A stretch of DNA of 64,000 nt from an uncultured Clostridia bacterium (lineage in GTDB: Bacteria > Acidobacteriota > Aminicenantia > UBA2199). Both the position numbers and the translations under genes were made by a program. The stretch lies in NCBI GenBank assembly GCA_964502145.1, contig CAZCVI010000010.1, positions 44,068 through 108,067 of the forward strand. Direction: 5' to 3'. Below the pieces are notes generated by a model. The model was not told where the DNA came from. It ran no database searches and was given only the letters and a program-made list of their open reading frames with translations. Positions 1 through 64,000 of this stretch are shown here, in pieces (positions within the stretch are counted from its first letter, which is position 1; the number at the start of each line of letters is the position of its first letter).

Positions 1-1
1 T

Positions 2-847
2 CCACAGGAAGATCGTGTCAGCAAGTTTATCGACATTTTTCGCCGGGAAGCTGGTCTTGCGTCCTTTGCCCAGGTTGTGTCGGAGAATAATTTTCCCATG
101 GAAATCGGTCTCGCCTCCTCCGCTGCCGCGTTTGCCGCCCTCACATTGGCCACAGCCGGAGCCTTGCAACGCCAGTACAGTATTCCCCGGTTATCTGAAC
201 TCGCCCGTCGCGGTTCCAGTTCAGCCGCCCGTTCTATTTTTGGCGGTTTTGTCGAGATGAAACCCGGTCAAAATCCCGAAGGTTCCGATGCCGTGGCTGT
301 TCCCCTCTATGCCAGGGATTATTGGCCCCTGGAAATATTGATCTTCATTACCACCGAAACGAAAAAAAATGTCGCTTCCTCCGAAGGCATGATCCGCTCC
401 GCTCTCACCTCTCCCTACTACCAGTCCTGGTTGGATACCAACCCCAATGACCTGGAACTGATTCGTGGTGCTTTAGAAAGAAAGGATTTTCAATTATTGG
501 GGGAAATTACCGAGCTCAATTGTTTGAAAATGCACGGCCTCATCATGACTGCCAACCCCGGTATTATTTATTGGAACCATGTCACTGTCAGTCTCATTCA
601 TGAAGTGCAACGCTTGCGCAAAGAGGGTATTCCCGCCTATTTTACCATTGATGCCGGGCCACAGGTGAAAGTGTTCTGTCCCAAAAGTTTCACCCCGAAA
701 ATCAAGAAAGAGTTGAGCCATATTCCCGGGATCAAGCAGATTCTGACTTGCGGTATCGGCCCCGGTGCCACCGTGGTTGTCCCCCATACCAAAAAACCAT
801 TCTGGAAAAAAGTGTCCAAGATTCAAAAAATATTTTCTAAAAAATAA
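2..847 (+). CDS. mvaD: diphosphomevalonate decarboxylase (GHMP-kinase family), 5'-truncated by window edge
   Basis: The reading frame is open from position 2 with no start codon. The GHMP/MVD motif 'GLASSAAAFAAL' is present. The listed ORF 77..847 is the same frame from an internal Met. Confidence 0.7.
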   Translation, partial: PQEDRVSKFIDIFRREAGLASFAQVVSENNFPMEIGLASSAAAFAALTLATAGALQRQYSIPRLSELARRGSSSAARSIFGGFVEMKPGQNPEGSDAVAVPLYARDYWPLEILIFITTETKKNVASSEGMIRSALTSPYYQSWLDTNPNDLELIRGALERKDFQLLGEITELNCLKMHGLIMTANPGIIYWNHVTVSLIHEVQRLRKEGIPAYFTIDAGPQVKVFCPKSFTPKIKKELSHIPGIKQILTCGIGPGATVVVPHTKKPFWKKVSKIQKIFSKK

Positions 848-1011
848 GGAGGAGTGAGCCATTATTATCTCATTAACTCCAAGGGAATCAGCAAAAAAAT
901 CAGGGCCGCCATGAAAAAATTCACTTACACCCTCTTGGACCACAAGATTGTCTCTACTGGCGTAGCCATGGAGTGGGGCATCAGTATGAATCCAGTGGGC
1001 AAGAAACATAG

Positions 1012-1986
1012 ATGACTATAAAAATGAATAAACTTTCTCTGGCGCAATTTTACGATGATATGTCCACCATGCTCCGTTCAGGACTCACTGTTGAACGTGG
1101 TTTGAAGCTTATGTTAAAGGGGAAAAAGGATTCCCTGTTCTGGATGTTGGACACTATGGCGGGGCATGTAGCACGTGGCGGGGCGTTTTGGGAAGGTTTG
1201 GTGCAATACCCCAAGGTGTTTGATCCCTTCCAGGTCATGTGCATTAAAGCCGCCGAGGAGAGTGGCACCATGGTGGAGAGTTGTAAGAGCCTGTCCCGTT
1301 ATTTTCTAATGCGTGATCGGGAGAAACGTCGCCTCAAGGCCAGTATGATTTATCCCCTCGTGTTGTTGCATGGCGTCGTGATGTTGCCGCCTCTCAAGTA
1401 TTTGTTTGTGGATAATCTTGACCGTAGTTATTGGTCCGTGGTCTTGCCTGTTTTATTGGTCGCCTATGGTCTCGTGGGTCTGGGAATTTTTTGCTGGAAT
1501 CATTTCCTTCACACCGGTCCTGTGCGGGAAAGTATTGATCGTTTTTTATTGAATCTGCCCATAGTCGGGAAACTCTTGCGCACGTTAGCCATGGCGCGCG
1601 TGTTGCGGGCTTTAGCCGGTTTGCATAATGCCGGGATTCCGCCTGTCTTGGCTGCCAGTCAAGCGATTCAAACCGCTGGGAACAGCGCTGTGGCCTTTCA
1701 ACTCCAAAGCGCTATGCCTGTCTTGGAAAACGGTGGTACTTTCACCGGTTTTTTCTCTTTTTCCGGTCAACTGGCGCCCATGTTGGTGGGTATGATCGCT
1801 GTAGGGGAGGAAACGGGTACTCTCGGCCAAAGTTTGGACCGCCTGTGTATCCAGATGGAAGAGGAGAGCAGCACCCGGCTGAATGCTACCATTAAAGCCA
1901 TCGGCTACGTGGCTTATTTAATTGCCGCTATCTCTGTGGCTTTAACCGTCATCAATTTTTATAAAGGTTATTTCAGCATCTTTTGA
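1012..1986 (+). CDS. type II secretion / type IV pilus platform protein with two T2SS-F (GspF/PilC-like) domains
   Basis: Two tandem T2SS-F-like segments: 'LSLAQFYDDMSTMLRSGLTVERGL...' and 'LPIVGKLLRTLAMARVLRALAGLHNAGIPPVLAA...MLVGMIAVGEETGTL'. TM helices lie between them. ATG at 1012. Confidence 0.55.
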   Translation: MTIKMNKLSLAQFYDDMSTMLRSGLTVERGLKLMLKGKKDSLFWMLDTMAGHVARGGAFWEGLVQYPKVFDPFQVMCIKAAEESGTMVESCKSLSRYFLMRDREKRRLKASMIYPLVLLHGVVMLPPLKYLFVDNLDRSYWSVVLPVLLVAYGLVGLGIFCWNHFLHTGPVRESIDRFLLNLPIVGKLLRTLAMARVLRALAGLHNAGIPPVLAASQAIQTAGNSAVAFQLQSAMPVLENGGTFTGFFSFSGQLAPMLVGMIAVGEETGTLGQSLDRLCIQMEEESSTRLNATIKAIGYVAYLIAAISVALTVINFYKGYFSIF

Positions 1987-1995
1987 TTTTCCCCG

Positions 1996-3039
1996 TCATT
2001 CCGTGGTGACCTGCGAAAGCGCACTTTTCGCCTGCTCTCCCTTCTCCAGGTGGAGCAGTAGCAGGCCGAAACCCAGCAGAAAGAGACGGCGGATACGGCG
2101 TATGATGGCCAAACTGAGCCCTACCGGGCCGCTGAAATACATCGTTTTCATCACCAGCACATACATCCCCTCCTGCACTCCCCAGTGACCCGGCACGATG
2201 AATAAAATCGTATTGGCGACAGTCACCGCGGCGCTGATGAACCAAGCCCCGAGAAAATCCACCGGCTGGTGCAGCACTTGCAATACAATCAGTACTTCCA
2301 GAACCCCAACCAACCGTGCGAAAAAATGCAACCCGATCACCAGCAAAATTTTGGCCCGGCCCTCCACGTATAATTTGCGTATGTTCTCATCAAGGATGCG
2401 TAATAACTCCTCCTTCTTCTGCAATATCCGGCGCACCGCTGGAATCCAGCCAAAAAAGTTCATGGCCGAGCGGTAAAAACCGCGGAACTGGAAAAAAATC
2501 AGCAGGGTGATCGCCACCGACAATACCAGCAAGCAAACAATAGCAGGCGTCACCAGTGCGGGTGGAATAGGAAAAAACAAGATCGGAATGAAGATACCGC
2601 AAGCCATGAACAGGACGCCAGCGATAGATTCCACCGTTTTGTCCACCAGTATCCCCGGCACTCCCTCATTGAGTGGGATGCGTGGTTTGATTAAAAAGGC
2701 ACGCATGGCATCGCCACCCAGGTTGGCCGTGGGCAATACCGTGTTCATGGTGTCGCTGATGATCTTGATACGCACGAAAAAAAGAAGTTGGGCACGATGA
2801 AACAGGCTGTTCTGGATAATGTACCAGGAAGCTGCTTGCAGCACCACCCAAACCATCTGCACCAGCAAGATCACCCCGAACCAGCCGCCGAATTGGGCGA
2901 TGTTGTCCAAAATGTTGCGCCAGCCCATCTGGAATATAAAGTAGAAAAAAACGCCCACACCCATCACGGTGAGCAATATGCGCAGGATTTTGCCCAGAGA
3001 CACCGTGTTCTTTGCCTTCCCCTCTGGGATATCAATCAT
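1996..3039 (-). CDS. polytopic membrane protein of the flippase-like / lysylphosphatidylglycerol-synthase TM-domain (UPF0104) type
   Basis: 347 aa, 7-8 predicted TM helices, basic loops. Strong RBS (AAGGAG) before ATG at 3037-3039. Sits directly downstream of a glycosyltransferase, as is usual for this family. Confidence 0.45.
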   Translation of the reverse strand: MIDIPEGKAKNTVSLGKILRILLTVMGVGVFFYFIFQMGWRNILDNIAQFGGWFGVILLVQMVWVVLQAASWYIIQNSLFHRAQLLFFVRIKIISDTMNTVLPTANLGGDAMRAFLIKPRIPLNEGVPGILVDKTVESIAGVLFMACGIFIPILFFPIPPALVTPAIVCLLVLSVAITLLIFFQFRGFYRSAMNFFGWIPAVRRILQKKEELLRILDENIRKLYVEGRAKILLVIGLHFFARLVGVLEVLIVLQVLHQPVDFLGAWFISAAVTVANTILFIVPGHWGVQEGMYVLVMKTMYFSGPVGLSLAIIRRIRRLFLLGFGLLLLHLEKGEQAKSALSQVTTE

Positions 3040-3108
3040 GGTTTTCTCCTTGCCTGGGTCTGGTAATCGAATAGCATACCGGCAATGTTATAATGATGGG
3101 TACACATG

Positions 3109-4362
3109 TTACTTCTCCCCTGACCTGGGGGATGGAGAAAGCAATGAACCGTACAACTGCAAGTGTTTTCTGGCTACCAGGGACCACGACGTCTCGCGTC
3201 CCAAGCTGGCAGATGCTGCCATCGCCCGCTGGCGGAAGGATTCATCGGACAATATCTTGATAATGGCACGGCTCCAAGCCTTGACACTCCCCGGCGGGGG
3301 AAACAGATCCGTCAGGTTCTCACTCCAGGCACTGATAGCCTCGGCAAAGGTCGGGACATTCGAACATATGGCTGGCCGACCTGCGGCCAACACCCGGTGG
3401 AAAACTCCGCTGGCCGATCCGTAGCGCCTCAGGTAAGGGAAGACCACTACCTCGGCAGCAGTGATGTGTTCCCAGAGTTCGTCATCGGGTACATATTCGG
3501 CACGGCTGATTAGCCAGCCTGCTTTTAACCCCTGATGCATCTTGGCATGTAAATAGACGCGGTACAGCCGGTCTATGAAGTTCTCAGCACGTTCGTTACC
3601 CACCACCAACAGGCAGGCTCCGGGGATTCTTCGGACCACGTCTTTGAAAGCCTGGATCACAATGTGCAGTCCCTTCTGTTGAAAGATGTTGCCAGCGAAT
3701 AGCACTAGGCGCCGCCCCGTCATGTCCATCGTGTCCGGGATATTCGCCGGTACCGTCTCCGCGCTGGTCCAGGTGCCATGAGGGATGACTGCGATGCGGT
3801 CGGCTGGGATGCCATGCTTCTGTAGGGACTTCAATGTTCCATCGCGCTGATGGACGATTACCTGCGCGACGTTCGCCGCCAGTAGGCGATAGAAGGGGGG
3901 AGACCAGCGGAAGAAGAGAGTAGGCGACCAGACGCCGTGCAGGGTCACCACACAGGGGATGTGGCGGGTACGGAGTTCGGCCAGGAAACGGGTCAGTTCG
4001 GGGCCATGACCGAGATACAGTCCGTGTTGGATATGCACCAGTTGCGGGTGAGTGGCGTCAATGATCTCCAGAAAAACATCTGGCCAATGAGGGGGCAATT
4101 CCCAGCCGCCCCAGAGGAGATCGGTTGGGGACATGATAGAACACTGCGGGCCCTGCAAGCGAAGCTCCCTGATTAGCCGGGCAGTATAGTTACCGATCCC
4201 GTTTTTGCTGGCTGGATGGGGTGCAACCAGGACTATCCGCATCGGGGGTAAAGTGATGTTTGGCCAGTCAGTCGATTCTTCCTGGTTGGCTGAACCGTGA
4301 AGGTCCATCGGGGTTTGATGTGGGATTATTCCTTCCATTATTTCATTTCGACATCTTAGCAT
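3109..4362 (-). CDS. glycosyltransferase family 1 (GT4-like)
   Basis: GT-B C-terminal signature 'VLFAGNIFQQKGLHIVIQAF...LLVVGN...VVVFPY'. The first ATG (4362) has no spacer to a GAGGG. Internal Mets at 4338 and 4242 ('MRIVLVAPHP') are alternative starts. Confidence 0.6.
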   Translation of the reverse strand: MLRCRNEIMEGIIPHQTPMDLHGSANQEESTDWPNITLPPMRIVLVAPHPASKNGIGNYTARLIRELRLQGPQCSIMSPTDLLWGGWELPPHWPDVFLEIIDATHPQLVHIQHGLYLGHGPELTRFLAELRTRHIPCVVTLHGVWSPTLFFRWSPPFYRLLAANVAQVIVHQRDGTLKSLQKHGIPADRIAVIPHGTWTSAETVPANIPDTMDMTGRRLVLFAGNIFQQKGLHIVIQAFKDVVRRIPGACLLVVGNERAENFIDRLYRVYLHAKMHQGLKAGWLISRAEYVPDDELWEHITAAEVVVFPYLRRYGSASGVFHRVLAAGRPAICSNVPTFAEAISAWSENLTDLFPPPGSVKAWSRAIIKILSDESFRQRAMAASASLGRETSWSLVARKHLQLYGSLLSPSPRSGEK

Positions 4363-4369
4363 TGATCCC

Positions 4370-4987
4370 TCAGTGGATATCTTTTAACTGCACGACCAAC
4401 TGCCGCTTGACTCTTTTCCACAGGATTATCCGCCCGGCCAGATAGCTTTTGATGGTGTTCAAATTCAAATGTGTCCAGTCTTCGCCTATGAACTGCATGT
4501 CTTTTAAGCCCGATCCGCTTTCATCAAATTTGTCCATGTCGTCGATATAAATGATGCACTCGCTTTTTATGAAGTCGTGGATCAGCCGAATCTCTTCAAA
4601 TAATGGCACTTGGTTTTCTGCGGTCGGTAAGTCACCAGCGTGGCCAGTATCAGCCTTATACCCCTTCCACCGGCTGTTTTTCCAGTCCGTTGTATGGTTA
4701 CCGCTGAAATGAGCGTCCAAGTAAAATAGACAGGGACCCTGAATTTTTTGAACCAGATCTTTCAGGACAGTCCGTGAATCTCCAAACAGAACCTTGATCT
4801 CGGGATGATTCTTTAATCGCACCACGGCTTTCTCGAACAGTTCCCGGTTGATTTCGATGGTGTAAACCTCGGGAAAGTGTCGGCTTAACTTCAGGGCGGA
4901 ATCGCCGAAAAGTGTCCCCGTCTCAACCACAGTCTGATAATCCCGGCAATTCATGTATCTCTTCACATTTCGCATATGAAATTTCAT
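4370..4987 (-). CDS. class I SAM-dependent methyltransferase (Methyltransf_24 / TylF-CmcI-like O-methyltransferase fold)
   Basis: 'VVETGTLFGDSALKL...TIEINRE...VLFGDSRTVLKDL...LFYLDAH' matches the glycine-rich SAM loop and acidic beta2 layout. Start uncertain: TTG 5038, or ATG 4987, 4975 or 4954. 4987 is chosen because it avoids overlap with the nadB stop. Confidence 0.45.
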   Translation of the reverse strand: MKFHMRNVKRYMNCRDYQTVVETGTLFGDSALKLSRHFPEVYTIEINRELFEKAVVRLKNHPEIKVLFGDSRTVLKDLVQKIQGPCLFYLDAHFSGNHTTDWKNSRWKGYKADTGHAGDLPTAENQVPLFEEIRLIHDFIKSECIIYIDDMDKFDESGSGLKDMQFIGEDWTHLNLNTIKSYLAGRIILWKRVKRQLVVQLKDIH

Positions 4988-5013
4988 CTGGTTATTATTC
5001 TCTATTCTTCTCT

Positions 5014-6597
5014 CTATTCTTCCACGCTTTTTATACAATGCGCTCCACGGGAGGTTTTATTTCTTAGGGCGGCTTCTACTACCAGTTGGGCGGTTTGCAC
5101 GCTGTCTCTGAGATCAATGATACTGCTGATCATTTCTGTTTTGCGGTAGAAGCGGATGATACGGTGGCGCAGGTAATCCAGGTCCGAGCGGGCCCGTTCC
5201 AAGCGTTTGGGCGTGCGAATCAGACCGCTGTAATTCCACATGATGTAACGAATTGTCGTCATGTCTTGCCAGACCAGAGCCGGGTCTAATTTTTCTTGCG
5301 GGTAGGGGTACTTCCATTCCGGGATTTCCGCGATTACATAGGGATCGTTATCTTTTTCTAGCGATTCCAAGATATCTCGCGCCGAACTTTCCCCCCAGAC
5401 CAATCCTTCCAACAACGATACCGAGGCCAACCGATTGGCACCTTGCACACCCGTACAAGAGACCTCGCCAACAGCATAGAGATTTTTTAAACTCGTTCTG
5501 CCCTTTAAATCCGCCAGCACACCACCACAACTGTAATGAGCTGCCGGTACTACCGGGATAGGGCGCTTTTCAATATCAATACCGAACTTCAGGCAGTTTT
5601 CATAGATCGTGGGAAATCGTTCTTTAATATTAATCTTGGCAAAAGAAGCTAGGTCTAACAACACGTGGGAATCGCCGTATTTGATCATTTCCGCGTAAAT
5701 CGCACGACTGACCTCATCCCTGGGTGCCAGATCGCCCAAGGGTGAATATTTCTTCATGAAATACTCGCCCTTGCGATTCATTAACTTGGCCCCTTCTCCC
5801 CGTACCGCCTCGGAAATCAGGAAACTGTCCGCTTCCCGGTGAAAGAGCGAGGTCGGATGAAATTGAATGTATTCCAAATTGGCCATCCGCGCACCAGCGC
5901 GATAGGCCATGGCAATACCATTGCCCACCACATCGCTGGGATTGGTAGAATGAAGGAAAATGCTACTCAATCCGCCACTGGCTAAAATCACCCGCCGGGC
6001 AAAGATACGCATGACTTTTTCCGAGGTTTGATTCAATACATACGCCCCGATAGTCGCTGGTTCCTCGTACATCCGTTCAAAATTAGTGGAATGATGCGGG
6101 TAAGATAACAGGTCAATCGCCGTATGATTAAAAAGAATCTTGAGCTTATCCAGTTTTTTTAAATAAGTGAGAAAGCTCTCTTGAATTAATCTTCCGGTCA
6201 TATCTTTGACATTGAAGATGCGCCGTTGGCTATGAGCCCCTTCCCGTGCCAAGTCGTATTTACCATTGACCGTGGAAAAGGGCACCTTTATTTTTTCGAT
6301 GAGAATATCTTTAACCAGTCTCTCCGATTCATTGACCACATGTTCGACAGCTTTCCGATAGTTGACACCACCACCCACCTTCATGATGTCGTCGATAAAT
6401 TGTTCCGGTGTATCTGTTTCGGTTCCGCCCAAGGCCGCGATGCCGCCCTGTGCATAATAGGTATTGGCCGCCGAGAAATCGCTGCCCTTGGTGATCATTA
6501 CCGTATCAATGCCATTCTCCGCCAATACCAGTGCCGCCGTGGAACCCGCAATACCCGTTCCAATGATCAATACATCCGTTTCTATAAATTCATTCAT
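5014..6597 (-). CDS. nadB: L-aspartate oxidase
   Basis: FAD dinucleotide fold 'DVLIIGTGIAGSTAAL'. Full-length (527 aa) similarity pattern to NadB / succinate-dehydrogenase flavoprotein family. GAGGTG RBS before the ATG. Stop codon is TAG. Confidence 0.85.
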   Translation of the reverse strand: MNEFIETDVLIIGTGIAGSTAALVLAENGIDTVMITKGSDFSAANTYYAQGGIAALGGTETDTPEQFIDDIMKVGGGVNYRKAVEHVVNESERLVKDILIEKIKVPFSTVNGKYDLAREGAHSQRRIFNVKDMTGRLIQESFLTYLKKLDKLKILFNHTAIDLLSYPHHSTNFERMYEEPATIGAYVLNQTSEKVMRIFARRVILASGGLSSIFLHSTNPSDVVGNGIAMAYRAGARMANLEYIQFHPTSLFHREADSFLISEAVRGEGAKLMNRKGEYFMKKYSPLGDLAPRDEVSRAIYAEMIKYGDSHVLLDLASFAKINIKERFPTIYENCLKFGIDIEKRPIPVVPAAHYSCGGVLADLKGRTSLKNLYAVGEVSCTGVQGANRLASVSLLEGLVWGESSARDILESLEKDNDPYVIAEIPEWKYPYPQEKLDPALVWQDMTTIRYIMWNYSGLIRTPKRLERARSDLDYLRHRIIRFYRKTEMISSIIDLRDSVQTAQLVVEAALRNKTSRGAHCIKSVEE

Positions 6598-6632
6598 TCT
6601 TCACCTCGTTTCTTCGTTTCCACGAATTCCTA

Positions 6633-7487
6633 CTAATCGTCGATGTTCAAGCTTAAATCCAGGGATGTGAAGGAGTGCGTTAGCGCCCCTACCGAGATAT
6701 AATCAATTCCTTTGGGTGCCCTGTTTTCAATGTTGTTAAGGTCCACATTCCCCGAGACTTCCAGTTTGGCACGGCCCTTGTTTATTTTAATGGCGTCTTT
6801 CATGAGCGGGATGTCAAAATTGTCCAGCATGATCATCTCAACATTTTGGGTCAGTGCTTCTTCCAGTTCCGCCAGATTGCGTACTTCCACCTCGATCTTT
6901 TTGTCCGGGCAATTCTTTCGTACCGCCTCTACCGCCGCCGTGATGCCGCCCGCCATTTTAACATGGTTATCTTTGATCATCGCCATTTCTTCCAGGTTCA
7001 TGCGATGATTCGTACCCCCACCATCCAGCACTGCTTTTTTCTCCAGGTAACGCATACCCGGCGTGGTTTTACGCGTATCCAGCAATGTAATCCCACTACC
7101 TGCCAGTTTCTCCACATATTCACCCGTTAGCGTCGCAATACCACTTAAACGCTGCAAGAAATTCAAGGCTGTCCGTTCCCCCCGCAAAATCGAACTCTCC
7201 TTGCCTGAAATCTCAATCACCATATCCCCCTTGTTAACCCAACTGCCATCTGCTTTGAGTATCGAGATACACAACTCGTTGTCCACCGTGTGCAACACCC
7301 TCGTAAACACCTCGGTTCCCGAAATAATGCCCGCCGCTTTGGCAGTCACCCGTGCGTTGACTATTTTATCCACGTGCAGCAAGCCATTCGTGGTGACATC
7401 TTCTTGGACTTTGTCTTCTGCCAAGGCCAGGTAGATCAAGGCTTGATTTAATTTGTCTTCAAAACTTATTCTTTCATCTTGTTTCAT
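6633..7487 (-). CDS. nadC: nicotinate-nucleotide pyrophosphorylase (quinolinate phosphoribosyltransferase)
   Basis: Conserved 'LLDTRKTTPGMRYLEKKAVLDGGGTNHRMNLEEMAMIKDNH' and 'MLDNF' blocks. Start set at the internal ATG (7485-7487, 'MKQDER') with AAAGGA RBS 9 nt upstream. The track ORF extends to 7562 without an RBS. Stop is TAG. Confidence 0.85.
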   Translation of the reverse strand: MKQDERISFEDKLNQALIYLALAEDKVQEDVTTNGLLHVDKIVNARVTAKAAGIISGTEVFTRVLHTVDNELCISILKADGSWVNKGDMVIEISGKESSILRGERTALNFLQRLSGIATLTGEYVEKLAGSGITLLDTRKTTPGMRYLEKKAVLDGGGTNHRMNLEEMAMIKDNHVKMAGGITAAVEAVRKNCPDKKIEVEVRNLAELEEALTQNVEMIMLDNFDIPLMKDAIKINKGRAKLEVSGNVDLNNIENRAPKGIDYISVGALTHSFTSLDLSLNIDD

Positions 7488-7580
7488 GATTATCAATCCT
7501 TTCGGGGGGTACAATATCCCCGATGCTGAACTATTATTATCATACTGAAAAAAACATAGCATGTCAAGCGAAAGTAAATT

Positions 7581-7650
7581 CCAGACTTTTTCCAGATAGT
7601 CCAGTAAGTCCAGATAGTCCAGATAGTCCAGATAGTCCAGATAGTCCAGT
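7581..7650. repeat. tandem array of about 7 x 9-bp units (T/A)NAGTCCAG (= CTGGACNNN on the other strand)
   Basis: Read directly: tccagatagtccagtaagtccagatagtccagatagtccagatagtccagatagtccag. Lies between tRNA-Lys and the nadC start. Confidence 0.9.
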
Positions 7651-7714
7651 TGGAATTAATAGACTTAATTATAATGGTGTTAATTGGATTAATTGGGGGG
7701 AGGGGTAAAAAAAA

Positions 7715-7787
7715 TGATCCCTGAAGGAATCGAACCTTCAACCTATTGATTAAGAGTCAATTGCTCTGCCAATTGAGCTAAGGGACC
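7715..7787 (-). tRNA. tRNA-Lys (anticodon CUU)
   Basis: Reverse complement folds as a canonical cloverleaf: GGTCCCT-TA-GCTC-AATTGGCA-GAGC-A-ATTGA-CTCTTAA-TCAAT-AGGTT-GAAGG-TTCGATT-CCTTC-AGGGATC-A. T-loop TTCGATT, 7-bp acceptor stem, CCA not encoded. Confidence 0.9.
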
Positions 7788-7986
7788 ATCGCTTTAAAGG
7801 TAAAGATAACATAATTCTTACCCATTGTCAACCCCCTCACAAGAAAAAGCCAGGAAAAAATCCAATACCCCATAGAAAAACTGCCAGTGAATGCTATTGC
7901 ATATTTTAAAAATCCGTGTATAATTAAATATTAATAATTTTGTTGTTAAGAGGTGTTAACATTTTAACAAAACAGGAGGAAATATA

Positions 7987-9057
7987 ATGGGTAGAAAGTA
8001 CAATTTTTATGCAGGTCCGGCAATTCTGCCATTGGACGTCATGAAGAAGGCGCAGGAAGAGTTACTGGATTTTAACGGCTGTGGCCTTTCCATCATGGAA
8101 ATCAGCCATCGGTCAAAAGATTTTATGGCCGTGAGTGAGGCCGCAGAAAAAAAGATTCGTTCGTTGTTGGGGGTACCTGATAATTATTCCGTAATGTTCA
8201 TCCAGGGAGGAGCATCACTGCAATTTGGTATGATTCCTATGAATTTGCTAAAGGGTGGCAAGGCAGATTACGTGAATACAGGCGAATGGGCCAAAAAAGC
8301 CATTAAAGAAGCCAAACTTTTCGGAACCGTCAATGAAGTGGCTTCTTCAAAAGATCAAAATTTCAGCTATATCCCCGAAGCCAAGTTTTCCGGCGATGCT
8401 GTGTATGCCCACATCACTTCCAATGAAACTATTGGTGGCATCCAGTACCATTCTTTTCCCAATACAGGGAATGTTCCATTGATTGTTGATATGTCCTCGG
8501 ATATTTTGAGCCGTCGTCTTGATGTCTCTAAATTCGCGGTCATCTACGCTGGCGCACAGAAGAATATGGGACCTGCTGGCGTGACCATGGTCATCATGAG
8601 AAATGATCTGGTGGATTCATGCCCGGACAACCAGGTGGCCATGTTGAACTATAAAATTCACCGTGACAATCAATCCATGTACAACACCCCGCCTTGTTTC
8701 TCAATTTATATCGTGAAACTCGTGTTGGATTGGCTGGAAGCCCAGGGCGGCATGGAAGCGATCGAGGCAGCCAATGATTTGAAAGCCAAGACACTCTATG
8801 AAGCCATCGACAGCATCCCCATGTACAAGGGAACTGCCGCGGTAAAAGATCGTTCCAAAATGAACGTGACCTTCCGCCTCACTCCCGAGGAATTGGAAGA
8901 TAAATTTGTCAAGGGCGCTACCGCTCAAGGTTTGATGGGGTTACAGGGGCACCGGAGCGTCGGTGGCTGCCGCGCCTCCATCTATAACGCCATGTCACTG
9001 GATGGCGTCAAGGAATTGATCCGCTATATGGAAAAATTCTATAACGATCATAAATAA
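7987..9057 (+). CDS. serC: 3-phosphoserine aminotransferase
   Basis: 'YNFYAGPAILPLDVMKKAQEELLDFNGCGLSIMEISHRSKDF' is the SerC N-terminal signature. GGAGGA RBS. Confidence 0.85.
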   Translation: MGRKYNFYAGPAILPLDVMKKAQEELLDFNGCGLSIMEISHRSKDFMAVSEAAEKKIRSLLGVPDNYSVMFIQGGASLQFGMIPMNLLKGGKADYVNTGEWAKKAIKEAKLFGTVNEVASSKDQNFSYIPEAKFSGDAVYAHITSNETIGGIQYHSFPNTGNVPLIVDMSSDILSRRLDVSKFAVIYAGAQKNMGPAGVTMVIMRNDLVDSCPDNQVAMLNYKIHRDNQSMYNTPPCFSIYIVKLVLDWLEAQGGMEAIEAANDLKAKTLYEAIDSIPMYKGTAAVKDRSKMNVTFRLTPEELEDKFVKGATAQGLMGLQGHRSVGGCRASIYNAMSLDGVKELIRYMEKFYNDHK

Positions 9058-9094
9058 TTCCCCGTTTAAATCTTTCAATATTGTATAAACGAAT

Positions 9095-9160
9095 GGTTGG
9101 ATGGTTGGACCGCGATGACATAAGGGTTTTCACACTGATTTCACGGCCAACCATCCAACC
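9095..9160. repeat. 14-bp perfect inverted repeat (GGTTGGATGGTTGG ... CCAACCATCCAACC) with a 38-nt loop, downstream of serC
   Basis: Read directly from sequence. Candidate terminator or structured element. The loop is unusually long for an intrinsic terminator. Confidence 0.5.
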
Positions 9161-9235
9161 GGGAACCAAAATATCCTTGACAGTTAGTCAAATTTTTGGT
9201 AGTCTTAAAGTGAAAAATTACCAGGAGGATTTTGA

Positions 9236-10153
9236 TTGATTAATGTATTGCTGGCTGATACACTCAGTCAAAAGGCAGTTGAGTTTTTAAAAGAGATACC
9301 GGAATTCGAGATAATCGTTAAAACCGGTATGGGCGTAGATCAGTTAAAAGAAGAGATCAAGAACTATGAAGCATTGGTCCTCAGCAGTGTTTCCTCCCTA
9401 CAATTGAATCGTGACGTTCTCGAAAAAGCCGATCGCTTGAAAATTATTATTAAAACCGGTGTCGGGTTTGATCATATTGATACCGAATTTGCCGATTCCC
9501 GCCATATCGAGGTCAGGAACACCCCGTTTGCCACTTCTATTACTGTTGCCGAATATACCCTGGCGCAAATGCTGGGTATTTGCAGGTTCATTGGTCCCGC
9601 TTATATGAGCATGAAAAACCACCGCTGGGAAAAGAAGATTTTTACCCAGGGCACCGAGTTATACGGCAAAACCGCTGGTATTATTGGCATGGGTCGCATC
9701 GGCACCGAGGTCGCTAAACGGCAATTGGCCATGGGCATGTCCGTGTTGTATTATGATATCGTTGACGTTGAAACCGATCTGGACGCCAGACAGGTCCCAT
9801 TGGATGAACTATTAAAATCGGCGGATTTTATTTCCGTGCATCTTCCCTTGACCCCATCCACCCGGAATTTAATTTCCCACGACGCTTTTGCCAAAATGAA
9901 AGCAGGTGTTGTATTTGTGAACGTGGCCCGTGGCGGCGTGGTTGATGAAGTCGCTTTGTTAGAAGCTCTACAAGGCGATAAAATTCGCGCCGTGGCACTG
10001 GATGTGTACCCCGAAGTACCCCTCAAAAATTTTTCACTCATTGATAATGACAAGGTTTATCCTGCCCCCCACTTGGCCGCATGTACTGTTGAAGCCAATT
10101 TACGGGCAGATTTCGATGTGATCGCCATTTTAAAAGAGTTTTTTAATGTCTAA
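9236..10153 (+). CDS. serA: D-isomer-specific 2-hydroxyacid dehydrogenase, probably short-form D-3-phosphoglycerate dehydrogenase
   Basis: NAD-binding 'GKTAGIIGMGRIGTEVAKR' and catalytic-domain pattern. Immediately downstream of serC (conserved serC-serA synteny). TTG start 7 nt after AGGAGG. Confidence 0.6.
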   Translation: MINVLLADTLSQKAVEFLKEIPEFEIIVKTGMGVDQLKEEIKNYEALVLSSVSSLQLNRDVLEKADRLKIIIKTGVGFDHIDTEFADSRHIEVRNTPFATSITVAEYTLAQMLGICRFIGPAYMSMKNHRWEKKIFTQGTELYGKTAGIIGMGRIGTEVAKRQLAMGMSVLYYDIVDVETDLDARQVPLDELLKSADFISVHLPLTPSTRNLISHDAFAKMKAGVVFVNVARGGVVDEVALLEALQGDKIRAVALDVYPEVPLKNFSLIDNDKVYPAPHLAACTVEANLRADFDVIAILKEFFNV

Positions 10154-10222
10154 CGTGTAACATGTAGCGTGTAATGTACGACAACGTGAATGACAACGTG
10201 AATATAGACGAATAGGAAAAAC

Positions 10223-11035
10223 ATGATAACGATTATTGGTAATGTATTAAACGCAAATAACAAGAAAATTTTGGATAAGATGAACAAGATGGATTTCGAG
10301 TTCATCCGGCGCGAAGTGATCGCGCAAATCGAGGATGGGGCAGAGTTTATCGAATTAAACGCTGTCTCCCTGCTGGAAAATGAGATACCATTCCTCCAGG
10401 AAGCCATCCAGATTATCGAAAGCAGTGGCAGCAAAGCTCTGGTACGTAGCTCCAATGTCAACACGCTGGTGGAAGTCATCCGCATGGTGAAAAATGAAGT
10501 GGTGATCGGGGATATCGAATATGATAAACGCAAGATCGACACCATTCTTAATGCTGCGCAGGGCAAAAAGGTCAAATTGATTGCCAGTATCACGGATGAT
10601 AACAAAGAAGACCCCATGACCCCTGAAAAGTCATTGCTTATCGCCCAAATGTTCTTGGATTATTTATTGGATAGCGGGGTCAACAGGAATGATATTCTGT
10701 TGGACCCGGTAGTACGTCCTCTAGAGGACGATTGTGATAATGGGAAGCTGTTTCTCAACACCTTGGAACTCTTCAAGTTGGATTTCCCCCAGGTTAAAAC
10801 TATCGCCAACCTGTATGTCCTTTCCGAAGGACTCCCTATGCGCTATCTCATCTCTTCAAATTTCGTTTCCCTTGCCATTGAAAAGGGGCTTGATTATGTG
10901 GTATTGGATAATCTGGAAAAAACCATCGTTGAATCCATTATTACCACATTAACTATTATCGGTAAAGACAGGAATATGCAAGCCTATCTAAGCTTTTGCC
11001 GGAACAATAGAGAATTAAAAAAAAGAGGTGTGTAA
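10223..11035 (+). CDS. pterin-binding-domain protein (methyltetrahydrofolate:corrinoid methyltransferase-like, MtrH/AcsE/MetH pterin-binding fold)
   Basis: Block order matches the Pterin_bind TIM barrel: 'IIGNVLNA', 'EDGAEFIELNAVSL', 'ALVRSSNVNTLVEVI', 'ILLDPVVRPL', 'IANLYVLSEGLPMRYLISSNFVSLAIEKGLDYVVLDN'. Divergent at the usual GERxN position, so the assignment is tentative. Confidence 0.4.
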   Translation: MITIIGNVLNANNKKILDKMNKMDFEFIRREVIAQIEDGAEFIELNAVSLLENEIPFLQEAIQIIESSGSKALVRSSNVNTLVEVIRMVKNEVVIGDIEYDKRKIDTILNAAQGKKVKLIASITDDNKEDPMTPEKSLLIAQMFLDYLLDSGVNRNDILLDPVVRPLEDDCDNGKLFLNTLELFKLDFPQVKTIANLYVLSEGLPMRYLISSNFVSLAIEKGLDYVVLDNLEKTIVESIITTLTIIGKDRNMQAYLSFCRNNRELKKRGV

Positions 11036-11037
11036 CC

Positions 11038-11277
11038 ATGTATATGAATGATCAACACATTAAAGAGATTTTAATCGAACAAGACGAAACCTTTAAAGAC
11101 TTATCGCACAAGCACCAACAATTCGATCAAAAATTGGCAGAACTCCGCGCCCGGGATTTTAAAACGGACATCGAGTTGATAGAAGAACGAGACCTAAAGA
11201 AACAAAAATTAAGAATAAAAGATTCCATGGAAAATTATATATTCGAATTTCGGAATCGAAAAGCAGCGAAATCGTAG
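11038..11277 (+). CDS. DUF465 (YdcH-like) small protein
   Basis: 79 aa. The 'HxxFDQKLAELRARDF...KKQKLRIKDSM' pattern resembles E. coli YdcH. Stop codon is TAG, and the frame continues into the next gene (see findings). Confidence 0.55.
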   Translation: MYMNDQHIKEILIEQDETFKDLSHKHQQFDQKLAELRARDFKTDIELIEERDLKKQKLRIKDSMENYIFEFRNRKAAKS

Positions 11278-11400
11278 AGGTTTCACATAACAACCTGTTA
11301 CTGGAGGATCGCTATTAAAAAAAAATATCTTAAATTCAGGTTTAAACGGAAGCAAGGGATCAATATTGCCAGACTCACCAAGATATCCTTTCTGCCCTCC

Positions 11401-12141
11401 TTGTTTACCCTTTTTAGTCTTTTTTTGGGGTATCTCGCATTGATGCAGATTTTCAAGGAGAATTGGGAAATCGCCGTGTATTTGATCGCGGGTAGTGTGG
11501 TGATGGATGGATTCGATGGCACCGTGGCCCGGTTAACTAAAACCGAATCCAATTTTGGCGTGCAATTGGACTCGCTGGTCGATGCCGTGTCATTCGGTCT
11601 TGTGCCCGCCACATTGATTTATTACTGGGGCTTTCACATGGGACATCCCCAGATTGGCAAAGTGATCGGTTTCATGTATTTAAGCGCTGGCGTGATCCGT
11701 CTGGCCCGCTTCAATGTCCTCAAAGAGATCGATGCCTTCCCTTCCAATGTGTTTGTCGGCATACCCATCCCGTTAGGCGCCCTATCTATCTGTAGCGTGG
11801 TGCTGATTTTCAAAAATAGATTGGTCAATACTGAGGCTATATTTATTTTCGGGGGATTTGTGATGCTGGTGGCCTTCCTCATGATTTCCACCATCAAATA
11901 CCGTGCCATGAAAAAGATCAATTCCAAATACAACCTGTTGATCTTGTTGATCCTGGCCATTGTCGTGGCCTTTACTATCAATTTTCCCTCCTACACTATT
12001 CCTGTGATCACTCTTATTTACCTGATATCGCCGCTTTTCTTTTTTATCTATTTTAAAATCAAAAAGCCCAAGAATATCATGGCGGGAATGGAATTCCCAT
12101 CTGAAGAACCCAAGAACAAAGAAAACACAATCGCTCAATGA
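11401..12141 (+). CDS. CDP-alcohol phosphatidyltransferase (PssA/PgsA-type)
   Basis: Catalytic motif 'DGFDGTVARL...G..LDSLVDAVSFG'. The first canonical start is TTG 11401, but conserved N-terminal residues ('ISFLPSLFTLF') lie upstream in-frame with no ATG/GTG/TTG, so the true start is uncertain. Confidence 0.7.
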   Translation: MFTLFSLFLGYLALMQIFKENWEIAVYLIAGSVVMDGFDGTVARLTKTESNFGVQLDSLVDAVSFGLVPATLIYYWGFHMGHPQIGKVIGFMYLSAGVIRLARFNVLKEIDAFPSNVFVGIPIPLGALSICSVVLIFKNRLVNTEAIFIFGGFVMLVAFLMISTIKYRAMKKINSKYNLLILLILAIVVAFTINFPSYTIPVITLIYLISPLFFFIYFKIKKPKNIMAGMEFPSEEPKNKENTIAQ

Positions 12142-12169
12142 AAACCTATGAGAACAAATCGAAGGCTGA

Positions 12170-13984
12170 ATGGCAACAGATAAAGAGAATGATAATCATT
12201 TATTACACTATGTAAGACCTTTTTATATCCGTTTTTTGGCGGCATTGGGTGCTATGGCGGGAGTGGCCTTTTTTACCGTGCTACTGCCTCTGGTCATAGA
12301 GCCTTTGATCAATGAAATCTCCATCCGTAGCGGTGCGCAGGTTTCCAGCCAAGCCATGAGCATGCGGCAGTCTATTTTACACGCCCTTTCTATTACCGAG
12401 AAAGAATTGGTGCCGCTCATGCCCGTGTTGCTGTTGATCGTGTTTTTCGGACAGGCTATATTTAACTTTTTTTCCCTCTACTTCATGAAAACCCTGGGTC
12501 TCAAGGTTGTTCGTGATATCCGGGAAAAATTATACAGCAATCTGATCTATCAATCCGTGGATTTTCTCTCCAAGGCCAAGACCGGTGATCTCACTTCCCG
12601 TATTTCCAATGATATTGAAAAGATCCGTTTTGCCGTGTCCGAGAATTTAGCGTCCTATATCCGCGAGGGCTTAACCCTGGTGGGATTGGTGATCTATGTC
12701 TTTTCCCGTGACTTCCAGATGGCCGTGATCTCCGTGATCCTTTTACCCGTAGCCGCATTGCCCCTGGTTTATTTTGCGAAAAAGGTCAAAAAACGGGGCA
12801 TTCAATCCCAGGAAACCATTGGCGAACTCTCTAATTTCCTGGCCGAGACCGTGGCCGGGAACAAGATTGTCAAAGCGTATAATATGGAAGAGTATGAGAT
12901 TGGAAAATTCAGAGCCATGAACCAGGAGCATTACGGGATCAATTCCAAGATCGCCCTGCTCTACTCCCTATCCGCGCCCGTGATGCAGTTTATTGGTGGC
13001 GTTGTGGCGTTTGCTGTATTTTCCGTGGGCACCCAGCGTATTGCTGCCGGTACCATGGACCCCGGTAAATTTACTGCTTTTTTCCTCTCTATTTTAATGA
13101 TGTATACGCCCATTAAAAAACTCTCCCAGGCGCACAACGATTACCAGCAGGGCAAAGCCGGTTTCTTCCGCGTCATGCAGGTGATCAACACCGAGAATCC
13201 CATCCAGGATAATCCCGGGGTCCAGGATTTGACCCAGGTGGTCGGGGAAGTCACTTTTAAGAACGTCACCTTTTCCTACCAGGAATCTATGCCCGTGATC
13301 AAAAATGTCAATTTCACTGCCAGTCCCGGCACCATGATCGCGTTGGTCGGGGCCAGTGGTTCGGGGAAAAGTACTCTGATGAACTTGTTGCTACGCTTTT
13401 ATGAACAGGATGAGGGGGAAATTCTGATTGATGGGAAAAATACCCTCGGTGTGACCCTTAAGTCGTTGCGGGATGCCATTAGTCTGGTGACCCAGGATGT
13501 GTTTATATTCAACGATACCATTGAGAAGAATATTGCCTATGGCAGTACCAGCAGAACTATAGAAGATGTCAAAGAAGCCGCGCGAATAGCACGGGCCTCT
13601 GAATTTATTGAAAAACTACCCAAGTTATATTCATCTATTGCAGGCGAACGGGGCGCGTTTTTATCTACCGGGCAAAGGCAACGTATTTCTATTGCCCGGG
13701 CTATTTTAAAAAAACCCGCCATCCTTATTTTTGACGAGGCCACCTCTTCTCTGGACTCCGAATCGGAAAAGCTGATCCAGGAAGCCATGGTGGATATAAT
13801 GAAGGGGCGCACTACCTTTGTGATCGCCCATCGGTTATCCACTATTATTGAAGCCGATAAAATTCTGGTCATCGAGAACGGTCAAATTAAAGAGAGTGGC
13901 AATCATCGGGAGTTATTAGTCAAACGGGGCCTCTATTATTCCCTGTATAATTTACAATTTCCAGAAATGGATATCATCATGTAA
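12170..13984 (+). CDS. ABC transporter, fused permease/ATP-binding protein (MsbA-like lipid exporter)
   Basis: Six N-terminal TM helices. Walker A 'GASGSGKST', ABC signature 'LSTGQRQRISIARA', Walker B 'ILIFDEATSSLD'. Confidence 0.8.
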   Translation: MATDKENDNHLLHYVRPFYIRFLAALGAMAGVAFFTVLLPLVIEPLINEISIRSGAQVSSQAMSMRQSILHALSITEKELVPLMPVLLLIVFFGQAIFNFFSLYFMKTLGLKVVRDIREKLYSNLIYQSVDFLSKAKTGDLTSRISNDIEKIRFAVSENLASYIREGLTLVGLVIYVFSRDFQMAVISVILLPVAALPLVYFAKKVKKRGIQSQETIGELSNFLAETVAGNKIVKAYNMEEYEIGKFRAMNQEHYGINSKIALLYSLSAPVMQFIGGVVAFAVFSVGTQRIAAGTMDPGKFTAFFLSILMMYTPIKKLSQAHNDYQQGKAGFFRVMQVINTENPIQDNPGVQDLTQVVGEVTFKNVTFSYQESMPVIKNVNFTASPGTMIALVGASGSGKSTLMNLLLRFYEQDEGEILIDGKNTLGVTLKSLRDAISLVTQDVFIFNDTIEKNIAYGSTSRTIEDVKEAARIARASEFIEKLPKLYSSIAGERGAFLSTGQRQRISIARAILKKPAILIFDEATSSLDSESEKLIQEAMVDIMKGRTTFVIAHRLSTIIEADKILVIENGQIKESGNHRELLVKRGLYYSLYNLQFPEMDIIM

Positions 13985-14066
13985 GGTGGGCCCTATGCCC
14001 CCGAAAGCTGGTTTTTATGAATGTAATCGTTATGAATGAATGATAATAGACAGGGTGAAGTGAACA

Positions 14067-14951
14067 ATGAAAAGTATGACAGGATTTGCCCAGAAGCGTT
14101 ATGAATTTAATAATATTTCCCTCAGTATCATGTTTAAGTCTCTCAATCACCGATTCTTGGATATCTCTTATAAGGGCACCGGGATCAATACCACCACCGA
14201 GAAGATATTAAAAGATGCCTTCAAGAACCAGGTCTTTCGTGGCAAAGTCGAGGTGACCTTCGATATTTTCGATGCCAATCAACGCAAGTGCAATATCCAG
14301 TTTAACGATCAGTTATCCTCAGAGATACTGGATGTATTGCTGCATTTTAAGAAACAGTACAAGGAAAAAATCAGCCTGTCCATGGATTCGTTGTTACGGA
14401 TTCCCATGATCTTTCATCTCGATTATCAACCGGATAATTATAATCAGTTTGAGCGGGAGGAGATTGAGAAATTTATCCTCGGTGTGTTTCAGGATTTTTT
14501 ACAGAGCCGCGTGGATGAAGGAAACGCTATTCTGGCTGACATGATGTCCTGCATGGAGAAGATTGAGACCGATCTGGTCATTATCGCCGCAGAGGCTGAA
14601 AAAATGGAGACCGACCTGTTTGTCAAGTTCAAGGAGAAAATGGCCCGCTTCTTGAATGATTTTGAGGTGGATGAACGCCGGGTCATGCAAGAAGCGGCTA
14701 TATTGGCGGAAAAAAGTTGCATCAATGAAGAGATCAACCGCCTCACCACCCACACCAAACGTTTAAAGGACCTATTTCTGGACAAAACCATCGAAATAAA
14801 GGGCAGGGAAGCGGATTTCCTGGCCCAGGAAATGCAACGGGAAACGCATACCATCGCTTCTAAAACCACGTCCATGGATGTGCATAAGAGCGTGCTCAAT
14901 ATCCGCCGCGAGATTGAAAAAATCAAACAACAGGTGCAGAATGTCGAATAG
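14067..14951 (+). CDS. yicC: YicC-family protein (DUF1732)
   Basis: Hallmark N-terminus 'MKSMTGFA'. Conserved yicC-gmk synteny. Stop is TAG. Confidence 0.8.
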   Translation: MKSMTGFAQKRYEFNNISLSIMFKSLNHRFLDISYKGTGINTTTEKILKDAFKNQVFRGKVEVTFDIFDANQRKCNIQFNDQLSSEILDVLLHFKKQYKEKISLSMDSLLRIPMIFHLDYQPDNYNQFEREEIEKFILGVFQDFLQSRVDEGNAILADMMSCMEKIETDLVIIAAEAEKMETDLFVKFKEKMARFLNDFEVDERRVMQEAAILAEKSCINEEINRLTTHTKRLKDLFLDKTIEIKGREADFLAQEMQRETHTIASKTTSMDVHKSVLNIRREIEKIKQQVQNVE

Positions 14952-14980
14952 GCTAGTGTCGGATATCGGGTTAGGTGGCC

Positions 14981-15604
14981 ATGAATAATAGTGCTATGAA
15001 TAATATTATTGTGATTTCCGGGCCTTCGGGTAGTGGGAAAACCACCCTTATCCGTATGCTCTTGAAAGAGCACCCTGAAATTGCTTTTTCTGTCTCTCAT
15101 ACTACCCGTTTGCCCCGTGGTCAGGAGAAGGATGGGCAGGATTATTTTTTTATTTCCCAGAAACAATTTCAGGAAATGATTGCTGCCGATGGTTTCATTG
15201 AGTGGGCCAAGGTGCATGGGAACTATTATGGCACCAGTATGCAGGAAGTGATCAAGCGCTCGCAGGAGTCGCCGTTCCTGGCATTGGATATTGATGTCCA
15301 AGGCGCGCGCATCGTGCGTGGCAAGTTGCCCAATGCCTTATTTGTACTGGTGACCCCGCCTTCTATCGAGGCATTGGAAAAGAGGATACTCCATCGCGAA
15401 AAAACCATCACCCCGGAATTTCAACGGCGTATACAAATGGCTATCGAAGAATTAAAAGCGTACAAAATATACGACTATACCGTGGTGAACGATATATTGA
15501 ATGATGCGTTTAATGTATTAAACGGTATTTTTCTGGCCTACAAAAACACCACGGCCCGGAATGAAGCCCTGCTCAAGCAGATCATTGAGCATAAAAAAAT
15601 ATAA
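14981..15604 (+). CDS. gmk: guanylate kinase
   Basis: 'IIVISGPSGSGKTTLIRML...SVSHTTRLPRGQEKDGQDYFFIS'. ATG 14981 preferred over GTG 14975. Confidence 0.85.
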   Translation: MNNSAMNNIIVISGPSGSGKTTLIRMLLKEHPEIAFSVSHTTRLPRGQEKDGQDYFFISQKQFQEMIAADGFIEWAKVHGNYYGTSMQEVIKRSQESPFLALDIDVQGARIVRGKLPNALFVLVTPPSIEALEKRILHREKTITPEFQRRIQMAIEELKAYKIYDYTVVNDILNDAFNVLNGIFLAYKNTTARNEALLKQIIEHKKI

Positions 15605-15616
15605 AAGTTTTTGGGA

Positions 15617-15657
15617 GTCCAGAACCCTTTTTTCAAAAAGGGTTTTGGCCGCCGGAG
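15617..15657. repeat. ~40-bp palindromic element, copy A (CAGAACCCTTTTTTCAAAAAGGGTTTTGGCCGCCGGAG)
   Basis: Perfect 10-bp stem AACCCTTTTT/AAAAAGGGTT with a 2-nt loop, at the gmk 3' end. A near-identical copy lies at 55362..55400. Confidence 0.6.
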
Positions 15658-15663
15658 GCATAG

Positions 15664-16215
15664 ATGAATGTGATTTTAGGAGTTACCGGTTCTATTAGTG
15701 CTTATAAAGCCGTGGATATCATGCGGTTGTTTCAGAAGGGTGGGCATGAGGTGAGCGTTGTATTAACCGCTGCTGCATTGCAGTTTATCCCTGCTTTACC
15801 TTTTGAGACCTTTTGTCCCGGTCGCGTGTATAGTCATATGTTCGCTCCCCATCAAGACCCCTTGGTGCATATTAATGTTGCTCGGCAGCATGATCTGTTA
15901 TTGATAGCGCCTGCTTCCGCCAACATCATTGGCAAGATGGCCAATGGCATTGCCGATGATTTATTGTCTACTATGTACCTCGCTTTTTTTAAAAAAGTGG
16001 TGGTGGCGCCTGCCATGAATTCCTATATGTTTGATCATCCCGCAGTTAAAGAAAACTTGGCACGATTACAGGCGCGGGGCGTTTTTATCATTGAGCCAAG
16101 CGAAGGTTCTTTGGCCTGCAAAGAAGAGGGCCGCGGGAAATTACCACCACCGCAGGAAATTTACGATTACTGTATCACCCTGTCCCAGCAGAAGGAAAAC
16201 GCCCAGGGGAAATGA
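15664..16215 (+). CDS. coaC: phosphopantothenoylcysteine decarboxylase (flavoprotein), encoded separately from CoaB
   Basis: 'ILGVTGSISAYKAVDIMRLFQKGGHEV...APASANIIGKMANGIADDLL'. GGAGG RBS. Confidence 0.8.
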   Translation: MNVILGVTGSISAYKAVDIMRLFQKGGHEVSVVLTAAALQFIPALPFETFCPGRVYSHMFAPHQDPLVHINVARQHDLLLIAPASANIIGKMANGIADDLLSTMYLAFFKKVVVAPAMNSYMFDHPAVKENLARLQARGVFIIEPSEGSLACKEEGRGKLPPPQEIYDYCITLSQQKENAQGK

Positions 16216-16871
16216 TGTTCGGACGGGTAATCATTACTTCCGGTCCTACCGTGGAACCCATTGATCCGGTTCGTTATATTTCCAATCGTTCTTCCGGGAA
16301 GACCGGCTTTCAACTCGCCGAAGAAGCAAAAAGAAGGGGGTACGGTGAAATTATCTTTATCACCGGCCCCAGTTCTTTTATTCCTGTCGGTGTGACCGTC
16401 ATTGCAGTGGAAACCGCGTTGCAAATGCAGGAACAATTGGCCCTGTATGCAAAAGCGGCCCAGGTGATTGTGATGGCTGCAGCAGTGGGGGATTATCGGG
16501 TGCAACATGTTTACCCACAGAAGATCAAAAAAAACGCGGACCGATTGGTATTGGAGTTGGTGAAGAACCCCGACTTGTTGCAACAGTTGGGACAGCAGAA
16601 ACCCCCGGGGCAAATCCTGGTGGGCTTTGCTGCTGAGACCGATCATATTTTGGAGAATGCCACGCTCAAGTTTAATAAAAAGAATTTGGACCTGTTGGTA
16701 TTGAATGAGATATCTACCCTCAATCCCGCGTTTGATGTGGATGAGAACCAGGTGTATTTTGTGACCTCTGGTGGCACGCGCAAGCTGGAAAAGATGAGTA
16801 AAGCCCTGTTGTCCCAACAGATTTGGGATGAAATAGAAAAAAAAAGAAATGACTCTAAACTAAAAGTATAA
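16212..16871 (+). CDS. coaB: phosphopantothenate--cysteine ligase, encoded separately from CoaC
   Basis: 'ITSGPTVEPIDPVRYISNRSSGKTG...GFAAET'. Start ATG overlaps the coaC TGA (ATGA). Confidence 0.8.
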   Translation: MMFGRVIITSGPTVEPIDPVRYISNRSSGKTGFQLAEEAKRRGYGEIIFITGPSSFIPVGVTVIAVETALQMQEQLALYAKAAQVIVMAAAVGDYRVQHVYPQKIKKNADRLVLELVKNPDLLQQLGQQKPPGQILVGFAAETDHILENATLKFNKKNLDLLVLNEISTLNPAFDVDENQVYFVTSGGTRKLEKMSKALLSQQIWDEIEKKRNDSKLKV

Positions 16872-16883
16872 ACTAAAAATAAA

Positions 16884-17531
16884 ATGAATCCAATCAAAGA
16901 GATATTAACTTTTTATCAGGAACTCGGTGTTTCTTTTGTCGAGCGGTTCGAAGCCGACCCTGTCGTGGATATTGGCGTCGTGCGCGGTGAGATCATGCGT
17001 TGCACCAAGTGTCCCCTTCATGAGAGCAAGAAAAATTATGTACCCGGTGAAGGGTGTTTGAACCCGGACATCTTGTTTATCGGAGAGGCTCCGGGCGAGA
17101 CTGAAGATTCCTTTGGCAAACCTTTCATTGGCAATGCCGGGCAATTGTTGGACAAGCTTATTGCACGCATGGGCTACACCCGCGAGACTGTATTTATTGC
17201 CAACATCATCAAGTGCCGTCCCCCTAACAATCGCGACCCGCTGGTGGAAGAAGTTGCGGCGTGCAAACCTTATATACTCAATCAGATCAAGATATTAAAA
17301 CCCAAAGTGATCGTGTGTTTGGGCCGGGTGGCGTTAAACAATCTGCTGGGCCAAAATTTCCAGATTACCCATGAACGGGGCAAAGTGCTTGATTTTAATG
17401 GTATTCCCGTGGTGCCCACCTACCATCCCGCCTATATTTTACGGCAGAAAACCCCGGAAGCGATTACCAAGACAAAATGGGAAACCTGGCACGACATGGA
17501 AACGGTGCTGGGGCTGATCAAGAAGGGATGA
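16884..17531 (+). CDS. uracil-DNA glycosylase, family 4
   Basis: 'CTKCPLHES...ILFIGEAPGETED..GKPFIGNAG' and 'IIKCRPPNNRDP'. Fe-S cysteines present. Confidence 0.8.
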   Translation: MNPIKEILTFYQELGVSFVERFEADPVVDIGVVRGEIMRCTKCPLHESKKNYVPGEGCLNPDILFIGEAPGETEDSFGKPFIGNAGQLLDKLIARMGYTRETVFIANIIKCRPPNNRDPLVEEVAACKPYILNQIKILKPKVIVCLGRVALNNLLGQNFQITHERGKVLDFNGIPVVPTYHPAYILRQKTPEAITKTKWETWHDMETVLGLIKKG

Positions 17532-17538
17532 ATTGCCA

Positions 17539-19473
17539 ATGAGTACTCCACGCGGTGTTCTGGTCAAGGTTTCACTTTCTTATACTATTTTCGAACCGCT
17601 GACATACCGATTTGATGGGGAACCGGAAATGGTACAGCCGGGGCAACGGGTGGTGGTGCCATTGATGAACCGTCTGGCCACTGGCTGGGTGATGGCTGTC
17701 GATTCCCAATACACGGGCCGGGTGAAAAGTATTGTGGGTGTGATGGATGATGGATATATTCCCGCGCCCCACTTCATGGAATTTGCCGACGCCGTGTCCG
17801 CCATTTATTTCACTTCTGCTGGTTCTTTGTTGGACAGTTCCGTCTCCCCTAAAAGCAAAGCCTTGTCTGCGTTCTCTTTTGAAGGGGAAAAAGGAATTGA
17901 AAAATATAAGAACCAGCCCTTAAAGGTGTTGCAGCCATTAGCCAAAAGAGGGCCGTTGCGATTCTTTATTAAGAGTCGTAACCAGAAAGAGTCATCTGAT
18001 GTTCCTGTGCTTGTCGCCAAAGCGCTGGAACCCACCCAATCTACTGCTACGACCTGTTTTTTATTGAGTTCAGATCGTTTGGCTTTTTACGCGGAGCGTA
18101 TCCGGGAAACCTTGGCCCGCCAAGAAAGTGTTCTGATCGTGGTGCCGGATAATTTCACGGCAGCTTATATTAAGGAAGCACTGGCTGGTCAAGATGTGGC
18201 CGTGGATATCTACAATTCCGAGATGAAACTGGCGGACCGGGAAAAAATATGGCAGGGTTATGTCCAAGAAGGCAGAGTAGGGGTGGTAACCGGTGGTCTT
18301 TCTGCCGCCTTGTTGCCCATTGGAAATCTCGGTTTGATTATTGCTGAGCGAGCCGGTTCTGCCAATTACAAACGTCTCGCTTATTCCAAATTTAATACTC
18401 TCTTATTGGCGCAGTTGCGAGCCAAGTATGAACAGGTGCCCCTGCTGGAGGGTTTTTCCACGTATACCGTGTATGCCTATAATAACCGGGAATTGGTGCC
18501 ACCGTTGGATAAACGCGAAGAGCAAGTTCTGGCCAATGTTCATATGATTCCGGGTGGTTTGAAAGGTATCCCTGAATCGCTGGTGGAATTGGTGGGGCAC
18601 TATTTCCAAGACAATAAAAAAATATTGCTACTGGTTAACCGCAAGGGCAGCACTGATTTTCTGTATTGTGGGAAATGCAAAAAAGTGAGCCGCTGTCCCC
18701 AGTGTGATGGCCTTCTGGATGTAGCTGCAGAATTTTGTATTACTTGCACCCAGTGTGGGTTCAAGCAAGAGAGTTTTAATGTTTGTCCCGTGTGTCGCGG
18801 GAATCTGACCGTGGTGCAGGATATCAGTATGACCTCATTGGTCAAGGTGTTGTCTGGTCGGGTCGTGGAAACGGGAATCATCACCCTGTCTGCCGAGGAT
18901 TTAAAGATTGAAGATTTGTCGCTCTTACGCCAGCACGTGGTGGCCAGTAAGCTGGTGATTGCCACGCCCATGTTGATCAATCCATTTTTTAAGGGCATGT
19001 TTGACGTGGTGATTTACATCCGTCCCGAATCCTATGTGAATCTTGATGAATACGATGCTGCCGAGCGCGTGTTTTCCTTGGTCGCCGAGATGAAGGAGAT
19101 GGTCGCGTCCGGTGGGGTGGTGGATATTTTTTCCACCTTTCATTTTTTTTATTCATTGAAGTTGGCCAATGATGAGGAGGCTTTTTTTGAGCGGGAGCTG
19201 AAGTATCGCGAGTGGTTTCGTCTGCCACCTTTTTGTAATGTGTATCATATTGAAATCAAGGGGAAAGTCTTGCGGGAACTGGCACAACAGATGCGCGATA
19301 TCTACATAAAAGAGAAAGAGCGATTGGGCATCAAAAAAATCTACTTGAATGGCAGAGCCGCAGTACGGGGCAATTATAAAGGCACAATGGAAGCCCATGC
19401 CTTACCTCAGGCCATCCGGGAATCGGGGTTATTAAGCAATCGGGATATTTCCATCAGCTTGGAATTGAGTTAA
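17539..19473 (+). CDS. PriA-like primosomal protein N' homologue with apparently degenerate helicase motifs
   Basis: N-terminal PriA 3'-DNA-binding-like segment and C-terminal Cys-rich region 'CGKCKKVSRCPQCDGLL...CTQCGFKQESFNVCPVCRG'. No GxGKT Walker A: 'LLSSDRLAFYAERI' sits where it is expected. 'IIAERAG' sits where DExH is expected. Confidence 0.5.
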   Translation: MSTPRGVLVKVSLSYTIFEPLTYRFDGEPEMVQPGQRVVVPLMNRLATGWVMAVDSQYTGRVKSIVGVMDDGYIPAPHFMEFADAVSAIYFTSAGSLLDSSVSPKSKALSAFSFEGEKGIEKYKNQPLKVLQPLAKRGPLRFFIKSRNQKESSDVPVLVAKALEPTQSTATTCFLLSSDRLAFYAERIRETLARQESVLIVVPDNFTAAYIKEALAGQDVAVDIYNSEMKLADREKIWQGYVQEGRVGVVTGGLSAALLPIGNLGLIIAERAGSANYKRLAYSKFNTLLLAQLRAKYEQVPLLEGFSTYTVYAYNNRELVPPLDKREEQVLANVHMIPGGLKGIPESLVELVGHYFQDNKKILLLVNRKGSTDFLYCGKCKKVSRCPQCDGLLDVAAEFCITCTQCGFKQESFNVCPVCRGNLTVVQDISMTSLVKVLSGRVVETGIITLSAEDLKIEDLSLLRQHVVASKLVIATPMLINPFFKGMFDVVIYIRPESYVNLDEYDAAERVFSLVAEMKEMVASGGVVDIFSTFHFFYSLKLANDEEAFFERELKYREWFRLPPFCNVYHIEIKGKVLRELAQQMRDIYIKEKERLGIKKIYLNGRAAVRGNYKGTMEAHALPQAIRESGLLSNRDISISLELS

Positions 19474-19494
19474 TAACCCATTAAAAAAAAGACT

Positions 19495-19533
19495 CCCACG
19501 AATTTGCACGATTAAAAGAAACGAATCTATTTG
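19495..19533. promoter_or_regulatory. CACGAAT direct-repeat element upstream of the giant repeat-protein gene (CCCACGAATTTGCACGATTAAAAGAAACGAATCTATTTG)
   Basis: Three ACGA(A/T)T cores at ~10-bp phasing. The 21-nt core CCCACGAATTTGCACGATTA reappears as CCCACGAATTTACACGGATTA at 23769 downstream of the same gene. Confidence 0.35.
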
Positions 19534-19580
19534 TAGTTATTAGCTTAAAACGGTATTCTTAAAATTTATAAGGAGAAAGC

Positions 19581-22500
19581 ATGAAAGACTATCCAATAAT
19601 CCAGAACATATTAAAAGTGGTTTTTATTTTATTTCTACTGACCGCCAGCACGGCATTAATGGCACAGGGAACCCCTACGGCCACTACTGATGGGGCTTCA
19701 GCCATCACGGCCTATGAAGCCACTTTAAATGGCACGGTTAATGCCAATGGGTCCAGTACCACCGTTACCTTTGAATACGGCATTAACACTAACTACGGCA
19801 GAACCATCACTGCCGACCAAAGCCCCATTAGCGGCAGCACCAACACCGCGGTCAGCAAAATAATTGAGGAGCTAATTCCCAATACTACCTATCACTACCG
19901 CGTGGTGGCGGTGAATGGAAACGGAACTGCCTATGGTGACGATATGACCTTTACTACCACTGCCATTGCACCTGTTGTCACTACAAATGATGCCGATGGG
20001 ATATCCTCCACCAGCGCCACTCTGAACGGTTTGGTGAATGCCAACAATACCAGTACCACTGTTACCTTTCAATACGGTTTAACCACGGCTTATGGCTCCA
20101 CAGTCACCGCAGATCAAAGTCCAGTTACCGGAATGGTTGAGACGGCTATCAGCAAAACCATTTCCGGTTTAACTACCGCCACTACCTATCATTACCGTGC
20201 CGTGGGCGTGAATACGGGCGGCACGACCTATGGCGAGGACAAAACTTTCAGAACTGGTACGCCACCGACCGCCGTCACCAATGCCGCTTCCGCGATCAAC
20301 ATCAGTGGGGCCACTTTGAATGGTACTGTCAATGCCAATGGCAGCAGCACTACTGTCACGTTTGAATTGGGCATAAACACCTCTTATGGCAGCACTGTTA
20401 CCGCCATTCAGAGTCCAGTAACCGGTTCCAGCAATACCGCTGTCAGTTATGTTAAAACCGGTTTGATACCCAACCGAACATATCATTATCGCGTGGTAGC
20501 CCAAAACGTGATTAGCACTATTTATGGTTCGGACATGACCTTTACTACCCAGGCCGCTGCACCCACCGCCACCACCATTGCCGCTTCAGACATCACCACT
20601 ACCACCGCCACCCTCAATGGCACCGTGAATGCCCAAAATGACAGCACTACCGTTACCTTTCAATACGGTTTAACCACTGCCTATGGCACCACTGTCACGG
20701 CGGATCAAAGTCCGGTGAACGGGGTAAACAACACCGCAGTAAGTAGAGCTATTGGCGGGTTGACCGATGCCACGACCTATCATTACCGGGTGGTAGCACA
20801 AAACGGTACAGGCACCACTTATGGCCTGGACAAAACCTTTCACACTGGCGGCTCGGCCCCTACTGCGACTACTGTTGCCGCCACTGCTATCTCTCCTACT
20901 GGGGCTACTCTCAATGGCACGGTCAATGCCAATAATAATGAGACTACTATCATCTTTGAGTACGGTTTGACCACCACCTACCGGGACGCGGTTACCGCTA
21001 CTCAGAGTCCGCTCAGCACCGGTATTGACACCGCGGTCAGCGCCGCTCTCACTGGCTTGACCAATAATACACTATACCATTACCGGGTAGTGGCGCAGAA
21101 TACTTTGGGTACTGTTTATGGTGTCGATCTTACATTTAGAACCTTGATCCCGGCCACTGCTGTGACCAATGCTGCTACTGCTATCGGACCAAACGGGGCC
21201 ACCCTCAACGGCACAGTCAACGCCAATGGCGTCAGCACTACAGTCACTTTCCAAATCGGCTTAACTACTGGTTATGGTACGACTTTCACCGCACCCCAAA
21301 GCCCCGTCAGCGGCTCCGCGAACACGGCGGTGAACTATACGGTGGGCAGCCTTACACCCAATTCGACCTATCATTACCGCGTGGTCGCACAGACTTTTTA
21401 TGGCACTATTTATGGCGCAGACAGAACCTTTACTACCAATGCAATTGCTCCTACCGTGACTACAGTTGCAGCTACCGGGATAACCTATACCGGGGGTACT
21501 CTCAACGGCACTGTCAATGCCAATAATGCCAGTACGACCGTCACTTTCGAATACGGTTTGAACACGGGTTACGGCACCACGGTTACGGCTGATCAAAGCC
21601 CGGTGAACGGAGTTACTAACACCGCAGTGAGCAAAGCTATAACTGGTCTGACCGAAAGCACTACTTATCATTACCGTGTCGTGGGGCAAAACATTGGGGG
21701 CACCACCAATGGTACGGATATGACCTTCACCACCCTGACCACCACCCTGCCCATTGTCACGACTGCCCAGATTTCCACTGTGACCACCAATTCTGCCAAG
21801 AGCGGAGGTAATGTTACCGCAGATGGTGGCGAGGTAGTGACAGCCAGGGGCGTGTGTTGGGCTACCAGCCACAATCCTGCTATTTCTGGTAGCCATACCA
21901 CCAATGGCAGTGGCACCGGTTTGTTTACCAGTGCTATAACTGGTTTGACAGATAACACCGTGTATTATGTCCGGGCGTATGCCACCAATAATAGGGGTAC
22001 GGCATACGGTCAAGAGGTGCCCCTCAAAACCAACTCCGAATCGGTGAGCGTTGACATTACCAGTCCGGTCCAGGGAGCCACTGTATCCGGTACAATCACT
22101 ATCGCCGCCACTGCTACTGCTGCCGACACCGTCCAGCCCCGTATGGTGGCCGCAGTGAAGTTTTATATTAATAACATCCTCATTGCAGAAGATTTATCCG
22201 CCCCTTATGAAACCCAATGGGACAGCCACACCATAACCGATGGTCTCTGCACCCTCAAGGCCGTGGCTTACAACCAGAGCAATGAGAGCAGCCAGGATAT
22301 CATTACTTTTATTGTAAGGAATGAACGGTCTTCCATTGGTGTGAACCGCACCCGTTTGGATTTTGGTTCCAATGGCCTCGTTTGTACTGGTGCGCAAACC
22401 TTGTGGATTGAAAATACTGGCACAGATGCCTTGAACTGGAATATCAGCGATAATGTCTCTTGGCTCACCTGCACGCCGGGTTCCGGTATAAATGCCGGAA

Positions 22501-23735
22501 TAGTCAGTGTCGCGGTTGACCCCATCGGTTTGGCTGTGGGCACTTATACAGCCAATATCACTATCACCGCCCCGCAATCAGAGAATGGTACCCTGATTGT
22601 TCCCGTTACCTTTGTGATCTATGCTCCTGATGCGACCAACGTTCCTTTCGGAGTTTTTGCCACTCCGCTTGATGGTTCCACCGTGATGAGCAGTATTCCG
22701 GTCACCGGGTGGGTGTTGGATGATATTGAAACCACCGGGGTCAAAATTTATCGTGAGCCCGTGGCCGGGGAGGGTAGTGAAAACGTTTACATTGGTGATG
22801 CCGTGTTTGTCGAGGGAGCGCGACCGGATGTGGAAACATCTTATCCCGACACCCCCTTAAATTACCGTGCGGGGTGGGGGTATATGTTGCTGACTAATTT
22901 CCTGCCTGACGGGGGGAACGGAAGCTTCACGTTGTATGCTATTGCCACGGATAAAGAGGGCAATCAGGTGACATTGGGCAGTAAGACCATCATCTGTGAT
23001 AATGCCCATGCTGTGAAACCGTTTGGAGCCATTGATACACCGGCTCAGGGTGGTACAGCCAGTGGCGCAGCTTATGTTAATTTTGGGTGGGCATTAACGC
23101 CGTTGCCCAATACTATTCCAACCGATGGTTCTACCATCACCTTGTGGGTGGATGGTGTGCCTTTGTCCGGGCACCCTGTTTACAACCAGTATCGGTCCGA
23201 TATCGCCAACTTGTTCCCCGGTTACAATAACAGTAATGGGGCCGTAGGGTATTATTACTTAAATACTACCCCTTATGCCAATGGTGTTCACACTATAGCC
23301 TGGTCAGTTAGTGATAGTGGTGGTAACAGTGATGGTATTGGTAGTCGTTACTTCACGATTCTTAATCTCACCAATGCCGATGCCCCAAAAAGCACCCGTC
23401 ACATTCCTGGTAATACCGGTTTTATCGACAGTCTACCAGAATTGGAACAGCAAGCCATTACGATCAAAGAACTGGAACAGGTAGAAATTCCATTGGGCCA
23501 GAATAATGCTACTATCCAAGGTTATTTGAAAATGGAAGACAGGTTCATTTCATTGCCAGTGGGTTCTACATTGGATCAGCAGAGTGGCACATTTTACTGG
23601 TCGGCTGGAGTGGGATTTACCGGGGAGTATCCATTGGTTTTTGTGATTCAGGGTGTTAGTGGCCAATACTATAAAAAAACAGTGGTCATCACCATTGAAC
23701 CCAAATTTAATATCAAGAACGAGTTCAACGAATAA
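19581..23735 (+). CDS. giant secreted/cell-surface repeat protein (signal peptide; 9 tandem ~92-aa FN3-like modules; 2 further FN3-like modules; Ig-like domain; BACON domain; C-terminal beta-rich region)
   Basis: AAGGAG RBS. N-terminal signal peptide 'ILKVVFILFLLTASTALMAQG'. Nine copies of '..ATLNGTVNANG.STTVTFEYG..T.YG.TVTADQSPV.G..NTAVS....GL...TTYHYRVVA.N..GT.YG.D.TFTT'. BACON-like 'LNWNISDNVSWLTCTPGSGINAGIVSVAV'. Confidence 0.8.
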   Translation: MKDYPIIQNILKVVFILFLLTASTALMAQGTPTATTDGASAITAYEATLNGTVNANGSSTTVTFEYGINTNYGRTITADQSPISGSTNTAVSKIIEELIPNTTYHYRVVAVNGNGTAYGDDMTFTTTAIAPVVTTNDADGISSTSATLNGLVNANNTSTTVTFQYGLTTAYGSTVTADQSPVTGMVETAISKTISGLTTATTYHYRAVGVNTGGTTYGEDKTFRTGTPPTAVTNAASAINISGATLNGTVNANGSSTTVTFELGINTSYGSTVTAIQSPVTGSSNTAVSYVKTGLIPNRTYHYRVVAQNVISTIYGSDMTFTTQAAAPTATTIAASDITTTTATLNGTVNAQNDSTTVTFQYGLTTAYGTTVTADQSPVNGVNNTAVSRAIGGLTDATTYHYRVVAQNGTGTTYGLDKTFHTGGSAPTATTVAATAISPTGATLNGTVNANNNETTIIFEYGLTTTYRDAVTATQSPLSTGIDTAVSAALTGLTNNTLYHYRVVAQNTLGTVYGVDLTFRTLIPATAVTNAATAIGPNGATLNGTVNANGVSTTVTFQIGLTTGYGTTFTAPQSPVSGSANTAVNYTVGSLTPNSTYHYRVVAQTFYGTIYGADRTFTTNAIAPTVTTVAATGITYTGGTLNGTVNANNASTTVTFEYGLNTGYGTTVTADQSPVNGVTNTAVSKAITGLTESTTYHYRVVGQNIGGTTNGTDMTFTTLTTTLPIVTTAQISTVTTNSAKSGGNVTADGGEVVTARGVCWATSHNPAISGSHTTNGSGTGLFTSAITGLTDNTVYYVRAYATNNRGTAYGQEVPLKTNSESVSVDITSPVQGATVSGTITIAATATAADTVQPRMVAAVKFYINNILIAEDLSAPYETQWDSHTITDGLCTLKAVAYNQSNESSQDIITFIVRNERSSIGVNRTRLDFGSNGLVCTGAQTLWIENTGTDALNWNISDNVSWLTCTPGSGINAGIVSVAVDPIGLAVGTYTANITITAPQSENGTLIVPVTFVIYAPDATNVPFGVFATPLDGSTVMSSIPVTGWVLDDIETTGVKIYREPVAGEGSENVYIGDAVFVEGARPDVETSYPDTPLNYRAGWGYMLLTNFLPDGGNGSFTLYAIATDKEGNQVTLGSKTIICDNAHAVKPFGAIDTPAQGGTASGAAYVNFGWALTPLPNTIPTDGSTITLWVDGVPLSGHPVYNQYRSDIANLFPGYNNSNGAVGYYYLNTTPYANGVHTIAWSVSDSGGNSDGIGSRYFTILNLTNADAPKSTRHIPGNTGFIDSLPELEQQAITIKELEQVEIPLGQNNATIQGYLKMEDRFISLPVGSTLDQQSGTFYWSAGVGFTGEYPLVFVIQGVSGQYYKKTVVITIEPKFNIKNEFNE
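19671..21726. repeat. intragenic tandem DNA repeats (~276-bp unit x 9) encoding the FN3-like modules
   Basis: Inferred from the nine near-identical protein modules. Boundaries are approximate. Confidence 0.6.
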
Positions 23736-23768
23736 AATAGAATAAAAGAGAATAAAAGAAAAAGATTG

Positions 23769-23834
23769 GCCCACGAATTTACACGGATTATCACGAATGA
23801 TCAAGACCAATTCGTGATAATTCGTGAAATTTGT
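23769..23834. terminator. long imperfect inverted repeat (27-bp arms, 13-nt loop) between the convergent giant gene and the ywbE-like gene; likely bidirectional terminator
   Basis: CCACGAATTTACACGGATTATCACGAA-tgatcaagaccaa-TTCGTGATAATTCGTGAAATTTGTGG. T-rich tracts on both sides. Arms are built from 10-bp-phased CACGAAT units. Confidence 0.45.
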
Positions 23835-23844
23835 GGGGCTCTTT

Positions 23845-24039
23845 TTATAACAACACCACTTGCACTCGCCCCACTGTGCCGTCTTGCAGGCGTACTTTGA
23901 TGCCGTGGGGGTGGTTGGGGGAATTGGTGAGGATATCTTTGACGATTCCTTCTGTTAGTTTTCCTGAGCGTTGATCTTCTTTTTTGATTACTTGTACCCG
24001 TGTTCCTGATTTGATATTGGCGCGTTTTTGTCCATCCAT
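23845..24039 (-). CDS. YwbE-like small protein (DUF2196)
   Basis: 'MDGQKRANIKSGTRVQVIKKEDQRSGKLTEGIVKDILTNSPNHPHGIKVRLQDGTVGRV' resembles B. subtilis YwbE. Start at the internal ATG with GGAGAG RBS. The track ORF extends 18 codons further without an RBS. Confidence 0.55.
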   Translation of the reverse strand: MDGQKRANIKSGTRVQVIKKEDQRSGKLTEGIVKDILTNSPNHPHGIKVRLQDGTVGRVQVVLL

Positions 24040-24350
24040 TTTATACTCTCCTCTCTTGGGGGGATTTTTACCCTCAAAAGGTAATCTTACCACAGTTGTC
24101 GGTATTTTACCAGCGACCTATCACGAAAACAGGTGCGCAGGAAAAACTTTTTATTGTCCATATCGACCATTCTATCCATATCGTCCAAATAAAATTTAAA
24201 ATTATTGGCATCTCCCAATTTTTTTTCAAAATATGCTCAAAAAGTACTAATAAAAGAGTTTCACGGTTAAAAAAAGAGGTAAGAAGCTCCTTTATTTGGT
24301 ATAATATAGTATCGTCGAAAACACCTATCATACCAACAAAGGAGCTTAAA

Positions 24351-24914
24351 ATGATTATATCCGAAAACACAGAAAAAGTCAAAAAAAAAGCGTTAAGGCT
24401 GATCAATAAAATAAATTCGCGGCTTAGCAAGCCTGAAAAGAAGTTCGTTCTTGAGATGACATTGGGAATGGTACTTAGTGGAAGCAGCAATATCAGCGAA
24501 ATCGCACGTAGCCTTCAAGAACCGGTGCCACTAAAACATACTACCAAACGGCTTGAACGGATGCTAACTCACAATCATATCCTTGATATCTGCAATCAAC
24601 TATGCCTCGAAGAGAGTGTGAATAAGATTGATAAAGATACTATCATCGCCTTAGATGGAGGAGACACAGTTCATCCTTACGGGGAGGAGTTTGAGCATAT
24701 GAACCCTGTCCATGATGGTAGTGCGGGTAAAATAGAGAAAGGGTTTTGGCTTAACCAGATCAGTGGGTACAATCCCCACTCCCATGAGACGTTCCCGATT
24801 GCCCTTGATATTTACAGTACAAGTGAGCCCGGCCACAAAAGTGCCAATAATGAATCGCTCAAACTCGTTGATAGTGTTTTGCCTCTCATAAAATTGGAGT
24901 CGATGGAAAGGTAA
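24351..24914 (+). mobile_element. truncated IS4-family-like DDE transposase gene (N-terminal ~187 aa only)
   Basis: Strong RBS AAAGGAG before ATG 24351. 'IIALDGGDTVHPYGEEFEHMNPVHDGSAGKIEKGFWLNQISGY' resembles the first-Asp region of IS4-type DDE_Tnp_1. The ORF ends after 187 aa with no continuation in any frame. No terminal inverted repeats found. Confidence 0.4.
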
Positions 24915-25108
24915 TTGAGTTGATATTCGGATATGATTGCATGGACCAGCTTCAACGCTACCTGTGAGAAATCTGGGTGACGGTGCCCCGTTAGTTTTGT
25001 AAGAGATTAAAAAAAAGAGGTCTACATTCATGACAAAAAACTTCTAATGGGTGTCCCCACTATATCATTTCGGTCATCTGGAAAAATAGGGTAGGACAAA
25101 ACGCCCGT

Positions 25109-26749
25109 TTAACGACTGGGTCTGTAAATAGAATAGAGTCGTTCCAACAAAAAAAGCACGACTGCACACATGAATAAAATAGGCCATATGGGTTTGGTCC
25201 TGCCTTTGGCGGCAATAGGTTTTAGATTTTCAAGTTTTCCAGCAGAGCGGGGTTCCCGTTCGGTGTTGCCTTCATCTCTATGCAATACTAAACGATTAAC
25301 TGCAGGTGATGGCGCCTGGGGGGAGGTTAAACGATACAAGGGTGGCATGTCTCGTTTTTGCAATAACCAGCGCACGGCATTAAAAAAAACTACGATGGAA
25401 AAACGCCCGGTAATATCATTGGTTCCGCTAGGCAAACCGGGTACAAAAGCCCTGGCAGGATTTTCGGCCTGGGCTAACCAAGTGCTGCCATCCATACCAC
25501 GACACACGGGTACAAAACCTGCGGGTACATTTAGGGCAGGCAATCCCAAGGTTTCCACGACGTCGAGATTGACGTCCACTAAGAGTGGACTGGTCTCCAA
25601 GAAATCCCGGATTTCCACGGGGTTGGACCTGATCGGACCATAACCGGGCCCGATGATCAAGGTGGGAATATTGGCAGGGGTGTCTGTTCGAGTGGTTACC
25701 CTTAATTGAGGGGTGACATCATCATAAGTCCAACCCAACTGCAACATCATGTCCCGGTCAGGGATTTGCCAGTCTACGCGGATTTCCTGGCCACTACCGA
25801 TTTCTAAAACTGCACGATCATCGGAGTTATAGTCACCACCGGGAGAAAGAACAAACGTATACAAACCAGAACGGGTGGGCGCAAAACTTCCTTGCCACGT
25901 GTGGTTACGCTGCCACAGGATGGCTTCATCCTTGATTTTTGTGCCACCAGGGGCGGTGATGGAAATACTGGTAGTGGTGGGCGGCATTCCATAATAGGTC
26001 ACTTCCACCTGCACCTCGGCGACCACTCCAGTTAAGGGGTTCCGGGTGGCACGAAGAGAGGTAATACCGGTATTGTCCACGGGTAAACCAATATCACGCC
26101 AAATTATTTGGAGGTTTGGGTTTTCGGCCAGCCAAAGGGGCGCGGGGAGATCGCTGATTACCACTACATGGCTGACTTGGCAAGGTTCGGGATTTGGCGA
26201 GTGTTGCTTCAAAGAATTCAATAAACGGCGCAAGATGTCCAGATCAGTTCCTAAAGGTCGGGGAACTATATTTTTGGCAGCTTGACGTATGACTAAGGCA
26301 TCGCTGTTCTTTACGAGGTCCCGCCGTTCCAGATCAAGAGTGGAAAGCCGGAAACACAGGGGGCGGTTTTTTGCTGCTTTCTGACTGGTGGTCACGGCTT
26401 GCTCAACTTCCCGTAACGCGGCAGTCATTCGGGTTTCACCCTGCTGCCGGGTGTTCATACTGGCGGAGGTGTCCACAATAATCCATACACCGAGGGATTT
26501 ACTTTCCGCAGCATTAAACCTTCTCTCCATAAAAAAGAGAGCGGCAAGAATGGTGAGAAGAATCAGCAGTTGCATAAAAAAAGGAATGGTCAGATGGATT
26601 TTACCCCACCGGAGCCGCGGCTGCTCTTTCTGCGGGGGTGGCAGGTCCTTAAAAAAACGGGCGGCAGATAAGCGGCGGTGCAAGAACCGTGGATAGGTCA
26701 TATACACGACTACGAGTATGGCACAAGCAACGATTAGGAAAATACTCAT
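25109..26749 (-). CDS. von Willebrand factor A domain membrane protein (BatA/BatB-like)
   Basis: N-terminal TM helices, then the MIDAS motif 'IIVDTSASM'. Start overlaps the upstream DUF58 stop (ATGA). Last gene of the MoxR-DUF58-VWA operon. Confidence 0.65.
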   Translation of the reverse strand: MSIFLIVACAILVVVYMTYPRFLHRRLSAARFFKDLPPPQKEQPRLRWGKIHLTIPFFMQLLILLTILAALFFMERRFNAAESKSLGVWIIVDTSASMNTRQQGETRMTAALREVEQAVTTSQKAAKNRPLCFRLSTLDLERRDLVKNSDALVIRQAAKNIVPRPLGTDLDILRRLLNSLKQHSPNPEPCQVSHVVVISDLPAPLWLAENPNLQIIWRDIGLPVDNTGITSLRATRNPLTGVVAEVQVEVTYYGMPPTTTSISITAPGGTKIKDEAILWQRNHTWQGSFAPTRSGLYTFVLSPGGDYNSDDRAVLEIGSGQEIRVDWQIPDRDMMLQLGWTYDDVTPQLRVTTRTDTPANIPTLIIGPGYGPIRSNPVEIRDFLETSPLLVDVNLDVVETLGLPALNVPAGFVPVCRGMDGSTWLAQAENPARAFVPGLPSGTNDITGRFSIVVFFNAVRWLLQKRDMPPLYRLTSPQAPSPAVNRLVLHRDEGNTEREPRSAGKLENLKPIAAKGRTKPIWPILFMCAVVLFLLERLYSIYRPSR

Positions 26750-27705
26750 GGATTCTCCTTCATAAACAAACGTTGCAAGACGCGATCTTTGCCGAAGTGT
26801 TCTTCAAAAAAAGAGCCGGGTTGCATAAGGGTCTGTGGGGGCCACTGCCACGAAATAAAATCATTGGCCCCACGGCATACCTGTTCTTTAAAGAATTGCT
26901 TGTGGTTTTTGATACGGCTCTCTACTTCCAGCAGGGTGGGGGCATCGATTTCAAGGGGATGGTCTAGAACGGGCAGACCGGGGCCCTCTATTTTTCGGGC
27001 ACCCTGGCCTAAGAAGAATCGTTCATAAGGCCAACTATCAGTATCGACTAAGATGACCCAACGCATGCCGTCCTGGGCTTCAGCGATGCGGCGGGAGAGT
27101 TGAAGTCCATCAGAAGAAGTGGTGGGGTCAATATCAAAATAAAAATCACTGATAATCATCCAGATGACGGCAGGTTTGAGGTGGGGTTCGAGTACTCCAA
27201 GGTTGACTTTTTCAGTAGCGCAGTTGGTGGAGTAAAAGCGATTGAGAACGGGGCGGATGGCATTTAAACCACTGGCACCAAAAAGGGGTTCAAGACTGCC
27301 GCCGGGTCTACCGAATAAACGATGCAAGATCACGCGGTCAGCGGAACGTAATGTAATCCAAGCAACAGCTTCAGCGAGCCATGTGGCAATGAGTGCTTTG
27401 GGCATGGGTTCTGGTAGTAACATGGAGGGGCGGGTATCAATGGAAATGATGAGGGTGAGTTGTTCTTCGGCGACATAGGTGCGTACCAACAGGTCGTTGG
27501 CACCACCATGGCGGGCGGAAGCGCTCCAATCGACATGGCGAATATCATCGCCGGGCATATAGGGTCGATAATCATAAAACTCCAGACTCTGACCCTTACG
27601 CCGCATCTGATGACCACCGACAAGACCGGGACGCCGCTGACGGCGAGAGGAAAGACGGTAGCTTTCAAGTAATGAACGGGAGAGGGGAAGAGGGGGGGGA
27701 TTCAT
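26746..27705 (-). CDS. DUF58 protein (MoxR-associated)
   Basis: 'LEFYDYRPYMPGDDIRHVDWSASAR' is the DUF58 signature. Confidence 0.75.
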   Translation of the reverse strand: MNPPPLPLSRSLLESYRLSSRRQRRPGLVGGHQMRRKGQSLEFYDYRPYMPGDDIRHVDWSASARHGGANDLLVRTYVAEEQLTLIISIDTRPSMLLPEPMPKALIATWLAEAVAWITLRSADRVILHRLFGRPGGSLEPLFGASGLNAIRPVLNRFYSTNCATEKVNLGVLEPHLKPAVIWMIISDFYFDIDPTTSSDGLQLSRRIAEAQDGMRWVILVDTDSWPYERFFLGQGARKIEGPGLPVLDHPLEIDAPTLLEVESRIKNHKQFFKEQVCRGANDFISWQWPPQTLMQPGSFFEEHFGKDRVLQRLFMKENP

Positions 27706-27723
27706 ATTATTCCCAGCACTCCA

Positions 27724-28902
27724 CTATGCGCCTAATAATGCCTTGCGGAACTCTTCTTCAAAGATGCGGGGGTATTCATTTCCGCCGGGGGCAGTGGCAA
27801 GCGAGAAAGATTGGATGACGCGGGATAACAGGGCATCTTGCTGGGAGGCATTAAGGGTGGTTTGAGCGGTATGGGTACTAACGGCGCTTTTTTCCATGGT
27901 CAAGAAGGTTTCTTGCCAATCGAATTTTAATTTGAAGCGATGACGTAAGGTAGGAATAATAACGCGCGCCAAGGCGGGACCTTCTGCTCCCTCGGCACCG
28001 GGGATGAACATGGCAGACCACGCTTTAGCGCCCAGTAAAAGATTGGTGGCGGCACGGGGACCAAGCCCATAAACCATTAACTGCTCGACAATTTCCTTGG
28101 TTTTCTTGCGCTGGGCATCGGTAATGCCGGTCATTTCAGAGTACTTGTTGTTGGAAGCAAGAAACATGTTGAGGATATGAGTTTCCACGGCAGGGGATGA
28201 ACCCAATTGCAAAATACTCTCTTTTAATCGGTCATAAATGGAACGGGCCAGACCGGGTTCGCGGAACACGCGGAGTTTCTCCTCGGTAGGTTCGGGTTTG
28301 GCAGGTGCAGTGGAGAGGGTGCCAGCGGTTTTGTTTAAAATTAAGCGCAGGGTGCTGCTGTCGGGCACGGGAACATTGATCTTGAACATAAAACGATCGG
28401 CCTGGGCTTCGGGTAGGTTAAAGGTACCTTCATGATCAATGGGGTTCTGGGTAGCTAAAACCATAAAAGGAAGGTCGAGGGGGTATTTTTTGCCGAGGAC
28501 GGTGACCTGTTTCTCAGCCATGGCTTCCAGCATGGCAGATTGGGTTTTGGGGGTAGCGCGGTTGATTTCATCGGCCAGGAGGAGGGAGGTGAAGACCGGG
28601 CCTTTTTGGAAGACTAGCTTTTGCAGTTGCTGGCTCTCAAAATCAGGGGCATAGGTACCGGTAATATCAGCGGGCATAAGATCGGGGGTGAATTGAATCC
28701 TGCCGTAAGGTACGCCGAGGATCTGACCGAGAGTTTTAACCAGCTCGGTTTTGCCCAGGCCGGGGTTGCCTTCCAGCAAGACATGGCCTCCAGTGTAAAA
28801 CGCCACCAGGGTTAAACGGGTGACTTCATCCAGACCAAACATCTTTGACCTGACGCGTACTAATACGGCTTCTGCCAATTGTTCAATTTCTCTTTTTTGC
28901 AT
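27724..28902 (-). CDS. MoxR-family AAA+ ATPase
   Basis: 'VLLEGNPGLGKTELVKTLGQILGVPYGRIQFTPDLMPADITGT'. Stop is TAG. Confidence 0.85.
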   Translation of the reverse strand: MQKREIEQLAEAVLVRVRSKMFGLDEVTRLTLVAFYTGGHVLLEGNPGLGKTELVKTLGQILGVPYGRIQFTPDLMPADITGTYAPDFESQQLQKLVFQKGPVFTSLLLADEINRATPKTQSAMLEAMAEKQVTVLGKKYPLDLPFMVLATQNPIDHEGTFNLPEAQADRFMFKINVPVPDSSTLRLILNKTAGTLSTAPAKPEPTEEKLRVFREPGLARSIYDRLKESILQLGSSPAVETHILNMFLASNNKYSEMTGITDAQRKKTKEIVEQLMVYGLGPRAATNLLLGAKAWSAMFIPGAEGAEGPALARVIIPTLRHRFKLKFDWQETFLTMEKSAVSTHTAQTTLNASQQDALLSRVIQSFSLATAPGGNEYPRIFEEEFRKALLGA

Positions 28903-28929
28903 GGCTCACTCTATCTTGGGCATGATCGT

Positions 28930-31161
28930 TTATTTGATGGGCCCGATGGGTTTTTTATTTTTTGCATTTGAAGCAGTTGTTTTTTGTCCGCTGGTTATAT
29001 TTAATATCCAGTTGGGTAAATATTGTTCGGGTGAGGAGGAGCGGTTGTTTTGTTTTCCGGTTTTATAACTAGCCACTGGGGCGGAATATTTTTTGGCGGG
29101 TTTGAGACGGTTACTGTTGTCTTTTAAAGATTCACCGTTACCGTCTTTAATCGCAGCAGGAAGGGGCGGAATTTTAACGGTAACCATTGGGGTGGACCTG
29201 GAAGGCAATGGGGGTTCGGGTTTGGGATCGGGTGTGGAGGCAGTCTCAGGGATATGATTGCGACTGCCTGAGCCTTGCCCTTCACCTTTTCCGCTGCCTA
29301 CTTGTCCCTTTTCTCCTTGTGCTCTCTCTTGGGCTTGCTGTCCTTGTGTTCCCGCTTGGGTTTGTCGTCCCTGCTGTCCCGACTGGGTCTGTTGTCCCTG
29401 TTGTAACTGGGCTTGCTGTCCCTGCTGTCGCGACTGGGTCTGTTGTCCCTGTTGTAACTGGGCTTGCTGTCCCTGTTGTCCCGACTGGGTCTGTTGTCCC
29501 TGTTGTCCCGATTGGGTCTGTTGTCCCTGTTGTAACTGGGTTTGCTGTCCCTGTTGTCCCGATTGGGCCTGTTGTCCCTGTCGTAACTGGGTTTGCTGTC
29601 CCTGTTGTAGCTTGGCTTGCTGTCCCTGTTGTCGCGACTGGGCCTGCTGTCCCTGTCGTAACTGGGCCTGCTGTCCCTGTTGTAACTGGGCCTGCTGTCC
29701 CTGTCGTAACTGGGTTTGCTGTCCCTGTTGTCCCGGTTGGGTCTGTTGTCCCTGTTGTAGCTTGGCCTGCTGTCTCTGTTGTCCCGATTGGGCCTGTTGT
29801 CCCTGTCGTAACTGGGTCTGCTGTCCCTGTTGTCCCGATTGGGCCTGTTGTCCCTGTCGTAACTGGGCTTGCTGTCCCTGCTGGGTCTGTTGTCCCTGTT
29901 GTAGCTTGGCCTGCTGTCTCTGTTGTCCCGATTGGGCCTGTTGTCCCTGTCGTAACTGGGCCTGCTGTCCCGGCTGTCCCTGCTGGGTCTGTTGTCCCTG
30001 TTGTAGCTTGGCCTGCTGTCCCGACTGGGTCTGTTCTCCTTCTCGTAACTGGGTTTGCTGTCCCGGCGGGGTTTGTCCTCCCTGTCGTAACTGGGCTTGC
30101 TGTCCCGGCTGGGTTTGTTCTCCCTGTTGGTTTTGTCCTTCTTGGTGTATCTGGGTTTGCTGTCCTGACTGGGTTTCTCTTCCCGGTTGACTATCCTTTC
30201 CTTGTTGACTGGTTTGGGTTCGACTTCCGGTTCTTGTATTCTCTTCCACGGCAGTACTTTCATTTCCCTGAATTTTAATATCATTTACTTCTCCTGATTG
30301 TCCATATTTTTCATTATAGCCGCGAGAAATTTCTGGATCGATATTCTCCCGGTTGTTGTTTTTTTCTTGATTGTGTGTGTAAACTTGCAATTGGCCTGTG
30401 GGCCATCCTTTAGGAACTTGGTTCCATTGCTGCGCTGTGAGTCCAAATAAAACGGTTAAAACAGCCAATGCCACAGTCACACCAAAAAGGCTGGCAAGTA
30501 CCTTGGCCCGATGTTGCCACTCTTTTTTGAACATTTGGCGCGGTAGTCCGGGGTGCCAAAGTTCCACGCCGCGCTGAGCACCCCCTGATGCGGTGCGGTC
30601 GTAAACACGGGAAATCGCCCAGATTAGGGGATAGGTTTGTTTTTGATCCCGTTGAACAGCCTGTTGGTAGCGGCAGTGCAAGATAAATGTGGCCCCGGTA
30701 TGGTCCCAAAATGTTTTTATGCCATCGGGTATGGAACTGGACCAGCACAGTCCGAGCATCTTCTTTTTTCCACTGATAAATGTACCGAAGATGGCAAAAC
30801 CAGTACAGGCGAATGCTCCGGCCCCGCATATCATCACCCACCCCCTGGGTCCGAATACCCTGAACAATCCCCAGATAGCAAAACTTGCGGTGAAAGCCCA
30901 GAAAAGGTTATGGCTGGCAAACCACAGGTTAAATAGATAACCCTGATGCCGGGCCAGGCGTTCGGGTTCACGCGGGCCCTGTTTTTTTTGGGATGTCTGC
31001 CATAGCACGAGGGTAGACATAAATAGCAGGGTAACGAGCAGGAGTAGTATCCAGGCTCCGGTGGTATAAAAGAACAGGGCAATAGCCCCGGGCAAGGCTG
31101 CAAGTAAGCCCACTGTGGCTGATAAAACAAAGAGGAATATGGGTAGTATTCGACCTTTCAT
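28930..31161 (-). CDS. membrane protein with a long poly-Gln/Gly tandem-repeat tract (first gene of the MoxR operon)
   Basis: N-terminal TM helices, then ~300 aa of 'QQGQQAQLRQGQQAQSGQQ' repeats, then a Pro/Lys-rich C-terminus. No recognisable catalytic motif. Confidence 0.55.
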   Translation of the reverse strand: MKGRILPIFLFVLSATVGLLAALPGAIALFFYTTGAWILLLLVTLLFMSTLVLWQTSQKKQGPREPERLARHQGYLFNLWFASHNLFWAFTASFAIWGLFRVFGPRGWVMICGAGAFACTGFAIFGTFISGKKKMLGLCWSSSIPDGIKTFWDHTGATFILHCRYQQAVQRDQKQTYPLIWAISRVYDRTASGGAQRGVELWHPGLPRQMFKKEWQHRAKVLASLFGVTVALAVLTVLFGLTAQQWNQVPKGWPTGQLQVYTHNQEKNNNRENIDPEISRGYNEKYGQSGEVNDIKIQGNESTAVEENTRTGSRTQTSQQGKDSQPGRETQSGQQTQIHQEGQNQQGEQTQPGQQAQLRQGGQTPPGQQTQLREGEQTQSGQQAKLQQGQQTQQGQPGQQAQLRQGQQAQSGQQRQQAKLQQGQQTQQGQQAQLRQGQQAQSGQQGQQTQLRQGQQAQSGQQRQQAKLQQGQQTQPGQQGQQTQLRQGQQAQLQQGQQAQLRQGQQAQSRQQGQQAKLQQGQQTQLRQGQQAQSGQQGQQTQLQQGQQTQSGQQGQQTQSGQQGQQAQLQQGQQTQSRQQGQQAQLQQGQQTQSGQQGRQTQAGTQGQQAQERAQGEKGQVGSGKGEGQGSGSRNHIPETASTPDPKPEPPLPSRSTPMVTVKIPPLPAAIKDGNGESLKDNSNRLKPAKKYSAPVASYKTGKQNNRSSSPEQYLPNWILNITSGQKTTASNAKNKKPIGPIK
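29286..30201. repeat. intragenic periodic DNA repeat (~27/54-bp units) encoding the poly-Q tract
   Basis: ctgtccctgttgtaactgggcttgctgtccctg... is visibly periodic. Three long overlapping ORFs on both strands here are artefacts of this periodicity. Confidence 0.8.
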
Positions 31162-31359
31162 TATGTTAGTTTTGACTTTTTATGGATATGCTGCCTATGA
31201 GTTCTTATCATTGTTTTTTTCCGGGAAAGATATTATTTTTCTTTCCTGTATTAACTATAACAAAAAGACGTCGTTTTTACAACAGGAAAGGGATTATTAA
31301 TTATGATAAAAAACTCCCCGGTATAGATGTCTTGATGTATTATTGAATAGAACTGATGT

Positions 31360-31412
31360 GTATTGGCACCTAAATTAAAGATAAAACTTAATTAAAATTT
31401 AGATGCCAATAC
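31360..31412. repeat. 17-bp near-perfect inverted repeat GTATTGGCACCTAAATT-N19-AATTTAGATGCCAATAC
   Basis: Read directly. Lies just downstream of the pheT stop and upstream of the poly-Q gene. One mismatch between arms. Confidence 0.5.
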
Positions 31413-31432
31413 TTTTCAGTTTTTATAGGTTG

Positions 31433-33823
31433 TTATCCCTGTCTTAAGACAAATCCCTTTTGGTTCATGTGGGCGATCAACTGGTTTAAAAAGAGATCGA
31501 TGTCCTCGGATAATAAAGTTTTCTCTTTGGAACCGAGAGTGAACGAAAAGGTCAAACTCTTCTTACCCTCTGGCAAATTCTTGCCTTCATACAAGGTAAC
31601 ATAGTGGTAACCAAGCAGCAGAGGGTTTTTAAACAGTGCAACATGTTCATTCATTGCTTTGAAAGGGGTGGTTTTGTCTGCGAGGAAACTAAAATCAAGG
31701 GTCACTTCAGGATACCTGGAAACCTCATTGTACAGAGTGGGCCAATCCTGCGCGGCATAGATGAGGTTAAAATCCACTTCTAAAACAACAATATTCAATT
31801 TCTTGTCAATATTTCGTCTGACCGTGGGATGCAATACAGATAAATAGCCGAGGGTTACAGCACCGATACACATGATCGCTGATTTCTCGGGGTGTATCCA
31901 GGGATAAGTCAGGGACTGGGGAACGGGTAAAAAGGTGATGTCAATATTCTTTAATAACTTTACGAGGTACGTGACAACGCCTTTTAAATGGTAAAAAAGC
32001 GCATCTTCATTCTGGGTTTTGTCACCCAACAAAATGCACAGGTGTTTCCGCTCGTCGCATTCATTGGTTTTTTGATCGAGATAATACACTTTGCCAATTT
32101 CAAATAAGGGGATAACTGGGAATTGATTGACGTTTTTTTCGGCAAATTGGAGCATCACAGGCACAATACTGGTACGCAGGTTGTTCATTTCCTGGGCTTG
32201 GGGATTAAGAAGTTGTATTTCTGCGGGATGTTCGATTGCGATGCGTTTATTAAAGTCATTGTCATACCAAGTATGACTCTGTACTTCATTGAATCCAAAT
32301 TTCTCGGCCAATATCTCTTTGATCTTGTGCTCAAACACCCGGTTTTCATTGTACTCCAATGGTTTTAAGGGAACTTCGACAGTCTGGGGCTCAATATTGT
32401 CGTACCCGTAAATACGGGTGACTTCTTCAACCAGATCGACTTTTAATGAGATGTCACGTGTAGCACGGAACTGGGGAACAGCAACGGTGAATTTTCCATC
32501 CCCATGTTCCACTTTGAATTCCAGGGCAGTTAAGATACTGGTAATCGTTTCGGTGGGCAATATTTTACCGATATATCTGTCCAGATAGGCTTTATCCAAT
32601 TGGATAGTGATGGCTTTAGGTGCTTTAAGGTAAAGATCGGAAAGATTGGAAGTAATTTTTATGTCGGGGTGAACTTGGCGGAGTAGGTAAATGAACCGTT
32701 CGATAGCGAGTATGGTGAGGGCAGGGTCCAAAGACTTTTCAAAGCGGGCACTGGCATCGGTACGCAATCCGATTTTGGCGGCACCGGAGCGAACGGTAAA
32801 GGCATCAAAATTGGCAGATTCTAAAAATAAGGAGGAGGTGGTCTCTGTAATTTCGGACTCTTCACCGCCCATAACACCAGCCACTGCAACAGGTGTTTCC
32901 TCATTGTAAATCATCAAAATATCGGTGCCAATGTGCCGTTCGACACTGTCCAGGGTGCGAAATGTGATGGGTTGGGGGGGGGACTTAACCACGATGTTTT
33001 TGGCAAAACGATGATCAAAGGCATGGGTCGGCTGGCCGATGTCCAACATGATGTAATTACTCAAATCCACAAGTAAAGAACGGGTGTTCATGTCGCAATA
33101 ATGCAAGCGAATCTGGATTTCCAGAGGGGTATCCACATTGGCGACATTCTCCACGGTGATACCGGAATACCGGGGGCATTTATCCTTATCTTGGATTTCT
33201 ATTTTTAAATTGGGGAGATGGGAACTGGGTTTTAAATCGGCATGTTTTAAAGGAAGCAGTGGCCGTTTAAAAATCGCGGCAATTTCGCGGGCAATTCCAT
33301 AATGACCCCACAAATCGGGGCGGTGCGTGAGGGATTTATTGTCGATTTCAATGATGACATCGTTGATACCAAACAGTTCTTTGATGTCGGTCCCTGGGGT
33401 GAGGGTATTGTCCAGCAGCAGGAGTTTGTCGCTGGAATTATTCACATCAATCTCGGCACCAGAACATAAAATACCATTGCTCTCAACACCGGCGATGATC
33501 GTTTTTTCAATGCAGGGTACTTTCACAATTCGTCCGCCGATTTTAGCAAAGGGAATGAGGATGCCTTCGGCCACATTGGGGGCACCGCACACACTTTGAA
33601 CAGTTTCGCCGCCAATATCCACGGACACGATTTTCAATTTATCTGAAGTAGGGTGGGGGGTGACTTTAAGTACGTTGCCAACCACCACGTGGTTTATATT
33701 ATTTCCCTTCACAATCACCTCTTCCACCTCGGCAGTGGACATAGTGAGTCTTAGGGCCAGTTCTTTGGGGTCGATATGATCAAGGTTCACATAGTCTTTG
33801 ATCCAATTTAATGAAATTTTCAT
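31433..33823 (-). CDS. pheT: phenylalanine--tRNA ligase beta subunit
   Basis: N-terminal 'MKISLNWIKDYV'. 796 aa. GGAGG RBS. Downstream of pheS. Confidence 0.9.
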   Translation of the reverse strand: MKISLNWIKDYVNLDHIDPKELALRLTMSTAEVEEVIVKGNNINHVVVGNVLKVTPHPTSDKLKIVSVDIGGETVQSVCGAPNVAEGILIPFAKIGGRIVKVPCIEKTIIAGVESNGILCSGAEIDVNNSSDKLLLLDNTLTPGTDIKELFGINDVIIEIDNKSLTHRPDLWGHYGIAREIAAIFKRPLLPLKHADLKPSSHLPNLKIEIQDKDKCPRYSGITVENVANVDTPLEIQIRLHYCDMNTRSLLVDLSNYIMLDIGQPTHAFDHRFAKNIVVKSPPQPITFRTLDSVERHIGTDILMIYNEETPVAVAGVMGGEESEITETTSSLFLESANFDAFTVRSGAAKIGLRTDASARFEKSLDPALTILAIERFIYLLRQVHPDIKITSNLSDLYLKAPKAITIQLDKAYLDRYIGKILPTETITSILTALEFKVEHGDGKFTVAVPQFRATRDISLKVDLVEEVTRIYGYDNIEPQTVEVPLKPLEYNENRVFEHKIKEILAEKFGFNEVQSHTWYDNDFNKRIAIEHPAEIQLLNPQAQEMNNLRTSIVPVMLQFAEKNVNQFPVIPLFEIGKVYYLDQKTNECDERKHLCILLGDKTQNEDALFYHLKGVVTYLVKLLKNIDITFLPVPQSLTYPWIHPEKSAIMCIGAVTLGYLSVLHPTVRRNIDKKLNIVVLEVDFNLIYAAQDWPTLYNEVSRYPEVTLDFSFLADKTTPFKAMNEHVALFKNPLLLGYHYVTLYEGKNLPEGKKSLTFSFTLGSKEKTLLSEDIDLFLNQLIAHMNQKGFVLRQG

Positions 33824-33837
33824 TTTATACCTCCAGT

Positions 33838-34869
33838 TTAGCGGGTCGAGAACTGCTTGAGAAAGCGCAAATCGCCTGAGTTGAAGCCGCGAATATCGCC
33901 AACCTTATATTTCATCATGGCGAGCCGGGTGAGTCCGAGGCCAAAGGCAAAACCGGAGTATAAATCGGGGTCTATACCACCGTAGCGCAACACGTTGGGA
34001 TGCACCATGCCACAGGGCAGAAGTTCAATCCAACCCGCATGTTTGCACGTGGAACAACCGCTACCGCCACAAATGGTACACTTTAAATCGAGCTCAAAAC
34101 CAGGTTCAACAAAAGGAAAGAAACCGGGTCTGAGACGGATTTCAATATCTTTTTTCAATATTTCTTTTAGTAACAGTTTCATAATATAAATGAGGTTGGC
34201 AATGGAGATGTTTTTATCAATCATCATGCCTTCCAGTTGGAAAAAGGTGTTTTCGTGGGAGGCGTCCATGCTTTCGTTGCGGAAGCAACGGCCTGGGGCG
34301 ATGACACGCAGGGGCGCACCAAACATTTGCATGGCGCGGATTTGACAGGGGGAGGTCTGGGTGCGTAAGCACTGTTGGTTGCTGAGCCAGTAGGTGTCTT
34401 GCATGTCACGGGCAGGATGGTGCGGGGGGATGTTCAGGGCTTGAAAATTATAAAAGTCGCTTTCCACTTCGGGGCCTTCGACAATACGGAAGCCCATGCC
34501 AGTAAACACTTTTTCCACCTCTTTTTGCACGATAGTGACGGGGTGTATTGAACCGGAAAGGAAGGATGTACCGGGCAAAGTGATATCAAAATCTCTGCCT
34601 TTGTCCAGAGTTTTGGCGATATCTTTGGATTGTAATTCCTTTTGTTTTTCTTCAATTTGGGTTTCCAGGAGGGTTTTTACCCGGTTACCTTCTTTGCCCA
34701 CTGCTTTGCGTTGTTCTTGATCGAGGTTTTTCATATCCCTGAGCATGAGGGTTAAGCTGCCTTTTTTGCCCAGGATGCTGATACGAATTTCTTCCAGTTC
34801 CTCGGCACGGGTAATGGTGTTTAACCGGGCAAGAACATTCTCTTCGATCTGTTTGATCTGGCCTATCAT
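33838..34869 (-). CDS. pheS: phenylalanine--tRNA ligase alpha subunit
   Basis: Class II aaRS motifs ('FRNE', 'GLGLTRLAMMKY'). AAGGAG RBS. Confidence 0.9.
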   Translation of the reverse strand: MIGQIKQIEENVLARLNTITRAEELEEIRISILGKKGSLTLMLRDMKNLDQEQRKAVGKEGNRVKTLLETQIEEKQKELQSKDIAKTLDKGRDFDITLPGTSFLSGSIHPVTIVQKEVEKVFTGMGFRIVEGPEVESDFYNFQALNIPPHHPARDMQDTYWLSNQQCLRTQTSPCQIRAMQMFGAPLRVIAPGRCFRNESMDASHENTFFQLEGMMIDKNISIANLIYIMKLLLKEILKKDIEIRLRPGFFPFVEPGFELDLKCTICGGSGCSTCKHAGWIELLPCGMVHPNVLRYGGIDPDLYSGFAFGLGLTRLAMMKYKVGDIRGFNSGDLRFLKQFSTR

Positions 34870-35168
34870 CGCTATTGCTCCTTTTTTTTGCTTTAAAATT
34901 AGTGATGTCTCCCTTCCATAAGGACATACCCCCGGGAGGAAAACATATTTTTTGGTTTAATATTTTAAGATAAACCAATAATCAAGTTTTGTCAAATGTT
35001 TTTCGATTATTTCAGCATAAAAATTTTGTCCACAGATGACACAGATTAAAAGGATTTAACGGATTAACCACAAAGAAAAGAGGGTATAGGATAAATCTGG
35101 AAAAAGAGGAAGGGCACGACGTCTAATTATTGAAGACCTCATGCCCTTCGGGGTTTGTTTGGTTTATT

Positions 35169-36785
35169 TTATTTTTTAAACTTAAGTTTGATATCACCAC
35201 GTTTACCGAGTTGCACGATATCGTCAGGCTTGACCAGGGTTTCGGTTATTTTCTGACCGTTCACGAACGTGCCATTGGTGGAGCCGAGGTCAACAATAAA
35301 GAACTGGTCGCCTTTGGGCAGGATACGCAGGTGATTCTTGGAGACAATTTCACTGTCAATATGGACGGAAGCTGTTTTGGGGTCCCGCCCGACAATTAAT
35401 GGATTGGCAGTGACATTATAAGTACCCACTTCCTCGCCTTTAATGATGACGGTGATGGTGCCAGAGATATCACCTTCCAACATGGTGCCATCTTCTGGAG
35501 CGACCTTGGTGTGATCGGCAGCGGGGTGGGGGGCTTCGGCGACGGGTGGAGCGGCTTGATGCGCGGCATCCTTGGCTGCAGAGGGACTAAATGAAACCCA
35601 TAACACCACCAGGATTAACAATATCAATACAATGGCAATAATGACAACAATTTTATTCTGCTGCCACATCTTTCCAAAGAATCCCATCTCATCGATTTTC
35701 TTTTGGATCACCTGGCTGAGTCTCTGGAGGTTGGGCTCGTTATCCATGTAGGTGAGGGAGGCATTCACCTGGCTCTGGGCATCAAACCAACGCTCTTCCC
35801 ACACGGAATCCATCAATTTATTAAACACGTTGGTGAAGTCAGAACTTTTATTGTATTCGACACCGGCATCCTGGATGAACTCCTTGGCAGAGTTGATGGG
35901 CACACAGAACTTAAAACCATCGGCCATGGTAGCGGCATAGGAGTGAACACCAATAACTTGGCCCTTGGTATCCACGGTGGGACCACCGGAATTGCCAGGG
36001 GAAGTGGCGCAATCGTGTTGAATCACGGACATACCTTTGTAATCTGTCTTAAGAGCAGAAATAGCACCCCGGGTGATGGAGGCTTTTAAGGTATTCTCTT
36101 TGCCTAACATAGGGAACCGTTGGGGATCAACGGCACCAGGAAAACCAATAGTAAACACGGGTTCTTGCAAGACGAGCTTGGAGGAATCACCGAGCATGAT
36201 CACGGGACAATTATCTCTTTCAATCTTGAGAACGGAAATATCTTTACCGCCATTCGGAATAGAGGGGCTGAATTTTTTTAGCTCGAATCTCAGGGTCTCG
36301 GAATTACTGAGGATGACATAGTTGATGGCACCATGATCGACTATCTGGGGTGACTGGTCCTTTTTGAATTTTTCAACGGCATCACTCAGTTCCTGCTGGT
36401 TGGGGTCCCTGCCGTTGGCCTTTTTAAAATCTTCTTTGATTTTATCGGCTATGGCATTGTCTAAAACTTTCTTGGCATAACCTTCTTTATCATTCATGTA
36501 CTCGTTATAGCTGTCCACGACATGGCCATTGGTCACGAGGTAACCATCGGGATTGATAAAGAAGCCGCTACCAGAGCCATAATTGGGGAGCTCTTGGGCT
36601 TGTCCACCCTGCAAGGTAAACTTAATAAACATACCGCTATAAATTAAAGCTACGGCGGGCTGAGTACGATAGGCGGTCATCTGCTCCTCGGTCAGTTTTT
36701 CGCTGGGTCCTGAGGAGCAAGAAACGGTTGTTAATATAAACGCGACGATCACAAAAAGAAAAAAAACTAATTTAGTTATCCTCAT
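35169..36785 (-). CDS. membrane-spanning fusion: lipoprotein-type signal, trypsin-like S1 serine protease domain, TM helix, cytoplasmic FHA domain
   Basis: 'LTTVSCSS' lipobox-like. His 'LVTNGHVV' and Ser 'GNSGGP' catalytic motifs. TM 'IVVIIAIVLILLILVVLWV'. C-terminal FHA 'LIVGRDPKTASVHIDSEIVSKNHLRI...FIVDLGSTNGTFVNGQ'. ATG directly follows the kinase stop (TAAATG). Confidence 0.7.
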   Translation of the reverse strand: MRITKLVFFLFVIVAFILTTVSCSSGPSEKLTEEQMTAYRTQPAVALIYSGMFIKFTLQGGQAQELPNYGSGSGFFINPDGYLVTNGHVVDSYNEYMNDKEGYAKKVLDNAIADKIKEDFKKANGRDPNQQELSDAVEKFKKDQSPQIVDHGAINYVILSNSETLRFELKKFSPSIPNGGKDISVLKIERDNCPVIMLGDSSKLVLQEPVFTIGFPGAVDPQRFPMLGKENTLKASITRGAISALKTDYKGMSVIQHDCATSPGNSGGPTVDTKGQVIGVHSYAATMADGFKFCVPINSAKEFIQDAGVEYNKSSDFTNVFNKLMDSVWEERWFDAQSQVNASLTYMDNEPNLQRLSQVIQKKIDEMGFFGKMWQQNKIVVIIAIVLILLILVVLWVSFSPSAAKDAAHQAAPPVAEAPHPAADHTKVAPEDGTMLEGDISGTITVIIKGEEVGTYNVTANPLIVGRDPKTASVHIDSEIVSKNHLRILPKGDQFFIVDLGSTNGTFVNGQKITETLVKPDDIVQLGKRGDIKLKFKK

Positions 36786-38108
36786 TTATTCCTCCTGAAA
36801 TGTGGGTGAGCTGGAAAAGCTCGAAAATTTTTCTTGAAACTTTATAATGAATTCATTGTTATGAATGGTCTGATTAGTTTTATTGTTCTGATTTTTCTGA
36901 TTGTTCAGATGGTTCTTATTATTCTGATTATTTTGATTATTTTGATACTTTGGATTGTAACCAATAGGGAGATTGCTTTCAGAGTAAGCAATGGCAATGA
37001 ATAAGAGGATCAATAGGGGGATTAATATGAATATCAGCAGCAATTTGCGTTTATCGCAGGTTTTAATGGATTTGAGTACTTTTTCCTGCACGACATTGGC
37101 ACTGGGAGAGATAGACGGCTTGATATCTGGCATTTTGACCTTGAGAAAGTTTAACGAAGGTAAATGGATGTGGGGTAATTTTTTTAATTTGGGCAAAGAT
37201 AAAAATGGTCTGGGTAATTTTATGCCTTTTGGCTTTTTAAAAGGAGCAGGACTCCCCTTTGGGGGGCTGAATTCGATGGATACGGCGTGGCCATCGAACC
37301 ATTTATCTAGTGCTTCTTTTAACGCACTGGCGTTGGGGAAACGCTGGGCGGGATTTTTAGCGAGAGCTTTCATAATCAATTCATCAATAGGCTTGGGAAT
37401 GGTGGGGCTCAGCTCGGATGGTTTGGGGGGAATTTGTTCCAGGTGGGCTTTTTGAATTTCAAAATGGCTGCCAGTGGGACTTTTAAAGGGCGTGGCACCG
37501 GTGAGCATTTCATAGAGGGTAACACCGATGGAATACACGTCGGCGGCAGCATCCACAGGTTGGCCGAGGATTTGTTCGGGGGCGGAATATAGGGGGGTAC
37601 CCAGTGGGGAACCGATCCGGGTTAACCCATCAATACCCTCGACCTTGGCAATCCCGAAATCACCGATTTTAATTTGGCCATGGCAGGTAATAAAAATATT
37701 GGCGGGTTTGATGTCCCGGTGCAACACGCCGCGACTGTGGGCGTAATTGAGACCGTCCAGAATGCGCGACACAATAGATAATGCCTGAGGCAGGGGAATT
37801 TTCCCGGATTCTTTAATAATGCTTTTGAGGGTCTGCCCCTCAATATATTCCATGACGATATAATAACTATCTTGCTGCTGATCAAAGGCATGGATGGTGA
37901 CGATATTGGCATGATTGAGCCGGGCTTGGGCAATAGCCTCTACTTTGAACCGCGCCATTAAACGGGGATTCTTGGTCAACTGGGGGGAGATGATCTTGAT
38001 GGCCACTTCCCGCTCAAGGGTGATATCCTTGGCCAAGTACACGGAACCCATACCGCCTTCGCCGAGCTTTTTAAGAATTCGATAATTGCCTAAACTTTGA
38101 CCTTCCAT
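36786..38108 (-). CDS. Hanks-type Ser/Thr protein kinase, membrane-anchored, Asn/Gln-rich tail
   Basis: 'LGEGGMGSVYLAKD...VAIK', 'HRDIKPANI', 'DFGIAKV'. TM helix near the C-terminus, then an 'NNQNNQNNKN' low-complexity tail. Confidence 0.85.
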   Translation of the reverse strand: MEGQSLGNYRILKKLGEGGMGSVYLAKDITLEREVAIKIISPQLTKNPRLMARFKVEAIAQARLNHANIVTIHAFDQQQDSYYIVMEYIEGQTLKSIIKESGKIPLPQALSIVSRILDGLNYAHSRGVLHRDIKPANIFITCHGQIKIGDFGIAKVEGIDGLTRIGSPLGTPLYSAPEQILGQPVDAAADVYSIGVTLYEMLTGATPFKSPTGSHFEIQKAHLEQIPPKPSELSPTIPKPIDELIMKALAKNPAQRFPNASALKEALDKWFDGHAVSIEFSPPKGSPAPFKKPKGIKLPRPFLSLPKLKKLPHIHLPSLNFLKVKMPDIKPSISPSANVVQEKVLKSIKTCDKRKLLLIFILIPLLILLFIAIAYSESNLPIGYNPKYQNNQNNQNNKNHLNNQKNQNNKTNQTIHNNEFIIKFQEKFSSFSSSPTFQEE

Positions 38109-38117
38109 TTTGCCTCT

Positions 38118-39098
38118 TCACTGGGGGTGGCTGGGAGTGGTGACGATCAAGTAAAAAATAATAGCACCCAACAGCAGTACCAGCAATCCTAACAGTAGAA
38201 ATAAACCGATTCTACGTCGTTTTTTCACGACTGGAACGGAGATAGAAGAAGTAATAGAAATAGGAACGGTATCGGTGAGATCGGTATTCTGGTGGGAATG
38301 GGTGCCATTTTCAGTAGAAACCACAATAACGGTGATATTATCGGGGCCACCGTTTTTTTTGGCTTCCTGGATCAACTGCTTGGCTATGGAGGCGTGTGAT
38401 GGACCGGAAAGAATTTCTCTGATATCGTTGTCCGGCACGACACCGTAAAGACCATCGGAGCATAATATATATTTCTGGCCTTTTTTAATGGGGATAGGTG
38501 GAAGTATCTGGATAGTGATTTGTGCCTTAGAGCCGATGGATTGATAGATAACGTTTCGTCTGGGGTGGTTGCGGGCTTCTTCCTCGTTAATCAAGCCGTC
38601 CTTGAGCAATTTCCCCACAAAGCTGTGATCCTCGGTCAACTGAACGAATTGGGGAATGGATTCGGGGCGGGTGCTGTCATTGGGCAGGGATTGAACATAG
38701 GACTTAATAGCAGCGGAACCGTTGGAATAGCGGTAAATCCGGCTGTCACCGACATGTCCGATGTAGCCGAGATCGCCTTGCACATACAACACGGAAAGGG
38801 TAGTGCCCATGCCGCTTTTTTTACTCATCTGGGTGCTTTCAAGGTAAAGCATATCGTTGATTTCATTGATGAGAGACTCTAAATCAATGGGAATGTTGTT
38901 TTTTCTATTTTTTTCTATTTTATGGACGAGCTCAGTCACAGCACTGCGACTGGCAACCTCGCCAGCATTGTGCCCACCCATGCCATCGGCCACGATAAAC
39001 AGGTATTCCTCGTTCCCAATTTTCCCGGCAAATTGGTAATCCTCGTTGTTGGGCCTGGCATTACCGACATCGGATAGACCGGTATAAAATAATTCCAT
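38118..39098 (-). CDS. PP2C-family Ser/Thr phosphatase with C-terminal TM anchor
   Basis: 'GNARPNNED', 'FIVADGMGGHNAGEVAS', 'DGL'. C-terminal hydrophobic helix. Confidence 0.8.
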   Translation of the reverse strand: MELFYTGLSDVGNARPNNEDYQFAGKIGNEEYLFIVADGMGGHNAGEVASRSAVTELVHKIEKNRKNNIPIDLESLINEINDMLYLESTQMSKKSGMGTTLSVLYVQGDLGYIGHVGDSRIYRYSNGSAAIKSYVQSLPNDSTRPESIPQFVQLTEDHSFVGKLLKDGLINEEEARNHPRRNVIYQSIGSKAQITIQILPPIPIKKGQKYILCSDGLYGVVPDNDIREILSGPSHASIAKQLIQEAKKNGGPDNITVIVVSTENGTHSHQNTDLTDTVPISITSSISVPVVKKRRRIGLFLLLGLLVLLLGAIIFYLIVTTPSHPQ

Positions 39099-39112
39099 GG
39101 TTTTTTATTTTT

Positions 39113-39472
39113 CTATTCTATTTCTGTGGATATGGATGGGTCTTCAATAAACTTGACCAAGAAATCTATACCCGCGGTATTAAAAAGGGTCTCATCGATG
39201 ATTTTCTCTTTAAATACGGGTTGGTTCTCAATGAATAGACCGGCGTTACTGTCCAGATCAGTGATCCATATGGCTGTCTGGGTATAGCGGATACTGAAGT
39301 GAAAGGGCTCCAAGCGGTCATCGGGTAAATAGATATCTGCATAGTGGCTGGAGCCAACAACGGTTTTACCGGCAAATAGCCGGTAATCTCTGCCTTTCCA
39401 TGGTCCGTTCAATACTAACAGCCACCCTATTAATTCGCGCTCATCTTCCAATACGGTTTTATCGTTATTCAT
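39113..39472 (-). CDS. FHA-domain protein
   Basis: 119 aa. 'GRDYRLFAGKTVVGSSHYADIYLPDDRLEPFHFSI...ITDLDSNAGLFIENQPV'. Stop is TAG. Confidence 0.7.
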   Translation of the reverse strand: MNNDKTVLEDERELIGWLLVLNGPWKGRDYRLFAGKTVVGSSHYADIYLPDDRLEPFHFSIRYTQTAIWITDLDSNAGLFIENQPVFKEKIIDETLFNTAGIDFLVKFIEDPSISTEIE

Positions 39473-39475
39473 GGG

Positions 39476-40057
39476 TTATAGGAATCTCCTCACTTTTTTA
39501 AATATCATCTCTTGATGTCCGATACGAATCCGGTCGCCATCGTCCAGGGGTTCGGTGACAATAATTTTTTCCTTTAACCAGGTGTGGTTGGTGGAGCCGA
39601 GGTCAGTCAGAGTGAAGGTATTGTTTTCGGCTTGGTAATGAATGATGGCGTGGAGTTTGGAGGCAAAGTCATCATTCACCTGGATGTCGGCATCAATACC
39701 TTTCCCGATAATGTTTTTCTCGCGGGTGATACGCACATCATGCAGGGGATGTCCCTCTTTATCAAGAAAAACAAGCCATGCAAAGAAAAGTTTCATACCT
39801 GGGAAATCTTCCATATTATCATCCAGAAACGTTTTGTCCGGATCGCTTTCCAGAACAGTTTTATCCGGGAACATGGTCAGGCTTTCCAGCACGGTTTTGT
39901 TTTCAGGTTCAGAAGGGATGGCATTTAATATTTCGGTGCTGAATCTTTCAACGGGTTTTAGGGGATCGGGTAAAATGGGGCTGCCGCAGAAAGGGCATGA
40001 TGCATTGGGGACATAATATCCAGAAATCTCTTTAGAACAATTTAAACATATATCCAT
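39476..40057 (-). CDS. zinc-ribbon + FHA-domain protein
   Basis: 'CLNCSKEISGYYVPNASCPFCGS' zinc ribbon. C-terminal FHA 'NIIGKGIDADIQVNDDFASKLHAII...LTDLGSTNHTWLKEK'. ATG 40057 with GGAG RBS preferred over GTG 40072. Confidence 0.65.
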   Translation of the reverse strand: MDICLNCSKEISGYYVPNASCPFCGSPILPDPLKPVERFSTEILNAIPSEPENKTVLESLTMFPDKTVLESDPDKTFLDDNMEDFPGMKLFFAWLVFLDKEGHPLHDVRITREKNIIGKGIDADIQVNDDFASKLHAIIHYQAENNTFTLTDLGSTNHTWLKEKIIVTEPLDDGDRIRIGHQEMIFKKVRRFL

Positions 40058-40181
40058 ATCACACTCCGACACTAGCGAAACATCGTTTTATGAAATTCAC
40101 TGCTTTTGTCTCTATACTTAGCTTCTTCATGTACAGAACTTTACCACCCTGTAAAAAAAATGTCAAGTTTTTTCCGATTTT

Positions 40182-41945
40182 TTATTTACTTCTCTCCCGT
40201 AGCGTATCAATGATGTCTTCAATAAAACTTCTCAGGGTTTTGTTGTTGGAGGTCATCAACAGTGTATATTTTGGGCCGCCCCGGGTTTTGATGATGAGGG
40301 CGGGGTTTTTCCGGTTCTTCTTTTTTTTGAAGATACGGACAAAATCGGCGGTCACATCTTGGGAAACCTGTTTGATCTGTGACATGGGTATAGAAAAAGA
40401 GTTTTTGTTGGTGGATTCTTTAAATGGGGCAAAGGAGAGGGTGCCATGGGTGATGCGCAGGATGCCATTGAAAATTTGCGCGCCCTGGTTTTGGTATTGG
40501 ATGCTAAAGTGGATGGACGGGTCGGCTTCCAGTGCTTTGAAGTAGTATGATCGCGCGTTCTTTTTTTCGCCATCGTAAAAATAGGCTTTGCCAATGGCCA
40601 GAAGAATTTCCCCGGATTGGACACCGTTTTTTACAGCATAACGACCGGCAGCCACGGCTTTTTTATATTCTTCATTTGTGATCAACCGCTCCATTCTGCG
40701 CAGGATATCGGCGGCGGTTCCGGGTACGGAAAGCTGGGTGGCAGGGGTGGTTTTGGCAGGTTCTTGAACGGGCGTGTTGGAAGGGGTGTTGCCACCGGGA
40801 GTGGGCGGTGGAGAGGAAGGGGTGGGAGTTTGGGGGGCGGGTTGGAGGGTATTGGGTATCTGGGCGGTGGGAGAGTGGCTGGAGATGGAGGGGGATGGAT
40901 TGTTAGCGGTGGTATGAGCCGTTTTGATGACCGGGGTAGAGCGGGTGTAGAACAGGAGGAAGAGGAGGAGGACGATTAACACTCCGGCCATAGCCAAAAT
41001 AGCGATGCGATGTTGCTTGCTGGGTAGGCGATTAAATTTGAATGTGGGGGTGAATTTTTTAGCCGTGGGTTTAGGTCCAGGGGCGGGGGTTGGGCTTTTT
41101 CCAGGTACAGGAGTCAGGGAAAAAATGGTTTCTTGGATAGCGGCCTCGAATTCGGCAATGTTTTGGAAGCGTTCCGCAGGGTCTTTGGCGATGCTTTTTA
41201 GAATCAAAGCTTCAACGGGGGCAGAGATGGCGGGATTAACCTGGGAAGGCTGACGGGGCACGGCATCAAGAGTTTGTTTGATGACATCGTAACTGGATTT
41301 GCCGGTGATAGTAAAGGGAAGAACGCCGGTAAGCATTTCATAGAGAGTAATACCGAGGGAATAAATATCGGTACGAATATCTGTTTTTTTCCCCAGTAAT
41401 TGTTCGGGTGAAGAATATACGGGGGAACCCAGAGCAGTTCCTACCTTGGTCAGTCCCTCGATACCCTTGACCTTGGCAATACCGAAATCGCAGATTTTGG
41501 CGGTTTGATTTTTGCTTAAAAAGAGATTGGAGGGTTTGATGTCGCGGTGCATAACGCCATTGGCATGGGCATACCCGATACCGCTCAATATTTGCAAGAA
41601 AATCTTTAATCCCTGAACGATGGGCATGGGGCCTTTTTCTTTGATGGATTCTTTCAGGTTTTGCCCTTCGACATATTCCATCACGATGTAATACGCATTT
41701 TTATCCTGGTCAAAGGAGTGGATGGTGACGATATGGCCGTGGTTGAGTTTGGCCTGGGCAATGGCTTCGACGCGGAACCGAGCCATTAATTCTTGACTAC
41801 GGGCGAGTTCGGGTGAAATGATCTTTATCGCTACTTCACGTTCCAGTGACAGGTCACGGGCCAGGAACACAGAACCCATTCCGCCTTCGCCGATCTTTTT
41901 CAAAATACGATAATTGCCTAAGATGGATCCGATTATTTGGTTCAT
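40182..41945 (-). CDS. Hanks-type Ser/Thr protein kinase with TM helix, Pro-rich linker and extracytoplasmic C-terminal domain
   Basis: 'IGEGGMGSVFLARD...VAIK', 'HRDIKPSNLF', 'DFGIAKV'. TM 'IAILAMAGVLIVLLLFLLFY'. Pro/Thr-rich linker, then a ~200-aa C-terminal domain. Confidence 0.85.
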   Translation of the reverse strand: MNQIIGSILGNYRILKKIGEGGMGSVFLARDLSLEREVAIKIISPELARSQELMARFRVEAIAQAKLNHGHIVTIHSFDQDKNAYYIVMEYVEGQNLKESIKEKGPMPIVQGLKIFLQILSGIGYAHANGVMHRDIKPSNLFLSKNQTAKICDFGIAKVKGIEGLTKVGTALGSPVYSSPEQLLGKKTDIRTDIYSLGITLYEMLTGVLPFTITGKSSYDVIKQTLDAVPRQPSQVNPAISAPVEALILKSIAKDPAERFQNIAEFEAAIQETIFSLTPVPGKSPTPAPGPKPTAKKFTPTFKFNRLPSKQHRIAILAMAGVLIVLLLFLLFYTRSTPVIKTAHTTANNPSPSISSHSPTAQIPNTLQPAPQTPTPSSPPPTPGGNTPSNTPVQEPAKTTPATQLSVPGTAADILRRMERLITNEEYKKAVAAGRYAVKNGVQSGEILLAIGKAYFYDGEKKNARSYYFKALEADPSIHFSIQYQNQGAQIFNGILRITHGTLSFAPFKESTNKNSFSIPMSQIKQVSQDVTADFVRIFKKKKNRKNPALIIKTRGGPKYTLLMTSNNKTLRSFIEDIIDTLRERSK

Positions 41946-42133
41946 CTATTTACTTTACCACTGCTTGATTTGAAAGTCAAGCACTGAAGACCGCCTTTAA
42001 GAAAGAGTTAAAGAGATTTTAAAAGGCACGGTGTTTAAAATTCCAGCACTTGATTGGAAAAAGAATTTAGGGTAAACTATAATCTGGTTGCGATCAAAAA
42101 CAATTTTAATGGATTCGTCCGAGGAGTAAAGAA

Positions 42134-43165
42134 ATGAATGAACAGCAAAATGAACAGCAAAATGTGCAAATAAAGATGGATGCAGGAGTGGTTGTTCATC
42201 TGTGGAATCATTGTCATCATTGCCACGCGGAACCTATTATAGGACGCAGATATGAATGTCAGAGCTGTCCGTCGGGACCGGATATTGATCTGTGCGAACC
42301 CTGTTATGAATTGTGGGGCAGGGGTGAGGTTGAACATCCTGCCAAAGATAGTGTTGCGTCTGATTTAACTATTACAGAGCATCGGTTCGAGATGTTTGAG
42401 GGGAAACCTTTGGCGTCATTTCAGGACTGGTTGCTGGTAAAACATCCAGTGGCCGCAGACCCGATTGTGCCGAAACAGGCGGTGTTAAGACCGATTTTTT
42501 CTGCGGGAGTGGATTCAGTGATTGGGAGCTATGCCTTTGTAGCACGTTTGGAAGGAGCGAAGCGACCGCTGATTTTAACGGCATTGCATGTGATGGATGA
42601 ATTGATCAAGAAGTTGGGGATAGATTGTTCACTGGGGCGTGAAGATGATAAAATTAGAAATTATACAGGGAAAGAGTTACCTGCGGTGGTGACGGAAGTG
42701 AACCTGTTTGATGTGTTTGCAGCCAATTGGATGATGGCTCCGATAGGCAATGGGGGCCCGATGCTGGTGTTACCAGATGCGGCGACTGGCGCGGAAGAAC
42801 CCTATTCCAATCGAGATATTGCAGCCTTTTGGGTACATTCGGCGGATGCGGGACATTTTAATCCGTTACCATTGGCCCAATCGGCACCACGGGTAGGTGA
42901 GCCAGTCTGGTTGGCGGCACGTCGGATGGACAATTCAGGAAAACGAACGCTCAAAGCGGTGGTAGTTGAATGTACGGAACGTTCATTGGTATTTAAGTAC
43001 GAAGGGGATGGCGAGAAACCAAAGTACACGAGTGGTGCTCCTATTTTGAACGGGAAGGGCGAAGTGGTGGGGATCAATGTGGGCGGCGGTCGATTAAACG
43101 AGGAAAACCTGGGACATGCGAACCATATAGAGAATATCCGCAGGCACCTGAGTAATGCGAGTTAA
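42134..43165 (+). CDS. ZZ-type zinc finger fused to a trypsin-like (S1) serine protease domain
   Basis: 'HCHHCHAEPIIGRRYECQSCPSGPDIDLCEPCY...HP' fits the ZZ pattern C-x2-C...G.RY.C..C..D.DLC..C...H. Protease: His 'LTALHV', Asp, Ser 'YTSGAPIL...GINVGG'. GAGGAG RBS. Confidence 0.55.
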   Translation: MNEQQNEQQNVQIKMDAGVVVHLWNHCHHCHAEPIIGRRYECQSCPSGPDIDLCEPCYELWGRGEVEHPAKDSVASDLTITEHRFEMFEGKPLASFQDWLLVKHPVAADPIVPKQAVLRPIFSAGVDSVIGSYAFVARLEGAKRPLILTALHVMDELIKKLGIDCSLGREDDKIRNYTGKELPAVVTEVNLFDVFAANWMMAPIGNGGPMLVLPDAATGAEEPYSNRDIAAFWVHSADAGHFNPLPLAQSAPRVGEPVWLAARRMDNSGKRTLKAVVVECTERSLVFKYEGDGEKPKYTSGAPILNGKGEVVGINVGGGRLNEENLGHANHIENIRRHLSNAS

Positions 43166-43491
43166 TCGGTTTTTGTTAGTAAATGGGAACCATAATGCCG
43201 TTTGAAGCGGGTGGAGGAGTATTTTTCCAGTTTCCATTGGGGGATTTTGCAAACTGGGCAGACTTTGTTGAACCATTTATTGCGAAGCCAGCGGGCGGAA
43301 CGGCTGTTGCGAGAATTGTTGATGAGAAATGTTTTGTTGCAATGGGTGGTGATGCGGGCTTGTTCCCCGATTTTTTCAACGGTTTTGATGCCATGTAAAA
43401 TGCCTTGACGGGAAGGCCATAGTTTGATCGTGTCGATCAATTTGAATAATTCAATACGTTTGCGGTAGTACCGCCTGGGTTGTTCGGTCAT
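43162..43491 (-). CDS. pylSn: pyrrolysyl-tRNA synthetase N-terminal tRNA-binding domain protein
   Basis: 'LWPSRQGILHGIK...INNSRNSRSARWLRNKWFNKVCPVCK' parallels the PylS N-terminal 'LWMSRTGTLHKIK...[26 protein letters not shown]'. Last gene of the pyl operon. Confidence 0.7.
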   Translation of the reverse strand: MTEQPRRYYRKRIELFKLIDTIKLWPSRQGILHGIKTVEKIGEQARITTHCNKTFLINNSRNSRSARWLRNKWFNKVCPVCKIPQWKLEKYSSTRFKRHYGSHLLTKTD

Positions 43492-43530
43492 GGTAGTGGC
43501 TCATTTTTAATTGATTTATATAGTGCAAAA

Positions 43531-43583
43531 GTGGACTAACTGGACGATATGGACTGAGTGGACAATGTGGACGAGAGGTGGAT
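43531..43583. repeat. tandem 9-bp array NTGGACNNN x5-6 in the pylD-pylSn intergenic region
   Basis: gTGGACtaa cTGGACgat aTGGACtga gTGGACaat gTGGACgag aggTGGAT, read directly. Confidence 0.85.
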
Positions 43584-43653
43584 TTTTGGAAAAGTTTTTG
43601 GGCTGACAGAGGCACTGTGAAGATGGGTTTAAGATAATGCGATCTAATGTTTT

Positions 43654-44538
43654 TCATTGCTGATTTTTGCGAAAATAATGGACGGCGGCGTCAACGGCCA
43701 TAACGGCGGTGCCGATTTGCAGGGGATCGTGCAAGAGACGGAGTTTTATCTGTTGGATGGCAGCACTGGTTAATCCCAAAGGCACACCGGGCGCGGCGAT
43801 ATAGGTGTGTGGATTGATGTCTGATTTTTGGATGGTATTGGCGGCATTGGTGGCTTCAATGATGAACGAGTGACGCGATAACGCGGGAGCCAAAGCAGGT
43901 TCAATAGAGATGCGGGATGAGCTGCCGGTTATCCTCATAATTTCCATGGCTGCGGCAGAACTGCGTTGTTGGTGGATATCAAACAAAGATACTCGCGCCC
44001 CGCGTTTGATAGCTTCGATGGCAGAATACGTCCCGACTGCTCCACAGCCAATGATTAACAGCTCCCTGTCTTTTAAGCCCACTTTGGGCGTTGGAGCTTG
44101 ATGGCGGATCATCAATTCCAATCCAGCTACAAAACCACGGGCAGTAGATGGGGTATTGTCCACAACGCGACTGTTGCGGGTGTCCAGCGCAATAAAACGT
44201 TTGTCATCGGCCATCATCACAATGGCGGCGCCAGCTTCCACTGCCTCGGCTAGACCCGCAACATCGGGCTCACGGGTAACAAAAGATTTAAATCCAATGT
44301 GCTGCACAATAGCAGCCACAGTGCTGGAAAAACCTCCAATCACACCCTGACCAGACATGATTGGAACAACCGCGATAAGAGTGGATGGAATACAGACTTG
44401 AAGCTGCTGGCTGGTGATGCCCAAGGCATAACAGGCAATCCCTTGCAAGGTCGTGCCTGTTTGCAATTGCAAAAGAGTGTCGTAGAGAAGGAGCTGGGCA
44501 GTTAAGTCTTTGATGTCGTTTACGGTCAGACGAGTCAT
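43654..44538 (-). CDS. pylD: pyrrolysine biosynthesis dehydrogenase
   Basis: 'IAVVPIMSGQGVIGGFSSTVAAIVQHIGFKSFVT', 'AAIVMMADD', 'FIIEATNAANTI', 'APGVPLGL' parallel Methanosarcina PylD blocks. AGGAAA RBS. Confidence 0.85.
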   Translation of the reverse strand: MTRLTVNDIKDLTAQLLLYDTLLQLQTGTTLQGIACYALGITSQQLQVCIPSTLIAVVPIMSGQGVIGGFSSTVAAIVQHIGFKSFVTREPDVAGLAEAVEAGAAIVMMADDKRFIALDTRNSRVVDNTPSTARGFVAGLELMIRHQAPTPKVGLKDRELLIIGCGAVGTYSAIEAIKRGARVSLFDIHQQRSSAAAMEIMRITGSSSRISIEPALAPALSRHSFIIEATNAANTIQKSDINPHTYIAAPGVPLGLTSAAIQQIKLRLLHDPLQIGTAVMAVDAAVHYFRKNQQ

Positions 44539-44545
44539 GTTTTTC

Positions 44546-45685
44546 CTAGCGGATAATGCTTTGCCTTATATTTTGAATAACGCGGTCGCTTTTTTGCTGG
44601 GCCGACTGGAGGTCTGTGGCTTCAATGATCAAGGTAGCCACCCATGAATAGGCACTGGGGCTATAATTGGTGATGGCTTCATCGGCACCAAAAAAGTCGT
44701 GGCACAGAAACAACGGGCCAACCTCTGACATAATATGCTCACCACTAATTCGTATCCCACGGGGGGAAACTTCAATGTGCTGGTAAATCGCACCCCGTTT
44801 TTGGTCAGCAGCTTTTATAACTTTTTGACTGGTAAAACATTGGGCCAATAACGGCATCATGTTCCACCCGGAAGATTGGAAAACAGCGGTGGGAGTCTGA
44901 CTGGGGAAACGGGCGTCAATCTCCAATACTTTTAATTGGTTATCATGAAGAATAATTTCAACATCCATGATCCCCCGCAACTGGATGGATTGTGCAATGT
45001 GCAAGGAAATCTTCTCGAACTGCTTTACCTGGGTAGGAGATAATAACGTGGGGGCCGATACTCGTTTACAATCATAACTGTCATCCATGTCAAGGTCAGT
45101 GACTTGCAAGGGAATATAATTCCCGGGAGTGCCCATCACTTCAAGAGAATAGGACGGCCCTTCGACGTATTCCTGAATGACCCAGCCGGGAGGCGGCAGG
45201 GAGGCGGAAAAGGAGGAAAAGAACTCTTCCAGTTGCGGTCTATCATTAAAAAGCCGAACGCCACGACTACCACTACTGCTCTCAGGTTTGGCGATAACTG
45301 GGAATGAACAATTTGGCCAGGGTTTGGGGGCAGGCACGCCAAGTTCTGCAAAAAGATGGTCGGAACGGAGCTTGGAAGAAGAAATAGCATAAGTCGCTGC
45401 ATCAAAGGCAAAAGGAATGGCAGAGGTGAGACTCCACTGGTGTAATGCAGCGAGTGCGGCGGCATTCTCAGTGGCGGGGACAACAAGGTCTATATCTTTG
45501 ATATCTCTTATGCAAGATTGCCATTTCGACTGGTCCGTGACATCCAGCTCAATGAAACGATGGCACATTTGGGCAGCGGCCACATGGGGGTGTTTGTCGA
45601 TTAAAAGGGTTTCCCATCCGGCATGATGGGCCAAATAAGCGACTTCTACGCCTTGAAGACTGCCGCCGACGATAAGGATTTTCAT
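44546..45685 (-). CDS. pylC: 3-methylornithine--L-lysine ligase (ATP-grasp)
   Basis: 'KILIVGGSLQGVEVAYLAHHAG', 'LEIDARFPSQTPT' (identical to the PylC block). AGGAG RBS. Start overlaps the pylB stop (ATGA). Own stop is TAG. Confidence 0.85.
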   Translation of the reverse strand: MKILIVGGSLQGVEVAYLAHHAGWETLLIDKHPHVAAAQMCHRFIELDVTDQSKWQSCIRDIKDIDLVVPATENAAALAALHQWSLTSAIPFAFDAATYAISSSKLRSDHLFAELGVPAPKPWPNCSFPVIAKPESSSGSRGVRLFNDRPQLEEFFSSFSASLPPPGWVIQEYVEGPSYSLEVMGTPGNYIPLQVTDLDMDDSYDCKRVSAPTLLSPTQVKQFEKISLHIAQSIQLRGIMDVEIILHDNQLKVLEIDARFPSQTPTAVFQSSGWNMMPLLAQCFTSQKVIKAADQKRGAIYQHIEVSPRGIRISGEHIMSEVGPLFLCHDFFGADEAITNYSPSAYSWVATLIIEATDLQSAQQKSDRVIQNIRQSIIR

Positions 45686-46770
45686 GATTTAAGCTCCTGG
45701 TTTTTTAAAACGCGGTTCTTTATCCAATCTTGGTATTGCTGGTGGGAAGCGATTTGTAAACCGCACTCTGTCAATATGGTTAACACGTTATCGGTGGTTC
45801 TGCGGGCATCATCAATATCCAGTGAGGATTGCGCTACTCCAGCCAGTCCCTGTTGGGGTGGCACGATGGAAGTCACAACATTGGCACCTGCATCCATACG
45901 CCGCTTCAAGCCAGCCAGCCCTTCGACATCCAATGTGGCGGGAATGAGTCGATCAGGGAACAAAATACGCATGAGCGCGATAAGAATTAATTCGGTCAAA
46001 GGTTCTGGAAAAGGGAAATGGGCCATCGGTGTGCCCTGTTGCGGCACAAAATTCATGGCCCGCACTTGGTCAGCGTTACTGGCCCGCATCTCGGTTAGTG
46101 AATGGGCGATATCATGGGAAGTTTCGCCCACGCCCACGAGGATGCCTTCTTCGGTTAACATCCCCAGTTGATGGGCTTGGTGTTTGCTATTTAAACGGGT
46201 CAAATAATCCTGGCCGGGTCTAAGCTGTTGGAAAAGAGTTGGGTTGTGAGTCTCCTGGTAACAAGCAAACCAGGAAGCACCGGCAACGGCAAACTGGGCC
46301 AATATAGGGGGGGGGACTACGCCGGGGGAGATCATAATGGGAAGAAAAACGGCGGTTTTTATAGCTTGCACCAAGCGGATCAAGGAGTGGAAACCATGCT
46401 CACCTGAAGGGTCTTCGCCCATGGTCAGATCAATCAGATGAACACCAGAACGTGCCAGTTGAATGGCGGCTTCAATGATTTCGGTTTCTGCTTTCCTGTA
46501 CCTGAAACGCGGCGAAAGGGTATTCTGGGCACGGTAAAAACAAAAATTACAATTGTTGCGACAATAGGTGCTAATATAAAGGAAACCATAGAGAAAAACA
46601 TGGTTCCCGAAATACTGCTGACGGATAGAACGGGCAGTGCTAAAAAGGGCTTCCAATAGCTGGGGTTGGCGAAGTTGCAGGATAGTGGTGATTTCCTTCT
46701 GGGTGAGGGCGTGCTGGTGGGAGGCTTTTGCCAGTATGGTGTCCAATATAGGCGGGGGAGTGAAATGCAC
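45682..46770 (-). CDS. pylB: 3-methylornithine synthase (radical SAM lysine mutase)
   Basis: 'YFGNHVFLYGFLYISTYCRNNCNFCFYRAQN', 'LIDLTMGEDP', 'LPIMISPG', 'YQETH', 'GANVVTSIVPP' parallel PylB. GTG start with GAGG RBS. Confidence 0.85.
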   Translation of the reverse strand: MHFTPPPILDTILAKASHQHALTQKEITTILQLRQPQLLEALFSTARSIRQQYFGNHVFLYGFLYISTYCRNNCNFCFYRAQNTLSPRFRYRKAETEIIEAAIQLARSGVHLIDLTMGEDPSGEHGFHSLIRLVQAIKTAVFLPIMISPGVVPPPILAQFAVAGASWFACYQETHNPTLFQQLRPGQDYLTRLNSKHQAHQLGMLTEEGILVGVGETSHDIAHSLTEMRASNADQVRAMNFVPQQGTPMAHFPFPEPLTELILIALMRILFPDRLIPATLDVEGLAGLKRRMDAGANVVTSIVPPQQGLAGVAQSSLDIDDARRTTDNVLTILTECGLQIASHQQYQDWIKNRVLKNQELKS

Positions 46771-46779
46771 TGGTGCGCC

Positions 46780-47622
46780 TCAAATGTTTAACCGAATACC
46801 GTTGAGATAGGCGAGACTGCGACCCATTTTACCAAGGTTGTGGCTGTTCTGAGTGACCATCAGCAAACGTTCCAGCCCGAATCCGATGCCCACCCATGGT
46901 TCGACAATGCGCCAGGCCCGGTCCAACGGATGGGGACCGATGGCAGCCGAACCCACCTCTATTTTATCTTTTCCGGCGACCACGTCGATGGTCTCACCAT
47001 AGACGTTAGAGGTTTCGGTTTCCAGAGTATAATCGGTTAATCCGGCGGTGCGGGTCACCAGGGCGGCGAGTTCTTCCAGTCGTGCTTGCCGGTTTTCTAA
47101 AGGTAATCCCATTTCCACGAGATTGAGCATGGTAAATTCACTGGAATGTAACGAACCCTGGGACTCCTTGCGAAAACAAGAACCGACTTCAAAGATAGAC
47201 ACGGGTTTCTCCCATAAACGCAATAAATCCTTTAATACATAATATAAATGAGGGGCCAGCATGGGACGGAGACATTTGTCCTTGTCCAACCAATATACCT
47301 GGGAGAAGAGGGGATGGGTTTCGTCGATGGTCATTTTGGCCAATAGCCCGCGAGACATGATGGTGGGGGTAATGACCTGCACAAAACCGGCGGCGGTAAG
47401 GGTTTCTATCAATTGGCTTTCTAAGCGGCACAGGGCGGGCCTGTGCTCATGTTCCCGGAAATAAGTTAATTGGGTTCTGGCTTGTTTGATATAATGATTT
47501 TCTAATTTATGAAAAGAGTTGTCCCGGTCTGCTGGGCTGGTGAATGCTTGTGATAGTTCCTGGGGGGGGACTTCTAGTTCGATCAATCTTCGATGTTGGA
47601 CTTCAGACCAAGTGAGTGTCAT
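46780..47622 (-). CDS. pylSc: pyrrolysyl-tRNA synthetase catalytic domain (bacterial split form)
   Basis: 'PTIMSRGLLAKMTIDETHPLFSQVYWLDKDKCLRPMLAPHLYYVL...IFEVGSCFRKESQGSLHSSEFTMLN' is near-identical in pattern to Desulfitobacterium PylSc. 280 aa. Confidence 0.9.
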   Translation of the reverse strand: MTLTWSEVQHRRLIELEVPPQELSQAFTSPADRDNSFHKLENHYIKQARTQLTYFREHEHRPALCRLESQLIETLTAAGFVQVITPTIMSRGLLAKMTIDETHPLFSQVYWLDKDKCLRPMLAPHLYYVLKDLLRLWEKPVSIFEVGSCFRKESQGSLHSSEFTMLNLVEMGLPLENRQARLEELAALVTRTAGLTDYTLETETSNVYGETIDVVAGKDKIEVGSAAIGPHPLDRAWRIVEPWVGIGFGLERLLMVTQNSHNLGKMGRSLAYLNGIRLNI

Positions 47623-47624
47623 GG

Positions 47625-47700
47625 ATTGCCTGGGGAATTATGGGAATGGGAGTTATGGGAATTATGGGAAGAATGGGGGTTATGGGAAAAGAGGGGTAGT
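47625..47700. repeat. tandem 9-bp array (TTATGGGAA-like units x ~7) in the pylSc 5' leader
   Basis: gaattatgg gaatgggag ttatgggaa ttatgggaa gaatggggg ttatgggaa, read directly. Confidence 0.8.
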
Positions 47701-47773
47701 GGTGTGTGAGCCAGCGGTTTGGGTAATCTGTTTAAATTGCTTGCCATATTATACCTACTCAAACTAATAAACG

Positions 47774-47844
47774 GCGAGGAGTTCGGGAGTTGCACCCGAC
47801 TATATGGATTTAGAATCCATACGATCCACTTACGATCCACTCCC
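47774..47844 (-). tRNA. pylT: tRNA-Pyl (anticodon CUA, amber suppressor)
   Basis: Minus-strand sequence GGGGAGT-G-GATC-GTAAGTG-GATC-G-TATGGA-TTCTAAA-TCCATA-TAG-TCGGG-TGCAACT-CCCGA-ACTCCTC-G(CC). 6-bp anticodon stem, CUA anticodon, 3-nt variable loop, one nt between acceptor and D stems, G73 discriminator. Immediately upstream of pylSc. Confidence 0.8.
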
Positions 47845-47858
47845 CATTCGCCGAAATA

Positions 47859-47887
47859 TATCTTAAAATAATATTCCTTAATTGTCA
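47859..47887 (-). promoter_or_regulatory. sigma70-like promoter for pylT (-35 TTGACA, 17-bp spacer, -10 TAAGAT)
   Basis: Minus strand TTGACAattaaggaatattatttTAAGAT. The -10 ends 14 nt before tRNA position 1. Confidence 0.45.
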
Positions 47888-47916
47888 ATTGTTGGGTTCT
47901 TTTTTTTGCCACGGGT

Positions 47917-48618
47917 TTATCGGAGAATACGTTGGCGGCAATTAAATGTCTGGCATGTGTCGCAGAAAGAATAATCATTATCGAAATCATGAATACTGGC
48001 AGGCCCTGCGACCAATACACCGGAAATAGATTTTATAGGCACCATTAAAAAACTGGGATTGAGTTGGATACCAATCGCCTCGGGTTGGAGATACTGGAAT
48101 AATTTTCCCTGGCCACTGATGTGCCAACCGCAGTAACCAGGACTGTAAAGCAATACTTTTAGTCCTGCTCTGGGTTCAGGCAAGCGGTTTAAAAAGAGTG
48201 TCTCTGTACAAAGGGCTGCTTTATCGGCACCATAAGAGGCGATGGTGTCCAACATATACCCCAACGCAAATCCATTGGCCTGGGTTTTCATGAGTTGATC
48301 GATTTTGGCACTCACGGCGGGTCCGAGGGTGCAGGCAAACAAACCCAATTGATGGGCACGGGGGAAAATATGTTCCAACGGTGTATCCTTTTCATTCTGG
48401 CCGAGACCGGGATATATCAGGCTGAATTGGGTGCTGGAAAGATCAGCTATCAAACCGATGGGAGCAGCCAATTGCATAAACAACTCTGCTGCGGACCGAT
48501 AGAGAGCCTTGACCCGTTCTGGGGGTTGGGTGCCACGGGGTATCCCTTGCATGAAGAAAATTTCCTCTTCATCGGGGGCTATAACTTCAATAGATAGATT
48601 AAATGTTTCTTTATTCAT
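47917..48618 (-). CDS. MetH activation-domain-like protein (Met_synt_B12-like), tentative
   Basis: 'LLYSPGYCGWHISGQGKLFQYL...LNPSFLMVPIKSISGVLVAGP' resembles the SPGY...W...P.KS.SG core of the methionine-synthase reactivation domain. Start overlaps the stop of the MttB-like gene. Confidence 0.4.
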   Translation of the reverse strand: MNKETFNLSIEVIAPDEEEIFFMQGIPRGTQPPERVKALYRSAAELFMQLAAPIGLIADLSSTQFSLIYPGLGQNEKDTPLEHIFPRAHQLGLFACTLGPAVSAKIDQLMKTQANGFALGYMLDTIASYGADKAALCTETLFLNRLPEPRAGLKVLLYSPGYCGWHISGQGKLFQYLQPEAIGIQLNPSFLMVPIKSISGVLVAGPASIHDFDNDYSFCDTCQTFNCRQRILR

Positions 48619-50099
48619 TAGTATCCGGTGACATCAGGAAGTGTGCTGATACCGTGGCGGTGGGCTTCGGCTTTCATGATTTGGATTAATTGCTCTTTGA
48701 TAGCGGGATTGAGGGAAGATGGCTGATAGGATTCGAGCAGGTTTAACATCTCCTTGTGCGCCCGTTCGCCCAGGGTCAAACTGCCTTCTTCCTGCCAGCG
48801 GGACTGGTTGGTGCGATCAATGATGGGGCCGGGAAAATAATGTTCGGCTTTAAGAAAACGGCGGGTATGTTTGGATATCAACAGGTGCTGGTCTTTCAAT
48901 AATTCCTGGTACCTGGGCACAATGGGGAAATCCTCCTGGGGATCAATACCATTAAGCATACGAAACACCATGCCGCATATTTCATTGTCAACAATCAATT
49001 TTTCTATACTAAATGTATTGACAAAATCGAGCATCCCGGGGCCGGAAATACTATTGATCCCGGATAAGGCGGCCATAGTGGCACCCATGGCTGTTTCCAA
49101 ACCGGCCTGGGCGTCCAGAAGCTTGGCATCGCTCAACGCGATGTAAGCCTGGGTGGGAATACCGAGGTATTTCCCGATTTCATTGTAACCGCAATCCAGC
49201 ATCTGGGTTTCTATGGCGCCCAGCGGCGTGGTTTCGTAGCGGACATCAAAGGAAGCAGGGGCACCACCATATAATAATGGCGTGCCCGGGTTACTTAATT
49301 GACTGATTACAATACCGCTGAGTGTTTCGGCGGTGTGCCCCACCAATGAACCCACGAGGGTAACTGGAGCGGTGAAACCAGCCAGGGGCATGGAAATCAA
49401 TTCGATGGGAATACCACTTCTGCCGCAATCGACAATGTCCTGGCATATTCTGGCACTCCATTTTAACGGGGTGGTGGAACAGCAGGAAAAAATGGTCAGG
49501 GGTTTTGCTTTTAATGCAGTTTCATTGCCCCGGACAGCCACCTGCATCTCTTTCATTACTTTGAAGCCCTCGGCACTGAAGGTACCGGTAACCACGGGTT
49601 TTTCTCCGAAAAGAAGGTTCAGGTAGAGGCGGTAGCTGTCGGATATTTTTTCACTGACATCGGCGGGAACAAAGGCGGTACTCTGGGCGGCAATATGCTT
49701 TAACTGGGCGGTCACCTTGACAAAACGAATATAGTCGGCGGTATTGGGCTGGCGCGACTGTTGGGTAGTGGAATCCAAGATGTGCAAGGCGGAAGAAGCG
49801 GGGGTAAAATGAATGGTGTAACCGGAAAAATCATGGGTCTCATTGCCTTTGACATCATATAACTTGAAGGTAGGGGGCACACTGTCCAACGCGAGGTCGA
49901 TCATAGCGCCGGTGATAAACACATTGTGGGCATCGGAATGGGGCACGGGTTCGACGGTGGCACCAAAATCGGATAGCATAAGGACTGTCTTTTTATCGTA
50001 AATTTTTATACCGATAGTGCTTAGAATGTCGCGTGCTTCAGATATAATACGTTCGATCAACTCTTTGTTCAAAAATCTTAGATTGGGTCTGACTGCCAT
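48618..50099 (-). CDS. MttB-superfamily (trimethylamine / quaternary-amine : corrinoid) methyltransferase, no in-frame amber codon
   Basis: ~493 aa. N-terminal 'LRFLNKELIERIISEARDILSTIGIKIYDKKTVLMLSDFGATV' and overall length fit PF06253. Continuous ORF with no internal TAG. Start set at ATG 50099 (GGAGAA RBS). The track ORF starts at TTG 50141. Confidence 0.65.
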   Translation of the reverse strand: MAVRPNLRFLNKELIERIISEARDILSTIGIKIYDKKTVLMLSDFGATVEPVPHSDAHNVFITGAMIDLALDSVPPTFKLYDVKGNETHDFSGYTIHFTPASSALHILDSTTQQSRQPNTADYIRFVKVTAQLKHIAAQSTAFVPADVSEKISDSYRLYLNLLFGEKPVVTGTFSAEGFKVMKEMQVAVRGNETALKAKPLTIFSCCSTTPLKWSARICQDIVDCGRSGIPIELISMPLAGFTAPVTLVGSLVGHTAETLSGIVISQLSNPGTPLLYGGAPASFDVRYETTPLGAIETQMLDCGYNEIGKYLGIPTQAYIALSDAKLLDAQAGLETAMGATMAALSGINSISGPGMLDFVNTFSIEKLIVDNEICGMVFRMLNGIDPQEDFPIVPRYQELLKDQHLLISKHTRRFLKAEHYFPGPIIDRTNQSRWQEEGSLTLGERAHKEMLNLLESYQPSSLNPAIKEQLIQIMKAEAHRHGISTLPDVTGY

Positions 50100-50166
50100 A
50101 ACATTGTTCTCCATAGGGTGTGGCCGTTTAATCCGGGCCAATTACGGGGTTTTGGGGGTTGAGATT

Positions 50167-51243
50167 TTATTGTTGTACTTGTTGCCGTTTCCATTGACGA
50201 TAGCGTTTCATATATTCCTCGGCGATGGTGGGGGAGTCCATGCCGAGCTCTTTGGCATAGGTTGAAACACACCATCGCAGGTAGCCTGGTTCGGGTAGGT
50301 CTTCGAATCGTTCTAACTCGATATTGACTAAAATTTTATAGGAGATTTTTGATGTTCTTGCCAGATCATGGATGCCTAAGCCCATTCGTTCGCGATATTT
50401 TTTAAAGGTTCGGCCTTTAATAATAGCGGCTCCTCCTGTCTCATAATTTTCCATGTTCGGGTCTATCAGCGTGTCTTCCATGGGGTTGGTGGCGGAGGGA
50501 TCGATCACTCGTATCATGGTGGAATAGGGTGAGCGGCCATTTTCCAATTCCGGGGGGATATCTTCCGGTTGTGTGGGTTCAGGGAATATGTATTCGGGTA
50601 GTTCTAATGGGTCTTCTGCAATGAAGAGTTCCTGGGTATCTTGGAAATTATTTATTTTTAAGGGTTCCTGTGTGTTCAGCAGTTCCGGTGTTGGGAACGC
50701 CTCTAGTACTTCTTCTGGTTCTGGTTCTCCCAGATCAGGGATTTCTGGAAGTGCAATTTGTTCTGGTAACTCCAGATGCTCGGGGATAGTGGGGGGCATC
50801 CAGGTGTCACTACGTTCCACGATTGCAGAACTCTCAATTTTTTCTTCTATTTTTTCTCCTACTATTTCTTCTGATATTTCTTCTAATATTTCTTCTTCTT
50901 TAAAGAATAGGGGAGCATAGGGATCATTCAGCTCTTCTTCAATATCTTCAAAATCATCGACATCGAAAATTTCTTTGGCTGTTTTTTCTTTTTCGAACTT
51001 CTCTTTTTCAATGCGGTCTTTTTCAACGAGGTAATGAAAAAGTCCAGAATACGCCTCGTGGATGTCGGTCATGATTTTTTGTTTATCTTCTTCGGGGAAT
51101 TCGTCATCTATAGCTTCCATGACGATGGAATCAGTGGAAAAGACTTTTTTCAGGCGTTCATAGGCTGTTTTTATTTCAGCCATCGAGGGATTTTCTTCTA
51201 GCTCAAGGATATTCAAATATTGTTTGTATTTTTTTTCATCCAT
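50167..51243 (-). CDS. acidic (Glu/Asp/Pro-rich) protein with C-terminal RodZ-type helix-turn-helix (HTH_25/XRE-like)
   Basis: C-terminus 'GRTFKKYRERMGLGIHDLARTSKISYKILVNIELERFEDLPEPGYLRWCVSTYAKELGMD'. Start at internal ATG 51243, just after the parA-like stop. Confidence 0.4.
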   Translation of the reverse strand: MDEKKYKQYLNILELEENPSMAEIKTAYERLKKVFSTDSIVMEAIDDEFPEEDKQKIMTDIHEAYSGLFHYLVEKDRIEKEKFEKEKTAKEIFDVDDFEDIEEELNDPYAPLFFKEEEILEEISEEIVGEKIEEKIESSAIVERSDTWMPPTIPEHLELPEQIALPEIPDLGEPEPEEVLEAFPTPELLNTQEPLKINNFQDTQELFIAEDPLELPEYIFPEPTQPEDIPPELENGRSPYSTMIRVIDPSATNPMEDTLIDPNMENYETGGAAIIKGRTFKKYRERMGLGIHDLARTSKISYKILVNIELERFEDLPEPGYLRWCVSTYAKELGMDSPTIAEEYMKRYRQWKRQQVQQ

Positions 51244-52159
51244 TGTCGATATCCGGAATTTTAACCTGTTTGTCTTCGAGCAGATTAAGCACGATCTCAC
51301 GAAGTTCGTTGGAGGTGGAGGCGGGGGAAATGAATTGGGGAGTAGAGCTGGAGTGTTTAACAAACTTCCAGAAAAAATCGGTGTATTGAATGAAACCGCT
51401 CAATCTGGCATCGATTCCGAAATATTTTGTCAGTACACTTTTCACGGCGCTACCTGTTTCCAGGTGCTCGCTGTTTTTGATCTGGTTGACAATAATATAA
51501 ATCTTAAACTCGGCCAATGCTTTTTCAACCAGGGTGCGAATTTCCGGTGAAATTTCCATGATATGCTGGATCAACTCTTTAATGCTGGAGATTTTATTGG
51601 GGAGGCGGTTGTCCCATGCTTTTTTGGCAACATCCTTAAGTCCATGATCGCCCAGCAAGATGTTTAATTTGCGGAACAGCACCTTTTTGATAAAATGATA
51701 GAGATTTTCAATAGAGGTGATTTCTGGCAGGATGACGACGATCATTTTATCGGCCATCAAGAAGGTATCAATCGTATTGTGGCCTGAACCGGCACCGAGA
51801 TCAATGAGCACATAATCGGCGCTGATATTCTTGATATGCCGGTACAACTTTAATTTTTGAGTTTGTTTGAGGCCGATAGTATTGAGGGAACGGACATCGC
51901 CAGTCACAAAGCGCAGGTTGGGAATGGCGGTATCCACGATGATTTCGCTTAAGGGAACTTTTTTTTCAAAGAAGTCGGTCAATGAATATTTGGGTTTTGG
52001 AACCTTGAGAAAGGAGTGCAGGTTGGCACCGCCTAAATCGCCATCAATCAGGGTAACCCGTTTGCCCAGATGGGCCAGATTCAATCCCAGGGAGCTGGTG
52101 ACGAAGCTTTTTCCAGTACCGCCTTTACCGCCGCCAATAGCCCATATTTCGGAATTCAT
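51236..52159 (-). CDS. ParA/MinD-family P-loop ATPase
   Basis: Deviant Walker A 'IGGGKGGTGKSFVTSSLG'. 'LIDGDLGGANL'. AAGAGG RBS. Confidence 0.75.
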   Translation of the reverse strand: MNSEIWAIGGGKGGTGKSFVTSSLGLNLAHLGKRVTLIDGDLGGANLHSFLKVPKPKYSLTDFFEKKVPLSEIIVDTAIPNLRFVTGDVRSLNTIGLKQTQKLKLYRHIKNISADYVLIDLGAGSGHNTIDTFLMADKMIVVILPEITSIENLYHFIKKVLFRKLNILLGDHGLKDVAKKAWDNRLPNKISSIKELIQHIMEISPEIRTLVEKALAEFKIYIIVNQIKNSEHLETGSAVKSVLTKYFGIDARLSGFIQYTDFFWKFVKHSSSTPQFISPASTSNELREIVLNLLEDKQVKIPDIDNG

Positions 52160-52331
52160 TGTTTTCTAACCTCTTTTTAAATCACGCTATGTTGTGTTTT
52201 GTTTGTTTCGTCTGTTTCGTTCGTTTCTTTTTCAAAAAAGTTGTATCTATTTATTTTGACAAAAAACATACAGGATGTCAACCCCTAATGAGATGGATGA
52301 TTGTTATTGTTGGGCAAGGGTGCGCCAGTAT

Positions 52332-53408
52332 TTACTCTGCGGCCAATCTCAAAATTTCAATGATCATAGTAAGGGCTTTTTCCATGTCTGCTACCAGGAT
52401 ATGTTCCTCGCAGGAGTGTTCCAACTGGGCGCCGATGCCGACGACGGCCATTTCAATGCCTTTGTTGTTATAGATAGAGGCATCGGTAAAGCCGGTGATA
52501 AATGTCGTGCGTGCCTCAATACCGATGGTTTTGAGGGCTTTTTTGGATATTTCCACGGTCCAGGAATTCTCTGGAATATCAACGGCACGGCAAAGGTTAT
52601 CAATCTTAATGGTAAGAGTTGCGCCGCAGGCTTCGACCTGTTGACGAATGATATTTTCCATTTCTTGGGCCAGTGCAGCACCTTTTTCATGGACTAAACT
52701 GCGACATTCAGCGAGGAACATGACGTGATCGGGTACACCATTACGGATCATACCACCATTGATGACACCTACATTGGCGGTGGTGTTAAAATCAATGCGA
52801 CCGAGCTTTAACGCGGCAATAGCTTTGGCAGCGGCTTGAATGGCGTTGATTCCTTTTTCGGGTTCCATACCAGCATGGGCGGCCTTACCTTTGATCTCTA
52901 CATCAATGGCAAAATAGGAAGGACCACCAATGACAATGGTATCCAATGTATCGTTATCGAGTAGGAATCCTTTCTTGGCACTGAGCAGGCTGTAATCGAG
53001 ATTTTTTACGCCCAGTATACCGACTTCTTCTTGTCTGCTGATGGCAATTTCGACGGGGGGACGGATAGGGGCAATACGCAGGGCTTCGAGCATCTCAGCA
53101 ATACCGGCTTTATCGTCGGCACCTAGAATGGTCTGACCCTGGGAACGGATAACACCATCTTTAAGCACGGGTTGGATGTTTTTGCCGGGTTTGACGGTGT
53201 CGGCATGGCAGGAGAGCAGGATGGGGTCTTTGCCAGTGCAGCCTTTGGCGGGAAGTTTGGCAATCAGATTCCCATAACTGTCTTTGGTGGCTTCAGCACC
53301 GAGGGTTTGGAACTCTTTTAAAAGATAATTGATGAATTCGGCTTCCTCGCCGGACTCACTGTTGATTTGTACCATTTCCATGAATTGCTTGATCATTCGC
53401 TCTGACAT
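52332..53408 (-). CDS. M20/M42-family metallopeptidase (PepT-like tripeptidase)
   Basis: 'LLSCHADTV', 'GADDKAG'. 358 aa. AAGGAG RBS. Confidence 0.6.
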   Translation of the reverse strand: MSERMIKQFMEMVQINSESGEEAEFINYLLKEFQTLGAEATKDSYGNLIAKLPAKGCTGKDPILLSCHADTVKPGKNIQPVLKDGVIRSQGQTILGADDKAGIAEMLEALRIAPIRPPVEIAISRQEEVGILGVKNLDYSLLSAKKGFLLDNDTLDTIVIGGPSYFAIDVEIKGKAAHAGMEPEKGINAIQAAAKAIAALKLGRIDFNTTANVGVINGGMIRNGVPDHVMFLAECRSLVHEKGAALAQEMENIIRQQVEACGATLTIKIDNLCRAVDIPENSWTVEISKKALKTIGIEARTTFITGFTDASIYNNKGIEMAVVGIGAQLEHSCEEHILVADMEKALTMIIEILRLAAE

Positions 53409-53903
53409 ATTGGGTTCTCCTTTTTTTAAGTTAATTTAAAAAAAAATTATTTTCATTAAAATTAGATTATATATAATCCTTGTCTTTTTAGCAAATGGTA
53501 TTTTTGAATTGATGTTATTTTTTCAGAGGAAATCTTCTACGGGATATTCCATGGTAGGGGAGGTCTTTTTTATTGAATTTGCACAATTTTTAGGATTGAC
53601 ATTATATATTCAGTTTTTGTCGCATTTGAAAGAAATTGCTGCTGGTAAGAAGAGAGAATTTTTAATTCTACTTGCAATAGGCTGAAAAATTGATTGATAT
53701 TGGAAGAGAAGATGTAGATGATCAAGAACCAAAAACATCAAGACTGGACCGCTCCTGGACGGATTGTGCATTTAAATCGGAGGAGGAATTCGTTGATTCT
53801 GTCCCGGCTCAGTAGACCTCCCGAAAGTGAGAGGATTACGTGCCATGCAAGAAACCCATCTGAGAAATAGTTATAACTCTGTCGATTTGCACAATATTTA
53901 GGA

Positions 53904-53932
53904 TTGACGATTCGTTTTTACCGTCGTATGAT
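53904..53932 (+). promoter_or_regulatory. sigma70-like promoter (-35 TTGACG, 17-bp spacer, -10 TATGAT) preceded by a duplicated 26-bp motif
   Basis: ttgacgattcgtttttaccgtcgtatgat, ~75 nt upstream of ATG 54010. The motif ATTTGCACAAT(A/T)TTTAGGATTGAC occurs at 53575..53600 and 53883..53908. Confidence 0.4.
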
Positions 53933-54009
53933 AGATGATAGTATTAAGAAGAATAGGTAAGTTAAATAATGGTTATTGAAAGCAACTCAGTGAGAGCAGG
54001 AGAAAAGAA

Positions 54010-54600
54010 ATGAAAACAACAGATAAAATTGGTTTTATAACAGTTATAATTGTTTTTATAACAGCTATAATTGGCTTGCTGAAAGAATATCCAGAATTTT
54101 TTCGAAGTTCTAAGCCAGCGATATCAATACCATCCAATCCACCCATAGTAACCCCAAAAACCGGAAAAACCCCAAGAACAAGAAAAACTCAAAACACAAG
54201 AATAACCCCAAACACAAGAATAACCGAAAACATAAAAACAACTGAAAACATAAAAGCAATAGAGCCTTCCGAGGCCACGCCACCATTACCCGTAATACAA
54301 GAACCGGTAGAAAAAGCAATACCTGAGTTTACCCTCACAGTGTCAAATATCATCGGATTCCCCAAAAACACCTATACACTGGAAGAGAGACTATCTGGAT
54401 TACCCGGGGTTCAAAGTGTGCGAGTCTCCGAGTCGTCATTTCAATCGGAAACAAAATCAGCTAAATATTATATAAAATTCGAGGGAGGTGATAATAAAGA
54501 GCTAATAAGACTTATTCGTAGCAAGATTGTACTTTTTACGTTTGACAGACAAGTCAAATGTCAGGGTGAATGGGATATCAGGATGTGGGTCGTCTATTGA
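54010..54600 (+). CDS. hypothetical membrane-anchored protein with a short Thr/Lys/Asn-rich repeat segment
   Basis: N-terminal TM 'IGFITVIIVFITAIIGLL'. 'TPRTRKTQNTRITPNTRITENIKTTENIKAIE'. GGAGAA RBS. Confidence 0.4.
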   Translation: MKTTDKIGFITVIIVFITAIIGLLKEYPEFFRSSKPAISIPSNPPIVTPKTGKTPRTRKTQNTRITPNTRITENIKTTENIKAIEPSEATPPLPVIQEPVEKAIPEFTLTVSNIIGFPKNTYTLEERLSGLPGVQSVRVSESSFQSETKSAKYYIKFEGGDNKELIRLIRSKIVLFTFDRQVKCQGEWDIRMWVVY

Positions 54601-54655
54601 CCCACCAGTGCAATCAATAAGAAAACTTAAAAATAGTATTCTCTAGGAGGAGAAA

Positions 54656-55255
54656 ATGGAAATTTGGAAAAATGTAACAGGTTTCGTTGCTTTGATTTTA
54701 GTCATCGGTTTTTTTACATCTTGCGCTTCAACCCAGAGTATGTATGTGGTTGAAGATATTCCATTAGAAGGTGTAGGAGGGATAGTAATCAAAGAATTTA
54801 AAGGAGAAGGCGGACGTCTACTTACCAATGCATTGCTCTCGAAATTTCGTATGAGAGCCAATAAAAACGACTTCATCATCTGGGATGAACGCCAATATGA
54901 TGAAGTGATTCGAAAAGGGGGGGATCCGACACTGATCAAGCCCACCGCTTATTTGAGTGGTGAGGTTCTGGTTTGCAACTTTTCCAACTCAGAAAAACAA
55001 TATAAAGAACTTACTGATAAAATTTCTACGAAATATGAAGTCCAGAGTTTACAGCGTATATTCGAACCAAAAGGCGTGGCAACGGTAGTGGTAAATTTTG
55101 AGATCACAGATATTCAAACTGGGAAAAATATTACTGCAAAAACAATCGATGCCCGGAAAGCCAATTCGCTTCTGGCTCCCAAATCTCCGGATCAATTACT
55201 CTTGTTGACAATAAATAAGGTTGCTGGTAATTTTGTAAATAGTATTAAGCAGTAA
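54656..55255 (+). CDS. hypothetical lipoprotein
   Basis: Signal peptide with lipobox-like 'GFFTSCAS'. GGAGGAG RBS. Confidence 0.45.
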   Translation: MEIWKNVTGFVALILVIGFFTSCASTQSMYVVEDIPLEGVGGIVIKEFKGEGGRLLTNALLSKFRMRANKNDFIIWDERQYDEVIRKGGDPTLIKPTAYLSGEVLVCNFSNSEKQYKELTDKISTKYEVQSLQRIFEPKGVATVVVNFEITDIQTGKNITAKTIDARKANSLLAPKSPDQLLLLTINKVAGNFVNSIKQ

Positions 55256-55361
55256 TCCCGAAATTTATATTGGCGGAGAAAATATTAGATAATCAAGAAA
55301 CAATAATAGTAAGACTGGACTGTTCCCGCGTGGTGGAATTAACAGTGTTCTACCTCCGGTG

Positions 55362-55400
55362 GGTCAGAATCCTTTCAGAAAAGGGTTCTGGCCGCTGGAG
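55362..55400. repeat. ~40-bp palindromic element, copy B (GGTCAGAATCCTTTCAGAAAAGGGTTCTGGCCGCTGGAG)
   Basis: Near-identical to 15617..15657. Sits between two convergent genes. Confidence 0.6.
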
Positions 55401-55420
55401 ACAAAAGAAGCGGTCATGCA

Positions 55421-57493
55421 TTACGTCCCTAAGATTTGTTTTAATGCCGCTGCGACTGTGGTTACGGGGAGGCGGCAGGTTTTGTTGCGGCAGACGTAAA
55501 TAAGGGTCTGCCCGGGTATGAACTTTGCTGCCAACAACGGCAGTTTACCCTCGGTTTTTCCACCCATTAACAAGATGTGGGGCAGGAAGTGTTGGGAGAG
55601 TTGTTGGCGTAATGATTGGCAATTCTCACCGACAATGGCGACTTCTGCGGGAGGAATGGTGAAATAGAGTAATAATACTCCCCAGTTGGCGTAATAGGGA
55701 CCATGGCTGAGAACATCTTCTATGACATTGTTGAGCATATGACGGGAGGTTTGGGTGTACTCTTTTTTATCGAAATATTGGCCGAGCAAATAGAGGTTGA
55801 GAGCCATCTGGGAATTGGAGGCGGGGATCACATTGTCGAGAATCTCCATTTTACGGGCAATCAACTGAGGGTCCAGATCAGAAGTATAAAAGAACATGCG
55901 GCTCTGTTCATCAAAGAAATGAGCGAAGGTGTAATTGACGAGTTGTTCAGCGACTGACAACCATTTTTCATTAAAGGTGGCCTGATAGAGAACGATAAAT
56001 GCATCGATCGTAAAGGCATAATCGTCTAAGAATCCGTTTATGGATGAAACACCATTTTTATAGTTGCGGTTTAAACGTCCGTCCTTGTCCATCATGTTGT
56101 TGACGATAAAATCAGCATTACTAAGGGCGTGATCCAAAAAATGGGGGTCGTCAAATACGCGGTACGCGTCAATATATGCCTTGAGCATGAGTCCATTCCA
56201 AGCGGTCAGGATTTTATCGTCAAGGGCGGGACGTATCCGTTGGGCGCGGGTTTTTTGCAGTTGGTGACGGGCTTTGGCCAGAGTCTCTTGCAGGTGGGCG
56301 GGGGTTATTTGATGCTGAATGGCGAATTCTTGGTCTGTTTTGGTTCTGAAGAGGATATTGCTGCCATTCTCCCAGTTCCCTGCCTGGGTGATATTGAAAT
56401 AATCGCAAATCAAAGGGGCATTTAACCCCAAGAGTGTAGCAATTTCTTTTTTTGTCCAGACATAAAATTTCCCTTCTTCTCCCTCGCTGTCAGCATCAAG
56501 GGACGAATAGAACCCATTTCCGCCATGGGTTGCAGGGGGAGCGGTTAATTCCTGTTCGACGAATTCCAGGGTTTGGTAGACGATGGATTTATATAATGGG
56601 TTTTTAGTAAATGGATACGCTTGGGAATAGAGGCTGACCAGTTGCGCATTATCATAGAGCATTTTTTCAAAATGGGGGACTTTCCAGTATTGGTCGGTGG
56701 AGTAGCGGGCGAAACCACCGCCTGCTTGATCATAAATACCACCCATGGCCATTTTATCGAGGGTAACGGTAACAGATTTCAGGGCATTGTCGCCCAGGGT
56801 GCGGTCGAGGCGGGAGGTGTGGCGGGTGAGATAATAATAATGAAGGAGGTAGCGATAACCAATGGGCAGTGGAAACTTGGGGGCCCGCTTTTCACCACCC
56901 CACACATAATCGAAGTTGTTTTGCCAGGATGCCACGATTTGGTCGGGAGAATGGACATCAAAGTCGGGAGGGGAGGGGTCGAGAGCCATAGCACTGGATT
57001 GACGGATACCTTGGGTTACTGACTGGGCTTGATCGATAAGCTTTTGGGGTTCCTCTTGATATATACTGTGAATCTGGTTGAGCAACATAAGCCAGCGTTC
57101 TTTGGTGAAGTAAGTGCCAGCAAAAAAGGGTTTGCCATCGGGTAACGCGAACGCATTGAGGGGCCAGCCGCCGCTTCCGGTTAACATCTGGGCGGCTTCC
57201 ATGTAAACCTGATCAATATCGGGGCGCTCTTCGCGATCCACTTTAATGGCTACAAAATAGGTGTTCATGATGGTGGCGACTTCTTCATTGGAAAAAGATT
57301 CGTGTTCCATGACGTGGCACCAGTGACAGGCAGTGTAGCCAATGCTAATGATGAGGGGTTTATTTTCCTGGTGGGCTTTTTCCAGGGCTTCGGGACCCCA
57401 GGGGTACCAGTCCACGGGGTTGTGGGCGTGTAGTAGCAGGTAGGGGCTACTCTCGTGTATTAAATGATTGGTATAAATGAATTTACGTTTCAT
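55421..57493 (-). CDS. thioredoxin-domain protein YyaL/DUF255 (N-terminal Trx-like plus six-hairpin-glycosidase-like domain)
   Basis: '[50 protein letters not shown]'. Start at the internal ATG with AGAGGA RBS (690 aa). The track ORF runs 76 codons further. Confidence 0.75.
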
Positions 57494-57612
57494 GATTATG
57501 TTATCCTCTTTAAAAACGGTGAGATTGTTTCGGGTTAACCATAATAATACAAAACGGTTTATTTTGAAAGCTTTTTTTTTATTTTTATTGAAAAGCAGGG
57601 GCAGAGGGGGAG

Positions 57613-57717
57613 TTAAAGCCGTGATAAGATGTACTGATTGACAGACACTCCTTCCTTGATTTCTTCTTCGAGGAAATTGAGATGTTTGACCAGCCTGTCT
57701 GCAAATTCTTGGTTCAT
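57613..57717 (-). CDS. 34-aa small ORF translationally coupled (ATGA) to the nucleotidyltransferase gene
   Basis: [34 protein letters not shown]. Its ATG overlaps the TGA of the upstream gene. Below the ORF-track cutoff. Speculative. Confidence 0.25.
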
Positions 57718-58187
57718 GCACTGCACCTTATGAGGAAATCATCTATTCTCATTTGCATTAAATCTTCAGCATCACGGGAAACTGTTTCTATATAATCAAA
57801 GTAGAGGTTCCAGTCTTTCATTGCCACTTGGATGCCCCGGGTGGCGCTGGCGCATATAACTGCGGCGGCGCGATTGAGGACCAGTAATTCAACTTCTTTA
57901 CCCAGCAAAAGATCTAAATCCGCCCATATTTCATCCTCGCCATTATAATAAACTTCCTCTTCATATTGAATGGGGGTTCTGACTGCCGGGTAAAAATAAA
58001 CCGCAATATCCACATCCGAGTTCTTGTGTGCTGTGCCTCTGGCATAGGAACCGTACAGGAAGGCAAAGGCAATGTCGGTCCTTTTCAAAAAATAATGTTT
58101 TAGCTTGTTCAGTAGCCCTGTTTCTATTAACATGTGTTCATTATAATATTTTGAGAATGTTTTGGCAAGTGCTTTTTCTAAAAACAT
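57714..58187 (-). CDS. nucleotidyltransferase-domain protein (Pol-beta/MNT superfamily)
   Basis: '[26 protein letters not shown]' (GS...DxD). Start at the internal ATG with GAAGG RBS, which avoids overlap with comEC. Confidence 0.6.
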
Positions 58188-58212
58188 AAAACCTTCAAGC
58201 TGGAAGTCTGGG

Positions 58213-60606
58213 CTACTTTGATGTCTCAATCTTGAGTTGTCGGGGCAACGACACCAGATGAATACCACCCCTGGGAGCGGTGGCGATATAAGGGATATTT
58301 TGTTGCTTGTAATTGCTGATCACTTTTTTATGCGGAAAGCCGAAACGATTGCCTTGACCATAAGAGAAAACAGCCAGACGGGGTGTAGTGCATTTTAAGA
58401 ATTCTGGGCTGGAAGAAGTGGCGCTCCCATGATGGGGAACTTTGAGCACATCGACCTGCAAGTTGGAACACTCTGTGTTTACCAATTGGCTTTCCACTTC
58501 TTTTTCAATGTCTCCAGTAAATAAAAAGGAGTGGTGTGGGTCTGAGATTTTAAGCACCTGGGAATGGTTGTTGTGGGGCTTAACATCGGTGATCACCTGG
58601 GTGGGGAAGAACCATTGAATAGTACAACCACCAACTTTTTTTATCCTCGGCGCGGTGGTCCATACCAGGGTGGTGCTACTGGGAACTTCACGCCGCAACG
58701 CTTGATATAAAGGGTCTTCCGGTGTGTCGGAAGCGAGCCACAACTCCTCGGGTTTTAATATCCGCAAGATTTCGGTAAGGCCGCGGATATGATCGGCATG
58801 GTAATGGGAAACCGCGACCCAACGGATATGAATTCGTTGTTGCAGCAGAAAGGGCAGCACGATGTTGCGCCCTACTTGGAAATCGGAATAATATACGCCA
58901 CCGCCATCAATAAGCAATGCATCGCCACCAGGAAAGACAATAACCTGGGAATCCCCCTGCCCTACATCCAGAAAAAAAACTTCGAGGTTGGCGGGAGTAT
59001 AAAAAAAGATACTCAACGACATCCATACACAGAGAAGAAGAACAATAGTGGCGGCGGAAATTTTTTGTACCCAGGAGCGGCATACGGGAAGACAAGCAAA
59101 GGAGATTAATACGAACAACACGAGGGCAAAAGGTGGCGCGGCACGGTAGATGGTCAGGTCTACGACATCGGAGAAGATGTAAGAGATATAGAAGAAAAGG
59201 TTTAGCAATGGATCGATCACTATCAATAGGTACTGCGATAGCACGGCGGATAAGGGCGCGAGTGGAATCAATAAAAAACCGAGACCGAGGATAACGGCGG
59301 TCAGGGGCACCAGTAGTAAGCCAGCAAAAAATCCGCTGAAAGAGTAGCGTTTAAAAAAATAGAGGGACAAGGGTAAAGCGATAATGGCGGCAGATAGATT
59401 GGCGGATAGGGTTTCACCGAGATATGAGCGTTCTTCTCTAAACATTTTCCAACGGGTCAACTTGAAAAGGGGCAAAAATATTCTACGTCCAATTACAATG
59501 GTGACGGTTAGGGCAAACGTTAAGATAAACCCGGCATCAAGAAACTCGGCAGGGTTACGGGCCAACAGGATTACGCCGCAAAAGGAGATTATATTATATA
59601 TATCGACATCCAGGTAAAGTATCTTGGCGATAAAAATCAAAATAGCCATGATTACGGCCCGTTCGGCGGATATTTTAAAACCGGAAAGCACCAGGAATAC
59701 GATTAATACCAGGGCGGTTAAAATATAGCGTTTTCTGAAGGATACGTTAACGAGTTTTAAGAGTGCGAGGCAGCCAATGGCGATGATACCGATATGGGCG
59801 CCGGAAATAGCCAACAGATGATAAATACCCGCATTGATCAGTTGTTCCTTTTGCAGGTCTTCCAGTTCTCCCCGATCACCCAGTAACATGGCCAAGAGTA
59901 AAACACCTTTTTTATCCAGTACACTTTCCTCTACTGAAGGGGTGGTGTTGTTGCGGTATTTTTTTTCAATGGTCTGGCGTATCTGGTTTCGCCATGTTCC
60001 GATCACGCGCCAAAACCAGGGAGCGGGGGCTGCAAGAGTAATCAATTGCGCGGATTTGCAAAAGCTATTGAAATGGGTTCTTTTGAGCAGGAGAAGATTC
60101 TCTATAGGATTAGTGAAGACGTTTTTGTTCCCGGTGTTTCTGTACATGCGGGTATCAATGATAATATGATCGCCCCGGTTCAGGTACACCAGATTGCCGT
60201 TTACTTCGATACGTACATTAAAGGAGACGGCAATTTTTTTTTGCTGGTATTCCAGATTATAGGCGTGGAGGAAAATAACGGAGTGATCCGGGTGGATTTC
60301 GGGGTAATCTTTCAATTGGCCAAACAGGGAGATGGCGCGGTCGTCGGGAATAGTGGCGGTTGTTTCGATGATCTGGTAAAAGGTCTCTTTTTCCTTGATA
60401 AATTGGCCGGTGATTAATAAAACAATGGCCAGTGCTATCAAGATGTAGCCGTGGGTGTACTTTTTAAAGTAATAGAAGACTAGTGCTGCAACAATGAAAA
60501 AAATTAAAAGAGAGTGTACGATCTCATAACCAATTATATCCAGGTGATGAACGAGGGCCAGCATGGCTAAGGTGCCTAAAAAGATGGGGGTGAAGAGATT
60601 TTTCAT
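58213..60606 (-). CDS. comEC: DNA internalization competence protein ComEC/Rec2 (DUF4131 + competence + metallo-beta-lactamase domains)
   Basis: Polytopic. 'LLGDRGELEDLQKEQLINAGIYHLLAISGAHIG'. MBL 'VSHYHADHIRGL', 'VPHHGS'. Stop is TAG. Confidence 0.75.
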   Translation of the reverse strand: MKNLFTPIFLGTLAMLALVHHLDIIGYEIVHSLLIFFIVAALVFYYFKKYTHGYILIALAIVLLITGQFIKEKETFYQIIETTATIPDDRAISLFGQLKDYPEIHPDHSVIFLHAYNLEYQQKKIAVSFNVRIEVNGNLVYLNRGDHIIIDTRMYRNTGNKNVFTNPIENLLLLKRTHFNSFCKSAQLITLAAPAPWFWRVIGTWRNQIRQTIEKKYRNNTTPSVEESVLDKKGVLLLAMLLGDRGELEDLQKEQLINAGIYHLLAISGAHIGIIAIGCLALLKLVNVSFRKRYILTALVLIVFLVLSGFKISAERAVIMAILIFIAKILYLDVDIYNIISFCGVILLARNPAEFLDAGFILTFALTVTIVIGRRIFLPLFKLTRWKMFREERSYLGETLSANLSAAIIALPLSLYFFKRYSFSGFFAGLLLVPLTAVILGLGFLLIPLAPLSAVLSQYLLIVIDPLLNLFFYISYIFSDVVDLTIYRAAPPFALVLFVLISFACLPVCRSWVQKISAATIVLLLCVWMSLSIFFYTPANLEVFFLDVGQGDSQVIVFPGGDALLIDGGGVYYSDFQVGRNIVLPFLLQQRIHIRWVAVSHYHADHIRGLTEILRILKPEELWLASDTPEDPLYQALRREVPSSTTLVWTTAPRIKKVGGCTIQWFFPTQVITDVKPHNNHSQVLKISDPHHSFLFTGDIEKEVESQLVNTECSNLQVDVLKVPHHGSATSSSPEFLKCTTPRLAVFSYGQGNRFGFPHKKVISNYKQQNIPYIATAPRGGIHLVSLPRQLKIETSK

Positions 60607-60710
60607 CTCATTCGCACGGTTTAATCCAACTGTATATGCATTCTTTCATGCCAGTATTATAAAGAAGATGTTAAATTATTTCAAGTGGGGGAATGCATTT
60701 TGGAATGGTT

Positions 60711-60756
60711 AACTGGACTATCTGGACTGACTGGACACACTGGACCAACTGGATAG
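60711..60756. repeat. tandem 9-bp array NNCTGGACN x5
   Basis: aaCTGGACt atCTGGACt gaCTGGACa caCTGGACc aaCTGGATa, read directly. Between comEC and the DUF2293 gene. Confidence 0.85.
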
Positions 60757-60811
60757 GTAAAGTTTTTCTTGAAAAGGTGTTTGGATGGAGGCGGGATAAT
60801 ATGTGGTGAAT

Positions 60812-61531
60812 TTAGGATATTGGGGTGTCTTGTTTTACCCAGCGGGACAATAGTTTGTTCACTATGGGTGCTACTTGTTCCCTCGCTTCACAGCGGTCTA
60901 TGCCACGACTGAGTAATTTATCGTATGGGGTTTTTTGATGGCGGATATGGGCGATTACCGCCAGTTTTATCGCTTCAGGGGAGAAGTGTTTGGCCTGAGA
61001 AGTACGACCAATTCGACCGCTGTATTTTTGACAGGCATGGTGGGTGATGATTGTCGCTTTTCCTTTAGGGCAGTTGGGGTAGAGTTCTTTGATACGGGTG
61101 GAGAATTGGTCCACATATATTTGATCCATTTCGGATCGTATTAACACGTTTCGTTCTTTGCGACGTTCGCGGGCGTCTTTATCAGCGAAGCATTCTTGTT
61201 CTGCTTGCTCTATAGCAGCTTCTTCTACCAGCAGTCCTTGTCTTTCGTATTGTTTGCGTGCTCGGCTCCATTTTAGTACGACGGCAGAGAGGGCGGAGTA
61301 TTTGCGGGAACGGCGGGTTAAAGCAGCATCGCCAGAAGGAAGAAAAATAAGGTGATCGAGATCGGCACAGGAAAGGCAGTTGGCACCTTTTTCACCGTTC
61401 AGAAAAATCCAGGCATTAGGTCCGAGGGTTTCGCCACATTCATCGCAGGTGGTATCCTTGCTTTGGGTGATAAATACTTTTAAATCAAACTGTTGTTCTA
61501 CTTTATCTACAGGTTTTTTTGGTTGTTCCAT
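60812..61531 (-). CDS. DUF2293-domain protein with N-terminal Cys cluster
   Basis: C-terminal 'LAVIAHIRHQKTPYDKLLSRGIDRCEAREQVAPIV' fits the DUF2293 pattern. N-terminus 'CDECGETLGPNAW...CLSCADLDH'. Confidence 0.5.
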   Translation of the reverse strand: MEQPKKPVDKVEQQFDLKVFITQSKDTTCDECGETLGPNAWIFLNGEKGANCLSCADLDHLIFLPSGDAALTRRSRKYSALSAVVLKWSRARKQYERQGLLVEEAAIEQAEQECFADKDARERRKERNVLIRSEMDQIYVDQFSTRIKELYPNCPKGKATIITHHACQKYSGRIGRTSQAKHFSPEAIKLAVIAHIRHQKTPYDKLLSRGIDRCEAREQVAPIVNKLLSRWVKQDTPIS

Positions 61532-61784
61532 GATAATGGGATTATATCATACAATGGCGAATCCGTTCAAGTTTCATCATAAAATCCCAGCAATTCTCAT
61601 TTTGCGTATTATTTCTGTGAACACTCAACGGCCATCAATTTGGCATTCTGCTCCATTCTGGGAATCCCGGTCATCGGATAATCCGACGCATCACGGTTCA
61701 GAAACTATTTCTTCCTATATTCTTTTTGGGTTGCCATCTTTTGAAAATAGCATCGTTTTCCAGTACAATAATCCTTTAGTCTTT

Positions 61785-63407
61785 TTATAGATCGGTGCGA
61801 CCTATACCGATGATAAAACTGGTGACTGTTTTATCGCCTGCGGGATAATCCTGGGGTATACATTCATCTCCGACGGGTGTCCGGGTATCAAAAATCACCA
61901 GATATCCTTCCTGGCAAAACTCGGTGGCCAGATATTTGCTGGCTAACTGGGCAATGCCCTGGTTAAGTAAACGGGTGATACTTTTCTGGCGATTCATTTT
62001 GGTCTCGATAATATATCTTTTTCCCTTGTAAGATAAGATAATATCCATCACCCCGAACCCGGACCTGACTTCATAACGCAACTCGCCGCCACCACCTTTG
62101 ACAAACTGGTAAAGCCACGCGGTCAATAGGAACTGGCCGGTTTTCTCAGTGGGCCGCTTCTCTTTATAAAAAGCCACCACACCGATTTGTGAAATATATT
62201 GATCGAAATCCAAGAGGATGTTTTTCATATCCAAGCGCTGGCCCGGTAATTCATATTTTTGCGGGGGTATCACATCGTTGGCGTCTACTTCTTTGAAAAA
62301 CGCATTCACGTAACGTGCTTTATAAATGGAATTGGCCACGACGGCTTTACCGTCGTGATTCTTGATTAAACCGAACTGCTCCAGCCATGATTGATCTTTA
62401 TTTTCGGGATTAAATTCGACATGATCAAACACGATTTCAATGAAGGTCTCTTTATACTGGTGCGCTTTCTCGGAAAGATTGTCGAAATGCTGATTATTTT
62501 CTTTGAGCAAAAGCTGGATGGCTTTATCCACATCTTGGTCATTGATCGGTTCCACCGTGTTGGGTTTGACATCCATGGTTAAAATGGTTCCCAAGCGATT
62601 GACCAGCCAGGGTTGCCCTGCCGTTTCGGCATGGACTTTTTGTACAGCCTCATTGGTGAAGGGCTGGTTCGTTTCTGCGGTGTATTGGGCATAGAGATCA
62701 TGGACATTTTGCAGCGAAAAAGGAGGAAGATTCACATGATCGGCGATATTAAAGGGCGATACGCCGCCCACCACGAGCTTGGTAATATTACGAATGCCAA
62801 TCAAACCGACGGAATAGAGCGCTTTGGGTTGATCTGATTTGTATTTCAAATATAACGTTCGTATTGATGCGAGAAAATCCTCTAACTCTTTGATTGGAAT
62901 CCCGTCAAACTCGTCGATAAGAACGACGATTTTTTTGAATTGCAGTATCTCGTTTAATCCCTCGAACAGCAACCTGAAAGAGATGTTGTCGTCTAAATGG
63001 TGATTCTTTAAAAACTGGAATACGGTATTGGCCTTATCACACCCGACCTCTTTTAGTCGATGGGTTAATTGTGTATACAGATCCGTTTCAATCAATGAAT
63101 AAAACTCTTTCTTACTTAGATTTTTATAGTCCTGAAAACTCAGTAATATAATCGCATAAGTCTTATCCCGGTGTAATTCTGTTCTCACTCGTTCAAGAAA
63201 GGTGGTTTTGCCACTTTGTCTGGGAGCAAAAATTGAAAAATACCGGCCATGGTCGATCATGGTTTGAATATTTTTCTTATCCGTGTTGGTGACCCCTTCC
63301 AAAATAACATAATAGGCGTCTTCTGGATGGACTGTACCTGATTTTTCAAACAGTCGTTTTGGCTTTTGATATGGTTTATTGGTGGCATTCAATTGAGTTT
63401 TATTCAT
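61785..63407 (-). CDS. predicted AAA-ATPase (PF09820-like) fused to a PD-(D/E)xK nuclease-like C-terminal domain
   Basis: 'FSIFAPRQSGKTTFL' Walker A. 'VVLIDEFD' Walker B. C-terminal 'YEVRSGFGVMDIILSYKGKRYIIETKM' is PD-(D/E)xK-like. Confidence 0.55.
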   Translation of the reverse strand: MNKTQLNATNKPYQKPKRLFEKSGTVHPEDAYYVILEGVTNTDKKNIQTMIDHGRYFSIFAPRQSGKTTFLERVRTELHRDKTYAIILLSFQDYKNLSKKEFYSLIETDLYTQLTHRLKEVGCDKANTVFQFLKNHHLDDNISFRLLFEGLNEILQFKKIVVLIDEFDGIPIKELEDFLASIRTLYLKYKSDQPKALYSVGLIGIRNITKLVVGGVSPFNIADHVNLPPFSLQNVHDLYAQYTAETNQPFTNEAVQKVHAETAGQPWLVNRLGTILTMDVKPNTVEPINDQDVDKAIQLLLKENNQHFDNLSEKAHQYKETFIEIVFDHVEFNPENKDQSWLEQFGLIKNHDGKAVVANSIYKARYVNAFFKEVDANDVIPPQKYELPGQRLDMKNILLDFDQYISQIGVVAFYKEKRPTEKTGQFLLTAWLYQFVKGGGGELRYEVRSGFGVMDIILSYKGKRYIIETKMNRQKSITRLLNQGIAQLASKYLATEFCQEGYLVIFDTRTPVGDECIPQDYPAGDKTVTSFIIGIGRTDL

Positions 63408-63507
63408 GCTCTAATCATATTTCAATCAATGGAATTTGTCAAGTAAGGCCTGCTTAACCTAAATCCACCACCAAGGTTTAAAAAGAACCCCGGATAACCG
63501 TGGCACG

Positions 63508-63601
63508 CTGGACTATCTGGACATACTGGACTTACTGGACAAGCTGGAAAAATCAACGGTTTTGTGAAATCCAGTAAGTCCAGAATGTCCAGATAGTCCA
63601 G
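63508..63601. repeat. palindromic double array: 4 x CTGGACNNN, ~23-bp centre, then 3-4 x NNNGTCCAG
   Basis: gCTGGACtatCTGGACataCTGGACttaCTGGACaagctggaaaaatcaacggttttgtgaaatCCAGtaaGTCCAGaatGTCCAGataGTCCAG. Upstream of the AAA-ATPase gene. Confidence 0.85.
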
Positions 63602-63704
63602 TTTTTTCTGAAACTTGGCGGTGAATCCAGGTTAACAGGAAAAAAACAAAAAAAGCGCATCCGGTGGGGCCGGATGCGCTTTGTTCTATAGCATAGACAA
63701 TACG

Positions 63705-64000
63705 TTATTTCAAAATGGTGAAATTGGCATTGCTGGTGTCTTGGGCAGTTACACCATTGGCAATGATTTTTACTTTACAGGCTGTTTTGTTGCTGCTGAC
63801 GCTGGGTAACAGCCATTGGTAAGTACTGGTATTGGCGGTGGAAGTAGTGATGGTGGTCCAACTGGTGCCGCCATTTAAGGTGTATTGGAGTTTTACGGTG
63901 GAGATATTGCCAGTAGAGGTCCAGGTAATGGGATGGGTAGTGCTCTTTTTCCAGGATTCGCCGCCATTGGGCGCGGTCACGGTGATGGAGGGGGAACGCC
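63705..64000 (-). CDS. C-terminal end of a larger secreted repeat protein (gene continues past the window)
   Basis: Frame open to position 64000. '...SITVTAPNGGESW..ITW....ISTVKLQYTLNGGTSWTTI....NTSTYQWLLP.......CKVKI' is a recurring ~85-aa beta-sandwich module found in many surface proteins. Confidence 0.5.
   Translation of the reverse strand, partial: RSPSITVTAPNGGESWKKSTTHPITWTSTGNISTVKLQYTLNGGTSWTTITTSTANTSTYQWLLPSVSSNKTACKVKIIANGVTAQDTSNANFTILK

What the first reader, a model, noticed from the sequence alone, without database searches (positions are those of the whole stretch)
43162..47887. Complete bacterial-type pyrrolysine (genetic-code expansion) cassette: pylT-pylSc-pylB-pylC-pylD-pylSn
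Six co-oriented minus-strand elements are present. In transcription order they are tRNA-Pyl, the PylS catalytic domain, PylB, PylC, PylD and the separate PylS N-terminal domain. This is the split pylSc/pylSn arrangement known from Desulfitobacterium-type bacteria. Each protein carries diagnostic blocks. PylSc has 'KMTIDETHPLFSQVYWLDKDKCLRPMLAP...FEVGSCFRKESQG'. PylB has 'STYCRNNCNFCFY...LTMGEDP'. PylC has 'LEIDARFPSQTPT'. pylB-pylC are ATGA-coupled, and pylD's RBS directly follows the pylC stop. The rest of the window has BACON-domain surface proteins, a PDDEXK-AAA ATPase, a Bat-like MoxR operon and a mevalonate-pathway gene. That does not look like the classical Firmicutes or Deltaproteobacteria Pyl hosts. 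The cassette may therefore mark Pyl use in a lineage where it is not described. The gene products are as established for Pyl systems. The host novelty is inference.
Basis: partly seen in the sequence, partly recalled or inferred. Interest (0 to 1): 0.85.

Follow-up and report, generated by a model that had tools for sequence, protein, structure and literature searches.

The report
Pyrrolysine cassette in an Aminicenantes-like bacterium
The region holds a complete, intact set of genes for making the 22nd amino acid pyrrolysine and inserting it at UAG codons. It sits in the chromosome of an uncultured Aminicenantes-like bacterium, which extends a known system to a little-discussed lineage but does not reveal a new mechanism.

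Summary
On the minus strand lie pylT (47773-47845, anticodon CUA), pylSc, pylB, pylC, pylD and pylSn. All five proteins score well above NCBIfam equivalog cut-offs. The tRNA has the tRNA-Pyl architecture, backed by compensatory changes across 20 relatives.

The cassette sits in a housekeeping chromosomal region, and independent contigs reproduce both flanks, so it is not chimeric. The host is not Firmicutes or Deltaproteobacteria. An 11-gene block elsewhere in the window is collinear, for ten of its genes at 50-77% identity, with a MAG labelled Candidatus Aminicenantes. That MAG carries its own pyl cassette, and PylSc falls in an Aminicenantes-dominated clade.

Reviews list Firmicutes, Deltaproteobacteria, Actinobacteria, Spirochaetes and Chloroflexi. 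Public MAGs labelled as at least eight other groups already carry, and NCBI already names, such cassettes.

No UAG-interrupted gene occurs in the 64 kb. The adjacent MttB-family gene has Leu (TTG) at the Pyl position, so Pyl use here is inferred, not shown. Two relatives in the same PylSc clade, one of them Aminicenantes-labelled, do have TAG-containing mttB, and one also an mtbB-like gene, beside their cassettes.

Verdict: new member of a known kind, moderate interest.

The parts
47860..47888 (-). Promoter-like site TTGACA-17-TAAGAT directly 5' of pylT
   Evidence: Consensus scan, 10 of 12 matches. The number of such sites in the region is not above chance, so only its position is suggestive.
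47773..47845 (-). pylT, tRNA-Pyl with anticodon CUA
   Evidence: ARAGORN. Folds at -29.4 kcal/mol, z = -3.4. The generic Rfam tRNA model gives 27.4 bits, just under its gathering score of 29. Across 20 relatives 99.3% of cells are paired and 10 of 22 pairs show changes on both sides.
47633..47688 (-). 9-nt tandem repeat (CCCATAAYT, about 6.6 copies) in the 150-nt pylT-pylSc spacer
   Evidence: TRF and pattern search, 3 matches against 0.1 expected. Unstructured as RNA. In most relatives checked the spacer is about 22-75 nt, though a few are longer. Function unknown.
46780..47622 (-). pylSc, catalytic subunit of pyrrolysyl-tRNA synthetase (280 aa)
   Evidence: TIGR02367, 337.8 bits against a cut-off of 178. 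Best solved homologue is 3DSQ/2ZNI, pyrrolysyl-tRNA synthetase, E = 1e-96.
45682..46770 (-). pylB, radical-SAM methylornithine synthase (362 aa)
   Evidence: TIGR03910, 458.8 bits against a cut-off of 348. CX3CX2C motif in YCRNNCNFC.
44546..45685 (-). pylC, ATP-grasp 3-methylornithine--lysine ligase (379 aa; stop codon TAG)
   Evidence: TIGR03909, 413.5 bits against a cut-off of 248. ATGA overlap with pylB.
43654..44538 (-). pylD, dehydrogenase of the last step (294 aa)
   Evidence: TIGR03911, 247.2 bits against a cut-off of 150, and Pfam PylD_N.
43162..43491 (-). pylSn, separate tRNA-binding N-terminal subunit of PylRS (109 aa)
   Evidence: TIGR03912, 128.1 bits against a cut-off of 51. Matches the PylRS chain 5UD5, E = 7.5e-11; from my own knowledge that entry is the M. 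mazei N-terminal domain.
47917..48618 (-). Standalone protein resembling the MetH reactivation domain (233 aa), with a C-terminal CX2CX4C motif, directly upstream of pylT
   Evidence: Pfam Met_synt_B12. A profile of 6 homologues hits PDB 1J6R ('methionine synthase'), E = 9e-7. Occupies the same position in L003, L004, L007, L050, L085 and L086.
48618..50141 (-). Non-Pyl member of the MttB methyltransferase superfamily. Leu336 (TTG, 49134-49136) sits at the Pyl position.
   Evidence: Pfam MTTB, 249 bits. TIGR02369 gives 337 bits, below its cut-off of 525. The alignment to trimethylamine methyltransferase 7XCL puts L336 on an unknown residue (X), which I take to be pyrrolysine; in the methyltransferase chains 2QNE and 9YCE that column is Leu. 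Rfam PYLIS_3 hit has UUG where the model has UAG.
50167..51243 (-). Protein with a C-terminal HTH_25 (RodZ-like) helix-turn-helix domain
   Evidence: Pfam HTH_25. Start re-set to the ATG at 51243 by comparison with L085 and L086.
51236..52159 (-). ParA/MinD-like P-loop ATPase (307 aa), first gene of the conserved module
   Evidence: Pfam AAA_31, ParA and CbiA. Occupies the same position in L085, L086, L003 and L094-L097.

Best explanation
This is an intact bacterial-type pyrrolysine module in the chromosome of an uncultured Aminicenantes-like bacterium.

Mechanism, from established knowledge of the Pyl pathway (inferred here by homology, not tested):
- PylB, a radical-SAM enzyme, converts lysine to 3-methylornithine.
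- PylC, an ATP-grasp ligase, joins it to the epsilon-amine of a second lysine.
- PylD oxidises the product, which cyclises to pyrrolysine.
- PylSc, helped by the separate tRNA-binding PylSn, charges tRNA-Pyl(CUA).
- The charged tRNA reads selected UAG codons.

Local arrangement, as the sequence shows: pylT has its own promoter-like site. The five protein genes are tightly packed, with an ATGA overlap and an RBS over a stop codon. They follow, on the same strand, a four-gene block: parA-like, HTH_25, non-Pyl MttB-family methyltransferase and MetH-reactivation-like protein.

Evolution: the cassette appears vertically inherited within its lineage.

Targets: the UAG-containing genes, most likely mttB, mtbB or mtmB, must lie elsewhere in the genome. 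TAG remains an ordinary stop codon for most genes.
For: Shown:
- All five proteins pass equivalog cut-offs by wide margins.
- PylSc and PylSn match solved PylRS domains.
- The tRNA keeps the tRNA-Pyl architecture: 1 nt between the acceptor and D stems, a 6-bp anticodon stem, a 3-nt variable loop, and G1:C72 with discriminator G. Across 20 loci 99.3% of cells are paired and 10 pairs covary.
- The gene junctions are compact.

Not chimeric, and chromosomal:
- GC is 0.489 against a window range of 0.42-0.52.
- L089 reproduces pylSn, ZZ-trypsin, pheS, pheT (PheS 80%, PheT 71%).
- L003 and L097 reproduce DUF255, parA, HTH, mttB-like, MetH-act, pylT, pylSc.
- An independent Logan contig spans pylSc through to the kinase/FHA genes.

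Host:
- Window 7987-19473 holds 11 genes. Ten of them are collinear at 50-77% identity with JAPKZK010000019.1. That record shares its WGS accession prefix with the Candidatus Aminicenantes MAG whose cassette is L051.
- Pyl proteins are 52-76% identical to that cassette, a range like that of the housekeeping genes.
- PylSc groups with cassettes of Aminicenantes-labelled MAGs.

Use in this PylSc clade: L004 (labelled Aminicenantes) and L007 (labelled only 'uncultured bacterium') have mttB with TAG at the Pyl column. L007 also has an ORF with an in-frame TAG that resembles mtbB; that identification rests on my own recall of MtbB, not on a family search.
Against: - No UAG-interrupted gene exists in the 64-kb window. 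The only two-part reading frame is the unrelated MoxR/DUF58 pair.
- The neighbouring MttB-family gene is a non-Pyl type.
- 7 of about 50 ORFs in the window, including pylC, end in TAG. Read-through would have to be limited or regulated.
- The best named PheT relatives are Clostridia at about 52%, so the Aminicenantes assignment rests on synteny with labelled MAGs rather than on a phylogenomic tree.
- Nothing here shows expression or Pyl incorporation.
Confidence: 0.8

Rival explanations
1. Orphan or decaying cassette. The lineage once used Pyl but has replaced or lost its UAG-containing methyltransferases, as the neighbouring MttB homologue with Leu at the Pyl site might suggest. The pyl genes would then be a leftover no longer used for decoding.
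For: There is no Pyl target in 64 kb. The adjacent MttB-family gene carries TTG where the Rfam PYLIS_3 model has UAG. In the closest module-sharing relatives (L003, L085, L086, L094, L096, L097) the neighbour is likewise a non-Pyl type and no TAG-mttB was seen in the flanks held.
Against: All five ORFs are full length and score far above equivalog cut-offs, and the tRNA is intact. Pyl proteins diverge between relatives at about the same rate as housekeeping proteins (52-82% against 50-80%), which indicates purifying selection. The non-Pyl MttB clade is only about 27% identical to the TAG-type mttB genes, so it is not a recent Pyl-to-Leu convert.
Confidence: 0.12
2. Recently transferred island or assembly/binning artefact. 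The pyl genes would belong to another organism, for example a Desulfobacterales bacterium, and were joined to this contig at the repeat between pylT and pylSc.
For: Short-read Logan contigs break inside the 9-nt repeat upstream of pylSc. Pyl cassettes are known to move horizontally.
Against: The same order MetH-act, pylT, pylSc is found in nine independent contigs. Both flanks recur in relatives (L089 downstream; L003 and L097 upstream). GC is unremarkable. PylSc is nearest to Aminicenantes-type sequences, not Desulfobacterales.
Confidence: 0.04
3. Functionally coupled module. The non-Pyl MttB homologue and the MetH-reactivation-like protein would work together with Pyl-dependent enzymes in one methylated-amine pathway, and that coupling would explain why pylT sits directly behind them.
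For: The nine-gene order is conserved in L085, L086 and L097, and as far as the contig reaches in L003, L094 and L096. The MetH-act-like gene also precedes pylT in L004 and L007, which have TAG-mttB.
Against: Among 51 metagenomic loci carrying this MttB clade with at least 1.5 kb downstream, only 5 have pylSc, and all 5 are the closest relatives at 68% identity or more. Elsewhere the pair is followed by other genes; in L115 these are a corrinoid protein and a homocysteine S-methyltransferase. The linkage therefore looks like shared ancestry, not a rule.
Confidence: 0.15

Closest known systems
Desulfitobacterium hafniense pylT-pylSc-pylB-pylC-pylD-pylSn cassette (solved PylSc structures 3DSQ, 2ZNI)
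   Same: PylRS is split into PylSc and PylSn, and all six parts are present. Chains 3DSQ and 2ZNI are the best solved matches, E = 1e-96 over the full length. That these entries are D. hafniense PylSc, that its gene order is the same, and that G1:C72, G73 and the GAUC D stem are its tRNA identity features come from my own knowledge of the D. hafniense literature, not from a tool result.
   Different: The host phylum differs (Firmicutes against Aminicenantes-like). In the held relatives PylSc is nearer to the Aminicenantes and Desulfobacterota types (57-77% across the kept loci). A 150-nt repeat-filled pylT-pylSc spacer is present here. The neighbours are a non-Pyl MttB and a MetH-reactivation-like gene.
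pyl cassettes of MAGs labelled Candidatus Aminicenantes (L003 CS4-C025, L004 MFD03804.bin.1.187, L005, L008, L051 LacPavin MAG_46_26)
   Same: They fall in the same PylSc clade, at 66-73% PylSc identity. L003, L004, L005 and L051 have pylT directly upstream of pylSc. The MetH-act-like gene lies upstream in L003 and L004. L003 shares the whole upstream module plus DUF255. The L051 MAG shares a collinear housekeeping block of ten genes.
   Different: They are different species, with protein identities of 45-82%. L004 has a TAG-containing mttB 3 kb beyond pylSn, which the window lacks. The spacer repeat is specific to the window.
Desulfobacterales and Olavius delta-1 symbiont pyl clusters
   Same: Same six components and the split PylS. 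PylSc identity is 59-67%.
   Different: These clusters usually have TAG-containing mttB next to the cassette; 27 related loci have it in all. They form separate PylSc clades.
Methanosarcina pylTSBCD
   Same: Same biosynthetic enzymes and the same tRNA/synthetase logic. PylSc matches PDB chains named pyrrolysyl-tRNA synthetase or pyrrolysine--tRNA ligase (for example 2Q7E, E = 1.5e-49), which from my own knowledge are the M. mazei catalytic domain.
   Different: In Methanosarcina PylS is a single fused protein. TAG is rare as a stop codon in those archaea, whereas TAG ends about 14% of the ORFs here.

Membership tests
Bacterial-type pyrrolysine cassette (pylTScBCDSn) | tRNA with anticodon CUA and the tRNA-Pyl architecture: 1 nt between acceptor and D stems, 6-bp anticodon stem, 3-nt variable loop, no G18G19 and no T-psi-C | tested here: met
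   The T loop is UGCAACU and the D loop is GUAAGUG. The generic tRNA model scores just below its gathering score, as expected for this atypical tRNA.
Bacterial-type pyrrolysine cassette (pylTScBCDSn) | Class II PylRS catalytic subunit (PylSc) | tested here: met
   TIGR02367, 337.8 bits against 178. 3DSQ at E = 1e-96. The pocket residues that I recall for M. mazei (R330, N346, Y384, W417) have counterparts in CFRKES, MLNL, VYGET and PWVG. That mapping is by eye and from my own knowledge.
Bacterial-type pyrrolysine cassette (pylTScBCDSn) | Separately encoded PylSn | tested here: met
   TIGR03912, 128.1 bits against 51, as a 109-aa ORF of its own located 162 nt after pylD.
Bacterial-type pyrrolysine cassette (pylTScBCDSn) | PylB, PylC and PylD all present and adjacent | tested here: met
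   TIGR03910, TIGR03909 and TIGR03911 are all above cut-off. The three genes are contiguous and co-oriented.
Bacterial-type pyrrolysine cassette (pylTScBCDSn) | Genome encodes at least one gene with an in-frame UAG at a conserved Pyl position (mtmB, mtbB, mttB or other) | tested here: not met
   None within the 64-kb window. The rest of the genome is not available, so at genome level this is untested. Two loci of the same PylSc clade, L004 (Aminicenantes-labelled) and L007, do have such genes.
Bacterial-type pyrrolysine cassette (pylTScBCDSn) | Pyl is synthesised and inserted at UAG in vivo | not testable with these tools
   Needs proteomics or heterologous expression.
Pyl-dependent trimethylamine methyltransferase MttB (for the neighbour 48618-50141) | In-frame TAG at the active-site Pyl position, and an equivalog-level score | tested here: not met
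   The codon is TTG (Leu336). TIGR02369 gives 337 bits, below its cut-off of 525.
Non-Pyl MttB superfamily (MtgB-like quaternary-amine methyltransferases) | MTTB fold without Pyl; the substrate is defined biochemically | tested here: inconclusive
   Pfam MTTB at 249 bits. Leu at the Pyl column, as in chains 2QNE and 9YCE (9YCE is named glycine betaine methyltransferase). The match to that protein is only 181 bits, and the substrate is unknown.
Candidatus Aminicenantota (host assignment) | Placement by concatenated marker phylogeny or 16S | not testable with these tools
   Indirect evidence only. Ten genes are collinear at 50-77% identity with a contig of the assembly that holds the Aminicenantes-labelled L051. 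L003 shares the module. A lineage-restricted PriA-like protein has an Aminicenantes protein among its few named hits, at 51%. PheT named hits point only weakly elsewhere.

The most novel reading that the evidence does not exclude
In this Aminicenantes-like lineage the Pyl machinery may not serve the canonical methylamine methyltransferases. It may have been recruited behind a non-Pyl MttB and MetH-reactivation unit. In other bacteria that unit is followed by a corrinoid protein and a homocysteine methyltransferase. Pyl, or UAG read-through, could then act in a new set of proteins or in a methylated-amine-to-methionine pathway. The window-specific CCCATAAYT repeat could act as a regulatory element for pylS expression.
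Probability: 0.08. Interest if true: 0.65.

Novelty: new member of a known kind. Interest (0 to 1): 0.35.

Why it matters
Surveys in the literature I could read list bacterial PylRS in Firmicutes, Deltaproteobacteria, Actinobacteria and Spirochaetes (PMC9630628), with Chloroflexi added by PMC5424206.

This locus and its relatives show that a vertically inherited, chromosomally anchored Pyl cassette also exists in an Aminicenantes-type lineage common in anoxic sediments. Similar cassettes lie in MAGs labelled as several further phyla.

That widens the set of bacteria that may compete with methanogens for methylamines. It also offers further natural split PylRS/tRNA-Pyl pairs for genetic-code-expansion work.

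It does not change the understanding of how the system works.

Tried and rejected
1. Pyl-encoding genes in the window. I read all frames with TAG as sense and looked for two-part ORFs. The only candidate, 26746-28902, is the ordinary MoxR and DUF58 gene pair.

2. The neighbouring MttB as a Pyl enzyme. Rejected: the codon is TTG (Leu) and the score is below the equivalog cut-off.

3. The TAG stop of pylC as a special autoregulatory feature. Rejected as ordinary: TAG ends 8 of 57 pylC genes, 39 of 60 pylB genes and 21 of 83 pylSc genes in the fetched loci.

4. An obligatory link between the non-Pyl MttB clade and pyl. Rejected: only 5 of 51 metagenomic loci carry pylSc.

5. Naming the organism directly. 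Exact-sequence look-ups found the proteins in NCBI, JGI, ENA and Logan on contigs of up to 135,313 bp, but without names. No paper mentions the Logan run accessions SRR7760391, SRR7760392 or SRR7760394. The genome is not a GTDB species representative, since the best PylSc match there is 73%.

6. PheT as a taxonomic marker. The only named hits were Clostridia at about 52%. I judged this uninformative next to the synteny evidence.

7. RNA structure in the pylT-pylSc spacer. None found, z = +1.28.

8. Not found by Pfam or NCBIfam.

Full report
**Observation.**
- ARAGORN finds a tRNA-Pyl with anticodon CUA at 47773-47845.
- The ORFs 46780-47622, 45682-46770, 44546-45685, 43654-44538 and 43162-43491 match the NCBIfam equivalog models as follows: PylS_Cterm 337.8 bits (cut-off 178), PylB 458.8 (348), PylC 413.5 (248), PylD 247.2 (150) and PylS_Nterm 128.1 (51).
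- pylB and pylC overlap as ATGA. The pylC stop TAG overlaps an AGGA 5 nt before the pylD start.
- PylSc is most similar among solved structures to 3DSQ/2ZNI (E = 1e-96; D. hafniense PylSc, from my own knowledge). PylSn matches the PylRS chain 5UD5.

**The tRNA.**
- It folds into a cloverleaf at -29.4 kcal/mol, z = -3.4.
- It has one nucleotide between the acceptor and D stems, a GAUC/GAUC D stem, a 6-bp anticodon stem, a 3-nt variable loop and a UGCAACU T loop without T-psi-C.
- It has G1:C72 and discriminator G.
- The generic Rfam tRNA model scores 27.4 bits, just under its gathering score of 29. This is typical of an atypical tRNA.
- pylT genes lie directly upstream of pylSc in 19 of 20 related loci.
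- On their alignment the proposed structure pairs 99.3% of cells. Ten of 22 pairs change on both sides. Slid controls pair only 35-59% of cells.
- CCA is not fully encoded: the sequence after the acceptor stem reads GCCG.

**Context, and whether the contig is chimeric.** The window is a chromosomal stretch full of housekeeping genes: nadB, nadC, pheS, pheT, gmk, coaC, coaB, a PriA-like gene, a YicC-family gene, comEC, a MoxR operon, and Ser/Thr kinases with FHA proteins.
- GC of the pyl region is 0.489, inside the window's range of 0.42-0.52.
- Downstream flank: a 281-kb JGI contig (L089) has pylScBCDSn, then a convergent ZZ-trypsin gene, then pheS-pheT, as in the window. PheS is 80%, PheT 71% and PylSc 68% identical.
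- Upstream flank: L003 and L097 have DUF255, parA-like, HTH_25, MttB-like, MetH-activation-like, pylT, pylSc and pylB, as in the window.
- An independent Logan assembly spans pylSc to the kinase/FHA genes.
- I conclude the contig is not chimeric, although short-read contigs do break inside a repeat just upstream of pylSc.

**Host.**
- The exact genome is not among the GTDB species representatives. Its proteins are in NCBI, JGI and ENA without names.
- The best named PheT hits are Clostridia at only about 52%.
- The decisive evidence is synteny. Window 7987-19473 holds 11 genes: aminotransferase, 2-hydroxyacid dehydrogenase, MeTr-like pterin-binding protein, CDP-alcohol phosphatidyltransferase, ABC exporter, YicC-family protein, Gmk, CoaC, CoaB, UDG and an atypical PriA. 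Ten of them (all but the 2-hydroxyacid dehydrogenase) are collinear, at 50-77% identity, with JAPKZK010000019.1.
- That contig shares its WGS accession prefix with JAPKZK010000067.1, 'Candidatus Aminicenantes bacterium LacPavin_0920_SED2_MAG_46_26', whose own pyl cassette is L051.
- The Pyl proteins of the window are 52-76% identical to those of L051. This is the same range as the housekeeping genes.
- In a neighbour-joining tree PylSc sits in a clade made of Aminicenantes-labelled MAGs (L003, L004, L005, L008, L051) plus L006, L007, L050, L085, L086 and L089. The clade is separate from the Desulfobacterales and Gemmatimonadota clades.
- Together this indicates an Aminicenantes-like host (NCBI candidate phylum Aminicenantota; GTDB class Aminicenantia, from my own knowledge) and vertical inheritance of the cassette.

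**Extended module.** Upstream on the same strand are four genes:
- a ParA/MinD-like ATPase (51236-52159);
- an HTH_25 protein (50167-51243);
- an MttB-family methyltransferase (48618-50141);
- a 233-aa protein overlapping its stop codon (47917-48618).

The last protein has a weak Pfam Met_synt_B12 match. A profile of six homologues matches the PDB chain 1J6R, named 'methionine synthase' (E = 9e-7). From my own knowledge this is the standalone Thermotoga MetH-reactivation-like protein. The window's protein carries an extra conserved CX2CX4C motif.

The MttB homologue is not a Pyl enzyme:
- It has no in-frame TAG.
- It scores 337 bits against the cut-off of 525 for TIGR02369.
- Leu336 (TTG) aligns with the unknown residue (X) in the trimethylamine methyltransferase chain 7XCL, which I take to be pyrrolysine. 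It aligns with a Leu in chains 2QNE and 9YCE; 9YCE is named glycine betaine methyltransferase.
- The Rfam PYLIS_3 hit at 49037-49136 (42.6 bits, gathering score 38) begins with UUG where the model has UAG.

The nine-gene order recurs in L085 (an NCBI MAG), L086 (ENA) and L097, and as far as the contig reaches in L003, L094 and L096. The link is lineage-specific, however. Of 51 metagenomic loci carrying this MttB clade (59% identity or more) with at least 1.5 kb downstream, only the five closest have pylSc. In L115 the MttB-like and MetH-act-like pair is followed by a corrinoid protein and a homocysteine S-methyltransferase. That looks like a split methionine synthase fed by a methylated amine.

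**Is Pyl used?**
- No gene in the window carries an internal TAG. The only two-part frame is MoxR/DUF58.
- TAG ends 7 of about 50 ORFs, including pylC. This resembles the frequent TAG stops reported for Pyl-encoding bacteria (PMC9723677).
- TAG stops are also common inside pyl cassettes generally.
- In 27 related loci an mttB with a stop at the Pyl column lies near the cassette, and all 27 stops are TAG.
- These include the Aminicenantes-labelled L004 and also L007. L007 additionally has an mtbB-like ORF of 355 aa, TAG, then 115 aa. I call it mtbB-like from my recollection that MtbB carries Pyl near residue 356; it was not scanned against a family library.
- Hence the most likely role is the canonical one, with targets elsewhere in the genome. 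This step is inference.

**Comparison with what is known.** The locus meets every testable defining feature of the bacterial split-PylS cassette except the presence of a UAG target within the window.
- Guo et al. 2022 found bacterial PylRS in Firmicutes, Deltaproteobacteria, Actinobacteria and Spirochaetes (PMC9630628).
- Mukai et al. 2017 added Chloroflexi (PMC5424206).
- I found no paper linking Pyl to Aminicenantes.
- The databases are ahead of the literature. There are 3,187 protein clusters at E <= 1e-10 to PylSc.
- The GTDB scan found 222 stretches encoding PylSc relatives. The 80 loci kept carry labels including Aminicenantes, Deferrimicrobium, Gemmatimonadota, Omnitrophota, Planctomycetaceae, Myxococcota, Acidimicrobiia, Spirochaetaceae and Gammaproteobacteria.
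- NCBI already names the Aminicenantes proteins 'pyrrolysine--tRNA(Pyl) ligase large subunit'.

**Verdict.** The host is indeed non-classical, but similar cassettes in that lineage are already public and auto-annotated, though undiscussed. It is a new member of a known kind. The mechanism is inferred by strong homology. Pyl usage by this organism is likely but unproven. Interest is moderate to low, 0.35.

Noticed in passing
window 47633-47688 (within the 47623-47772 spacer): A G-poor 9-nt tandem repeat (CCCATAAYT on the transcribed strand, about 6.6 copies) expands the pylT-pylSc spacer to 150 nt. In most relatives checked the spacer is about 22-75 nt. It is unstructured as RNA. Short-read Logan contigs end inside it.
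   Followed up: partly
L115 6013-10983 (metagenome contig Ga0315294_10000061), and 29 of 62 related loci: The non-Pyl MttB clade is usually followed by the MetH-reactivation-like gene. In L115 it is followed further by a corrinoid protein and a homocysteine S-methyltransferase. This looks like a split, methylated-amine-fed methionine synthase.
   Followed up: partly
window 17533-19473: This PriA-like protein matches only the PriA 3'-DNA-binding domain in Pfam, with no helicase domains. It belongs to a small family (about 46 clusters at 40% identity or more). The few named members include 'bacterium' MAGs at 51-55%, a Candidatus Aminicenantes MAG at 51% and an Ignavibacteriales MAG at 48%. Ordinary PriA proteins match at only 23-25%.
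   Followed up: partly
window 15664-16215 and 16212-16871: CoaC and CoaB are separate ORFs overlapping by 4 nt, rather than the usual fused CoaBC. They are also called as separate genes in L090 and L092.
   Followed up: no
L007 16082-17497 and 17509-19014; L004 17575-19095: Two loci of the same PylSc clade, L004 (Aminicenantes-labelled) and L007 (labelled 'uncultured bacterium'), carry mttB with an in-frame TAG beside the pyl cassette. L007 also carries an mtbB-like gene with an in-frame TAG.
   Followed up: yes
loci L003-L092 (pyl genes): TAG is the stop codon of 39 of 60 pylB genes and 21 of 83 pylSc genes in the fetched bacterial cassettes. This is odd for genes whose products promote UAG read-through.
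   Followed up: partly
window 10223-11035: A methyltetrahydrofolate:corrinoid methyltransferase-like (pterin-binding) gene lies 37 kb from the cassette. It is conserved in the syntenic Aminicenantes block. It is a possible methyl acceptor step for corrinoid-dependent methylotrophy.
   Followed up: no
window 51867-52169 (+): A 100-aa ORF on the plus strand is spurious. It lies antisense to the conserved ParA-like gene at 51236-52159 (-).
   Followed up: yes
window 35169-43165: Next to pylSn lies a dense signalling block: two Ser/Thr kinases, a PP2C phosphatase, three FHA-domain proteins (one fused to a trypsin-like protease) and a ZZ-zinc-finger trypsin-like protein. The relative L089 lacks the kinase/FHA block but keeps the ZZ-trypsin gene.
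   Followed up: no

What the first reader, a model, noticed from the sequence alone, without database searches (positions are those of the whole stretch)
42134..43165. ZZ-type zinc finger fused to a trypsin-like protease, divergent from the kinase operon and adjacent to the pyl cassette
The N-terminal 60 residues match the ZZ zinc-finger pattern (C-x2-C ... G-x-RY-x-C-x2-C ... D-x-DLC-x2-C ... H) known mainly from eukaryotic proteins such as dystrophin, CBP/p300 and p62. They are followed by a complete S1 protease domain with His-Asp-Ser. A ZZ finger on a bacterial protease is uncommon. The 190-bp divergent promoter region shared with the upstream kinase contains three copies of a TCAAGCACTG/CAGTGCTTGA-type motif, suggesting co-regulation.
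Basis: partly seen in the sequence, partly recalled or inferred. Interest (0 to 1): 0.5.

Follow-up and report, generated by a model that had tools for sequence, protein, structure and literature searches.

The report
Bacterial ZZ zinc-finger–serine protease fusion
The gene really does encode a ZZ-type zinc finger fused to a trypsin-fold serine protease, but it belongs to a widespread, uncharacterised bacterial family with its own promoter, and it is tied in this lineage to the pyrrolysine gene cluster rather than to the neighbouring kinase operon.

Summary

The fusion is not a one-off. At least 246 clusters share the architecture, from Acidobacteriota, Aminicenantes, Omnitrophota, Proteobacteria and others. 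No paper describing it was found.

The closest solved relatives of the ZZ part are eukaryotic readers of protein N-termini (PRT1, ZZZ3, HERC2, p62). One of their two amine-binding Asp residues is kept (D52). The other is His in 88 of 96 members.

The co-regulation idea fails. The kinase operon is absent upstream in four of the five other clade members, and the third motif copy is the -35 box of the gene's own conserved promoter.

The tail-to-tail junction with the pyl cassette is kept in all six members of one clade and in none of about 58 other loci. Elsewhere the family often sits in NRPS or peptide clusters.

Best reading: a cytoplasmic protease whose substrate is chosen by the ZZ finger. 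The substrate is unknown.

The parts
42134..43165 (+). ORF of the ZZ-serine protease, 343 aa, stop TAA at 43163-43165
   Evidence: The identical protein is found on 8 other contigs.
42191..42385 (+). ZZ-type binuclear zinc finger, residues ~20-84. Proposed ligands are C27, C30, C54, C57 for Zn1 and C42, C45, H68, H83 for Zn2. The family motif is V-H-x-W-x-x-C-H-x-C.
   Evidence: Pfam ZZ 31 bits. Profile against PDB: PRT1 ZZ E 7e-9. Gapless 43-residue alignment to PRT1. All eight ligand positions are kept in 94/96 members, and C45, H68 and H83 are lost together in the other two. The model has strands 20-22, 39-42, 52-54 and helix 55-62.
42386..42478 (+). Conserved linker subdomain, residues ~85-115 (F85, W99 and P110 are invariant or nearly so)
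   Evidence: strand 85-88, helix 93-100, pLDDT above 90.
42479..43153 (+). Chymotrypsin-fold (S1/PA clan) serine protease domain, residues ~116-340. Catalytic codons: His152 (42587-42589), Asp228 (42815-42817), Ser300 (43031-43033). Family-specific C-terminal motif G-H-A-N-H-x3-I-x2-H.
42050..42078 (+). The gene's own sigma-70-type promoter, TTGATT-N17-TAAACT.
   Evidence: 2 matches in the window against 0.13 expected. The same element at the same spacing lies upstream of the orthologs in L041, L042, L065 and L067.
42121..42126 (+). Shine-Dalgarno-like GAGGAG, 7 nt before the ATG
   Evidence: read directly. GGAG is also present in L041 and L040.
41952..41986 (-). Promoter-like TTGACT-N17-TAAAGT of the kinase gene (41980-41952), overlapped by the inverted repeat CAGTGCTTGA-N8-TCAAGCAGTG (41959-41986). 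This belongs to the kinase side and not to the protease gene.
   Evidence: It is partly conserved at the start of L040 and absent in L041, L042, L065 and L067.
43162..43491 (-). pylSn (small subunit of pyrrolysyl-tRNA synthetase), convergent with the protease gene, stop codons overlapping. First gene of the conserved neighbouring block pylSn-pylD-pylC-pylB-pylSc-tRNA-Pyl (to 47845).
   Evidence: The junction is conserved in L040, L041, L042, L065 and L067.

Best explanation
The gene encodes a cytoplasmic, zinc-dependent 'reader-protease'. An N-terminal ZZ finger binding two zinc ions is packed rigidly, through a conserved linker, onto a chymotrypsin-fold serine protease with the triad His152-Asp228-Ser300.

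Shown: both domains are present, all ligand and catalytic residues are conserved, the two domains are predicted as a single rigid body, there is no signal peptide, the gene has its own conserved promoter, and the protein belongs to a conserved bacterial family that is patchily distributed across phyla.

Inferred: the ZZ finger is the substrate-selecting module. It most likely binds a short peptide segment, plausibly a free N-terminus, using the conserved D50-x-D52-L-C acidic loop together with the family-specific H22, W24 and H28. This holds the substrate at a fixed geometry relative to the active site, so that cleavage is selective rather than general.

The gene is an independent transcription unit. 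It is not part of the Ser/Thr kinase/FHA/PP2C operon. In this uncultured lineage it is inherited as a block with the pyl cassette.
Against: The position of the second amine-binding Asp (PRT1 Asp312, p62 Asp129) is His in 88/96 members and Asp in 1/96, so canonical N-degron chemistry is not preserved. The two His ligands are 14 residues apart, against 1-3 residues in solved ZZ domains, so the Zn2 geometry is unverified. I could not read the model coordinates, so whether the ZZ pocket faces the active site is unknown. No substrate, activity or zinc content has been measured for any member. Neighbourhoods across the family are heterogeneous and do not point to a single substrate.
Confidence: 0.5

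Rival explanations
1. The ZZ finger is only a structural or regulatory appendage (a fold stabiliser, an oligomerisation or autoinhibition module, or a redox or zinc sensor). The protease takes its substrates through its own cleft, as a general cytoplasmic housekeeping or quality-control protease.
For: The domains are predicted as one rigid body (pTM 0.91), which is what a structural cap would look like. The canonical first Asp of reader ZZ domains is replaced by His. The His-rich surfaces (H22, H26, H28; C-terminal H328, H331, H338) could form an interface or an extra metal site. Two family members have lost the Zn2 site yet keep the protease.
Against: W24 is invariant and H22, D50 and D52 are nearly so. 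By the gapless alignment to PRT1, W24 occupies the position of PRT1 Gly308, whose main chain contacts the bound peptide. This is stronger conservation than a plain scaffold would need. The same protease core swaps in other ligand-binding domains in other proteins, which fits a targeting role for the N-terminal module.
Confidence: 0.25
2. The family acts on small, non-ribosomally made peptides or isopeptides (processing, recycling, proofreading or self-protection). In the window's lineage the relevant pathway would be pyrrolysine synthesis or use, for example hydrolysis of PylC-type isopeptide by-products or turnover of a Pyl-system component.
For: NRPS-type genes lie within 10 kb in about 15-20 of 60-odd loci. 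MbtH is directly upstream in L020/L061, L021, L046 and L050-52. CmlA, PhyH, carrier-protein and ABC-exporter genes are nearby in L023, L031 and L034. Lasso-type genes occur in L014, L019 and L024-26. An S51 peptidase is adjacent in L012, L013, L033, L048 and L049. The junction with the pyl cassette is kept in 6 of 6 clade members despite five different upstream flanks, and one of the six was predicted from the tree before it was checked.
Against: The window has no NRPS gene near the protease gene. Many loci show neither theme. No background rate was computed, and related genomes are not independent samples. The six pyl-linked members form one clade of one uncultured lineage (PheS 78-82% identical), so plain inherited synteny explains the junction. 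No pyl genes occur in about 58 other loci. S1 endopeptidases normally need several residues on both sides of the scissile bond.
Confidence: 0.15
3. One reading: the protease is co-regulated with the divergent Ser/Thr kinase/FHA/PP2C operon through shared operator motifs, and it works in that signalling pathway.
For: In the window the two genes share a 188-bp region. An inverted repeat (41959-41986) overlaps the kinase promoter, and a related half-site overlaps the -35 box of the protease promoter. The operon ends with another Trypsin_2 protein fused to FHA.
Against: The kinase is absent upstream of the ortholog in L041, L042, L065 and L067. The inverted repeat is found only in the window's own copies and, degraded, in L040. 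The conserved part of the third copy is the promoter's -35 hexamer. The two proteases are barely alike (25% over 104 residues).
Confidence: 0.05
4. It is an anti-phage or conflict-system effector protease.
For: The family is distributed patchily across phyla. Trypsin-like effectors are common in conflict systems (background knowledge, not tested here).
Against: There is no PADLOC match. No recurring partner typical of defence systems appears next to it. GC content is the same as in the flanks. In Aminicenantes it sits in an operon with a sugar-nucleotidyl transferase among cell-envelope genes.
Confidence: 0.03

Closest known systems
Eukaryotic ZZ-type zinc fingers that read protein N-termini (PRT1, p62/SQSTM1, ZZZ3, HERC2, BIG/UBR4, KCMF1)
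   Same: PF00569 profile match above threshold. C-x2-C ... C-x2-C ... D-L-C-x2-C ... H ... H ligand pattern. Beta-beta-beta-alpha topology in the model. Gapless 43-residue alignment to PRT1. The Asp equivalent to PRT1 Asp336 / p62 Asp149 (D52) and the one equivalent to p62 Asp147 (D50) are kept.
   Different: It is bacterial. It is fused to a protease rather than to RING/HECT ligase or autophagy-receptor modules. The Asp after the first Cys is replaced by a nearly invariant His (H28). There is an invariant Trp (W24) where PRT1 has Gly308. The two His ligands are 14 residues apart instead of 1-3. No binding data exist.
Bacterial S1-fold proteases of the HtrA/DegS/Rv3671c (MarP) and Glu-endopeptidase (V8) groups
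   Different: At most 22% identity. No PDZ domain and no signal peptide or membrane anchor. T-S-G-A-P around the serine. A family-specific C-terminal G-H-A-N-H motif. The NCBIfam HtrA models score 12-13 bits against cut-offs of 450-470.
ClpS-ClpAP N-degron pathway of bacteria (a functional analogy only)
   Same: If the ZZ finger reads N-termini, the logic is the same: an N-terminus reader hands a substrate to a protease.
   Different: The fold is unrelated. Nothing about this analogy was tested.
ZZ-less secreted or lipoprotein relatives of the same protease core (for example P0289, P0295, P0303)
   Same: They match profile positions ~93-325 at E 1e-34 to 1e-28 and share the R-P-E-F, L-T-A-x-H, D-x-A-A-F-W and T-S-G-A-P-x-L-N motifs.
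   Different: They carry an N-terminal signal peptide or lipobox instead of ZZ, and they lack the G-H-A-N-H C-terminal motif.

Membership tests
ZZ-type zinc finger (Pfam PF00569) | Profile score at or above the curated gathering threshold | tested here: met
   31.0 bits against 21.4. 94 of 96 homologs match at E<=1e-3. Family profile against PDB ZZ domains: E 7e-9.
ZZ-type zinc finger (Pfam PF00569) | Eight zinc ligands in the order C,C,C,C,C,C,H,H, forming two sites | tested here: inconclusive
   The six Cys lie in three C-x2-C pairs and H68 and H83 are conserved in 94/96. C45, H68 and H83 are lost together in 2/96. However, the His-His spacing is 14 residues against 1-3 in solved ZZ domains, and the model coordinates could not be inspected.
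ZZ-type zinc finger (Pfam PF00569) | Three beta-strands followed by one alpha-helix | tested here: met
   AlphaFold model: strands 20-22, 39-42, 52-54 and helix 55-62, with pLDDT about 88-97. The topology is as described for PRT1 ZZ.
ZZ-type zinc finger (Pfam PF00569) | Binds two zinc ions | not testable with these tools
   Needs metal analysis of the purified protein.
N-terminus-reading ZZ subgroup (PRT1, p62, ZZZ3, HERC2) | Two conserved Asp residues that bind the substrate's alpha-NH3+ group (PRT1 Asp312 and Asp336) | tested here: not met
   D52 aligns with Asp336 (Asp in 91/96). The Asp312 position is H28 (His 88/96, Asp 1/96).
N-terminus-reading ZZ subgroup (PRT1, p62, ZZZ3, HERC2) | Measured binding of peptides with a free N-terminus | not testable with these tools
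   Needs ITC or a peptide array with the isolated domain.
S1 / PA-clan serine protease (Pfam Trypsin_2 PF13365) | Profile score at or above the gathering threshold | tested here: met
   31.2 bits against 27.6. 93 of 96 homologs match.
S1 / PA-clan serine protease (Pfam Trypsin_2 PF13365) | Catalytic His, Asp and Ser in that order, and conserved | tested here: met
   H152, D228 and S300 are 96/96.
S1 / PA-clan serine protease (Pfam Trypsin_2 PF13365) | Double beta-barrel chymotrypsin fold | tested here: met
S1 / PA-clan serine protease (Pfam Trypsin_2 PF13365) | Peptidase activity | not testable with these tools
   Needs an enzyme assay.
HtrA/DegP/DegQ (S1C) proteases | C-terminal PDZ domain(s), export signal, equivalog-level similarity | tested here: not met
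   No PDZ hit. The N-terminus is hydrophilic. NCBIfam HtrA models score 12-13.4 bits against cut-offs of 450-470.
Ser/Thr kinase-FHA-PP2C signalling operon (as a co-regulated member) | Conserved linkage with the kinase operon in orthologous loci | tested here: not met
   The kinase is upstream only in the window (the upstream gene of L040 is off the contig). The upstream gene is PP2C in L041, PqqD in L042, PheS in L065 and AhpC in L067.
pyl cassette (pylT, pylS or pylSn+pylSc, pylB, pylC, pylD) | One of the five components that define the cassette (established knowledge) | tested here: not met
   The protein matches none of the Pyl models. The actual pylSn, D, C, B, Sc genes and tRNA-Pyl are all separately present.
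pyl cassette (pylT, pylS or pylSn+pylSc, pylB, pylC, pylD) | Conserved physical linkage to the cassette | tested here: inconclusive
   6 of 6 members of one clade, and 0 of about 58 loci elsewhere. The clade is one lineage, so inheritance is not excluded.
Known anti-phage defence proteins (PADLOC-DB) | Match to a defence-system model | tested here: not met
   No match at E<=0.01.

The most novel reading that the evidence does not exclude
Bacteria have a one-polypeptide, ATP-independent 'N-end-rule-like' device. A ZZ finger homologous to the eukaryotic N-recognin module reads the free N-terminus of a peptide or protein, with a His-for-Asp change that could shift specificity, for example towards formylated, acidic or non-proteinogenic N-termini. 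A rigidly attached serine protease then cuts at a fixed distance. This would also place the origin, or an early transfer, of the ZZ reader module in prokaryotes. In one lineage it would be linked to control of the pyrrolysine system.
Probability: 0.15. Interest if true: 0.75.

Novelty: new variant of a known kind. Interest (0 to 1): 0.45.

Why it matters
ZZ fingers have been described as restricted to eukaryotes (PMC4506424, 2015). Their best-understood role there is to read protein N-termini for ubiquitin ligases and autophagy receptors. A conserved bacterial family that attaches the same finger directly to a protease gives a simple, testable system for asking two questions: whether ZZ-type N-terminus recognition exists in bacteria, and what it selects. 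At least one cultured carrier is available (Rheinheimera sp. SA_1). The family's frequent position inside NRPS or peptide clusters, and its fixed position next to the pyl cassette in one uncultured lineage, suggest candidate substrates. If it turns out to be only a capped housekeeping protease, the finding is a modest annotation improvement.

Tried and rejected
- **Kinase co-regulation:** rejected by comparing orthologous loci and by showing that the third motif copy is a conserved -35 box.
- **Exact inverted repeat in other loci:** found only in the window's own copies.
- **Defence-system membership:** no PADLOC hit.
- **HtrA membership:** NCBIfam scores are far below the cut-offs and there is no PDZ domain.
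- **Paralogy with the Trypsin_2-FHA protein of the kinase operon:** only 25% identity over 104 residues.
- **Structured RNA or riboswitch in 41000-48500:** no Rfam hit.
- **Compositional island:** GC is 0.42-0.52 throughout 33-51 kb, with no step at the gene.
- **AlphaFold DB fold search:** the library was unavailable.
- **Reading model coordinates to measure the distance from the ZZ pocket to Ser300:** coordinates are not exposed.
- **Taxonomy from PheS:** only unnamed metagenomic relatives at 78-82% identity; the nearest named are Ruminiclostridium at 69-70%, so the phylum is unresolved.
- **Multi-ZZ proteins in the exhaustive search (P0283, P0341, P0347):** they look like eukaryotic p62/NBR1-like proteins and say nothing about bacterial architectures.
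- **Literature:** no paper describing a ZZ-protease fusion or a protease next to pylSn was found. The library excludes most subscription journals.
Full report
**What is there.** The window has an uninterrupted ORF at 42134-43165 on the + strand (343 aa). A GAGGAG sequence lies 7 nt before the ATG. Pfam places a ZZ zinc finger (PF00569) at residues 26-59, scoring 31.0 bits against a gathering score of 21.4. It places a Trypsin_2 domain (PF13365) at residues 141-314, scoring 31.2 bits against 27.6. The catalytic codons can be read directly from the sequence: His152 (cat, 42587-42589), Asp228 (gat, 42815-42817) and Ser300 (agt, 43031-43033). The N-terminus (MNEQQNEQQNVQIKMDAG...) has no hydrophobic stretch, so the protein is expected to stay in the cytoplasm, as a Cys-rich zinc protein should.

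**Surroundings.**
- Upstream and divergent, across 188 bp, lies an operon on the - strand: Ser/Thr kinase (40182-41945), two FHA proteins, PP2C phosphatase, a second kinase and a Trypsin_2-FHA fusion, followed by pheS and pheT.
- Downstream and convergent lies the pyrrolysine cassette: pylSn (43162-43491; TIGR03912 128 bits), pylD, pylC, pylB, pylSc and tRNA-Pyl (47773-47845).
- The stop codons of the protease gene and pylSn overlap.
- GC content is even across the region, and no Rfam family matches it.

**It is a family, not a singleton.**
- A word-indexed search of 5.8 billion proteins found 246 clusters at E<=1e-3. The best 120 are nearly all 318-346 aa and carry the same two Pfam domains.
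- Some are labelled by their sources as 'ZZ-type protein' or 'trypsin-like peptidase/ZZ type zinc finger protein'.
- When 96 members were scanned one by one, 94 hit ZZ and 93 hit Trypsin_2.
- A scan of one genome per GTDB species found 35 loci. They come from Acidobacteriota, Aminicenantes, Omnitrophota, Alpha-, Beta- and Gammaproteobacteria (including the cultured Rheinheimera sp. SA_1), Opitutaceae, Deferrimicrobium and others.
- An exhaustive HMMER search of 1.84 billion representatives at 50% identity gave 61 hits at E<=1e-30, 553 at E<=1e-10 and 1856 at E<=1e-3.
- The full-length fusion collapses to a few dozen representatives. Most weaker hits are proteins of about 250 aa that match only the protease part.
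- Three of those that I read carry signal-peptide or lipobox N-termini. Others fuse the same core to a periplasmic binding domain or to GYF_2.
- The protease core is therefore a module that is combined with different N- or C-terminal binding domains, and the ZZ version is the cytoplasmic one.

**Residue-level anatomy.**
- In the 96-sequence alignment, H152, D228 and S300 are invariant.
- All eight proposed zinc ligands (C27, C30, C42, C45, C54, C57, H68, H83) are present in 94 sequences.
- The two exceptions (P0113, P0117) lose C45, H68 and H83 together. This is what one expects if these three residues plus C42 form the second zinc site.
- W24 is invariant. H22 is present in 95/96, D50 in 89/96 and D52 in 91/96.
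- A C-terminal motif G-H-A-N-H-x3-I-x2-H (H328 96/96; H331 and H338 94/96) is specific to the ZZ-fused proteins and is missing from the secreted relatives. Its role is unknown.

**Structure.**
- AlphaFold2 with the 96-sequence alignment gave mean pLDDT 92.6 and pTM 0.91 for the whole chain. The finger, a conserved linker (residues ~85-115) and the protease are thus predicted as one rigid body.
- Residues 20-62 have three strands and a helix, which is the ZZ topology described for PRT1.
- The fold is a generic chymotrypsin fold with no close solved relative.
I therefore could not measure where the ZZ pocket lies relative to Ser300, and this is the main gap in the argument.

**What kind of ZZ.**
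- The family profile's best matches among all PDB chains are the ZZ domains of PRT1 (E 7e-9), ZZZ3, HERC2, BIG and p62. These are the ZZ domains known to bind free protein N-termini.
- The window sequence aligns to PRT1 without gaps over 43 residues.
- In PRT1, Asp312 and Asp336 hold the alpha-NH3+ group of the N-degron (PMC12370974).
- D52 of the window protein aligns with Asp336 and is conserved.
- The residue aligning with Asp312, directly after the first Cys, is His28. It is His in 88 of 96 members and Asp in only one.
- The family therefore keeps the acidic D-x-D-L-C loop but has rebuilt the other wall of the pocket with His and an invariant Trp.
- The two His ligands are 14 residues apart, whereas solved ZZ domains are of the HxH, HxxH or HxxxH type.
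- I therefore file the domain as a ZZ finger, but not as a proven member of the N-degron-reading subgroup.

**The motif and the co-regulation idea.**
- At up to one mismatch, TCAAGCACTG occurs twice in the intergenic region (41959-41968 on the - strand, 41977-41986 on the +). The two copies are the arms of one inverted repeat.
- That repeat overlaps a promoter-like TTGACT-N17-TAAAGT on the kinase strand (41980-41952). The -10 box ends 6 nt before the kinase ATG, which would suggest a leaderless transcript.
- The third 'copy' (42045-42054) has two mismatches and overlaps a TTGATT -35 box (42050-42055). TTGATT-N17-TAAACT (42050-42078) is found at the same spacing upstream of the orthologous gene in L041, L042 and L065, and as TTGATT-N17-TACACT in L067, while the flanking sequence differs.
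- The pattern TTGAYT-N16-18-TAAAST occurs only at these two places in the 64-kb window, against 0.13 expected.
- The simplest reading is two back-to-back sigma-70-type promoters, plus one possible operator on the kinase side.
- The protease gene keeps its promoter whatever lies upstream, and the kinase is not a conserved neighbour.

**The conserved neighbour is the pyl cassette.**
- The three closest homologs all sit tail-to-tail with pylSn-pylD-pylC-pylB-pylSc: P0002 (70% identity, L040), P0003 (65%, L041) and P0004 (60%, L042). So does P0026 (57%, L065).
- In a neighbour-joining tree of 96 members these four and the window protein fall in one clade of six. I had not yet looked at the sixth member, P0009. 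Its locus (L067) also has the cassette in the same arrangement.
- The upstream flank differs among the clade members:
  - window: kinase operon;
  - L041: PP2C plus Trypsin_2-FHA;
  - L042: PqqD, ATP-grasp and ornithine decarboxylase;
  - L065: pheS and pheT directly;
  - L067: AhpC and thioredoxin genes.
- The 3' ends overlap or lie less than 40 nt apart in all six.
- In four of them, and also in the short contig L043, a conserved membrane-protein ORF of about 160 aa lies between the protease gene and pylSn.
- Outside the clade, none of about 58 loci has pyl genes.
- PheS of the window is 78-82% identical to a handful of unnamed metagenomic proteins, one from the L041 contig, and 69-70% identical to Ruminiclostridium. 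The clade is thus one uncultured lineage of unresolved phylum.
- Inherited synteny is therefore enough to explain the junction. Its survival through at least four changes of the other flank is nevertheless notable, and I record it as unexplained.

**Neighbourhoods elsewhere.** Clustering of ORFs around 28 reference-genome loci and the window, followed by a tblastn survey of all 68 loci, showed several recurring themes:
- **NRPS-type genes within 10 kb in about 15-20 loci.** MbtH lies directly upstream in L020/L061, L021, L046 and L050-52. Multi-kilobase synthetases occur in L017, L020, L023, L027 and L034. CmlA-type hydroxylase, PhyH dioxygenase, carrier-protein and ABC-exporter genes occur in L023, L031 and L034.
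- **A lasso-peptide-like set** (asparagine-synthetase homolog, PqqD, B2-like protein) in five alphaproteobacterial loci.
- **An adjacent S51 peptidase** in L012, L013, L033, L048 and L049.
- **An adjacent metallophosphoesterase** in L016, L018, L029, L036 and L062.
- **An upstream nucleotidyl transferase** in the Aminicenantes-type loci (L005, L006, L037, L066, L068).

I did not compute a background rate, and related genomes are not independent. The peptide theme is therefore a lead and not a result. The window itself has no NRPS gene near the protease gene.

**How it most likely works.**
- Shown: a cytoplasmic protein with an intact two-zinc ZZ finger and an intact serine-protease triad, predicted as one rigid unit, transcribed from its own promoter and conserved across phyla.
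- Inferred: the finger is the selecting module. It binds a short peptide segment, plausibly a free N-terminus, and holds it in fixed register with the active site so that cleavage is selective.
- I put this at about 0.5.
- The main rival, at 0.25, is that the finger is a structural or regulatory cap.
- A role tied to non-ribosomal peptide or pyrrolysine chemistry (0.15) overlaps with the main model and names possible substrates.
- Co-regulation with the kinase operon (0.05) and a defence role (0.03; no PADLOC match) are unlikely.

**Comparison with what is known, and novelty.** Both domains are known kinds. The fusion is already present and auto-annotated in public databases, but I found no paper describing it, and a 2015 analysis states that ZZ occurs only in eukaryotes. 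I rate it a new variant of a known kind: a bacterial ZZ finger with a rebuilt pocket, fused to a protease. Interest is moderate at 0.45. The gene is one ordinary member of a sizeable family, but that family offers a direct test of whether ZZ-type N-terminus reading exists in bacteria.

Noticed in passing
window 48618-50141 (-), next to tRNA-Pyl; also L040 6477-7961 and L042 14839-16308: The MttB-family methyltransferase gene beside the pyl cassette is an uninterrupted 507-aa ORF that covers Pfam MTTB positions 23-490 of 500, with no in-frame TAG. The methyltransferase that travels with the cassette therefore seems not to need pyrrolysine, which raises the question of which genes in this lineage do use it.
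   Followed up: partly
window 41952-41980 (-) and the kinase ATG at 41945: The kinase's promoter-like TTGACT-N17-TAAAGT ends 6 nt before its ATG and there is no Shine-Dalgarno sequence. This suggests a leaderless mRNA. A 10-8-10 inverted repeat (41959-41986) overlaps the promoter like an operator.
   Followed up: partly
window 35169-36785 (-): The last gene of the kinase/FHA/PP2C operon is a 538-aa Trypsin_2 + FHA fusion. Its protease part matches the PADLOC 'RT-Protease_XI' models (E 1.6e-12). It persists in L041 next to PP2C even though the kinases are absent there.
   Followed up: partly
L041 9026-9496, L042 8975-9478, L065 8971-9501, L067 2955-3455, L043 1271-1780 (all - strand): A conserved ORF of about 160 aa (40-51% identity among L041, L042, L065 and L043; L067 by position and size only) lies between the protease gene and pylSn and often overlaps the protease gene's 3' end. 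It looks like a membrane protein from its hydrophobic stretches (my reading of the sequences) and has no Pfam hit on record. It is absent from the window and from L040.
   Followed up: partly
window 42137-42160: An exact tandem duplication of 12 nt (AATGAACAGCAA x2) produces the N-terminal NEQQNEQQ. It is not seen in any homolog.
   Followed up: no
window 43162-43165: The protease gene and pylSn converge with overlapping stop codons, and no terminator-like hairpin lies between them. Transcripts from the two sides should overlap, which could allow antisense interference with the pyl operon.
   Followed up: no
window 47773-47845 (-): ARAGORN calls tRNA-Pyl (anticodon CTA), but no Rfam family reaches its gathering score anywhere in 41000-48500.
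   Followed up: no
window 33838-34869 (-), pheS: The closest PheS relatives (78-82%) are all unnamed metagenomic proteins. The nearest named ones are Ruminiclostridium at 69-70%. The Pyl-encoding organism is thus an uncultured lineage whose phylum I could not settle.
   Followed up: partly
L042 5016-7584 (-): In one clade member the gene upstream of the ZZ-protease is a PqqD-family protein, followed by an ATP-grasp enzyme and an ornithine/DAP decarboxylase. This looks like a small peptide-modification cluster.
   Followed up: no

What the first reader, a model, noticed from the sequence alone, without database searches (positions are those of the whole stretch)
47774..47887. tRNA-Pyl(CUA) gene with its own TTGACA-17-TAAGAT promoter, missing from the ORF track and masked by a spurious 133-aa ORF
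The 71-nt minus-strand sequence folds with all the peculiarities of tRNA-Pyl. It has a CUA anticodon in a 7-nt loop closed by a 6-bp stem (UAUGGA/UCCAUA). The variable loop is 3 nt. One nucleotide separates the acceptor and D stems. The acceptor stem has a single G-U pair and a G73 discriminator, and CC is encoded without the A. The T-loop UGCAACU and acceptor GGGGAGU/ACUCCUC resemble the bacterial (Desulfitobacterium-like) tRNA-Pyl rather than the archaeal form. The D-loop is 7 nt because of an 11-nt internal duplication (agtggatcgta x2). That is unusual and may matter for PylSn recognition.
Basis: seen in the sequence. Interest (0 to 1): 0.7.

Follow-up and report, generated by a model that had tools for sequence, protein, structure and literature searches.

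The report
Ordinary bacterial pyrrolysine tRNA gene
This is a genuine, intact pyrrolysine tRNA gene with its own conserved promoter at the head of a complete bacterial pyrrolysine operon, and its supposedly odd 7-base D-loop is the normal, already published form for this group of bacteria.

Summary
A 71-nt tRNA-Pyl(CUA) lies at 47775..47845 (-), followed by CC. ARAGORN calls it. A covariance model built only from 50 related tRNA-Pyl sequences finds it as the single hit in the window (89.2 bits, E 1.6e-17). It sits directly upstream of pylSc-pylB-pylC-pylD-pylSn, all above their NCBIfam cut-offs. The TTGACA-17-TAAGAT promoter is conserved in sequence and spacing in five related loci. The 133-aa ORF over it is spurious.

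The D-loop is 7 nt in 66 of 70 tRNA-Pyl genes of this PylSc clade (Aminicenantes, Desulfobacterota, Gemmatimonadota and others). The window's tRNA has the same length as its relatives and is 67/71 identical to the nearest. The perfect 11+11 repeat comes from conserved positions plus two D-loop substitutions relative to the closest-repeat relative, not from an insertion. Enlarged (6-8 nt) D-loops in bacterial "class S" tRNA-Pyl are already published (Beattie et al. 2023). That catalogue already lists Aminicenantes systems, and Deb, Gem and Spi class-S pairs worked in E. coli.

Verdict: a new member of a known kind, of low interest. Side notes: the neighbouring MttB-family gene has Leu at the Pyl codon, and a 9-bp repeat array fills the pylT-pylSc spacer.

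The parts
47775..47845 (-). pylT, the tRNA-Pyl(CUA) gene, 71 nt from G1 to discriminator G73. Acceptor 47845-47839 / 47782-47776; G8 47838; D-stem 47837-47834 / 47826-47823; D-loop 47833-47827 (GUAAGUG); anticodon stem 47821-47816 / 47808-47803; anticodon CUA 47813-47811; variable loop 47802-47800; T-stem 47799-47795 / 47787-47783; T-loop 47794-47788.
   Evidence: ARAGORN. Custom covariance model R1: 89.2 bits, E 1.6e-17, all 22 pairs standard. Parse. Generic Rfam tRNA model: 27.4 bits, just under its gathering score of 29, as for relatives.
47773..47774 (-). CC after the discriminator; the next base is G, so the CCA end is not fully encoded
   Evidence: Sequence. The nearest (Aminicenantes-type) relatives encode only C or nothing, whereas the deltaproteobacterial relatives encode CCA. 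Completion by a CCA-adding enzyme is an inference.
47820..47841 (-). Perfect tandem 11-mer AGTGGATCGTA x2 (tRNA positions 5-26). It is a by-product of the conserved GAUC...GAUC D-stem and flanking bases, not an insertion.
   Evidence: TRF. Relatives match at 5-9 of 11 of the same positions with the same tRNA length. L001 differs from a perfect repeat by 2 D-loop bases.
47883..47888 (-). -35 hexamer TTGACA of the pylT promoter
   Evidence: Promoter scan. Invariant in 6 of 6 aligned loci.
47860..47865 (-). -10 hexamer TAAGAT, 17 nt after the -35 and 14 nt before G1 of the tRNA
   Evidence: Promoter scan. TAAGAT in 5 of 6 aligned loci and TAATAT in one, with 17-nt spacing in all and a variable spacer sequence.
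47623..47772 (-). 150-nt pylT-pylSc spacer. It is C-rich, G-poor and unstructured, has no terminator hairpin, and contains a 9-bp tandem array (47633..47688).
   Evidence: TRF. Fold z = +2.9. No terminator-like site here. No similarity to the spacers of relatives.
46780..47622 (-). pylSc, pyrrolysyl-tRNA synthetase catalytic subunit
   Evidence: TIGR02367: 337.8 bits against a cut-off of 178.
45682..46770 (-). pylB, methylornithine synthase
   Evidence: TIGR03910: 458.8 bits against a cut-off of 348.
44546..45685 (-). pylC, 3-methylornithine--L-lysine ligase (ends in TAG)
   Evidence: TIGR03909: 413.5 bits against a cut-off of 248. Stop codon.
43654..44538 (-). pylD
   Evidence: TIGR03911: 247.2 bits against a cut-off of 150.
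43162..43491 (-). pylSn, small tRNA-binding subunit of PylRS
   Evidence: TIGR03912: 128.1 bits against a cut-off of 51.
47619..48020 (-). Spurious 133-aa GTG ORF that overlaps the end of the upstream gene, the promoter, the tRNA and the repeat spacer
   Evidence: ORF list and translation. No Pfam hit. tblastn matches in relatives fall only on the promoter/tRNA-encoded residues.

Best explanation
This is pylT, a functional amber-suppressor tRNA-Pyl of the bacterial split-synthetase type ('class S'). It is the first gene of a pylT-pylSc-pylB-pylC-pylD-pylSn operon on a contig from an uncultured bacterium whose PylSc is closest to Aminicenantes MAGs. Shown: the gene, its fold, its fit to a family-specific covariance model, the complete neighbouring pyl genes, and a phylogenetically conserved -35/-10 promoter. 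Inferred: transcription starts about 7 nt after TAAGAT. RNase P removes a short leader. Because there is no terminator in the 150-nt spacer, the same transcript probably continues into pylSc and the following genes, and the tRNA is cut out of it. The 3' end is trimmed and completed to CCA by a CCA-adding enzyme. PylBCD make pyrrolysine from two lysines. PylSc, helped by PylSn, charges the tRNA using the conserved elements G73, G1:C72, G8 and the GAUC/GAUC D-stem. The charged tRNA then reads UAG in client mRNAs that lie outside this window. The 7-nt D-loop is simply the standard D-loop size of this clade.
For: ARAGORN calls tRNA-Pyl(cta). The cloverleaf is the MFE fold. Model R1, built from 50 distinct relatives without the window, gives 89.2 bits, E 1.6e-17, full length, and is the only hit. 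The relatives' alignment supports the fold: 99.3% of cells are paired, 8 pairs have changes on both sides, and 0 of 500 shuffles reach the observed values. All five pyl proteins are above their NCBIfam equivalog cut-offs, in the classical bacterial order pylTScBCDSn (order as described in PMC3941956). tRNA-Pyl lies just upstream of pylSc in 69 of 80 related loci. All published D. hafniense identity elements are present: G73, G1:C72, G8, G10:C25, A11:U24, also U33/A37 and the 3-nt variable loop. The invariant D-loop base G13 and the near-invariant A16 of the relatives are retained. The promoter is conserved in 5 relatives with a variable spacer. There is no terminator in the spacer. Per Beattie et al. 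2023, all but one of the class S tRNAs tested gave amber suppression in E. coli, and the tested set included the Gemmatimonadetes tRNA, whose catalogued sequence has a 7-nt D-loop.
Against: There are no expression or aminoacylation data for this locus. The generic Rfam tRNA model scores only 27.4 bits against a gathering score of 29. This is a property of the class: L002 scores 25.3 bits, and the published Olavius delta-1 pylT gets no hit at E <= 1. No UAG-containing client gene is in the window, and the adjacent MttB-family gene has Leu at the Pyl codon. TAG still ends 6 of 49 long ORFs, including pylC. Co-transcription with pylSc is inferred only from the absence of a terminator.
Confidence: 0.92

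Rival explanations
1. The 11-nt tandem repeat is a real duplication or slippage event that enlarged the D-loop from 5 to 7 nt. On this reading it creates an atypical tRNA-Pyl whose recognition, for example by PylSn, differs from that of its relatives.
For: The repeat is perfect, 11+11, and only the window reaches 11/11 among 66 comparable tRNAs. Textbook descriptions give a 5-nt D-loop (PMC1851642, PMC7609411, PMC11764691).
Against: The D-loop is 7 nt in 66 of 70 members of the clade, and the window's tRNA has the same length as all of them. L001 already matches at 9 of 11 positions, so two point changes in variable D-loop positions are enough. GAUC always matches, and the following G matches in 89% of relatives. 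An 11-nt insertion into a 5-nt-loop ancestor would give a much longer D-arm than is seen. D-loops of 6-8 nt in class S are published. PylSn contacts the variable arm, not the D-loop.
Confidence: 0.03
2. The gene is a decaying relic (tRNA pseudogene) in an organism that no longer uses pyrrolysine.
For: The neighbouring MttB-family gene has Leu instead of Pyl. No UAG client is in the 64-kb window. pylC itself ends in TAG.
Against: All 22 base pairs are standard and all known identity elements are intact. All five pyl ORFs are full length and above their equivalog cut-offs. The promoter is conserved. The Leu-type MttB is conserved at 64-69% identity in Aminicenantes relatives (L001, L048) that also keep intact pyl clusters, so it is a separate non-Pyl family member and not a recently converted client.
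Confidence: 0.04
3. The 133-aa ORF (47619..48020, -), or its 42-aa His/Ser/Asn-rich tail (47619..47747), is a real protein-coding gene.
For: It is an open frame of 133 codons. The tail begins with ATG and its stop overlaps the pylSc start (ATGA).
Against: There is no Pfam hit at E <= 1. tblastn matches in relatives cover only residues ~45-98, the translated promoter and tRNA DNA. The ORF overlaps the 3' end of the upstream gene. The tail is the translation of a 9-bp DNA repeat, and relatives' spacers are unrelated and 25-198 nt long.
Confidence: 0.03

Closest known systems
Bacterial 'class S' tRNA-Pyl with enlarged D-loop (Deltaproteobacteria, Gemmatimonadetes, Spirochaetales, Aminicenantes; Beattie et al. 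2023, PMC7615293; Olavius delta-1 symbiont pylT, PMC1976440)
   Same: Same architecture base for base: 7-bp acceptor, G8, GAUC/GAUC D-stem, 7-nt D-loop starting with G, 6-bp anticodon stem, CUA anticodon, 3-nt variable loop, UGCAACU-type T-loop and G73. It is 67/71 identical to the L002 (Aminicenantes MAG) tRNA. It has the same position upstream of pylSc.
   Different: Four substitutions relative to L002. D-loop sequence GUAAGUG, which happens to complete a perfect 11-nt tandem repeat. CC but not CCA is encoded, whereas deltaproteobacterial members encode CCA. The spacer to pylSc is a longer, repeat-filled 150 nt.
Desulfitobacterium hafniense tRNA-Pyl (crystal structure with PylSc, PDB 2ZNI; identity study PMC1851642)
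   Same: Split PylSn/PylSc system. G8 instead of U8. G1:C72 and G73. G10:C25 and A11:U24. 6-bp anticodon stem. 3-nt variable loop. U54/A58 and purine 57 in the T-loop. No G18G19 or T-Psi-C.
   Different: D. hafniense and other Firmicutes have a 5-nt D-loop (e.g. GATC-GAATG-GATC) and a UGAAACU T-loop. The window has 7 nt and UGCAACU.
Methanosarcina barkeri / M. mazei tRNA-Pyl (class N)
   Same: [quoted passage not shown]
   Different: The archaeal form has U8, a 5-nt D-loop and a fused PylS. Its sequence details are otherwise from my memory and were not re-derived here.

Membership tests
tRNA-Pyl (pylT) | CUA anticodon in a 7-nt loop | tested here: met
   ARAGORN anticodon cta at position 33; loop UUCUAAA.
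tRNA-Pyl (pylT) | Anticodon stem of 6 bp instead of 5 | tested here: met
   UAUGGA/UCCAUA, all Watson-Crick. Four of the six pairs show compensatory changes among relatives.
tRNA-Pyl (pylT) | Variable loop of 3 nt | tested here: met
   UAG between the anticodon and T stems.
tRNA-Pyl (pylT) | One nucleotide between the acceptor and D stems (G8 in bacteria) | tested here: met
   Single G at 47838; invariant in 50 relatives.
tRNA-Pyl (pylT) | Small D-loop of 5 nt (classical definition from M. barkeri and D. hafniense) | tested here: not met
   The D-loop is 7 nt. This does not exclude membership. 66 of 70 tRNA-Pyl genes of this clade have 7 nt, and 6-8-nt D-loops are documented for class S (PMC7615293 Suppl. 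Note 2). The classical criterion is too narrow.
tRNA-Pyl (pylT) | No G18G19 in the D-loop and no T54-Psi55-C56 in the T-loop; U54/A58 and purine 57 kept | tested here: met
   D-loop GUAAGUG has no GG. T-loop UGCAACU has U54, G55, C56, A57 and A58 (criteria from PMC1851642).
tRNA-Pyl (pylT) | Identity elements G73 and G1:C72 (plus G10:C25 and A11:U24 for bacterial PylSc) | tested here: met
   Discriminator G at 47775, G1:C72, and D-stem GAUC/GAUC (elements).
tRNA-Pyl (pylT) | Genomic linkage to pylS and pylBCD | tested here: met
   pylSc, pylB, pylC, pylD and pylSn lie immediately downstream, all above their NCBIfam cut-offs.
tRNA-Pyl (pylT) | Charged with pyrrolysine by PylRS and decodes UAG | not testable with these tools
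   Needs aminoacylation or suppression assays, or proteomics.
Sigma-70-type promoter | -35 and -10 hexamers at 16-18-nt spacing, conserved among relatives, with a mapped transcription start | tested here: inconclusive
   Consensus match 10/12 with 17-nt spacing. Hexamers and spacing are conserved in 5 relatives while the spacer varies. The transcription start is not testable here.
PYLIS element (Rfam RF02510) | Structure directly downstream of an in-frame UAG in mttB | tested here: not met
   The hit at 49037..49136 scores 42.6 bits, but UUG (Leu) replaces UAG at model positions 1-3. Aligned residue 336 is Leu here and a stop in deltaproteobacterial MttB.

The most novel reading that the evidence does not exclude
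The element with possible novelty is the pylT-pylSc spacer and not the tRNA. It is a lineage-specific, C-rich, G-poor, unusually unstructured 150-nt stretch made largely of a 9-bp tandem array, and two independent assemblies break inside it. It could be a copy-number-variable or Rho-loading (rut-like) element that sets how much transcription from the tRNA promoter continues into the synthetase and biosynthesis genes. That would make it a control on genetic-code expansion. Separately, because the adjacent MttB-family gene is a conserved Leu variant, this lineage might use pyrrolysine in clients other than the classical methylamine methyltransferases.
Probability: 0.06. Interest if true: 0.5.

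Novelty: new member of a known kind. Interest (0 to 1): 0.13.

Why it matters
The practical value is for annotation. Generic tRNA covariance models miss this class: the window scores 27.4 bits and L002 25.3 bits against a gathering score of 29, and the published Olavius pylT gets no hit. ORF callers then fill the gap with a spurious ORF. Recognising pylT marks the contig as coming from a UAG-recoding bacterium, which changes how TAG-interrupted genes elsewhere in that genome should be read. The comparison also shows that the review-level statement "tRNA-Pyl has a 5-nt D-loop" is wrong for this PylSc clade (69 relatives sampled from Aminicenantes, Desulfobacterota, Gemmatimonadota and others), where 7 nt is the norm. 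This is already noted in a 2023 supplement, so it is a clarification and not a discovery.

Tried and rejected
(1) Rfam at gathering thresholds found no tRNA here. The permissive search gave 27.4 bits with a misaligned D-arm. Controls on L002 and L021 show this is typical of the class and not evidence against the gene.

(2) The Rfam PYLIS_3 hit in the upstream MttB-family gene looked like a possible Pyl client. It is rejected because the codon is TTG (Leu), as in the Aminicenantes orthologues.

(3) I scanned the window for genes with in-frame TAG. The only substantial same-frame pair (27724..28902 and 26746..27705) is an ordinary MoxR AAA_3 plus DUF58 gene pair. The other cases are short read-throughs past normal stops.

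(4) The 42-aa His-rich ORF in the spacer has no Pfam hit, no conservation, and is the translation of a DNA repeat.

(5) The 9-bp repeat is not dispersed elsewhere in the window.

(6) I looked for a terminator or attenuator hairpin in the spacer and found none. The RNA is less structured than all 200 shuffles.

(7) I tried to name the organism. The exact PylSc is in NCBI, JGI, Logan and ENA but carries no name. The contig is JGI Ga0207193_1000107. The species is not among the GTDB representatives returned; the best locus kept in that scan is 73% identical.

(8) A search of the Beattie et al. supplement for the window's exact 5' tRNA sequence found nothing, but that file is truncated as stored.

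Full report
**1. What is there**

On the minus strand, 47845..47775 reads GGGGAGU G GAUC GUAAGUG GAUC G UAUGGA UUCUAAA UCCAUA UAG UCGGG UGCAACU CCCGA ACUCCUC G, followed by CC and then G. ARAGORN calls it tRNA-Pyl with anticodon cta at position 33. The minimum-free-energy fold is the cloverleaf: -29.4 kcal/mol, z = -3.4, and 1 of 200 shuffles folds as well.

- a 6-bp anticodon stem;
- a 3-nt variable loop;
- one nucleotide (G8) between the acceptor and D stems;
- one G-U pair in the acceptor stem;
- a G discriminator;
- CC encoded without A;
- a 7-nt D-loop;
- a perfect tandem 11-mer, AGTGGATCGTA x2, at 47820..47841.

**2. Is it more than chance, and does a covariance model accept it?**

The generic Rfam tRNA model gives no hit at its gathering score. 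In a permissive search it gives 27.4 bits against a gathering score of 29, with the D-arm unaligned. This is a property of the class. The nearest relative (L002) scores 25.3 bits, and the published pylT of the Olavius delta-1 symbiont (L021) gets no hit at E <= 1.

I therefore built a family-specific test. PylSc relatives were used to fetch 80 loci from reference genomes. ARAGORN finds a tRNA-Pyl just upstream of pylSc in 69 of them. Fifty distinct 71-nt sequences, none from the window, align without gaps and support the cloverleaf:

- 99.3% of cells are paired;
- 8 of 22 pairs have changes on both sides;
- 0 of 500 shuffles reach the observed values;
- the slid-partner controls collapse.

The covariance model built from them finds exactly one hit in the 64-kb window, at 47775..47845 (-). 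It scores 89.2 bits, E = 1.6e-17, full length, with no non-standard pair.

**3. Context**

Immediately downstream on the same strand are:

- pylSc (46780..47622; TIGR02367, 337.8 bits);
- pylB (45682..46770; 458.8 bits);
- pylC (44546..45685; 413.5 bits);
- pylD (43654..44538; 247.2 bits);
- pylSn (43162..43491; 128.1 bits).

All are well above their NCBIfam equivalog cut-offs (Pfam agrees). This is the classical bacterial order pylTScBCDSn (PMC3941956).

The window matches JGI metagenome contig Ga0207193_1000107, 135 kb. Its nearest named relatives are Candidatus Aminicenantes MAGs, at about 73% identity.

**4. Promoter**

TTGACA (47888..47883), a 17-nt spacer and TAAGAT (47865..47860) form the best promoter-like match in the region at 10/12. 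The scan as a whole finds no more sites than shuffles do: 3 found against 3.1 expected. The stronger evidence is comparative. In L002, L004, L005 and L049 the same TTGACA and TAAGAT recur at the same 17-nt spacing, and L048 has TAATAT, while the spacer sequence between them varies.

The -10 hexamer ends 14 nt before G1 in the window, L002, L005 and L048, and 28 nt before it in L004 and L049. A transcription start about 7 nt after the -10 and removal of the leader by RNase P are inferences. There is no terminator-like hairpin between pylT and pylSc. The 150-nt spacer is less structured than all 200 shuffles, z = +2.9. The promoter therefore probably also drives the operon, which is again an inference.

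**5. The "unusual D-loop" and "11-nt duplication"**

This part of the interpretation does not hold.

- Parsing all 70 tRNAs gives a D-loop of 7 nt in 66, 6 nt in 3 and 8 nt in 1.
- The window's tRNA has the same length as its relatives and is 67/71 identical to L002 and 66/71 to L001, L005 and L048.
- The two 11-mers that are identical in the window already match at 5-9 of 11 positions in relatives. GAUC always matches, and the following G matches in 89%.
- L001 (AGTGGATCGAA / AGTTGATCGTA) is two D-loop substitutions away from a perfect repeat.

The repeat is therefore a by-product of the self-complementary GAUC...GAUC D-stem and its conserved flanks, plus a couple of changes at variable loop positions. 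No bases were inserted. The D-loop positions that are conserved across the clade (G13 invariant, A16 >= 90%) are retained.

Reviews still describe a 5-nt D-loop for M. barkeri and D. hafniense (PMC1851642, PMC7609411, PMC11764691), and Firmicutes sequences do show 5 nt. However, Beattie et al. [quoted passage not shown] Note 2). Their catalogue includes Gemmatimonadetes and Aminicenantes systems. All but one of the class S tRNAs they tested gave suppression in E. coli, and S+-GemPylRS and S+-DebPylRS were active.

The suggested relevance to PylSn is not supported by what is known. PylSn binds the variable arm, while the D-stem and G8 are read by PylSc (PMC7609411).

**6. Function**

All published identity elements of the bacterial system are present: G73, G1:C72, G8, G10:C25, A11:U24, U33/A37 and the 3-nt variable loop. 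The most likely mechanism is the standard one. PylBCD synthesise pyrrolysine. PylSc with PylSn charges this tRNA. The tRNA reads UAG in client mRNAs. The CCA end is completed post-transcriptionally, because the nearest relatives encode only C or nothing after the discriminator.

No client gene is in the window. The in-frame-TAG scan yields only a MoxR/DUF58 gene pair and short read-throughs.

**7. The "spurious ORF"**

The 133-aa GTG ORF 47619..48020 (-) overlaps the end of the upstream gene, the promoter, the tRNA and the repeat spacer. It has no Pfam match. In relatives, only the part that translates the promoter and tRNA DNA (residues ~45-98) finds tblastn matches. It is spurious.

**8. Verdict**

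The feature advertised as unusual is the norm for its clade and is already published. It is a new member of a known kind and of low interest. Its main value is as an annotation correction and as a flag that the source genome recodes UAG.

Noticed in passing
window 48618..50141 (-); Rfam hit 49037..49136 (-): The MttB-family gene two genes upstream of pylT scores 337 bits on TIGR02369, below that model's 525 cut-off. It has TTG (Leu, residue 336) exactly where about 22 deltaproteobacterial MttB genes next to pylT carry an in-frame stop (Pyl). The Aminicenantes orthologues in L001 (69% identity) and L048 (64%) also have Leu. The Rfam PYLIS_3 hit (42.6 bits) is coding-sequence homology with UUG in place of UAG. 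The pyl operon here therefore sits next to a conserved non-Pyl MttB-family gene, and the true Pyl clients are unknown.
   Followed up: partly
window 47633..47688 (-), within the pylT-pylSc spacer 47623..47772: A 9-bp tandem array (TTCCCATAA-like, ~6.6 copies) sits in a C-rich, G-poor spacer that is unusually unstructured (z = +2.9). It is not found elsewhere in the window and is absent from relatives' spacers, which are 25-198 nt and mutually unrelated. L003 has its own tandem repeats, and L001 and L049 have hairpins. Two independent Logan assemblies (SRR7760392, SRR7760391) both end inside the array, 54 nt before the pylSc ATG. This could reflect assembly difficulty or copy-number variation. 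A rut-like role is pure speculation.
   Followed up: partly
window 47917..48618 (-): A 233-aa protein lies between the MttB-family gene and pylT. Its only family signal is a weak Pfam match to the activation domain of B12-dependent methionine synthase (PF02965, 31 bits), and it has no NCBIfam hit. It may be a corrinoid-related partner of the non-Pyl MttB.
   Followed up: no
window-wide; pylC 44546..45685 (-): Among 49 long ORFs the stop codons are TAA 29, TGA 14 and TAG 6. pylC itself ends in TAG. UAG is therefore still a regular stop in this Pyl-encoding organism, at about 12% of stops.
   Followed up: partly
L001-L006, L048, L049 versus L007-L080: Aminicenantes-type pylT genes do not encode the CCA end. 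They have C or nothing after the discriminator, and the window has CC. Nearly all deltaproteobacterial-type pylT genes encode CCA.
   Followed up: partly
window 50167..51363 (-) and 51236..52159 (-): Upstream of the MttB-family gene are a 398-aa protein with a C-terminal RodZ-like HTH_25 domain and a MinD/ParA-type ATPase. As listed, the two ORFs overlap by ~128 nt, so one start codon is probably called too early.
   Followed up: no
window 7714..7788 (-): The only other tRNA in the window is a canonical tRNA-Lys(CUU), at 73.4 bits on the Rfam tRNA model.
   Followed up: no
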